Shown: positions 1-32,000 of the stretch, in pieces
Position numbering within the stretch: position 1 is the stretch's first letter
Layout of the letters: each line of letters starts with the position of its first letter
Program-made: the position numbers and the translations under genes
DNA from: Okeania sp.
Lineage (GTDB): Bacteria > Cyanobacteriota > Cyanobacteriia > Cyanobacteriales > Microcoleaceae
Assembly (NCBI RefSeq): GCF_035285525.1
Contig: NZ_JAYKGW010000171.1
Coordinates: 1 to 32,000, forward strand
Direction of reading: 5' to 3'
DNA: 32,000 bases
The notes under the pieces: generated by a model
Told to the model about the DNA's origin: nothing
The model's input: the letters and a program-made list of their open reading frames with translations, nothing else
Database searches by the model: none

Positions 1-165
1 GCAATATTTTAGGTATAAACGGTTTAAAAATCTAGGATTAAAAGCTAAAACCTGATAGAAAAATTAACGGATTATTCTTCTGACTCCATCCTTTAAGTTC
101 CCTTAAATTATCACTCCTGAATCTTGACTTTTCCCCTTTTCTAAAAGACTTTTTCAGCAAAGCGT

Positions 166-204
166 AAATAGGTTGTGATAAATCAAAAAGTAAATCAAAA
201 AAGT
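166..204 (+). repeat. Dispersed repeat family C, copy 1 (taaataggttgtgataaatcaaaaagtaaatcaaaaaag)
   Basis: Matches the reverse complement of 1199-1236 and the forward sequence at 20923-20955. Confidence 0.6.
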
Positions 205-321
205 GATTGATCGGGAACCGTAACTTTCATCAGTTAAGTGTTCCCTAAAAAGCAGTAATATTTTTGACAGGAATAAAATAGAATTACTATATTTATTCTT
301 TTTCGTTATTCAAAAAATACA

Positions 322-406
322 GGTGCATCTCATATTTTCCAAAATACTTTTTTCCTATTTCCTAAAAACGGTAATTTTTTGGATATATTCAAAATTGAGA
401 TGCACC
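322..406. repeat. Hairpin element with 11-bp inverted termini ggtgcatctca / tgagatgcacc
   Basis: Termini at 322-332 and 396-406 enclose a 63-nt AT-rich interior. It lies immediately downstream of the stop of ORF 418-1083 (- strand). A solo terminus ggtgcatctcaat occurs at 5131-5143. Confidence 0.55.
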
Positions 407-417
407 AAAAAAAGACT

Positions 418-1083
418 TTAACTATTTTCATCACTAAGTTTTTGAGTTTCTTGGTTAAGATAATTATTACCCAATAGTTGAGGAATAATTAAACCAGAAT
501 TAGTTTTATATTCTGGAAATTCTGGGTAACGAGATAGAGATTTATCTTTTTTAAACATATTAGGAATAAAGACTAAGGCAATAAATAATCCTAAAATTAA
601 ATAAGGTAGCCAATGTTGAGTTAACATTGCAAAAGGAATATAGACAAATATCTCTCCTAAATAGTTTGTATTTCGGCAACGGGCAAAGAATCCTTCTGTA
701 ATTAAACCTGATTTATATTTAAGAGTATAATATTTTTGAGCATCGCTACTATAGTGAAGGAAAATGCCAAAAATATTCAGAGAAATAGCAGCAGCTACTA
801 AAGGTAATGGAGGTTCAGTTCTACTACTAATTAAAATGTAGGGAGCTACCCAATATAAAGATAATAAGCCAAAACTAATAATGACTACGAATATAGTAAC
901 TTCTTGTTCCCATTGTTTGTCTGGATAGATACGATCTTTTATTAACCATAAAATTCCATAAGTACCATGTAGAGCTAGATAAACCCAAGGTCCTAAAGTA
1001 AAGTTTTGGTAGGCTATCATTAGTGCTAATACAAATATGAAAGTTGTTCCTTTATGGAGATTAATTGGATATTTAATTTTCAT
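418..1083 (-). CDS. Polytopic membrane protein, DUF1295 / steroid-5-alpha-reductase / ICMT-like methyltransferase superfamily
   Basis: 221-aa ORF with several hydrophobic helices. The C-terminal part GLITEGFFARCRNTNYLGEIFVYIPFAM...RYPEFPEYKTNSGLIIP resembles the (R)HPNYxGE and Y..Y...T..(f)IP signatures of DUF1295/ICMT-type membrane enzymes. Confidence 0.6.
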   Translation of the reverse strand: MKIKYPINLHKGTTFIFVLALMIAYQNFTLGPWVYLALHGTYGILWLIKDRIYPDKQWEQEVTIFVVIISFGLLSLYWVAPYILISSRTEPPLPLVAAAISLNIFGIFLHYSSDAQKYYTLKYKSGLITEGFFARCRNTNYLGEIFVYIPFAMLTQHWLPYLILGLFIALVFIPNMFKKDKSLSRYPEFPEYKTNSGLIIPQLLGNNYLNQETQKLSDENS

Positions 1084-1170
1084 TTGAAAGTGAAAGTTAT
1101 TTTCTCGTTAAACTTTCCTTTTATTATATAGCAGTTCCTATACTTGTGAGGTACAAAATTTCTGATTTTA

Positions 1171-1236
1171 GGGAATAGGGAACAGGTAAAAGTTTCAGTT
1201 TTTTGATTTACTTTTTGACTGGTCGCAACCTATTTA
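1171..1236 (-). repeat. Dispersed repeat family C, copy 2 (inverted relative to copy 1)
   Basis: The reverse complement reads taaataggttgcgaccagtcaaaaagtaaatcaaaaaactgaaacttttacctgttccctattccc. Confidence 0.6.
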
Positions 1237-1469
1237 GAATTATTATAGAAGCAACTTAGTATCTTTGCCTAAGACTAAATTTTTGAGGTACAAAGTTTTC
1301 TTCTGTAGATACAAGAAATACACCGAAAAGATGAAAAAATATTCCCATAAACCTCATCTCTATTGCCCATTGCCAACCTCCATACTTCTTCTTTGAAGAT
1401 GTCTATTTTTAAATGGGTTAACTTATCCGCTAAGGGAGAAAAATACTCCCATTACCATGTTTATAAAAA

Positions 1470-1527
1470 ATATAATAGACATCTCCAAAAAGAAAAAACA
1501 GGAAATCAATTCTTATTCATAAATTAT
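1470..1527 (+). repeat. Dispersed repeat family D, copy 1 (atataatagacatctccaaaaagaaaaaacaggaaatcaattcttat..ataaattat)
   Basis: ~58 bp nearly identical to 7711-7768. In both places an STRR-like stretch and then a family A MITE follow. Confidence 0.6.
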
Positions 1528-1592
1528 GAATTACTTCTTCCTATTACCCATTCCCTCTTTTTGGGAGAAGTATAATGACAATGCACATAATA

Positions 1593-1721
1593 ATATCATG
1601 TCCGGTAGCATCGGAGCGTGTATAGTATTAAGGTAAAAATGGTAGAAAAGCTTCTGCCCTCAGCATAACTCCCTTCTGCCTTCCTTCCACCAAAGTTTAA
1701 TTATTCAACCGCACATGATAT
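1593..1721. mobile_element. MITE-like element, family A (termini atatcatgtccgg ... ccgcacatgatat), copy 1
   Basis: Inverted termini atatcatgtccgg (1593-) and caaccgcacatgatat (-1721). It shares the sub-terminal aaagtttaaYtattcaacc with copy 3 and tattcaacc with copy 2. It ends 18 bp from the stop codon of ORF 1739-4111. Confidence 0.6.
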
Positions 1722-1738
1722 AATACACCATCAACTTA

Positions 1739-4111
1739 TCATTTTCTAGCCACAATTTTCCACAATTCCACCTGAACTTTTGCAACTACTTCTTGCCAGT
1801 TTCTCAACTGAGATTGACGGAATAATTTCATAGTTGGATACCAGGGAGTTTTTTCTCCTTTTTGTAACCAACGCCAGTCAGGATTAAAACATAATAAAGT
1901 CCAGACATTTTTACCTAATGCTCCGGCTAAATGTGCCACAGAAGTATCAACAGTAATGACTAAATCTAGTTGATTTATTACTGCTGCTGTATCAGCATAA
2001 TTATTTAACTCAGAACCTAAATTTTCTATGTAAATGTTATTGGGAAGTTGACTTAATTCTTGGCTACGTTCTCCTTTTTGCAGACTATAAAATTTCACTT
2101 CTGGTGTTTTTAAAATCGGTAAAAAGTCTGTTAGTTTACAGGAACGATTATCATCGTTTTTATGAGTAGGATTACCTCCCCAAATAATCCCTACTTTATA
2201 TTCAGTATTGGCAAGATTTATATAATTATTATTTGTTAATTTTAGATAGGGAATGTTGTTAGGAATTGTTTCTAAAGTTGTGTCGAAAATATGAGGTAAA
2301 CTCATTAATGGTATATAGGTATCAAATTCTGATAAATTTAGTTCTCCTGGTGGCATTAATTTATCAATTTCTGGGATATTTTTAAATAGGGGAATTAATT
2401 CTGGCGGACATACTAATATAATACTTTGACAACGTTTTGCTACTAAAGGAATATAACGAATAAATTGAATAGCATCTCCTGCTCCTTGCTCAGTATGAAC
2501 TAATAAATTTTTCTGGCTAATATCTTCCCCTTGCCATCGAGGGTGAAGGCATTGAAAAGGAGTAAATTCTGATGTTTTCCAGCGCCATTCAGATTCTGCA
2601 AATCCCCTTTTTAAATCTCCATTTTTTAATAATGTCATGGCTAAATTAAAATGTGCTTTAGCAAAATTACCGTTGAGATAAATTGCTTTTTCATAATGTT
2701 TAATAGCTGCCTCTAAATCACCTTTTTGACTATAAGCATAAGCAAGACTATTGTGAGCATCAGCATTATCTGGCTCTGTATTAATTACCTGTTGTAAAAT
2801 ATCAATTGCTGATTCATATTCTTCATTGTCTCCTAAAGCTACACCCAAATTATATTTAGCTTTAATTAAATCTGGTTGTAACTTCAAACATTCTTGATAA
2901 GTAGCGATCGCTTCTGTTAACTTACCATTTTCATATAAATCATTTCCTTTAGTTAAATAAGTTTCCGCCATAGCTATTTCTGAAATTGGTTTAACAGTTT
3001 CTGCTAAAGCTTCATCGGGCAAAACATAAGAACTTGCTAATAAATTTTCATCCCATTCAATAATTTCTGGAAATCGAATATTTGGCAAAACTGCCACAGA
3101 AAATATTTCTTGAACTCCCTCTTCAAACCTTAAAAAAGCGATAGTTTCTCCAGTTAAAATATTCACCACCCAAACCCCACAAATTCTTTCTTGAAGTTCA
3201 GTAATAGGCATTCCCGTAAAAACAGCAGTTTCTCGAACTTGAGACAAACCAATAAATGCTAAATCTCCCCAAAAATCTATACCGCGAGTAAACCCTGGTA
3301 ACTTAGCAATAGTTTCTAATTTTCTTTCTTTTAAATCAACCTTTGCTAAACTACCATTGCCCGATTCTAATAACCATAATTCTTCCTGATACCATCTCGG
3401 AGAATGAGGCATAGATAAACCCCGCATTAAAATTTCATTTGTTTCTATATCTATTAAAATTCCCCCATTAGCCTTATTCTTTCTCCACCCTGCTGAAGTG
3501 TCAGTTTCTCCTAAAGCTGTCGCATATTTTGGCAGATCATTTTTCAAACAAAATCCATTCAAATGACAGCGGTCTGTTAAATCATATCCAGTAATAAAAG
3601 GAGGTCTCCATTTCGGAACAAAACTATTAGGATGACCGAGGTGACAAAGACAAGAAAAACGAGTATTAATAAACCATAATTCATCTTTTGCCCAAGCCAT
3701 TTCGTGAATATCAATATCTCCAGTTATATGAATATTTCTAGGTAAATAACAAGCATCATGTTTACCAATAGGTTCGATTTTTTCTGCCACTGCTGGAACA
3801 TTACGAAAATCCCAAATTTGATAAGCAGTTCCCATAGAAATTTTTTCCTTAGTTACTGCTAATCCCATCGGTTTATTAAAAGAGCGAAAATGAGTATTAA
3901 TTACCCCATTATCCGGACGCAATACGATTAATTTACCTGCTTGATAGGTAGAAACAACTAAAGATATACCTAACTGGTCTAAAATATGGGGGAAATTATT
4001 TGTATGTACACTTCTTAATAAATAATTGTCAGTATTCACAGGAGTATCAGCTTGACTATTCATGTTCATTTCAGTTATTATTTTGAAAATCGGCACAAAT
4101 CTATTAAACAA
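1739..4111 (-). CDS. Three-part fusion: TIGR03032-like N-domain, TPR repeats, glycosyltransferase family 9 (heptosyltransferase-like) C-domain
   Basis: 790-aa ORF; an alternative ATG at 4069 gives MNMNSQ... aa ~30-365 (nt ~4024-3017) carry LGISLVVSTYQAGKLIVLR and other motifs I associate with the uncharacterised TIGR03032 family. aa ~380-505 (nt ~2974-2597) hold about 4 TPR units (AKYNLGVALGD, AHNSLAYAYSQKGDLEAAIKHYEKAI, AHFNLAMTLLKNGDL). aa ~510-790 have GT9-like motifs (GIIWGGNPTHKNDDNRS, DLVITVDTSVAHLAGALGKNVWTLL). Confidence 0.75.
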   Translation of the reverse strand: MFNRFVPIFKIITEMNMNSQADTPVNTDNYLLRSVHTNNFPHILDQLGISLVVSTYQAGKLIVLRPDNGVINTHFRSFNKPMGLAVTKEKISMGTAYQIWDFRNVPAVAEKIEPIGKHDACYLPRNIHITGDIDIHEMAWAKDELWFINTRFSCLCHLGHPNSFVPKWRPPFITGYDLTDRCHLNGFCLKNDLPKYATALGETDTSAGWRKNKANGGILIDIETNEILMRGLSMPHSPRWYQEELWLLESGNGSLAKVDLKERKLETIAKLPGFTRGIDFWGDLAFIGLSQVRETAVFTGMPITELQERICGVWVVNILTGETIAFLRFEEGVQEIFSVAVLPNIRFPEIIEWDENLLASSYVLPDEALAETVKPISEIAMAETYLTKGNDLYENGKLTEAIATYQECLKLQPDLIKAKYNLGVALGDNEEYESAIDILQQVINTEPDNADAHNSLAYAYSQKGDLEAAIKHYEKAIYLNGNFAKAHFNLAMTLLKNGDLKRGFAESEWRWKTSEFTPFQCLHPRWQGEDISQKNLLVHTEQGAGDAIQFIRYIPLVAKRCQSIILVCPPELIPLFKNIPEIDKLMPPGELNLSEFDTYIPLMSLPHIFDTTLETIPNNIPYLKLTNNNYINLANTEYKVGIIWGGNPTHKNDDNRSCKLTDFLPILKTPEVKFYSLQKGERSQELSQLPNNIYIENLGSELNNYADTAAVINQLDLVITVDTSVAHLAGALGKNVWTLLCFNPDWRWLQKGEKTPWYPTMKLFRQSQLRNWQEVVAKVQVELWKIVARK

Positions 4112-4275
4112 GGAAAATAACTAATAATCCGGATTTAAAGTTGAAATTTAGAGATGATAATCATCAAGGAGACTTTTTATCTTCTAGTCTGATGAAGATT
4201 CAGATAAGAAGTAGATATTTATCCTTGATATTATCTGTAGTAAAGGCTATTTTATCGTCAAATAAGGACATTAAT

Positions 4276-5013
4276 ATGTTAAAAAAGCTGGTTAAAAATG
4301 TTCTGGAGTCTCAAGGATATTTTATTTACAATATAGAAAACTTACCATTTGGATGCGATCATAAAGAGGATATAGCTAGAGTATCGCCTAGATTAAATGT
4401 AAATACAATTTTTGATGTTGGTGCTAATGTTGGAGTTATGAGTCTTTCATATAGAAAGAGATTCCCAAATGCTAAAGTGTATTCTTTTGAGCCAGTCAAT
4501 AAAACTTTTTCTCAATTAAAGGAAGCAACTAAGAATGATTTAGATATTCATTGCTACAACATGGCATTAGCTGCAGAAAACGGCTCTGGAATTATAAATA
4601 TTGGGAGTAAGTCAGGCCAAAACTCTTTAGTGATTCGTCAACAAGGTGAGATAACCTCACAGGAAGTAAAGTTGATAACTATTGACGATTTTCTTAACCA
4701 AGAACAGAAAATAGAGCAGATTGACATCCTCAAAATAGACGTTGAAGGTTTTGAATCTGATGTATTAAAGGGTGCAGAAAAAACATTAGACTCTGGCCGG
4801 ATTTTATATATCTATATCGAAACAACATTCCGGGAAGAGGACACTCATCACACCCAATTCTCTCAAATCCAAGAATTTCTGAGAAAATATAAATTTAACC
4901 TGATGGGGTTTTATGATATCTTACCATACTGGGCCGGAGGTAATGCAATTCCTTTTTGTAATGCTTTGTTCAAGCGCTGGGAGAAGGACTCTATTGCTAT
5001 CAAGAAATCATAA
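4276..5013 (+). CDS. FkbM-family SAM-dependent methyltransferase
   Basis: Motifs FDVGANVGVMSLSY...VYSFEPV and IDILKIDVEGFESDVLKGAEKTL are typical of the FkbM family. The track ORF opens at TTG 4141. ATG 4276 (MLKKLV...) or ATG 4192 are more plausible starts. The stop at 5013 is firm. Confidence 0.8.
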   Translation: MLKKLVKNVLESQGYFIYNIENLPFGCDHKEDIARVSPRLNVNTIFDVGANVGVMSLSYRKRFPNAKVYSFEPVNKTFSQLKEATKNDLDIHCYNMALAAENGSGIINIGSKSGQNSLVIRQQGEITSQEVKLITIDDFLNQEQKIEQIDILKIDVEGFESDVLKGAEKTLDSGRILYIYIETTFREEDTHHTQFSQIQEFLRKYKFNLMGFYDILPYWAGGNAIPFCNALFKRWEKDSIAIKKS

Positions 5014-5202
5014 TCTTCATCAGTTTCTAAAATCTTGATTCAAATGGACCTGTTCTGACATCAACCACCTTATTGTAAATGTTTTTTAGAACTTTGAAAA
5101 GGTAGTTTAGGTTGCTAGTCCGATAGATTGGGTGCATCTCAATTAATTAAAAACCCTCTTTATTCCATGCTTACAAACCAATTTTTATACCATTTCACCG
5201 TA

Positions 5203-5290
5203 ACCCTGCGATGATAAAAGACCCAAGTGTTACGACCCCGCGATGATCAAAGACGTAAGCGATGGGACCCCACGATGACAAATTTAGAGG
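5203..5290 (+). repeat. Three imperfect 32-nt tandem repeats (acccYRcgatgaYMaa...)
   Basis: Units are at 5203-5234, 5235-5266 and 5267-5290 (partial). The first 20 nt of units 1 and 2 match at 18/20. Confidence 0.55.
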
Positions 5291-5301
5291 TTTTATTATA
5301 C

Positions 5302-5383
5302 TCAGGACTTACGCAAAAGATTAAATCATACACAATATGTAGGGGAACTCCTACTAGATATGCTGGCTTTGCGTAAGTCCTGA
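5302..5383. mobile_element. Inverted-repeat element, family B (tcaggacttacgcaaa ... tttgcgtaagtcctga)
   Basis: 17-bp near-perfect inverted termini at 5302-5319 and 5367-5383 enclose ~47 bp. Confidence 0.6.
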
Positions 5384-5438
5384 TACTATAACTTAGGATA
5401 TAATTTAAGTTCAGCACTTTAAGACTATTCTTAAAATT

Positions 5439-5672
5439 ATGCTAAGACGTGTTAGTAAGATGCAAAAACAGGTTTTCTCCGAGTTATCCCCAGAACAAGA
5501 AATATTGCTTTCAAAGTATGTATAAAAGTGGAAAGCAATAGCAAAACTGACCCAAGTTATCGATTGAGAAAAAGTTGAAACAGCAATTAGAACTACTTAC
5601 AAAGCGAGTGGTTTTCCTGAACCTGAAATTATTTTTTTTCCAACCCTTTTGCCGCAATTAAAGAAATTTTAG
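5439..5672 (+). pseudogene. Decayed N-terminal fragment of a conserved cyanobacterial hypothetical protein
   Basis: A single frame reads MLRRVSKMQKQVFSELSPEQEILLSKYV*KWKAIAKLTQVID*EKVETAIRTTYKASGFPEPEIIFFPTLLPQLKKF*. In-frame stops lie at 5523 (TAA) and 5565 (TGA), and the terminal TAG is at 5670. The pattern ..LSPEQE.L...Y..KW..IA.....ID.EK...A....Y...G..EPEIIF resembles N-termini of a hypothetical-protein family I recall from cyanobacteria. The remainder is missing, and a MITE-like element starts at 5739. Confidence 0.5.
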
Positions 5673-5738
5673 AGACTAAAAATTTTAATACTTAGCAAAG
5701 ATGCGGTTTTTTTGCACAGGAATCAGGATTTAGGAGTC

Positions 5739-5930
5739 ATATCATGTTCGGATAATCAGTTATAATAAAGTTTAAGGACTGACACCTGCCGACACCTGTC
5801 AAAGAAATACTGAAATTATTAATACTATTCCTTATTTACTTCCCCTCCTGGGAGGGGTTAGGGGTGGGTTAACTCCTGACTCCTGACTCCTCACAACAGT
5901 TATTGATAAGTATTCAACCGAACATGATAT
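5739..5930. mobile_element. MITE-like element, family A, copy 2 (longer, variable core)
   Basis: atatcatgttcggataatcagt (5739-) ... tattcaaccgaacatgatat (-5930). The core contains the hairpin cccctcctgggagggg (5842-5857) and ctcctga heptamers. Confidence 0.6.
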
Positions 5931-5989
5931 CAGAAGTCAGGAATTAAGAAATAAAATAGGGAAAAAAAGTAGAAAAATGCCTTCATCTT

Positions 5990-6025
5990 CCCACAGTTCC
6001 CACACTCCCCACACTCCCCACACTC
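5990..6025 (+). repeat. STRR-like 9-nt tandem array (cccacactc x ~4)
   Basis: cccacagttcccacactccccacactccccacactc, just downstream of the M16 gene stop. Confidence 0.7.
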
Positions 6026-6043
6026 TGCTTTTTTCAGCAAACC

Positions 6044-7642
6044 CTACTTGGGAAGTAATCTCCCAATAGTCCGGTTTTCTGCCACGAAAGTTTCTTGAGC
6101 AACACGCTGAATATCTTCTCTAGTGACAGCATTAATGTTATCCAACTCTTTAAATAAATTTTGCCACGAACCTGTTTTCACTTCGTAGTCCACCAGAGCT
6201 GATGCCATACCCATGTTAGAATCAAGAGACTGTAATAAACCTGCCCGCGCTTGAGCTTTTACCCGCTCTAACTCTGACTCAGAAACTAACTCCGTTTTCA
6301 ATTTTTCTATTTCTGTTCGCAAAGCTGCTCCTACTTCATCAACATCATTATTAGGAGCAGTTATAGCATAGAATAACATTAGGTGTGGGTATTTATCTCC
6401 CGGATAACCACTAAACCCCCTCGCGGAAAGAGCGATTTGTTGTTCCTCAACCAGCGACTGATATAGGCGAGAAGTTCTACCATTACTCAGAATACTCACA
6501 ATCATATCATAAACCACATTGTCGGGATGATTTATTCCTGGTCGATGATAACCTTCTAAATACCAAGGTTGAGATGGTAACTTCATCGTTATTTCCCTGG
6601 TTTCAGTTTGGGTGGGTTCCACAATATTGACTTCTGGTGGTGTTGCTTTGGTTGCATAGCGACCGAAATATATTTTCGCTAATTTCTTGACTTCTTTGGG
6701 ATTAACATCTCCAACTATCCCTACAGTTAAGTTATTAGGAACATAGTAAGTATCAAAAAAATCCTGAACATTTTCTCTAGTTAAATTTTGTAGATCCTCT
6801 GTGTAACCAATGACTGGGCGACCATAAGGATGTACTTGGAAACCTTGAGCGAGTAATTTTTCCAATATTTGAGCAACAGGTGAATTTTCGGTGCGCGATC
6901 GCTTCTCCTCCAAAATTACTTGTTTTTCTTTATAAAATTCTCTAAATACTGGTTCCAAAAATCTTTCTGACTCCAAAGACATCCATAACTCTAATTTGTT
7001 GGCAGGTAAACTGTAAAAGTATTGGGTGTAGTCAGCGGAGGTGGCAGCATTCAATCCTACTCCTCCTGCTTGTTTGACAATTTTTGAGAAATCATTTTGA
7101 GCGACATATTCAGATGCTAGCTTTTGAGTTTGTTCAAAGTCTGCTTTCAGTTGAGCAACTTGTTGGGTGTCACCATCCTTGCTTGCTTCCTGAATCTGTG
7201 CGAATATTTGATCTAATTTATCTAAAACTGGTTTTTCTGCCTCATAGTCTTTGGTACCAATTTTTCTTGTGCCTTTAAAAGCTAAATGTTCTAGGTAGTG
7301 AGCTACACCTGTCTGTCCGTCTGGTTCATCTACTCCACCCACATTAGCATAAATGAGAAAGGAGATTACCGGAGCATTGTGTCGTTCGAGAACGATGAAT
7401 TTCATGCCATTTTCGAGGCGAAATTCTGTTACTTCTTTAATTACTCGGTCTAAATAGGGTTTGATAGAGATTTTTTGGTCAGGAATAGATTCCTTAGCTA
7501 AGACTGTATGACCAGGAAATCCAAGCCAAAATAAACTTATAGCAATTAAACAAAAGCATAATAAAAGTGATCGCTTTTGGAGTTTGGCCTTGTCTAAATT
7601 AGTAGTAATTATTTTTTGACACCAAATTGGAAATTTCAGCAT
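6044..7642 (-). CDS. M16 (pitrilysin/insulinase) family zinc peptidase with N-terminal signal/anchor
   Basis: 532-aa ORF with the inverted zinc motif HxxEH in GVAHYLEHLAFKGT. The length fits the two-domain M16 architecture. A hydrophobic N-terminus (LLLCFCLIAISLFWLGF) is present. Confidence 0.85.
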   Translation of the reverse strand: MLKFPIWCQKIITTNLDKAKLQKRSLLLCFCLIAISLFWLGFPGHTVLAKESIPDQKISIKPYLDRVIKEVTEFRLENGMKFIVLERHNAPVISFLIYANVGGVDEPDGQTGVAHYLEHLAFKGTRKIGTKDYEAEKPVLDKLDQIFAQIQEASKDGDTQQVAQLKADFEQTQKLASEYVAQNDFSKIVKQAGGVGLNAATSADYTQYFYSLPANKLELWMSLESERFLEPVFREFYKEKQVILEEKRSRTENSPVAQILEKLLAQGFQVHPYGRPVIGYTEDLQNLTRENVQDFFDTYYVPNNLTVGIVGDVNPKEVKKLAKIYFGRYATKATPPEVNIVEPTQTETREITMKLPSQPWYLEGYHRPGINHPDNVVYDMIVSILSNGRTSRLYQSLVEEQQIALSARGFSGYPGDKYPHLMLFYAITAPNNDVDEVGAALRTEIEKLKTELVSESELERVKAQARAGLLQSLDSNMGMASALVDYEVKTGSWQNLFKELDNINAVTREDIQRVAQETFVAENRTIGRLLPK

Positions 7643-7710
7643 AATAAATGGTAAAATTTAGTCAATTAATAACTTAAGATTATATTATATTTCCTGTAAT
7701 TTGGCTAATA

Positions 7711-7768
7711 ATATAATAGACATCTGCAAAAAGAAAAAACAGGGAATCAATTCTTATCTATAAATTAT
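7711..7768 (+). repeat. Dispersed repeat family D, copy 2
   Basis: atataatagacatctgcaaaaagaaaaaacagggaatcaattcttatctataaattat. Confidence 0.6.
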
Positions 7769-7784
7769 CATTTACTTTCCTCTA

Positions 7785-7822
7785 TTCCCTCCATACCTGT
7801 TCCCTCCATACCTGTTCCCTAC
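7785..7822 (+). repeat. 15-nt tandem array (ccctccatacctgtt x ~2.5)
   Basis: ttccctccatacctgttccctccatacctgttccctac. The same motif recurs at 12781-12800 and 12911-12925. Confidence 0.7.
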
Positions 7823-7881
7823 TTCCTATATAAATTTTTTTTTATTAATTAATACTTAAATTTTTCCATAATCAAGTTATT

Positions 7882-7994
7882 ATATCATGTCCGGATAATC
7901 AGTCATAAAAAACTTTTTTCCCTTTACCCTTTCTTTCCCTTCTGGGTTCTACCTTTCTTTCTCCAAAGTTTAACTATTCAACCAGACATGATAT
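7882..7994. mobile_element. MITE-like element, family A, copy 3
   Basis: atatcatgtccggataatcagt (7882-) ... aaagtttaactattcaaccagacatgatat (-7994). It lies in the divergent M16/TetR promoter region. Confidence 0.6.
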
Positions 7995-8032
7995 TATTAT
8001 GCAGTTAAAATAAACTCAAAATATTAATTCTT

Positions 8033-8644
8033 ATGAAAGTTTTCACTCAGTGCCGAACTCCAGAAAAAACAACACGAACTAGAATATTGCAAACAGCTCA
8101 AAAATTGTTTGCCAAATACGGATATGATGGTACAACAATTCGCGATTTAGCAAAAGAAGTGGGAGTAGGGGAGGGTACTTTATTTCGTCATTTTACTAAT
8201 AAAAAAGCAATTTTGATAGAATTAGCGACAGCAGGATGGGTGGAAATTCTCACAGATTTATTAACAGAGTTAAGTGAAATGTCTAGCTATAAAGCTGTTG
8301 CCCAAGTGATGCGTCGCCGGATGTTAAATATTAGTCAAAATGCAGATATGATGAAAGTCTGTTTTTTGGAAGCACAATTTCATCCAGAATTGATGGATAA
8401 AATTCAATCGGAAGTTATTGAAAAAATGACCGATGTTGCCGAAGCTTTTTTTGCCACAGCCATGGAACGGGGAGTATATCGGCAAATGGATCCGAAATTG
8501 GTAGCGCGAGTATTTTTAGGAATGTTTGCGATCGCTGGTTTTAGTCAAAAAACTTTATTAGAACCCGATGCTTCTCCCCAAGCAATGCAAAAAATGGCAG
8601 AAGGGTTAGCTGATATTTTCCTCAATGGAGTGCTTGATAATTAA
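8033..8644 (+). CDS. TetR/AcrR-family transcriptional regulator
   Basis: 203 aa. The N-terminal HTH TRTRILQTAQKLFAKYGYDGTTIRDLAKEVGVGEGTLFRHFTNKKAIL is a canonical TetR_N signature. The gene is divergent from the M16 peptidase gene. Confidence 0.9.
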   Translation: MKVFTQCRTPEKTTRTRILQTAQKLFAKYGYDGTTIRDLAKEVGVGEGTLFRHFTNKKAILIELATAGWVEILTDLLTELSEMSSYKAVAQVMRRRMLNISQNADMMKVCFLEAQFHPELMDKIQSEVIEKMTDVAEAFFATAMERGVYRQMDPKLVARVFLGMFAIAGFSQKTLLEPDASPQAMQKMAEGLADIFLNGVLDN

Positions 8645-8677
8645 TAATTAATAATGCTGGAGGGGTGATATAGAACT

Positions 8678-9009
8678 GTAGGGGCCGGTTTCCCCAGAGA
8701 TTTTCATGTTTACCCTAATATTTACATAAACCCGCCCTCACACATTATTATTGGGGACGGGTTTATCTAATATATAGAAATGTAGGGGCGGGTTTCCCCA
8801 GAGATTTTCATGTTTACCCTAATATTTACATAAACCCGCCCTCACACAATAGAACTGTAGGAGCGGGTTTATTTAATTTCTAGACGAGAATCATTAACTT
8901 AACTGAAAAACCCGCCCCTACTGTTGATGAAAAATATTGTATTATTGGGAGCGGGTTTATTGAGTTTTTAGCTGAAAGTCGTTAATTTAAGTGAAAAACC
9001 CACCCCTAC
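8678..9009. repeat. Array of four GC-cored hairpin units (gtaggggcgggttt-N35-40-aaacccgcccctac family)
   Basis: Units are at 8678-8745 and 8782-8848 (near-identical, 67-68 nt), 8857-8921 and 8947-9009. Each has a stem ggg(g)cgggttt / aaacccgccc(c), and the loops differ between pairs. Confidence 0.75.
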
Positions 9010-9234
9010 TTAGCCTTCCTGATGCACAGTTTTAGATGAAACACTCCACTACCAATAGCGTTCATGCCTAATATTAGAGTTGTTGGTATCATTTGTGTAA
9101 AAATTAAGGTCTTTCCTTCTTCCTCCTTCCTTACATTAGAAAATTTCTCAAAACTCTTCATAAAATTTAACCATATCAACAATTTAATGAGTGGTAAAAT
9201 TCCCTATTAATAAAGTCAGAACTAAGGAGAATAA

Positions 9235-11763
9235 TTGGTGTCTGAAGTAGCTACTAAAAATATTACATTCTGGAATACTACTGATTATAACTACCCAGGA
9301 TTTGGCAAAACTGTAGAAATCCCTGATGGTTTAGGTGGTAAAATAGGTATTACTTATAATCAAATAGACTATGACGACGCTGGTTGGAAAGGAAAACCAA
9401 ATGGTGATATTCCCATTACTGAAAATAAATTTTTATCTGGGGAAATAGAAGATAAATTTAGCTTAACAGGTGGGGTAAAAAGCATCACTGCTACTATGCC
9501 TCAAATCAGAACAATGGGAAAGGAAAATAACTATTCTATCACCCTAGATTTTAGTAAATATAAAGCTTCCGCAGCAGGTTCCAAAGTAACTGATGGTGCA
9601 ACCTCTGGTGATACCTATTTGGCTATATCAAGATTCTTCAATGGTACTAAAGCTGGAGACACAACCATAAAAGTCGCAGCAACAACTCTAGATGGTAGTG
9701 AACTTAACTTAGGTGATTGGAAATTATTCAATAGTGGAAGTCTTGGTAAAGGTGATAATGCTCGGATATTTTTAGATACAGCTACTCAAACTATTTCTGG
9801 TAAAAACTCTCAAGGTAAACAAGAGTTGTGTCCAACTCCACCCAACCCTGGTTATTCTTGTGGTACAGGTACAGGACTAGGTTTGTTTGAGTTACCAAGC
9901 AACCAACGTTATGTATCTATTACTCTTACTTTCAAACAGAAAAAGATTCAAGGTGTAAGACCTAACGATTTACACGATATTTATGTTGCTAGCAATACCA
10001 GCTCTACAAGTAAAATTGATGCAACTCCTCAAGATCAACCAATAGATATAAATCGAGGTTTACAACTGCATCTACCACTAAATGAAATAGTAGAAAATGC
10101 AGCTAAAGAAAAAGAAGTTGTTGATGTTTCACCAACAAAACTCAACGGTAAAGTCAACGGTGCAACAATGGTAGCAGATGATCGCTTTGGCAACTGTATA
10201 AACTTTGATGGGGTCGATGATTATATTGAACTGTCTACAACAACTGTTTTTCAAACTGATGAAATCACTATTAGTTTTTGGGCAAATGGTGGTAAGTCTT
10301 TACCTAAAAATAACTCAATAATAACTACATACGATCAAAGTAATCACAGGGTAGTTAATATTCATTTGCCTTGGTCAGATAGTAAAATTTACTTTGATTG
10401 TGGAAATACCCTTACTTCTGATGACACTTATGACAGAATAGAAAAATTAGCTGAAGCTGTTGATTTTCAAAATAAATGGACTCACTGGGTATTTACTAAG
10501 AATGTTACCACTGGAGAGATGAATATATATCTCAATGGCATTCTATGGCAAAGTGGTAAGGGTAAAAATAAACCAATAACTTCAATTACAAAGGTGCAAA
10601 TTGGTACTGGTTATGGATTTTATGATGGTAAAGTAGCTCATCTACGAATTTATGACCGAGTTTTATCACCAGAAGAAATCAACGAAGTGATGGAAGTGGA
10701 TGGAACACCACCACCAATAAATATAAATCGAGGTTTACAACTGCATCTACCACTAAATGAAATAGTCGAAAATGCAGCTAAAGAAAAAGAAGTTGTTGAT
10801 ATTTCCGGGAAAAAGCTTAATGCTAAAGTTCATGGGGCAAGAACTGTAGTGGATACCAGTGTTGGCAACGGCAACTGTATAAACTTTGATGGGGTAAATG
10901 ACTATATCGAACTGTCGGCAACAAGTATTCCTCAAGGAGATGAAATCACTATTAGTTTTTGGGCAAATGGTGGTAAGTCTTTACCTAAAACAAATTCTCT
11001 TCTTTGTGCAGTAGATAAAAATAATCATTATGTGGTAAATATTCATTTGCCTTCGTCAAATAGTTGCATCTATTTTGATTGTGGAAATACCTCTACTTCT
11101 GATAACATTTCTGACAGAATAGAAAAATTAGCTGAAGCTGTTGATTTTCAAGATAAATGGACTCACTGGGTATTCACAAAAAATGTGATCACTGGAGAGA
11201 TGAATATCTATCTCAATGGTACTTTATGGCACAGTGGTACAGATAAAAATAAACCAATAAATTCAATTACTCAGGCGAAGTTTGGTGCTGGTGATGGATT
11301 TTATGATGGTAAGGTTGCTCATCTACGAATTTATGGTCGAGTGTTGTCTCTAGAAGAGATTAATGAAATAATGCAAGTTGATCAAGTTGAGAAAACTGAT
11401 ACACCATCAACTGATGATGAGAGTGGGGAAACTGCAACCACAGAAACAACTGACATCACATCAACTGATAACACAACTAATACAACCCAAAAACCTATGG
11501 AATATCAAATTTATCAGGTAAATGGCAATCCCACTATTAAAACCGGATATGCAGCATCAGAATGGACGGCAGTTATTGCCGGATTTAATTGTGGGGCAAA
11601 GCAGAAACACAAAGCAACAGCATTAACGCTCATGCCTATAGTAGATAATGGAGAATGGAAAATCAAGTGCGATATTAAAGATGCAGACGATCGCTATTGG
11701 GATGTAGCAGTTTTATTTATCAGGAATAACATGGTAAATAGATTAAACAATTTCTATCGTTAA
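9235..11763 (+). CDS. Large multidomain protein with two tandem LamG / concanavalin-A-like lectin (Laminin_G_3-type) modules; N- and C-terminal domains unassigned
   Basis: 842-aa ORF. AAGGAG (9224-9229) lies 5 nt upstream of TTG 9235 and 8 nt upstream of GTG 9238. Two ~220-aa modules (aa ~272-490 and ~497-715) carry LamG_3-like features: FGNCINFDGVDDYIEL, ITISFWANGG, WTHWVFTKN..TGEMNIYLNG, FYDGKVAHLRIYDRVLSPEEINEV. A T/D/E-rich linker and a ~85-aa C-terminal domain follow. No signal peptide is visible. Confidence 0.8.
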   Translation: MVSEVATKNITFWNTTDYNYPGFGKTVEIPDGLGGKIGITYNQIDYDDAGWKGKPNGDIPITENKFLSGEIEDKFSLTGGVKSITATMPQIRTMGKENNYSITLDFSKYKASAAGSKVTDGATSGDTYLAISRFFNGTKAGDTTIKVAATTLDGSELNLGDWKLFNSGSLGKGDNARIFLDTATQTISGKNSQGKQELCPTPPNPGYSCGTGTGLGLFELPSNQRYVSITLTFKQKKIQGVRPNDLHDIYVASNTSSTSKIDATPQDQPIDINRGLQLHLPLNEIVENAAKEKEVVDVSPTKLNGKVNGATMVADDRFGNCINFDGVDDYIELSTTTVFQTDEITISFWANGGKSLPKNNSIITTYDQSNHRVVNIHLPWSDSKIYFDCGNTLTSDDTYDRIEKLAEAVDFQNKWTHWVFTKNVTTGEMNIYLNGILWQSGKGKNKPITSITKVQIGTGYGFYDGKVAHLRIYDRVLSPEEINEVMEVDGTPPPININRGLQLHLPLNEIVENAAKEKEVVDISGKKLNAKVHGARTVVDTSVGNGNCINFDGVNDYIELSATSIPQGDEITISFWANGGKSLPKTNSLLCAVDKNNHYVVNIHLPSSNSCIYFDCGNTSTSDNISDRIEKLAEAVDFQDKWTHWVFTKNVITGEMNIYLNGTLWHSGTDKNKPINSITQAKFGAGDGFYDGKVAHLRIYGRVLSLEEINEIMQVDQVEKTDTPSTDDESGETATTETTDITSTDNTTNTTQKPMEYQIYQVNGNPTIKTGYAASEWTAVIAGFNCGAKQKHKATALTLMPIVDNGEWKIKCDIKDADDRYWDVAVLFIRNNMVNRLNNFYR
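10048..11381 (+). repeat. Intragenic tandem duplication (~675 bp x 2) encoding the two LamG modules
   Basis: ataaatcgaggtttacaactgcatctaccactaaatgaaatagt.gaaaatgcagctaaagaaaaagaagttgttgat occurs at 10048 and 10723. Long near-identical stretches continue through both copies, with one 6-nt indel. Confidence 0.85.
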
Positions 11764-11782
11764 AATATTAAAGTTGATATTA

Positions 11783-11825
11783 GTAGGGGTTTGGTCTCCA
11801 AACCCTTACAGGTCTTGTTTTTTTT
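11783..11825 (+). terminator. Probable intrinsic terminator after the LamG-protein gene
   Basis: A 12-bp stem gtaggggtttgg / ccaaacccttac (one G-U) has a 3-nt loop (11783-11809). A run of 8 T follows at 11818-11825. The same palindrome starts at 31984 after trmD. Confidence 0.55.
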
Positions 11826-11842
11826 CGGCATTGCATAAATGC

Positions 11843-11955
11843 ACTGAGGACTTTAATAGTTTTGTGTATGGGGGTATATTGCCACCTTCTATCAGCTATC
11901 AGATTTCAAATAGAAACCGGGTTTCTGAGATTTCTGGTTTGCGTAAGTCCTGATA
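11843..11955. mobile_element. Degenerate family B element
   Basis: The right end tttgcgtaagtcctgatac (11938-11957) is intact. The left end actgaggacttta (11843-) is degenerate. The interior carries aaaccgggtttctgagatttctggtt, also seen at 26671-26699. Confidence 0.4.
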
Positions 11956-12002
11956 CTTTTTCAGCAACCCTAACTACTCCTTTCCCTACTCCCTAAACCC
12001 TA

Positions 12003-12749
12003 ATGATTAAATTTATCTGGAGAACAATCCTTAAACCATTTCTCAATATATTCCTGAAACCTAATTGTCCTCTTTGTCAGCGATCAGCAAACAGAGAGTT
12101 TTGTCAATATTGCGAAGAACAAGTTTGGCGCTGTCAGTTTTCTGGTGGAGGAGAAATATTTTCTGGAGAAGTACCCATATTTATTTGGGGTCAATACAAA
12201 GATAGTCTCAAACGAGCGATCGCTGCCATGAAGTATGAAGATAACCCACAAATAGCAAGACCTCTAGGATATTGGTTAGCAGATGGGTGGTTAGCTTCTC
12301 CAGTGGCAACCCTTGATCGAGTAGTGGTTGTACCCATTCCTATGCACAAAAAAAAGCAGAGGAAACGAGGTTTTAATCAAGCGGAACTATTGGCCAATAG
12401 TTTTTGTGCAGCCACAGGTTTGCAGATACGGCGCAATGCTTTAGCAAGAGTGAAGCAGACTCAAGCATTATATGGTTTGTCTCCTGGAGAGAGAGTGGAG
12501 ACAGTTAAGGATGCTTTTGTTGTGGGGAAATATTTCCGTAACTGTCGTCCCCGCGTTTCCGTTTTATTGGTAGATGATATTTATACAACTGGTGCAACGG
12601 TAAATTCTGCCATAGAGGTTTTGCAACAAGGAGGTATTAAAGTAGTCGGAGTGTTGGCGATCGCGACTACGAAAAAAGCTATTAACAAAAAAATTATTTT
12701 AAAGAGTCAGAAAGTGGTGAAAAAACTAGGTTTCACAAGTAGGAATTAA
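12003..12749 (+). CDS. comF: ComF-family protein (phosphoribosyltransferase fold with N-terminal Cys-rich zinc-finger-like motif)
   Basis: 248 aa with CPLCQR...CQYCEE cysteine pairs and the PRPP-binding loop VLLVDDIYTTGATVNSA. The last ~17 codons lie inside a duplicated repeat unit (12697-12778). Confidence 0.75.
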   Translation: MIKFIWRTILKPFLNIFLKPNCPLCQRSANREFCQYCEEQVWRCQFSGGGEIFSGEVPIFIWGQYKDSLKRAIAAMKYEDNPQIARPLGYWLADGWLASPVATLDRVVVVPIPMHKKKQRKRGFNQAELLANSFCAATGLQIRRNALARVKQTQALYGLSPGERVETVKDAFVVGKYFRNCRPRVSVLLVDDIYTTGATVNSAIEVLQQGGIKVVGVLAIATTKKAINKKIILKSQKVVKKLGFTSRN

Positions 12750-12903
12750 ATCAAAAAATGAAGTTAGTTTATAATCCCTATTCCCTCCATACCTGTTCCC
12801 AGTTAAGCGTTCCCTATTCCCTTTTTAAAGAGTCAGAAAGTGGTGAAAAAACTAGGTTTCACAAGTAGGAATTAAATCAAAAATGAAGTTAGTTTATAAT
12901 CCC
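12697..12903 (+). repeat. Tandem duplication (~126-bp period) of the comF 3' end plus an STRR-like spacer
   Basis: The 81-bp unit ttttaaagagtcagaaagtggtgaaaaaactaggtttcacaagtaggaattaaatcaaaaa(a)tgaagttagtttataatccc occurs at 12697-12778 and 12823-12903. Each copy is followed by ccctccatacct-type sequence. Confidence 0.85.
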
Positions 12904-13420
12904 GGTTCCCGGTTCCCTCCATACCTAAAAAATCCCAAAAAATTAATTCCAGATTCTTATAACAATCTAATTGATAGTTAAATCAATTTGATTCGGGGAA
13001 GTACCTGGAATTTGTTAATTAAAGTGAACTTTATAGTTACAACACTATAAAAAAGTAGGAGGACACTAAGAAAATTGAAATCTTTGATAATCAATATTTT
13101 TGATTTGAGCTAATAGCTATTTTCAATGTATTTTATCAGAGAAATGCAAAAAGCTATATTAAACTAGATTTCACCTCGTCCACTACCTCGTTCATCACCA
13201 AATATTCCAACTGGAGTTAAAAACTTTTGGATATTCAAGGATGAATTATTTGATTCACAGCTGCAGAAGTTGGGGTAGACCATCATAGAATTTATAATGG
13301 AAATATCAATATATAAGCAGATACTCATGGGATTTTTCCATTTGCCATACAAGGAGTTTCTACTTCCTAATACAGAACTTTTGCAGCTTGATCAGGATAA
13401 AAGGGGTGATAAATTTTCTA

Positions 13421-14107
13421 TTAATTTAAGTTCTTTTTTCGGCCAGAAACTGAATTATTTTGCTGGTAAGCGATCGCTGAATCTACTTGCTTCAATAAAA
13501 TATCTAAGGTAGAGGAGTTATCCACAACTATATCCGCTTTTTCGCATTTTTCTGCCAAGGACATCTGATTATTAATTCGGGTATAAGCTTGTTTTTCTGT
13601 TAAGCGGTCACGTTTTATTAATCTTTCTATTTGTTGTTGGAGTGTAGAGTATATCACCCAAGTTTCTGTTACTAAATCAGTCATTTTAGCTTCAAACAGT
13701 AGTGGTATTACTAATACTACTGTAGAATTTTGAGAAGTAGTTTGATAGGAAGTAATTTGTTGAAAGGTTTTATCGTTAAATTCACTATTTTTAATGATAA
13801 AATACTTAATATTCTCTTCAAAGCGATGACGAACATAAGGATGAATCTGTTGTTCTAACCAATGTAATTCTTTTTGATTGTTAAATACAATTTCTCCTAA
13901 TTGTTGCCTATCCAAGTTACCATTAGGTAAAATAATATTTTGACCATAGTGTTCTACTATATCCCCCAAAATTGGTGAACCAGGTTGTACAGCTTCCCGC
14001 CCATAAATATCTGCATCCCAAACGGGAAACTGGTAACTTTGATGCAAATAATTAGAGACAGTAGTTTTTCCTGTACCAATACCACCAGTTAAACCAATAA
14101 AACGCAT
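13421..14107 (-). CDS. coaE: Dephospho-CoA kinase
   Basis: MRFIGLTGGIGTGKTTVSNYL P-loop at the extreme N-terminus. Length and overall pattern are typical of CoaE. Confidence 0.9.
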   Translation of the reverse strand: MRFIGLTGGIGTGKTTVSNYLHQSYQFPVWDADIYGREAVQPGSPILGDIVEHYGQNIILPNGNLDRQQLGEIVFNNQKELHWLEQQIHPYVRHRFEENIKYFIIKNSEFNDKTFQQITSYQTTSQNSTVVLVIPLLFEAKMTDLVTETWVIYSTLQQQIERLIKRDRLTEKQAYTRINNQMSLAEKCEKADIVVDNSSTLDILLKQVDSAIAYQQNNSVSGRKKNLN

Positions 14108-14183
14108 AATTTTTAAGTTAAAAATCTGAATAATAAATAGGATTTGTTGAAAAAAGTTTTTTAGTAAGAGGACGGAGTCAGAA

Positions 14184-14214
14184 GTCAGGAGATATGGGAA
14201 TTATAGAATAAGTA
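14184..14214 (-). promoter_or_regulatory. 31-bp conserved motif containing TATAAT (read on - strand), upstream of coaE
   Basis: gtcaggagatatgggaattatagaataagta matches 29601-29631 at 26/31. On the - strand it reads tacttattcTATAATtcccatatctcctgac, with the hexamer at 14200-14205. It lies 77 bp upstream of the coaE start. Confidence 0.35.
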
Positions 14215-14364
14215 GTCAGTAGCTGTGTCGTTATGGTAGTAGGCAGGTTCTTAATATTATGCGTTATTCGTAGGAATAAAACTTTAGTAATTGATTTAAT
14301 AATACAATTATGGACATTAAATTTATCGCTATACTTTCAGTAGATTGGACTTCTTTTTTCCTGG

Positions 14365-14412
14365 CTACTCCCCTACTCCCCCATCCCCCTACTCCCTACT
14401 CCCCTACTCCCT
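14365..14412 (+). repeat. STRR-like heptamer array (ctactcc/tactccc)
   Basis: ctactcccctactcccccatccccctactccctactcccctactccct, upstream of the TpsA-CHAT gene. Confidence 0.75.
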
Positions 14413-14527
14413 AAAAATGATAGAATTATTATACTGCGAGCATCTTGCTCGTGCGTGCTTTATTATTAATTATTTTTCTATGGACTACTGATAACTGATA
14501 CTAAAAAAGCTCCCTATATTAAAAACC

Positions 14528-17500
14528 ATGAAGTATGTACTTGTTAATAAAATTTACCATATTCTCATAACTGTCCCCTTAACTGGACTTTGGATATTGG
14601 ACACTGCTACACTCTTCTTAAGCCCCCCTTTGAAATGGGGGTTGGGGGGATATCCAACTGCATTAGCTCAATCATCACCCGGACCCATAGTTCCTGAACC
14701 AAACTCAACTAACACGGTAGTAACTCCGGTAAAACCATCAAACAATTCTGACCCAACCCGCTTTGATATTACAGGTGGAAAGCGCTCTAGAGATAATACT
14801 AATATTTTCCACAGTTTCAGTGAATTTAGTTTGACAGAAAGCCAAATTGTTAACTTTATATCTAACCCCAATATAGAAAATATTTTAACTCGTGTTACAG
14901 GTGGAGATGCTTCTGTAATTAATGGTTTAATTCAGGTAACTGGAGGAAATTCTAACTTATTTATTATGAATCCTGCTGGGATTATTTTTGGTGCAAATGC
15001 TAGATTAGATGTACCTGGTTCTTTTGTTGTAACTACTGGTTCAAGTATTGATTTTAATTCTGGTTCATTTAATTCTACAGGTAAAAATAACTATAATATT
15101 TTAACAGGAAATCCGGCTGCTTTTTCCTTTCCTATAAATAATTTGGGGGTAATAATAAATGAAGGTGAATTAACTGTTGAACCAGGAAAAAGTGTAGTTT
15201 TATTAGGTGGCACAATTATTAATACAGGAAAAATATCTGCACCAGGGGGTGAAATTACAATCTCTACAATTTTAGGAGAAGATTTAGTCCGCATTAGTCA
15301 AGAAGGGCGTTTGTTAAATTTAGAAATAAAAAGGGAAGATGGAGAAAGTTCAAGTACAAATTTAAGTGAAGAATTAGAGACATTACATCCTTTATCTATA
15401 CCTCAATTGTTAACTGGTAATAATGAGGCGATGGAAACTGCTACTGGAGTAACGGTTAATGGTGATAATCAAGTAGTTTTGACTGGTTCAAATCAGGTAA
15501 TTCCTACAGATTCAGGTACAACTATTATTTCTGGTTATCTGGATGTTTCTGGAACAGAAGATTCAGAATTATCAAATACAAGTGGAATTAATATTTTTGG
15601 AGAAAAAGTAGGATTATTTGATGCTAATTTGGATGCTTCTAGTATTAATGGCAGTGGAAATATTAGAATTGGTGGAGATTTTTCTGATTTAAGAAATGTT
15701 CCTAATGCTACTCGTATTTATGTTGATGAAGGAACAGAAATATCTGCAAAGTCTTCTTTTAGTGACGGAGGTAATATCGTTATTTCTAGTGCTGAAGAAA
15801 CTACATTTTTCGGGAAGATAGAAGCTACTGGTTATATTGAAAAACCTTCTAATTCAGTAGAATTAAACTCTACAAAAAATAGAGTAGAAATTTCTAGTCA
15901 AGGAATTTTAATTTTTGATGGCACTGTTAATTTAGGTTCTGCAAATACTTTGGGAGATTTATCTTTTAAAGCTGAAAACATTAAGATTGTACACAGCAAT
16001 ATTCAACTAGAAGATAATTCTTTAACTGAACAAAAAGCAACAGAATCTCAAATTTCTCAGTCATCAATAGAAACTATATCAAATGCAAATATTAAAATTG
16101 AAGCAGCAGATAATATAACTATTAATGATTTATCTGAAGCTGAATTAAATTTAATAAATACAATAGGTGAAATTTCATTTATCGCAGATAGCGACCAAAA
16201 TGGTTCCGGCTATTTTATTATAGATTCAAAAAATACTATTAATACTCAAGGAGCAGAAATTAATATTTCGGGAACCACAATTAATACAGGTAATATTAAT
16301 ACTAATGGCGGAGAACTAAATTTGACCAGTAGTCAAGGTTTTATTATGACTAATAATTTATCTACTGCTAACTTAAATATAAAATTAGAAAGGAATGGTG
16401 GAGATATAAATATTGACGCTCAGAGAAATATTACTACAGGAGAAATTGATTCTAGTGGAAAATCTAGGGGTGGAAATATTACCATAAATTCTGCTGCTAG
16501 TATTAATACACAAAACATTATTTCTGAAGGTCAACAAAGTGGTGGAAATATTGAGATCGCATCTGAAAATACTCTTAATCTTCAAGGAATATCAACATCT
16601 AGTGACAGTACAACAACTGGCAATATTTTCGTCTCTGCAAGGGAAGTTAACTTTTTAGGTGGGGAAAATAGTATTAGTAGTAACGGGAAACTTACCATAC
16701 AGTCAACATCAGAAAATAACAATATTACTTTGGGGGGGTTTGAAAATACACAAGCACTTAATCTGACAACATTAGAATTAACAGCTTTAGCAAATGGTTT
16801 TAGTTCCATTAACATCGGGAAATCAGAAAATTCTGGTACTATTACTATCTATTCTCCAGAAAACGGTGACAGAAATGGAGTGATATTTGACGATCCGGTA
16901 ACTATACAAGCAGAAAGAATTACAGGTAAAGGTACAATAAGTGGAAGAGATAATGCTAACATTACTCTAAATGCTAAAGGTGACATCTCCACTGGTGATA
17001 TTTCTGCATCTGGAGATATAAATATTAGAAGCAATGAAGGAAATATTGAAATAGGAAATGTGAATGCTAATACATCAAATAAAATTATTGGTAATATTGA
17101 TATTTTTAGTGATGATGGTTCTATAAAAACAGGAAAATTAACTACTACAAGAACAACAACTACAAGTGAAATAAGCGGAAGAGATGATGCCAACATTACT
17201 TTAAACGCTAACCGTGATATCTCCACTGATGATATTTCAGTGTCTGGAGATATAAATATTAGAAGTAATGAAGGTTCCATAGAAACAGGAAAATTAACTA
17301 CTACAAGAATAACAAGAGGAGGAAATATTGATATAGAAGCAGGCGATCGCTTGACCACAAAAGAAATAAATTCTAGCGCTAAATCAGGAAAGGGTGGAGA
17401 TGTTACATTGAGTGCAGAAAATGATATTGAAATTTTTTCAATCAAAGCAGAAGGTGGAAATTTTGGAGGTGATGTTGAAATTAGTACCGACGATACTCTG

Positions 17501-19450
17501 AGGATAACAGGTGCTTTCTCCAATCAAAATCAGAATCTTGCTAGCATTTCTACCGCAGGAGAGTCAGCAGGAGGAAATATTGTGATCAGCACAGAAAAAG
17601 AATTTACCGTAGGAAATGCAGCAACTAACGGTTCTGTACAAACAATTACAAATGGAGAATTTACAATTTCCCCCAAGCACTCTCTATCTAGAAACTTTGA
17701 TCTACTCGATCTAAAAGAAATAGAAAACTCTCAATCAGAATTACAGGAAACATCCACCAAGAATAGAGAAAATGAATCATCTGTAAACACAAATGAAGAA
17801 GTACAAAAAGAACAAATAGTACCCCCAGAAACCAACAGAAACTCTCCAGTTTTAGGCAGTTCTGAAATGACTACCTCAGCGAGAGAAAATGTAGATAACC
17901 TCCAAGTATCTGAAGAAGAAGTTCCTGCATTAATGGTAGAAGAGCAAACTACAGAAGAATTAGAACCAACTAATCCCTCTCGACTTCTTTGGAAAAACCC
18001 AGAAGAAACTATTCTTGTACAAGATACAAACTCTGAAGGAACTATTATTTTAGAAGATACAAATTCTAATATAAACTCGTCAGTTTTTGAAGTTTCTGAG
18101 CCAACTATTGCTACAGAAAATTTTGCTGAAGGTAAGTTTTCAGAGGAACCAACCTCAAATATTGTGATAGAAGAAAATATGACTATTACTGCTTCAGAAA
18201 TTTCTGCTAAGGATAATTTCCCAATTAGATTAACAGATACAATATCTCAGATAGAGCTAACTAGAGGCAAAGAATTTGCTAGTTATTTAGGAGAAAATAT
18301 CTCTAGGAGAACTGCCACACCAGCAAACATTCGTGATACTCTCAGTAGTGTTGCTAAAATAGGCATCAAACCTGCAATTATATATGTTTCTGCACGATCT
18401 AATTATTTAGAATTACAATTATTTTTGCCCAATGGTAAACCAGTTGTTAAAAGTCTTAGAAAAAGCAGAGAAGAAGTAATTGAGGTTGCTAAAAAATTCA
18501 CGAATCAAATTAGAAATCCTAGTCAATTAGATTCTCGCAATTATTTAGAAAATTCTCAAATATTATATCAATGGTTAATTGAACCAATATATGGAGAACT
18601 GAGAAATAATCATATAAACATGATAATTTTTTCAATGGATAGTGGTTTAAGAACTCTTCCCATAGCCGCTCTATATGATAATGAGCGTAAACAATACCTA
18701 GTAGAAAAATATAGTTTAGCGTTAATTCCTAGTTTTAGTTTAACAGATACCAGATATACGGGATTAAAAGGCTCTCAAATTTTGGCAATGGGAGCATCTG
18801 AATTTCCTACTGATGCTAATCAAACTCCTCTACCCGCAGTACCTATAGAACTTAATGCTATTGTGAATAAATATTGGTCTGGTAAATCTTTTTTAAATCA
18901 ACAATTTACATTAAAAAATTTGCTGCAGCAACGCAGCAAAGAAAAATTCAAAATTATTCATTTAGCGACTCATGGAGAATTTCATCCAGGGGGTGCTGAT
19001 AATTCTTATATTCAATTTTGGGATACTAAGTTACGCTTGAATGAGTTCCGTCAGTTACGTTTGTATAGTCCCCAGGTAGAGTTATTGGTGTTGAGTGCTT
19101 GCACAACTGCGGTGGGGGATGAAGATGCTGAGTTAGGTTTTGCGGGGTTAGCAGTGCAAGCAGGAGTCAAGTCTGCTTTGGCAAGTCTTTGGTATGTTAG
19201 TGATACTGGTACATTAGCTTTAATGACTGAGTTTTATGAAAATTTGTCAAAAAGACCTATTAAAGCAGAAGCATTACGAGAAGCTCAGTTAGCAATGTTA
19301 AGGGGGGAAGTTCAGTTAGAAGATGGTCTGATACTCCGAAATGGTAATCCACTTTTGTCTTTACCACGGCAGTTAGTTGGAGGTGATCAGAAAGATTTAT
19401 CTCATCCCTATTATTGGGCAGGGTTTACGATGATCGGTTCGCCGTGGTGA
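14528..19450 (+). CDS. TpsA-like exoprotein: filamentous-haemagglutinin N-terminal (TPS) domain, beta-helix-like repeats, acidic linker, C-terminal CHAT protease domain
   Basis: 1640 aa. A leader ends ..PTALA-QS. The TPS domain spans aa ~54-175 (nt ~14687-15052) with NIFHSFSEF, ILTRVTGGDASVINGLIQ, NLFIMNPAGIIFG, DVPGSFVVTT. About 900 aa of G/N/S/T/I-rich repeats follow, then an E/S/N/T-rich linker (nt ~17690-18240). The CHAT domain occupies nt ~18245-19447 with IIHLATHGEF (His codon 18971) and LLVLSACTTAVG (Cys codon 19100), ending HPYYWAGFTMIGSPW. Confidence 0.85.
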   Translation: MKYVLVNKIYHILITVPLTGLWILDTATLFLSPPLKWGLGGYPTALAQSSPGPIVPEPNSTNTVVTPVKPSNNSDPTRFDITGGKRSRDNTNIFHSFSEFSLTESQIVNFISNPNIENILTRVTGGDASVINGLIQVTGGNSNLFIMNPAGIIFGANARLDVPGSFVVTTGSSIDFNSGSFNSTGKNNYNILTGNPAAFSFPINNLGVIINEGELTVEPGKSVVLLGGTIINTGKISAPGGEITISTILGEDLVRISQEGRLLNLEIKREDGESSSTNLSEELETLHPLSIPQLLTGNNEAMETATGVTVNGDNQVVLTGSNQVIPTDSGTTIISGYLDVSGTEDSELSNTSGINIFGEKVGLFDANLDASSINGSGNIRIGGDFSDLRNVPNATRIYVDEGTEISAKSSFSDGGNIVISSAEETTFFGKIEATGYIEKPSNSVELNSTKNRVEISSQGILIFDGTVNLGSANTLGDLSFKAENIKIVHSNIQLEDNSLTEQKATESQISQSSIETISNANIKIEAADNITINDLSEAELNLINTIGEISFIADSDQNGSGYFIIDSKNTINTQGAEINISGTTINTGNINTNGGELNLTSSQGFIMTNNLSTANLNIKLERNGGDINIDAQRNITTGEIDSSGKSRGGNITINSAASINTQNIISEGQQSGGNIEIASENTLNLQGISTSSDSTTTGNIFVSAREVNFLGGENSISSNGKLTIQSTSENNNITLGGFENTQALNLTTLELTALANGFSSINIGKSENSGTITIYSPENGDRNGVIFDDPVTIQAERITGKGTISGRDNANITLNAKGDISTGDISASGDINIRSNEGNIEIGNVNANTSNKIIGNIDIFSDDGSIKTGKLTTTRTTTTSEISGRDDANITLNANRDISTDDISVSGDINIRSNEGSIETGKLTTTRITRGGNIDIEAGDRLTTKEINSSAKSGKGGDVTLSAENDIEIFSIKAEGGNFGGDVEISTDDTLRITGAFSNQNQNLASISTAGESAGGNIVISTEKEFTVGNAATNGSVQTITNGEFTISPKHSLSRNFDLLDLKEIENSQSELQETSTKNRENESSVNTNEEVQKEQIVPPETNRNSPVLGSSEMTTSARENVDNLQVSEEEVPALMVEEQTTEELEPTNPSRLLWKNPEETILVQDTNSEGTIILEDTNSNINSSVFEVSEPTIATENFAEGKFSEEPTSNIVIEENMTITASEISAKDNFPIRLTDTISQIELTRGKEFASYLGENISRRTATPANIRDTLSSVAKIGIKPAIIYVSARSNYLELQLFLPNGKPVVKSLRKSREEVIEVAKKFTNQIRNPSQLDSRNYLENSQILYQWLIEPIYGELRNNHINMIIFSMDSGLRTLPIAALYDNERKQYLVEKYSLALIPSFSLTDTRYTGLKGSQILAMGASEFPTDANQTPLPAVPIELNAIVNKYWSGKSFLNQQFTLKNLLQQRSKEKFKIIHLATHGEFHPGGADNSYIQFWDTKLRLNEFRQLRLYSPQVELLVLSACTTAVGDEDAELGFAGLAVQAGVKSALASLWYVSDTGTLALMTEFYENLSKRPIKAEALREAQLAMLRGEVQLEDGLILRNGNPLLSLPRQLVGGDQKDLSHPYYWAGFTMIGSPW

Positions 19451-19472
19451 TATCAGTTTTTTCAGTTATTAG

Positions 19473-19500
19473 GAAGTAGGGAGTAGGGAGTAGGGAGTAG
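19473..19500 (-). repeat. STRR-like heptamer array, inverted relative to 14365-14412
   Basis: gaagtagggagtagggagtagggagtag is the reverse complement of the ctactccc-type array. It starts 23 bp after the TpsA-CHAT stop codon. Confidence 0.75.
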
Positions 19501-19521
19501 TTGAAGACTGAAGATATATAG

Positions 19522-19867
19522 GCGCGAGCTTTCCGGCTCGCACTGAAAATTGGCAGTTGTTAAGTTAGGGAAAACGCCAAAGGTGAAAAGCTAAAGTCTC
19601 CTTGGGGGAATCAGAAGGCGATCGCTTTCTGGGAGGGGGCGGGTCTAGTTAGTTGGTCGTTGTTAAGTTAGCTTACTGATGAGACCCGCCCCTACGGAGA
19701 TGGGGAAAACCGCCGTTTTTCAGTTCTGGGAGGGGGCGGGTCTAGTCAGCTTGTCGTTGAGAGCGTTAGCTTACTGATGAGACCCGCCCCTACGGAGATG
19801 GGGAAATCAGTTGTTAGTTGGAAGTAAACCCGCTAAATATACACACGCGCGAGCTTTTTGGCTCGCA
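19522..19867. repeat. Composite repeat: two gcgcgagcttt..ggctcgca hairpins bracketing two ~96-bp tandem units with GC hairpins
   Basis: Hairpins lie at 19522-19543 and 19847-19867. Tandem units lie at 19627-19708 and 19723-19806, each reading ttctgggagggggcgggtctag...ttagcttactgatgagacccgcccctacggagatggggaaa. The stem ggggcgggtc/gacccgcccc is related to the 8678-9009 family. Confidence 0.75.
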
Positions 19868-19895
19868 TTGGAAATGTTTTCAATTCTTGTTTAGC

Positions 19896-20852
19896 CTAAA
19901 TTAAATACCCCAAACCAGCTAGAGTATCTCCTGCTAACTCTTTCCAAAGAGCAATGTCTTCTGGTAAAAGTCCAGTTTGCCATTCTCCAATAGAACCTTG
20001 ACGAATATGTTTACCTTCTCCTTTGTTTTTTACTTTACTAATATCTGTTGCATCAATAATTTCATCAATTAGAGTTTCATCATAGTCTAAACCAATAAAA
20101 TCAAATATTTTGCTTATTTCTTTCTGTGGATAAGTACGGAGGTTTTCATAACGGACTGAATAAAGGCGATCGCTAATTTCTGAGTTTGCTTTAGCTATTT
20201 TTCCTCTCTCAATAGCTTTTTTCCATATTTGAATCACACTTTTTGTGCTTTGTTTTGCCCAACGAGCATTTTTTGATCTGGCTTGATAGGAAACACAAAT
20301 ATCGCGCCCATCTCGAATAATTTCTATACCTTTTGATTCAGGAAACTGATTTAAAATTACATCAATATAACGCAAATGTTGTGGTGTTTTTTCAAGAAGA
20401 ATATCCTTTTGAGTTCCTCCATTTTTTTCAAAAAAGCGATCAAACATTAACTTGTTTAATTTTTTGACTTTTGTTAAGTCATCTTCTGAACCAGAACTAG
20501 CTTTTGCTATTAATTCTTGTAGCTCTGTATAATTTACTAAATTATGAAGTCCAACTTTATCTTTGCCCTTTTGGTATGCCTCATAATGCTTGAAAATACC
20601 TTGCCAAATATCTTCTGATTTAAAACCTAATAACAATGGTTTTAAACCATAAAATTTTAATATCCATTTTGCTGACTTGAATCTTTTTTTTAGTTTCTGC
20701 TGTTTCAAATAGGTAAAGTAGTGGTAAGTTAGAGAATAAGCATGACTTTCTGATGGAACTTTTAGAATATTAGGATGAAGGCTAATTATTTTCGTCAACC
20801 AACTTGTACCAGAGCGGGGACAACCAACTACAAATAATTTACGGTACTTCAT
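19896..20852 (-). CDS. PAPS-dependent sulfotransferase family protein
   Basis: 318 aa. A 5'-PSB-like loop FVVGCPRSGTSWLTKII lies at the N-terminus, and a 3'-PB-like IIRDGRDICVSY lies mid-protein. Confidence 0.8.
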   Translation of the reverse strand: MKYRKLFVVGCPRSGTSWLTKIISLHPNILKVPSESHAYSLTYHYFTYLKQQKLKKRFKSAKWILKFYGLKPLLLGFKSEDIWQGIFKHYEAYQKGKDKVGLHNLVNYTELQELIAKASSGSEDDLTKVKKLNKLMFDRFFEKNGGTQKDILLEKTPQHLRYIDVILNQFPESKGIEIIRDGRDICVSYQARSKNARWAKQSTKSVIQIWKKAIERGKIAKANSEISDRLYSVRYENLRTYPQKEISKIFDFIGLDYDETLIDEIIDATDISKVKNKGEGKHIRQGSIGEWQTGLLPEDIALWKELAGDTLAGLGYLI

Positions 20853-20922
20853 TTTCTATCATTATGTATTTAATATCTTTAGTATAGAGGATAAGGGAGA
20901 GTCATTATAGCAATCTTAAATT

Positions 20923-20979
20923 AGTTGTGACCAATCAAAAAGTAAATAAAAAATTGAAACTTCTATCTGTTCCCTCTTC
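20923..20979 (+). repeat. Dispersed repeat family C, copy 3
   Basis: agttgtgaccaatcaaaaagtaaataaaaaattgaaacttctatctgttccctcttc aligns over ~55 nt with the reverse complement of copy 2. Confidence 0.6.
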
Positions 20980-20989
20980 TTTAAAAGTA

Positions 20990-21226
20990 ATGAAATTTTT
21001 TGTTGTAGATGATATTATAATTACTGGGAATAGTGAAATGGAGGGAGCAGAGAAACTTAAATAAGTGGGATTTAAAGTAGAAGATATGGTGGTATTTATT
21101 GACCAAAAAATAAGGTCTCAAGCTTCCTCTCTCAAAGGGATAAAAAATTTTCAATTCAGTATTTCTACCCTCTGGCAACAACTTCAAGGTACTGTTAATG
21201 TTTCGCTGCGCGACATGAATGCGTAG
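20990..21226 (+). pseudogene. 3' relic of a type I phosphoribosyltransferase gene (PyrE/orotate PRTase-like)
   Basis: One frame reads MKFFVVDDIIITGNSEMEGAEKLK*VGFKVEDMVVFIDQKIRSQASSLKGIKNFQFSISTLWQQL...* with an internal TAA at 21062 and a terminal TAG at 21224. VVDDxIxTGxS is the PRPP loop. The following G.kV...vV.iDq....L...GI....S.stL pattern parallels PyrE C-termini. The 5' two-thirds of the gene are absent. Confidence 0.5.
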
Positions 21227-21509
21227 CATTCCGCAGGAAAGTTCTGACCCAGGAGGCTAACTGATAACTGAAATTACCCCACTTCAAGAGGTAAACTTTT
21301 ATTAAGCAGAAGTTCAATATTACTACAAAAGTAGAGTATTATTACTAATAGCTGAATCCTTATATTAAAAGAGCGTAGATATCACAATAATTCAGTATCG
21401 ACTTTGACAGACATTGCTCAAACTTTATACTAGGTCTAACAAGATTAATTCTGAAAAATTTAATATCCTCAAAAGTAATCAATCATTAAACTCTAATTAT
21501 GTAATAACC

Positions 21510-22451
21510 ATGCACAAATTTTTATTAACCACAATTATTACTGGTTTGATATATACTTTACATATCCACTTTCAGCCAGTTTTTGCTAATCGAATCACTG
21601 AAGCTAACTATGACAATTTAAAAATTGGTATGACTTATCAGGAAGTCAAACAAATATTAGGTAAAGAAGGTCAAATTTATCCTGAATATAATAGTCCGGG
21701 TTTGGAAAATTTTTGGGTTGCTTATCGGTGGGTAAATAATGATGGTACAGGAATAACTGCTATCTTTAATTCTGAAAATAAGTTAATTAAATTAACTGCT
21801 CAAAATTTGAATACTACTAGCTTGGGAGCTAACAGAAAACTTACTGTAGTTACAAATAGAAATGTTGAAGAGATAAAAGTTGGCATGAGTTATGATGAAG
21901 TGACAAAAATTATTGGCAATAGAGGAACCAAACAGTCTAGTAGCAATAACTCTTTAACTAATCCTAATACTACTGAATATATTTGGCTTAATTCTGATGG
22001 TACAAGTCTGAGTATAGTTTTTAATTCTAATCAGAAAGCAGTAGCTATTAGAACCCAAAATATGAATACTTATAATTTTGGTAATCCTTTCTGGAATCAA
22101 CCTAAACCAGTTTATGCAATTACTAGAGAAAAGTATGAAAAATTGCAGTTAGGAATGACATACCAAGAAGTTAGAAATATCCTGAAAAAAGAAGGAGAAT
22201 TAGATACAGAATTTGATCCGGGAGCTTTTCAAAAATCAAGAGAGGCAAAGGAAATGCAACTTAATGGTACTGCTGATCACGAGGGTTTAGTTAATAGAGA
22301 ACAAGTAGTGCCAAATGAGGTGGAAGAAGGGGAGAAAATTAAGAATGCTTATCAATGGATGAATCCCGATCAAACAGGAATTAAAGTGGTTTTTAATATG
22401 CAAGATAGAGCAGTTGCTATATATACTTTTGGTTTGGGCGTTGGACTGTGA
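21510..22451 (+). CDS. Secreted protein with three BLIP-like / DUF3862-type (SmpA/OmlA-like) repeats
   Basis: The preferred start is ATG 21510 (MHKFLLTTIITGLIYTLHIHFQPVFA signal-like peptide); the track ORF opens at 21414. Three modules begin ITEANYDNLKIGMTYQEVKQILGKEG, VTNRNVEEIKVGMSYDEVTKIIGNRG and ITREKYEKLQLGMTYQEVRNILKKEG. Each ends in a W.N.DGT.I..VFN....... motif. Confidence 0.7.
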   Translation: MHKFLLTTIITGLIYTLHIHFQPVFANRITEANYDNLKIGMTYQEVKQILGKEGQIYPEYNSPGLENFWVAYRWVNNDGTGITAIFNSENKLIKLTAQNLNTTSLGANRKLTVVTNRNVEEIKVGMSYDEVTKIIGNRGTKQSSSNNSLTNPNTTEYIWLNSDGTSLSIVFNSNQKAVAIRTQNMNTYNFGNPFWNQPKPVYAITREKYEKLQLGMTYQEVRNILKKEGELDTEFDPGAFQKSREAKEMQLNGTADHEGLVNREQVVPNEVEEGEKIKNAYQWMNPDQTGIKVVFNMQDRAVAIYTFGLGVGL

Positions 22452-22884
22452 TAAAAAGGCAGAAGGAAAAAGGAAGAAGGTTTGAATTATGGTTTGCTGA
22501 AGAAGTCTTTTTGTATTTGGCAAGTAGGTAGGGATGCCCTTATGCAACTACCTACAGAGTCAAGAGGAATAGGAATTTATAGAGGAAGTAGTGAGAAAAA
22601 TATTTCTATAATTTTGCTGCTATCGTTAGCCTCAAATGCTAAATTTTTGATTTTTCGGGAACTGTACTTGAGAGACCTAAAAACTTGCACTTTTTTCTAA
22701 AAAGAGTGCAATCTTTATCTGTAAATACTTTGATATTTAATCAGCAAGCCCTATTTAGGATTTCTATAATATCTAAATCATAGACCAGTGGTTCTGTGTA
22801 AGTATTGTGAATAAAACTTTTATATAACACTAAAAACAATTGCTGATAGCTAATAGTTTACGGCTGAATACTTATAATTTTGCT

Positions 22885-23751
22885 ATGTCTAAAAATCAAA
22901 ATTGGTTAGGTTTAATGATTGGAAATTCCCGTTTACATTTTGGTTATTTTATAGGTGCAATTCCTCAAAAAACTTGGGATATTAACCATCTTGAGAACAA
23001 GGAAATTAAATCTTATTTCAATCAGGAAAAAGTAATAGAAAAAAAGCTAAAAAATATCTTAGAAACTAACAATATAAACTTGAATTATCGGATACCTTTG
23101 TTAATAGCATCAGTAGTTCCCGAACAAACAGCAATTTGGCAAACTTATCCTGATTCCGAGCTGATTACCTTAAATAATTTACCACTGCAAGGACTTTATT
23201 CTACCTTGGGAATAGATAGAGCTTTAGCAGTTTTGGGTGCAGGTACAAACTTTGGTTGGCCTATCTTAGTCATAGATGCTGGTACAGCAATGACCTTTAC
23301 TGGTGCTGATGCCGAAAAAAAAATAGTGGGGGGAGCTATTTTACCAGGATTAAAATTGCAGTTATCATCCTTATCACAAGGAACTGCGATGTTACCATCA
23401 ATTAATATACCTATAGAATTACCTCCAAGGTGGGCAAAACAAACAACAACAGCAATTCAAAGTGGAATTGTTTATACTATCTTGGCAGGTATGAAAGATT
23501 ATGTTATATCTTGGTTAGAAGAATTTCCTGAGAGTAAAATAGTATTCACTGGAGGCGATCGCTCTATACTATTGAGTCATTTCACAACCCTATTTCCCGA
23601 ATTAGCTGCAACTGTTATAGATGCACCTGATGTTATTTTTTGGGGAATGGTAAAGGTGTGGCAACAAACCGGACATGATATAATCAGGACTTACACAAAA
23701 AAACGTATTTCTGTCATTGCGAGCGACAGCGAAGCAATCTCAAATACCTAA
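22885..23751 (+). CDS. coaX: Type III pantothenate kinase
   Basis: WLGLMIGNSRLHFGYF (N-terminal phosphate-1 motif), LVIDAGTAMTF and IVFTGGD are typical of CoaX. ATG 22885 is preferred over TTG 22840. The C-terminal ~30 codons run into dispersed repeat sequence (23664-23778). Confidence 0.85.
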   Translation: MSKNQNWLGLMIGNSRLHFGYFIGAIPQKTWDINHLENKEIKSYFNQEKVIEKKLKNILETNNINLNYRIPLLIASVVPEQTAIWQTYPDSELITLNNLPLQGLYSTLGIDRALAVLGAGTNFGWPILVIDAGTAMTFTGADAEKKIVGGAILPGLKLQLSSLSQGTAMLPSINIPIELPPRWAKQTTTAIQSGIVYTILAGMKDYVISWLEEFPESKIVFTGGDRSILLSHFTTLFPELAATVIDAPDVIFWGMVKVWQQTGHDIIRTYTKKRISVIASDSEAISNT

Positions 23752-23778
23752 AACTCCTTCCCAATGCGTAAGTCCTGA
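23684..23778. mobile_element. Family B inverted-repeat element overlapping the 3' end of coaX
   Basis: tcaggacttacacaaaa (23684-) ... aatgcgtaagtcctga (-23778). The interior cattgcgagcgacagcgaagcaatc is a palindrome-rich motif. The coaX stop codon (23749-23751) lies inside the element. Confidence 0.6.
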
Positions 23779-23780
23779 TA

Positions 23781-26162
23781 TTATTTCTCTTGCTCAACTT
23801 TAGTAATAGGGATTCGCATCGCATTAGAACTAGCTACCCCCAACCACTGAAAGTCATCAGTAACATAACCAATTTCAGCAATATAATCAACATAGCTAAC
23901 ATTGCCATTCCCATTGATAGTTATTTCTTTCTTCTGACTAGACTCTTCACAATTATACTGCTGCATATTATGAGGTTTTTGTGACTCTATATCAATGTCT
24001 GTAACATCTAATATGCGCAACTGGTATTGCTCTCCACCTTGTTGCTTGGCATCATCTTTCGCAGCTTGAGAAATTGCCCAATAAGCATAGACACTTTGAT
24101 TAGTACGAGGAACTATAATGACCCAACAGGATTTTAACCCCTCCTTAGAAATACCTACGGTTGTCTCAGTTCTATTTAGTTGTGTACTTTTGTCTTTAGT
24201 AAAATCTTGATTAGCTTTAGGTGCTGACATCCGCACTCGGTTTGAACGAGCTAACTTTAACCACTGACCATCATCTGTGACATAACCTATTTCTGCTTGA
24301 TATTCGCGATCGCTCACGATCGCAGGAACTTGCATTTGTGTCTGAGTAGACTCATCACAATCATAAGCTTGTACATTGCAAGCTGGTTTTGTATCTAGTA
24401 GTTCAATATCTGTAACATCATAAACTCGCAACTGACATTGTTCTCCTCCTTCTTCTTTCGCTTGATTTTGAGCAGTTTTAGAAACTTTCCAAACCACAGT
24501 CATTTTCTCTGTATCATCAGGAGTAATAGTAATTTGACTAGGAGATGATATCAATTTCCACCTTGTTGTAGGTCTAACTACTTTTTCTATTGCTGTGTTA
24601 GTCTCTTCACTGAGTTCTGCTTCTAAAATTAGCGATCGCTGAGAACGAGCTAAAACTAGCCAATGATCATTATTGGTAACATAACCTATTTCTGCTTGAT
24701 ATTCTTGATTAGTCAATAAGTTGCCTACTTGCCATTGCCGATCAGATTCTGCGCAATTATAATATTTGACATGATGAGCTGTTTGTGAGTCTAGGTCAAT
24801 ATCTGTAACATTATAAACTCGCAGTTGATATTGCTTACCCCCATGTAATTTGGCTGCATCTTTGTCTGTTTGTGGAACTAACCAAGTTACTGATGCTGTT
24901 TGATGAGGGTTGGGGATGAGAGTTATTTTACTATTTTTTTCTTGGTTTGCCCAGACTTTTACTAAATCTGCTTTGGCAGAAATACTATCAACATTTGTTC
25001 CTTTTTCCTCTTCTGAAATTGATTTTTCCCTAGAAATATCTGAACTTCTTTCAGTTGTTTCTGCTGAAGTTTCTACTAAATCTGCTTTGGCAGAAATACT
25101 ATCAACATCTGTTCCCTTTTCCTCTTCTGAAATTGGTTTTTCGGTAGAAATATCTGAACTTCTTTCAGTTGTTTCTGCTGAAGTTTCTACTAAATCTGCT
25201 TTGGCAGAAATACTATCAACATTTGTTCCCTTTTCCTCTTCTGAAATTGATTTTTCGGTAGAAATATCTGAACTTCTTTCAGTTGTTACTTCATAAGTTT
25301 CTACTAAATCTGCTTTGGCAGAAATACTATCAACATTTGTTCCCTTTTCCTCTTCTGAAATTGGTTTTTCCCTAGAAATATCTGAACTTCTTTCAGTTGT
25401 TGCTTCAGAAGTTTTTAATAAATTTCCTCTGAAAGCAATACTACCAATATCTGTCTTCTTTTCCTCTTGTGAAATTGGTTTTTCGGTAGAAATATCTGAA
25501 CTTCTTTCACTCGTTACTTCAGAAGTTTTTAATAAATTTCCTCTGAAAGCAATACTACCAATATCTGTCTTCTTTTCCTCTTCTGAAATTGGTTTTTTGG
25601 TAGAAATATCTGGAATTATTTCAGTTGTTTCTGCTGAAGTTTCTACTAAATCTGCTTTGGCAGAAATACTATCAACATTTGTTCCTTTTTCCTCTTCTGA
25701 AATTGATTTTTCGGTAGAAATATCTGCAGTTAATTTAGTTTTTTCATTACTATCTTCTAGAGTTTTAGTTGTTGCTATATCATTTGCTTCAACAACTTTA
25801 GTATCAGTAACAGAAGTTCCTTCTACTCCGACTGACTTATCTTTACCCCCTCTTAACACTCCCCATAATAATACTCCCAATAAAGGAGTTCCTAATAATA
25901 GTAATATCCAGCGAAGAGAATTTTTTTTTTCTATTATTTTATTGGCATTACCAGTAGGTGCTTGCAACAATATTGCCTCAGTTTTATTATTTAGACTAGG
26001 CAATAATTTAGATATTGGATACGTAGTATCTGAGTTGACAGATTTAGATAGAATAGTATTCTTTAACAAAGATATATTAGCAGCTGCTAAGGGTTTGGGA
26101 ATAGCAGTTAAGGTTAAAAATACTACTGATATTTGAAATAATTTTTTGCTAGATGAAGACAT
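23781..26162 (-). CDS. Signal/anchor protein with 7 x 38-aa acidic tandem repeats and three DUF4912-like C-terminal modules
   Basis: 793 aa. N-terminus is MSSSSKKLFQISVVFLTLTAIPKPLAAA, followed by a second hydrophobic helix WILLLLGTPLLGVLLWGVL. A repeat block DISTEKSISEEEKGTNVDSISAKADLVETSAETTERSS follows. Three ~110-aa modules then carry GG.QYQLRVYNVTDIDLD...Y.C.E......V.....EYQAEIGYVT.D..WL.LARS, which matches my recollection of DUF4912. Confidence 0.75.
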   Translation of the reverse strand: MSSSSKKLFQISVVFLTLTAIPKPLAAANISLLKNTILSKSVNSDTTYPISKLLPSLNNKTEAILLQAPTGNANKIIEKKNSLRWILLLLGTPLLGVLLWGVLRGGKDKSVGVEGTSVTDTKVVEANDIATTKTLEDSNEKTKLTADISTEKSISEEEKGTNVDSISAKADLVETSAETTEIIPDISTKKPISEEEKKTDIGSIAFRGNLLKTSEVTSERSSDISTEKPISQEEKKTDIGSIAFRGNLLKTSEATTERSSDISREKPISEEEKGTNVDSISAKADLVETYEVTTERSSDISTEKSISEEEKGTNVDSISAKADLVETSAETTERSSDISTEKPISEEEKGTDVDSISAKADLVETSAETTERSSDISREKSISEEEKGTNVDSISAKADLVKVWANQEKNSKITLIPNPHQTASVTWLVPQTDKDAAKLHGGKQYQLRVYNVTDIDLDSQTAHHVKYYNCAESDRQWQVGNLLTNQEYQAEIGYVTNNDHWLVLARSQRSLILEAELSEETNTAIEKVVRPTTRWKLISSPSQITITPDDTEKMTVVWKVSKTAQNQAKEEGGEQCQLRVYDVTDIELLDTKPACNVQAYDCDESTQTQMQVPAIVSDREYQAEIGYVTDDGQWLKLARSNRVRMSAPKANQDFTKDKSTQLNRTETTVGISKEGLKSCWVIIVPRTNQSVYAYWAISQAAKDDAKQQGGEQYQLRILDVTDIDIESQKPHNMQQYNCEESSQKKEITINGNGNVSYVDYIAEIGYVTDDFQWLGVASSNAMRIPITKVEQEK
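24961..25758 (-). repeat. Seven in-frame 114-bp tandem repeats (38 aa) inside ORF 23781-26162
   Basis: Unit starts recur every 114 bp at 24961, 25075, 25189, 25303, 25417, 25531 and 25645. There are two subtypes: actaaatctgctttggcagaaatactatcaacat and aataaatttcctctgaaagcaatactaccaatat. Confidence 0.9.
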
Positions 26163-26486
26163 TTTTATCCGGCTTTTAGGTTGGCAAAATTATAGTTAAA
26201 TTAATTTATAGAGATTAGTATTCAGTTTCAATTTAATACCAATTTCAAAAAAAAGAATGTTACGAAGATAACGGCGTTGATGACTTTAGCTATAATTTTG
26301 CTTTAATAGCAAGCAATATTGAAATTTCATAGCTTGATTCACCAACGGCCTAAAATTTCAGTTTACACCCGTTTAGTCCATTCCCTAACTATTTGGCCTC
26401 ATCAAAATATTAAATAATGTTGCGAACTTTAAGTTTTTAAGTTAAGTTATATTACATAGACTTGAAATAAAATCAAAATAATAGAT

Positions 26487-26633
26487 ATGGAAGAAAATCA
26501 AGGGAAAAAGTTAGGTTTTACTGAATTTGCAGAAACTTGGAATGGTCGCTTGGCAATGTTAGGTTTTATTATTGGTATAGCTACCGAATTTTTGACTGGC
26601 CAAAGCATCCTTTCTCAACTTGGTTTGATGTAA
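26487..26633 (+). CDS. hli: High-light-inducible protein (HLIP/Scp, CAB/ELIP/HLIP superfamily), 48 aa
   Basis: Not in the supplied ORF track because it is under 60 aa. The translation MEENQGKKLGFTEFAETWNGRLAMLGFIIGIATEFLTGQSILSQLGLM* contains the canonical chlorophyll-binding helix motif AE.WNGRLAMLGF......E. A perfect hairpin follows at 26651-26683. Confidence 0.85.
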   Translation: MEENQGKKLGFTEFAETWNGRLAMLGFIIGIATEFLTGQSILSQLGLM

Positions 26634-26650
26634 ACTAAACATTGCAAATT

Positions 26651-26683
26651 AGAAACCCGGTTTCTTAAAGAAACCGGGTTTCT
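26651..26683. terminator. Perfect 14-bp hairpin between convergent hli and cphA (possible bidirectional terminator)
   Basis: agaaacccggtttc-ttaaa-gaaaccgggtttct. It lies 18 nt after the hli stop and 89 nt after the cphA stop. No strong T-run flanks it on either side. Confidence 0.45.
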
Positions 26684-26771
26684 GTGAGGATTTCTGGTTG
26701 TCCCGATAATCTAGTCATCTAAAAGATGACTTAAGCTTTCAGCCAAGGAATTTATCCTTGGCAAGCTATGC

Positions 26772-29486
26772 TTAATGTGCCACCGAAGTCTTTAACTCTT
26801 CAGAAGAACTAGAAGACTCAATACCACCTTCAGGTAATTTAAGATCCTTAACCGGGTTACGAGCTTCTATTAAACTGATCGCTCGACTGACACTTTCTGG
26901 TAAAATCACTACCAAACTATCAGTAGAAGCTCTATCTAAAGCTGTATTAATAGCAGTTGTCTCATCTAAAATTGACTCATAACTCACTTTTGATTCAGAA
27001 TTTTTTGCCCGATCCAAAAATTGTTTCACACCCTCATCAATAAGTTGCGCAGCACTTCCTCTTGCTCTTCCCCTCGTATCATCATCTTCCTTGATAATAA
27101 TTTCATCAAAAATATCCGCTGCTAACTCACCCAGAGAAACAAAATCTTCATCACGGCGATCGCCAGGTCCTCCAACGACCCCGATCCTTTTGCCAGGCCA
27201 ATTTCTGACAAATCCACCTAATGCTTCATAACTAGCAGGATTATGAGCATAGTCTACCAAAGCATGATAACTACCCATATTAAACATATTCATCCGGCCT
27301 GGAGTTTGATCTACCGAAGCCACAAAACTTGACAAACCTTCCTGAATATGCTCTATTTTCACACCTTGAGTAAAAGCGGCCAAACAAGCTGTCAGAGCAT
27401 TAGCAATCATAAATGGAGCCTTACCAGCCATTGTAATTGGCACATTAGCTGCTTTTTCAATTCTTAAAGTCCAATCACCCTTCAAAATTGAAATATAGCC
27501 ATTCTCATAAACTGCTGCTAAACCCCCCGCTTCTGTATGTTTTACCAAGATTTCGTTATTTATATCCATTGAGAAATAAGCAACTTGACCCTTGACTTTC
27601 TCTGCCATTGCTGCTACCAATGGATCGTCAGCATTCAAAATTGCATATCCTTTCGGCATTACTGACTCAACTACTACACTTTTTAGTTGAGCTAATTGTT
27701 CAATAGTATCAATATCTCCAATACCCAAATGGTCAGCAGCTACATTTAATACTATTCCCACATCACAGGTAGAAAAACCTAAACCAGAACGCAAAATACC
27801 ACCCCGCGCCGTTTCTAACACCGCAACTTCTACCGTGGGGTCTGAAAGAATTAGACTAGCACTTTGAGGACCAGTATTATCTCCAGTTTCAGCCAAATAT
27901 TCACCAATATAAGTACCATCAGTAGTAGTATATCCCACTACTTGACCAGTTTGCTTCATAATATGAGCCAGTAGCCGAGTCGTAGTTGTCTTTCCGTTAG
28001 TACCAGTAACAGCCAAAATTGGTATTCGCCCATTTCTTAACCCAGGGAATAACATATCTATTACTGCCCCTGCCACATTTCTGGGCAAACCGCTACTAGG
28101 AGCAACGTGCATCCGAAAACCAGGAGCAGCATTAACTTCTATAATCACTCCATCTACCTCTCGCAATGGTTTAGAGATATCTTCAGTAACTACATCTATA
28201 CCTGCAATATCCAAACCTATTATTTTAGCAGCTCTAGATAATAACCAAGCATTTTCTGGGTGTATTTCATCAGTACGGTCTACTGCAATACCCCCAGTGC
28301 TGAGGTTAGCTGTTGCTCTTAAAAAGCAAATTTCTCCTGGTTTCGGTATAGAATCCATCCTATATCCTTGTCTTACCAAGATAGCAAGAGCAGATTTATC
28401 TACCGTAATTCTAGTCAGGACATTATCATGTCCATCGCCTCTTTGAGGATCTCTATTAATTTCTTCAATTAGTTCTGCTATTGTAGACTTGCCATCTCCG
28501 ACTACATGAGCTGGAACTCTTTCAGACACTGCCACAACCTTGCCATTAATCACTAACACTCGGTGGTCTTTACCCGTATAGTAACGTTCTACAATAACAG
28601 TTTTGGTTTTAGAAGCAGCACTAGCCAAATCATAAGCTGGTTCTGCCTCTTGCCAATTTCTCACATCTATGGTAATGCCACGACCATGATTTCCATCTAG
28701 AGGCTTAATCACAATAGGATATCCTCCCACTTCCTCAATGGCATCTTCCAGTTCATCTAAGTAGCGAGTAACTGTACCACGAGGTACTGGTATTCCTGCA
28801 TCTTGGAGAATTTTTTTAGTACCTTCTTTATCACAAGCAAGTTCTACCCCAAGAATCCCTGTTTGGTTGGTGAGAGTTGCCTGGATTCTTTTTTGATTCA
28901 CCCCATAACCAAACTGAATCATAAACCGAGCTGCTAGTTGAGTCCAAGGAATACCCCTTGCCTCTGCTTCTTTAACAATAGCTTCTGTACTTGGACCCAA
29001 AGAGCCTTTATTTTTTAATTCCTTGAGGTCTTCTAAATCTTGGTCTAATTCTATTAGAGGATATTTACCTGTATCAACAATACTTTGGCAAAGTCTTACT
29101 GCTGCTCGTGCTGCATAACGACCTGCTTTTTCATTCTCGTATTCTATTACTACCTGGAATATTCCTGGAGTAGATGTTTCCCTGGTTCTACCAAAACCAA
29201 CTGGCATTCCTGCTAGTTGTTGAAATTCTAAGGCCACATGTTCGACAACATGACCCATCAATGTTCCTTTTTCCACACGAGTGAGGAAACCACCCTTGAC
29301 TCCAGGGGAGCAATAGTGTTCTACCAGACTTGGTAGAGTTTCGATTAATCCTTTATAGAAACCAGGGATGTCTGATGTATATTTTTCGTAAAGGTCTTCT
29401 AAGTCTAGACGCATAACCACGAGTTTATGGTGGCGAATACTCCAGTAGTTAGGACCGCGTAATGTCTGCAGTTTGAGGATTTTCAT
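26772..29486 (-). CDS. cphA: Cyanophycin synthetase
   Basis: 904 aa. It has the characteristic N-terminus MKILKLQTLRGPNYWSIRHHKLVVMRLDLE, an ATP-grasp segment (GYPIVIKPLDGNHGRGIT) and a Mur-ligase-like segment (ILAVTGTNGKTTTTRL). It lies directly downstream of cphB on the same strand. Confidence 0.97.
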   Translation of the reverse strand: MKILKLQTLRGPNYWSIRHHKLVVMRLDLEDLYEKYTSDIPGFYKGLIETLPSLVEHYCSPGVKGGFLTRVEKGTLMGHVVEHVALEFQQLAGMPVGFGRTRETSTPGIFQVVIEYENEKAGRYAARAAVRLCQSIVDTGKYPLIELDQDLEDLKELKNKGSLGPSTEAIVKEAEARGIPWTQLAARFMIQFGYGVNQKRIQATLTNQTGILGVELACDKEGTKKILQDAGIPVPRGTVTRYLDELEDAIEEVGGYPIVIKPLDGNHGRGITIDVRNWQEAEPAYDLASAASKTKTVIVERYYTGKDHRVLVINGKVVAVSERVPAHVVGDGKSTIAELIEEINRDPQRGDGHDNVLTRITVDKSALAILVRQGYRMDSIPKPGEICFLRATANLSTGGIAVDRTDEIHPENAWLLSRAAKIIGLDIAGIDVVTEDISKPLREVDGVIIEVNAAPGFRMHVAPSSGLPRNVAGAVIDMLFPGLRNGRIPILAVTGTNGKTTTTRLLAHIMKQTGQVVGYTTTDGTYIGEYLAETGDNTGPQSASLILSDPTVEVAVLETARGGILRSGLGFSTCDVGIVLNVAADHLGIGDIDTIEQLAQLKSVVVESVMPKGYAILNADDPLVAAMAEKVKGQVAYFSMDINNEILVKHTEAGGLAAVYENGYISILKGDWTLRIEKAANVPITMAGKAPFMIANALTACLAAFTQGVKIEHIQEGLSSFVASVDQTPGRMNMFNMGSYHALVDYAHNPASYEALGGFVRNWPGKRIGVVGGPGDRRDEDFVSLGELAADIFDEIIIKEDDDTRGRARGSAAQLIDEGVKQFLDRAKNSESKVSYESILDETTAINTALDRASTDSLVVILPESVSRAISLIEARNPVKDLKLPEGGIESSSSSEELKTSVAH

Positions 29487-29499
29487 AAGAGAATTTGAA

Positions 29500-29565
29500 G
29501 ATAATTGATAATGGATAATTAATAATTAATAATTAATAATGAATAATTAATAATGAATAATTAGG
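29500..29565 (+). repeat. AT-only heptamer array (gataatt/aataatt/gaataat)
   Basis: gataattgataatggataattaataattaataattaataatgaataattaataatgaataatta lies directly upstream of the cphA start. An inverted short copy (cattatcaattatccatta) is at 29896-29914. Confidence 0.7.
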
Positions 29566-29600
29566 GTTTCTTGAATAAACTGTTTTTTCTCTTTGTAGCA

Positions 29601-29631
29601 GTCAGGAAGAATGGGAATTATAGAGAAAGTA
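29601..29631 (-). promoter_or_regulatory. Second copy of the 31-bp TATAAT-containing motif, upstream of cphA
   Basis: gtcaggaagaatgggaattatagagaaagta, with TATAAT on the - strand at 29617-29622. It lies 115 bp upstream of the cphA start, inside the cphB-cphA spacer. Confidence 0.35.
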
Positions 29632-29929
29632 TTCGGATATTTTATCCCTTTATTTTTCTTCCCTAATCAACCTAAAATCCTAACTAAATTTTTGATTACA
29701 AAGGTTTAAAAAATTGCACTTTTTTTCGTCCTCAAAAGGCTAATACTTTTACCTATTAATACTTTGAGAAAAATTCAGCAAACCCTAATTAGAGATAAGC
29801 AAGTCAAAAAATAAATTACACATTGAGCGAAGCTAAAATTATTACTGTGTAAACATGACAATTTGTCAATAATTTTGTGTAGGTGCTTATTTTTCATTAT
29901 CAATTATCCATTAACTAACAGAAATGCTA

Positions 29930-30802
29930 TTAGTCAAGAGGAATAATTGTTTCAGACAGTTCTGGTTTCATGGTATGAGAATTAAGATCGTAACTATCCC
30001 CATGACAAAGTATATGTAATCTGAGATTTGATAAACTCAAAGGAGCTTCTACCTCTACTTGGGCAGCATTTGTATAGGATATTTCTATCGGATCTATAAT
30101 TGTGACTGTGCCTTTACCCAAGACTTGAATTTGACCATCTTGTTCAAATAATGCACAAGTATCCTCATCTATCCCTATACCAACTTTGTCTGGGTGAGTA
30201 GCGATCGCGCTTAATAAACGGGCCATCCGATTCCGATTATGAAAATGTTGGTCTACTATTATTTGTGGCAATATAGCCAAACCATTGGTCATATCAACCA
30301 GAGACTTATTTGGTGAAGAGCCACTACCACCACCTGCTATCATGTGATAGCCCATAACTGCCGCCCCTGCACTTGTTCCGGCCAGGGCTATTTTACCCTC
30401 TAAAGTTTTAATTCTGATATTGTCCATCAAAGGGGTATCAGCGAGTAAGGCATAAAGACGCAGTTGGTCTCCTCCAGTCATAAATATTCCGGTACAATCT
30501 TCCAAATCTCTTAGCCAGATAGGGTCTTCTCCTTGATACCTTTCCCGGATGTCAAATATTGTAATATCAACAGCGCCCATATCCTGAAACACCCTACGGT
30601 ATCTATCTCCTTGAGCTGCTGGTTCCCTGGAAGCTGAAGGAATAATTCCTAGTTTGGCATCTCTTCCTCCGGCGCGATTAAAAAAAGTTCGTAGAATCTC
30701 TTTTCCATGAACTTTATCCTCCGCTCCTCCGATAACCATAATAGTTGTTTTTGTCGGACGTAATCTATTTATTTTTAAACCTTGAGGCTCTAACTGCATC
30801 AT
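29930..30802 (-). CDS. cphB: Cyanophycinase (S51 serine peptidase)
   Basis: 290 aa with VIGGAEDK, FMTGGDQLRL and the catalytic-serine motif LAGTSAGAAVMG. The gene is arranged as cphB-cphA. Confidence 0.95.
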   Translation of the reverse strand: MMQLEPQGLKINRLRPTKTTIMVIGGAEDKVHGKEILRTFFNRAGGRDAKLGIIPSASREPAAQGDRYRRVFQDMGAVDITIFDIRERYQGEDPIWLRDLEDCTGIFMTGGDQLRLYALLADTPLMDNIRIKTLEGKIALAGTSAGAAVMGYHMIAGGGSGSSPNKSLVDMTNGLAILPQIIVDQHFHNRNRMARLLSAIATHPDKVGIGIDEDTCALFEQDGQIQVLGKGTVTIIDPIEISYTNAAQVEVEAPLSLSNLRLHILCHGDSYDLNSHTMKPELSETIIPLD

Positions 30803-30913
30803 ATTATTGTTAATCTTGGACAGCAGATAAACATTTAATTTCGATTATTTTAATAATTCGTTATAATAGTAGACTATCTTATTATCTGGCAAGTCCCTAA
30901 ATTATCCTCTCTG

Positions 30914-30939
30914 GGATTTTTCCAAATTTTTTTGATTAG
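30914..30939 (+). repeat. 26-nt direct repeat, left copy (ggatttttccaaatttttttgattag)
   Basis: Repeated at 31071-31097 with one extra T. The pair flanks a 131-bp segment made of known dispersed-repeat pieces. Confidence 0.75.
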
Positions 30940-31070
30940 ATGTAGGTTGGGTTGAGGGAGGAAACCCAACCAGAATCTTTTTCCCCCTACGGAGGTTGCA
31001 TGGAACGTCTTTACTCACTCCCCTACTCCCTGATGCACCATTTTAGGTGTGTCAGTCTACTATGGAACTT

Positions 31071-31097
31071 GGATTTTTCCAAATTTTTTTTGATTAG
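31071..31097 (+). repeat. 27-nt direct repeat, right copy
   Basis: ggatttttccaaattttttttgattag. Confidence 0.75.
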
Positions 31098-31134
31098 TTA
31101 AGTTTATAAGTTTTGATGAAAAAATATTCTAATA

Positions 31135-31163
31135 CACCCCATCACCCCATCACCCCATCACCC
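31135..31163 (+). repeat. STRR-like heptamer array (caccccat x 4)
   Basis: caccccatcaccccatcaccccatcaccc, 15 bp upstream of the trmD GTG start. Confidence 0.75.
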
Positions 31164-31177
31164 TACAAATAAATGTC

Positions 31178-31870
31178 GTGCGATTTGATGTTATTACCCT
31201 ATTTCCAGACTTTTTTACCACACCTCTCAGCTCAGGTTTACTTGGTAAAGCTCTTAACAAAAATATTGCTCAGGTTAATCTAGTTAATCCCCGCGATTAT
31301 ACTGTAGATAAGTATAAAAAAGTTGATGATGAATCTTATGGTGGTGGAGTAGGAATGGTTTTAAAACCAGAACCTATATTTGCTGCTGTAGAATCATTGC
31401 CAACTCTTCCGCAACGAGAAGTTATTTTATTAACTCCCCAGGGAGAGAAAATGCACCAAAAGATGTTTCGGCATTTAGCCGCAGAGTATGAACAACTTGT
31501 TCTAATTTGTGGTCATTATGAAGGTATTGATGAAAGGGTAGAATATTTAGTGACTAAAGAAATATCCCTTGGAGATTTTGTTCTAACAAGTGGAGAAATA
31601 CCAGCTTTAGCTCTTATTAATGGAGTAGTTAGGTTACTTCCAGGAACTGTCGGCAAAGCTGAATCTTTAAAATGCGAAAGTTTTGAATCTGAATTACTTG
31701 ATTATCCTCATTACACCAGACCTGCTGATTTTCGTGGTTGGAAAGTACCAGAAGTTTTGCTTTCAGGACATCATGCAGAAATAGCAAAATGGCGTTATCA
31801 ACAACAAATTGAGAGAACAAAATCTCGTCGTCCAGACTTGCTTAAAAATAATGATAATGTAAGCAATTAG
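31178..31870 (+). CDS. trmD: tRNA (guanine37-N1)-methyltransferase
   Basis: GTG start giving MRFDVITLFPDFF. Motifs DESYGGGVGMVLKPEP, LICGHYEGIDERV and SLGDFVLTSGEIPALALINGVVRLLPG are present. Confidence 0.95.
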   Translation: MRFDVITLFPDFFTTPLSSGLLGKALNKNIAQVNLVNPRDYTVDKYKKVDDESYGGGVGMVLKPEPIFAAVESLPTLPQREVILLTPQGEKMHQKMFRHLAAEYEQLVLICGHYEGIDERVEYLVTKEISLGDFVLTSGEIPALALINGVVRLLPGTVGKAESLKCESFESELLDYPHYTRPADFRGWKVPEVLLSGHHAEIAKWRYQQQIERTKSRRPDLLKNNDNVSN

Positions 31871-32000
31871 CATTCAGCACTCAGCTATCAGCTATTTTTT
31901 TTAATTTTAGATTTTAGATAAAAGCTTAATTAATCAAGATAAACCTTACTATAGCAATCCTAAATAAATTGCAAGATTTTATCGTAGGGGTTTGGTCTCC

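Follow-up and report, generated by a model that had tools for sequence, protein, structure and literature searches.

A predicted two-partner-secretion passenger with a C-terminal CHAT protease module encoded beside coaE in Okeania sp.

Results

Locus and flanking DNA

A complete gene was found on the plus strand at 14528–19450 (1640 aa plus stop in the ORF listing) of the window, i.e., the whole 32-kb stretch of Okeania sp. DNA that was analysed. Its product, composed of a two-partner-secretion (TPS) domain, a beta-helix, a linker and a CHAT domain, has the same sequence as the Okeania sp. RefSeq entry WP_324237692.1. The gene and coaE were both reproduced in an independent read-level assembly; exact matches to the protein in read assemblies lay on contigs of 1.4–6.6 kb only. 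coaE (dephospho-CoA kinase; 13421–14107, minus strand; Pfam CoaE, E = 3.5e-57) is divergent from the TPS-CHAT gene, and the intergenic region of 420 bp (14108–14527) carries a CTACTCC-type heptamer array (14365–14411) and a GCGAGC...GCTCG hairpin (14435–14458). The stop codon is followed by a repeat field (19451–19895) with TAGGGAG ×4.4 (19470–19500), which is the reverse complement of the upstream heptamer array, two GCGAGC hairpins and a 98-bp unit ×1.8 (19627–19806). The downstream field gave no match to Rfam families, even at E ≤ 1; a hammerhead-like reading of CTGATGAG in the 98-bp repeat was rejected, the element having no Rfam match at the gathering threshold or at E ≤ 1. Promoter and terminator scanning of 14000–20000 gave counts equal to the shuffled expectation. 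A convergent sulfotransferase gene lies beyond the downstream field of 446 bp.

No immunity-type ORF was found downstream of the stop codon, where only ORFs of 27–32 aa occur, inside repeat elements; no cas-like ORF was present among the genes of the window. A ShlB/POTRA protein was found neither among the ORFs of at least 100 aa nor by a six-frame search of the window with TpsB HMMs. The surroundings described in the first-pass annotation, namely coaE on one side, a repeat field and a sulfotransferase on the other, and no tpsB/fhaC-like or immunity-type ORF in the window, were thus recovered by the ORF survey and the HMM search.

coaE adjoins the TPS-CHAT orthologue in 23 related loci (Okeania, Dapis, Microcoleus, Planktothrix, Limnospira, Phormidium; at least seven genera) and is the only neighbour kept across the orthologue group; none of the other neighbours in the window (ComF-like, LamG, sulfotransferase, BamE-like, CoaX, DUF4912) recurs in related loci. 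Such stable synteny across genera is what vertical inheritance of a core gene would leave, and does not suggest the cassette of a polymorphic toxin.

Protein architecture

From N- to C-terminus, the protein is made up of an extended leader, a TPS domain with about 1000 aa of beta-helix, an acidic linker that varies among homologues and, at the C-terminal end, a CHAT module of 400 aa. The extended leader (aa 1–48; 14528–14671, plus strand) is built of a conserved hydrophobic block, ILITVPLTGLWILD, a variable spacer and then A-L-A-Q; this layout (hydrophobic block, spacer, AxAQ) recurs in nearly all of 120 homologues, and therefore the ATG at 14528 is favoured over the start of the GenBank MAG entry 38 codons downstream. 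A-L-A-Q is likely a signal-peptidase site, judging from the sequence pattern. ESPR gave no Pfam match.

The TPS domain (aa 62–268; 14711–15331, plus strand) contains the motifs NIFHSF and NPAGIIFG. The haemagglutination-activity assignment made from the letters alone was confirmed by HMMs, both above curated thresholds: PF05860, aa 62–268, E = 2.3e-42, 146 bits (cut-off 33.5 bits); TIGR01901 (adhes_NPXG), aa 94–172, 79.9 bits (cut-off 29.1 bits). In profile comparison the domain matched the secretion domains of EtpA and HMW1 (HMW1: E = 1e-19).

The stalk, extending from the end of the TPS domain to about aa 1058 (15332–17701, plus strand), was delimited by an AlphaFold2 (AF2) model, Foldseek and profile comparison with the PDB, and holds near-duplicated internal units. 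The model of aa 45–1100 (pLDDT 83) is all-beta, with short strands throughout; its top Foldseek match was full-length EtpA (E = 2.7e-17), and HxuA, HMW1, HpmA and FHA, all TpsA beta-helices, were also found. The profile matched EtpA in the PDB with E = 3e-49 over about 670 positions. The roughly 900 aa of beta-helix-like repeats proposed earlier are thereby modelled as an all-beta region of about 1000 aa with TpsA beta-helix folds as best matches.

The linker (aa 1061–1240; 17708–18247, plus strand) is an acidic, S/T-rich segment of low complexity, recognised by composition, low pLDDT and low conservation; a 33-bp tandem repeat (17995–18067) lies inside it. With 22% D+E and pLDDT below 50 from aa ~1064 on (fragment residues 1020–1056), it agrees with the acidic disordered linker of the first-pass annotation; its length varies from 45 to 272 aa among homologues.

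The C-terminal CHAT module (aa 1235–1640; 18230–19447, plus strand) was defined by PF12770, AF2 and Foldseek and ends in the conserved FTMIGSPW. Its Pfam core (PF12770, aa 1343–1638; 18554–19441, plus strand) scored E = 1.2e-68, 232 bits (cut-off 24). The AF2 model of the module (pLDDT 90.7, pTM 0.92) retrieved Csx29/Craspase, DdvA, separase, SAVED-CHAT, gingipain and caspases in Foldseek. These are fold-level matches only: CHAT structures in the PDB were reached by sequence neither with the single sequence nor with a 32-sequence CHAT-only profile. The catalytic His1482 (codon CAT, 18971–18973, plus strand; in IHLATHGE) and Cys1525 (codon TGC, 19100–19102, plus strand; in VLSACTTA) form the H-G and A-C at the ends of beta-strands; the segments IIHLAT-H1482-G and LLVLS-A-C1525 sit in predicted strands (fragment residues 240–251 and 285–293, respectively). 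By profile alignment of the family, the His is kept in 258 of 258 sequences and the Cys in 257 of 258. The dyad read at 18971 and 19100 in the first pass is accordingly intact, with the codons as given there, and essentially invariant in the alignments. Apparently the Okeania CHAT module is a cysteine protease, predicted to be active from its sequence and modelled fold.

Conservation along the protein decreases in the order CHAT > TPS > repeats > linker, identity to homologues being 52–82% (CHAT), 48–80% (TPS), 29–64% (repeats) and 1–49% (linker). As the most conserved region, the CHAT module is probably the functional business end of the protein. C1525 is the sole cysteine in 1640 aa (homologue median 3), which is consistent with a polypeptide that crosses the periplasm unfolded. 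Enrichment of N-x-S/T sequons, as in HMW1/EtpA, was not seen (28 observed, about 31 expected). Pfam detected in the protein no TPR domain and no translocation or receptor-binding modules. The ORF at 14528–19450, with a TpsA-type N-terminal part and a C-terminal CHAT domain, was therefore correctly read in the first pass, in its exact coordinates and with Pfam domains over the cut-off.

Family

The CHAT module alone retrieved 4,680 representative clusters at E ≤ 1e-30, and a TPS domain was present in 103 of the 150 closest CHAT-module matches. In several genomes there is more than one TPS-CHAT paralogue, and their lengths differ widely; paralogues are also present in Nostoc and Anabaena genomes. 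Nostoc and Anabaena include genetically tractable strains. The close CHAT-only paralogues have N-termini that, judged by eye, resemble signal peptides; the gene contexts of the short ones revealed no recurring informative partner. In the searchable literature, no functional study of the family and no paper linking CHAT with two-partner secretion was found. The Okeania protein is a real member of a large, conserved, uncharacterised family; the first-pass annotation had described similar proteins as annotated in filamentous cyanobacteria and functionally uncharacterised, and they are indeed common there.

Position of the transporter gene

TpsB adjoins the TPS-CHAT gene in one of 79 related loci and is absent from the other 78. 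In Microcoleus, Kamptonema and Oxynema it is encoded at a separate DUF928-TpsB locus, which has a conserved transglutaminase-like neighbour; the DUF928-TpsB loci of the Microcoleus and Kamptonema genomes have no adjacent TpsA. A 2,408-aa TPR protein encoded upstream of the Oxynema TpsB was set aside, having neither a TPS nor a CHAT domain. DUF928 occurs within the 10-kb flanks of TPS-CHAT paralogues at loci L043, L067 and L072, at L043 directly upstream of the paralogue and overlapping it; at L070 a TpsB gene stands next to a TPS-CHAT paralogue. The links of TPS-CHAT to DUF928 and to CHASE2 comprise a handful of loci. No TpsB of Okeania, Trichodesmium or Limnospira was among the best 120 matches listed in two TpsB family searches.

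TpsB lies at separate loci in relatives, and distant TPS-CHAT paralogues have DUF928 or TpsB nearby, which suggests a split, multi-locus type Vb system. Unlinked tpsA/tpsB arrangements are on record in a review of two-partner secretion, and HMW1B-type TpsBs have been reported to be abundant in cyanobacteria. The first-pass term "orphan" applies to the locus, with no TpsB in the window; the accompanying idea of a remote partner gene is plausible in view of the separate DUF928-TpsB loci in related genera.

Discussion

Proposed role and alternatives

We lean towards regarding the protein as a type Vb passenger belonging to the conserved gene set of filamentous cyanobacteria of the Microcoleaceae type, with a CHAT protease that acts outside the cytoplasm, and not as a polymorphic toxin. 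The extended Sec leader, with its conserved AxAQ end, would direct the polypeptide to the periplasm, where the TPS domain would dock on a TpsB of HMW1B/ShlB type encoded elsewhere; such a separate gene is presumed for Okeania and was observed in related genera, where it stands together with a DUF928 gene. About 1000 aa would then thread out and fold as a stalk of the EtpA/HMW1-like beta-helix type seen in the model, to which the flexible acidic linker would tether the 400-aa clan-CD (CHAT) cysteine protease, whose conserved fold and dyad point to activity. The protease probably works at the cell surface or in the periplasm, its targets probably being the cell's own envelope or surface proteins or its own linker, as far as sequence and model allow; on the whole it resembles a surface enzyme with housekeeping duties more than a weapon aimed at other cells nearby.

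A globular CHAT module of 400 aa must stay unfolded to pass the TpsB barrel; it may instead remain in the periplasm. In a reading that we rate as unlikely, the CHAT module stays periplasmic, as do the prodomain of FhaB and the C-terminal half of CdiA, and cuts its own linker, in cis or in trans between neighbours, releasing or maturing the beta-helix adhesin; the exported product would be the stalk. The CHAT module does come last in the N-to-C export order, behind a disordered linker, and the signal-peptide-like N-termini of CHAT-only paralogues suggest periplasmic action; the same paralogues, however, lack a stalk that could be released. For DdvA, the closest extracytoplasmic CHAT protein, cleavage of the flexible linker of its own dimer partner has been proposed, and some TpsAs are matured by unlinked proteases according to the review of two-partner secretion. 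A protease that served only to free the stalk should be no better conserved than the stalk itself, whereas the repeats show 29–64% identity vs 52–82% for CHAT, and the linker sequence, hence any cleavage site in it, is not conserved.

It is very unlikely, in our estimation, that the CHAT module is delivered into or onto neighbours as an antagonistic effector for competition, kin discrimination or induced cell death. The enzymatic domain does sit at the TpsA C-terminus, as in CdiA, multiple TPS-CHAT paralogues of widely varying length occur in several genomes, and CHAT domains are effectors in conflict systems (Craspase, SAVED-CHAT); but here conservation is highest, and not lowest, in the C-terminal domain, the protein lacks all of the motifs VENN, VDNN, LYVN, NEALV, DAENN and ELYN, neither a downstream immunity ORF nor an adjacent cdiB accompanies the gene, translocation and receptor-binding modules were not detected, and the coaE synteny is stable across genera. 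The CDI-toxin analogy and the kin-discrimination reading of the first-pass annotation are consequently not supported, given identities of 52–82% for CHAT vs 1–49% for the linker, the missing VENN-type motif and immunity ORF, and the kept position at coaE. Highly improbable, finally, is that the protein is not a TPS substrate in the Okeania lineage, the TPS domain being vestigial and the protein residing in the periplasm, fixed to the outer membrane or leaving by another route, or that the CHAT module is a non-catalytic binding module. The former agrees with the missing Okeania, Trichodesmium or Limnospira TpsB among the TpsB matches listed and the lack of one near the gene in 78 of 79 loci; yet the TPS domain, which keeps its NPxG motif, comes second in conservation (48–80%), other genera with the same orthologue do have a TpsB, and the dyad is essentially invariant (His 258/258, Cys 257/258).

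Significance

Most of what is known about caspase-like CHAT proteases concerns switches in the cytoplasm (separase, Craspase, SAVED-CHAT, HetF), and this family would place one on an exported stalk of the adhesin type. Cyanobacteria that keep the orthologue in its position include bloom formers, crust formers and commercially grown kinds (Trichodesmium/Okeania, Microcoleus, Planktothrix, Limnospira); should the protease act at the surface, it would offer a concrete handle on envelope remodelling or cell–cell communication in filamentous cyanobacteria. With the passenger at coaE and the transporter with DUF928, the system would be a natural case for TpsB recognition of unlinked or multiple passengers. 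The single-cysteine design, the invariant dyad and the Nostoc/Anabaena paralogues are experimental handles. A wider proposal, speculative and in itself unlikely, would unite TPS-CHAT, the DUF928-TpsB locus, the transglutaminase-like neighbour conserved there and the CHASE2 sensors of some lineages in a so far unrecognised system for proteolysis outside the cytoplasm, found across cyanobacteria; a stalk-displayed caspase-like protease at the filament surface might then process envelope or neighbour-cell proteins and in this way govern the integrity, adhesion and gliding of filaments, or sacrificial cell death, with DUF928 as a substrate, an inhibitor or an export cofactor.

Comparison with known systems

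The adhesins EtpA (ETEC) and HMW1 (H. influenzae), which are the best sequence-profile and best fold match of the Okeania protein, resemble it in that the TPS domain stands at the N-terminus and leads into a long right-handed beta-helix, and their transporters are of the HMW1B type. They differ in having no C-terminal protease and in being encoded in an operon with their own TpsB and a glycosyltransferase as third partner; TpsB is not linked to the Okeania gene. CdiA/BcpA likewise carry an enzymatic domain at the very C-terminus of a TpsA scaffold; their toxins are hypervariable, begin at a VENN-type boundary, are followed by an immunity gene and lie adjacent to cdiB, and none of these four features was found at the Okeania locus. 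LepA of Pseudomonas aeruginosa is not known to be a CHAT or clan-CD enzyme. Listed as a TpsA exoprotease in the review of two-partner secretion, it is a precedent for a TPS-secreted protease; it differs in being encoded with its transporter and in its host-directed virulence role.

The closest solved fold of the CHAT module is Csx29 (TPR-CHAT, Craspase of type III-E CRISPR; Foldseek E = 4.6e-15, TM 0.60, ~380 columns), likewise a His-Cys clan-CD protease; identity is about 14% and the likeness is not detectable by sequence. Csx29 is cytoplasmic, carries an N-terminal TPR, associates with Cas7-11 and is activated by target RNA, none of which applies to the Okeania protein; with the TPR domain absent and no Cas7-11/gRAMP association in the window, there is no sign of Craspase membership. 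HetF has a role in heterocyst differentiation and is not known to have a TPS domain or beta-helix. It is the founding cyanobacterial CHAT protease, a CHAT-family cysteine protease of filamentous cyanobacteria (Nostoc/Anabaena).

The first-pass view of CHAT proteases as intracellular effectors is too strong, since the solved CHAT domain of DdvA is periplasmic and the CHAT-only paralogues have, by eye, signal-peptide-like N-termini. DdvA differs from the Okeania protein in its anchoring by a transmembrane helix instead of TPS export, its TPR and anti-sigma domains, the lack of the three-helix motif and its regulation of a defence island. The two proteins are alike in an extracytoplasmic location of the CHAT domain, presumed for Okeania, and in the canonical dyad, H862 and C907 of DdvA being 45 residues apart vs 43 in Okeania; for DdvA, cleavage of a flexible linker has been proposed.

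TPS-CHAT gene and its product

The open reading frame described in the first-pass annotation (14528–19450, + strand) was recovered with exactly these coordinates in the ORF listing as a single uninterrupted frame of 1640 aa; a metagenome-assembled genome (MAG) of Okeania sp. encodes a protein that matches the product at 100% identity, and RefSeq WP_324237692.1 is the identical 1640-aa product. The GenBank MAG record MEB3342261.1 (1602 aa) lacks the first 38 codons (14528–14641), and with them the conserved leader; RefSeq and conservation among homologues support the longer product. The same sample, assembled independently at read level, again yielded the gene and its upstream neighbour, and the gene is therefore not an assembly artefact.

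The remaining window is ordinary cyanobacterial chromosome (ca. 34% G+C; cyanophycin synthetase, cyanophycinase, TrmD, CoaX, M16 peptidase, TetR regulator and others) and contained no tRNA genes or Rfam matches. The ORF 21414–22451 codes for a 345-aa protein with a hydrophobic stretch in its N-terminal region (read from the translation) and weak repeated matches to BamE/SmpA_OmlA-like domains; relatives do not show it in synteny with the TPS-CHAT gene, so that its nearness is probably coincidental.

On either side of the gene is a heptamer tandem array, with CTACTCC(C) units upstream (14365–14411) and TAGGGAG × 4.4 right after the stop codon (19470–19500); the two are mutual reverse complements and resemble cyanobacterial STRR-type repeats. 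A GCGAGC-N5-6-GCTCG(C) hairpin, present in three copies on both sides of the gene (14435–14458, 19524–19545, 19848–19871), has the look of a repetitive extragenic palindrome dispersed in the Okeania sp. genome. Each copy of a 98-bp unit (× 1.8; 19627–19806) carries a GGGGGCGGGTCT...AGACCCGCCCC inverted repeat and the string CTGATGAG, reminiscent of a hammerhead core; the hammerhead reading was rejected, no Rfam family being matched even at E ≤ 1, and the unit probably represents a MITE-like or REP-like element.

Leader, secretion domain, stalk and linker

The TPS secretion domain (aa 62–268, Pfam, E = 2.3e-42) scored far over the curated cut-off and includes the NPxG haemagglutinin N-terminal signature (aa 94–172, NCBIfam). 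It is preceded by a leader of 48 residues, in which a hydrophobic block (...PLxGxWxLD), a variable spacer and A-x-A-Q immediately before the conserved PIVPEPNST follow one another; this layout is common to nearly all of 120 homologues, which argues for the upstream ATG as start and for an extended, type-V-like signal peptide with a putative cleavage site.

The AlphaFold2 model of aa 45–1100 (pLDDT 83, pTM 0.75) consists of short β-strands until ca. aa 1058; its best PDB matches are all TpsA β-helices (full-length EtpA, E = 2.7e-17; HxuA, HMW1, HpmA, FHA), and the family profile reaches EtpA by sequence (E = 3e-49, ca. 670 positions) as well as the HMW1 secretion domain, so that the stalk is predicted to be specifically EtpA/HMW1-like. 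The linker (aa 1061–1240) is acidic (22% D+E), S/T-rich and poorly modelled; homologue linkers (45–272 aa) are of similar low complexity and unconserved sequence. This range of lengths and a 33-bp tandem repeat (2.2 copies, 17995–18067) within the linker-coding region suggest that the tether may evolve by repeat expansion and contraction.

CHAT module

The CHAT domain (aa 1343–1638, Pfam, E = 1.2e-68) likewise scored far over its curated cut-off, and the module (aa 1235–1640) was modelled confidently (pLDDT 90.7, pTM 0.92). Top Foldseek match: Craspase protease Csx29/TPR-CHAT (E = 4.6e-15, TM 0.60, ca. 380 columns), followed by the anti-sigma factor DdvA (periplasmic CHAT domain), separases, SAVED-CHAT, gingipain and caspases; sequence searches, including one with a CHAT-only profile, matched no solved structure. 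The motifs IIHLAT-H1482-G and LLVLS-A-C1525 each lie inside a predicted β-strand (fragment residues 240–251 and 285–293), and in the model the His/Cys dyad fits the clan-CD signature; the His–Cys spacing is 43 residues, against 45 in DdvA. The profile alignment held 260 family members, two of which lack the CHAT module and are gapped; among the 258 scored, the dyad His is present in 258 and the Cys in 257. C1525 is the sole cysteine of the protein (homologue median, three); an exported protein that crosses the periplasm unfolded and retains cysteine for catalysis alone would look like this.

Family and conserved position

Among the candidates scored in the full-length search, 1,848 were relatives; of the 120 listed, nearly all combine TPS and CHAT, and every named one among these 120 is cyanobacterial, mostly from filamentous genera (Okeania, Trichodesmium, Dapis, Microcoleus, Planktothrix, Limnospira, Phormidium, Kamptonema, Tychonema, Lyngbya). 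Species-representative genomes contain at least 572 encoding loci, some genomes having several paralogues. The 406-aa CHAT module gave 4,680 matches at E ≤ 1e-30 (1.84 billion representative proteins searched); in the best 150 of these (443–3,469 aa) it stands without exception at the extreme C-terminus, and in 103 of the 150 a TPS domain is found at the N-terminus. The remainder mostly start within the β-helix repeats and appear to be truncated fragments; a minority are short CHAT-only proteins, several with Sec signal-peptide-like N-termini (by eye). One such paralogue, in related locus L080, forms a small protease-gene cluster (11241–14300) with the genes after it, which code for a Trypsin_2-TPR protein and a Peptidase_C14 (caspase)-GUN4 protein; several Microcoleus loci also have a Trypsin_2-TPR homologue downstream of the coaE-linked gene.

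When the ORFs flanking the gene in 79 related loci and in the window were all clustered, coaE was the only neighbour tracking the TPS-CHAT gene: it lies directly upstream on the opposite strand in the window and in 23 related loci (Okeania, Dapis, Microcoleus, Planktothrix, Limnospira, Phormidium, unnamed Oscillatoriales). More distant paralogues (1,000–3,700 aa) do not adjoin coaE, and no other window neighbour recurs in the related loci, other Okeania and Dapis genomes included; the window gene thus belongs to an orthologue group of conserved position, and vertical inheritance over a family-level clade is implied. Other group members are most similar to the window protein in the CHAT module (52–82% identity), then in the TPS domain (48–80%), repeats (29–64%) and linker (1–49%).

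TpsB transporter and DUF928 loci

A cyanobacterial TpsB (POTRA_2 + ShlB) adjoins one distant paralogue (locus L070). This TpsB (tblastn) and then a 120-sequence HMM were run against six-frame translations of 1.63 Mb of fetched loci and the window; no further adjacent TpsB was found, so that an unlinked TpsB is the norm in the family and no peculiarity of the window. TpsB homologues are plentiful in filamentous cyanobacteria (2,407 matches), in agreement with the HMW1B subgroup rich in cyanobacterial sequences described by Heinz and Lithgow; unlinked arrangements and promiscuous TpsBs are known from a TPS review. In Microcoleus sp. POL10_C6 the TpsB and the coaE-linked TPS-CHAT gene are on different contigs. 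For Okeania, no TpsB was found in the window or in such flanks as could be retrieved for five other Okeania contigs; none from Okeania, Trichodesmium or Limnospira was among the 120 best matches of each of two TpsB family searches, about one quarter of which are named.

TpsB has one or two DUF928 genes and a transglutaminase-like gene as neighbours, and no TpsA close by, in two Microcoleus genomes, in Kamptonema formosum and in Oxynema. DUF928 genes lie inside the 10-kb flanks of TPS-CHAT paralogues at loci L043, L067 and L072; at L043 the two overlap at the paralogue's start codon. These pairwise links (DUF928–TpsB, DUF928–TPS-CHAT, TpsB–TPS-CHAT) suggest one functional system with usually dispersed genes. 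A gene for a CHASE2 extracytoplasmic sensor between paralogue and DUF928 (L067, 12687–15311; L072, 17779–19482) hints at a signalling link; the two genomes are unrelated, and one CHASE2 is fused to GGDEF-EAL.

Transglutaminase-core (cysteine-protease-like) and Peptidase_S13 genes recur beside the DUF928-TpsB pair in loci L084, L085, L089 and L090 (Microcoleus, Kamptonema, Oxynema); Oxynema has two DUF928 copies. Directly upstream of TpsB in L090 (Oxynema, 702–7928) is a 2,408-aa TPR protein with a C-terminus glycosyltransferase-like by eye. The window holds a DUF4915-TPR ORF (1739–4111; weak GT9 match) ca. 10 kb from the TPS-CHAT gene, and FkbM methyltransferase and sulfotransferase genes.

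Proposed function

The reading judged most likely, with somewhat better than even confidence, is that Sec and then TpsB would export an EtpA-like stalk, which would tether an active clan-CD protease outside the cytoplasm, and that this protease would serve a conserved housekeeping function at the envelope or filament surface; secretion and surface exposure are inferred, as are protease activity and substrates. The main rival, that the CHAT module might stay periplasmic and cut its own linker, maturing or releasing the stalk, has parallels in the FhaB prodomain and in the autoproteolysis that has been proposed for DdvA; conservation is, however, stronger in the protease than in the stalk, and some paralogues consist of CHAT alone. 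Self-processing is rated as rather unlikely.

The contact-dependent-inhibition toxins to which the first-pass annotation had likened the protein proved a poor model in every feature checked: the C-terminus is not variable, pre-toxin motif, immunity ORF and adjacent cdiB are lacking, and the gene is syntenic across genera; such a toxin is improbable. A non-TPS or non-catalytic role is slightly less probable still, given the strong conservation of TPS motifs and dyad.

Comparison with known systems

The architecture is already in public annotation ('CHAT domain-containing protein', 'filamentous hemagglutinin family outer membrane protein') and the fusion will not surprise browsers of domain architectures; full-text search gave no papers tying CHAT to two-partner secretion, TpsA or haemagglutinin domains, and among the texts searched a WD40 survey was alone in mentioning DUF928. 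Conserved position, single-cysteine design, inverted conservation pattern and dispersed DUF928-TpsB partner locus make this long-ignored family directly testable. EtpA/HMW1-type TpsAs have a glycosyltransferase as third partner, whereas glycosylation sequons are not enriched in the window protein. One TpsA, LepA, is listed as a protease in the TPS review. The window protein is accordingly rated as a TpsA passenger with a CHAT protease, a member of a large uncharacterised family and not a categorically new system.
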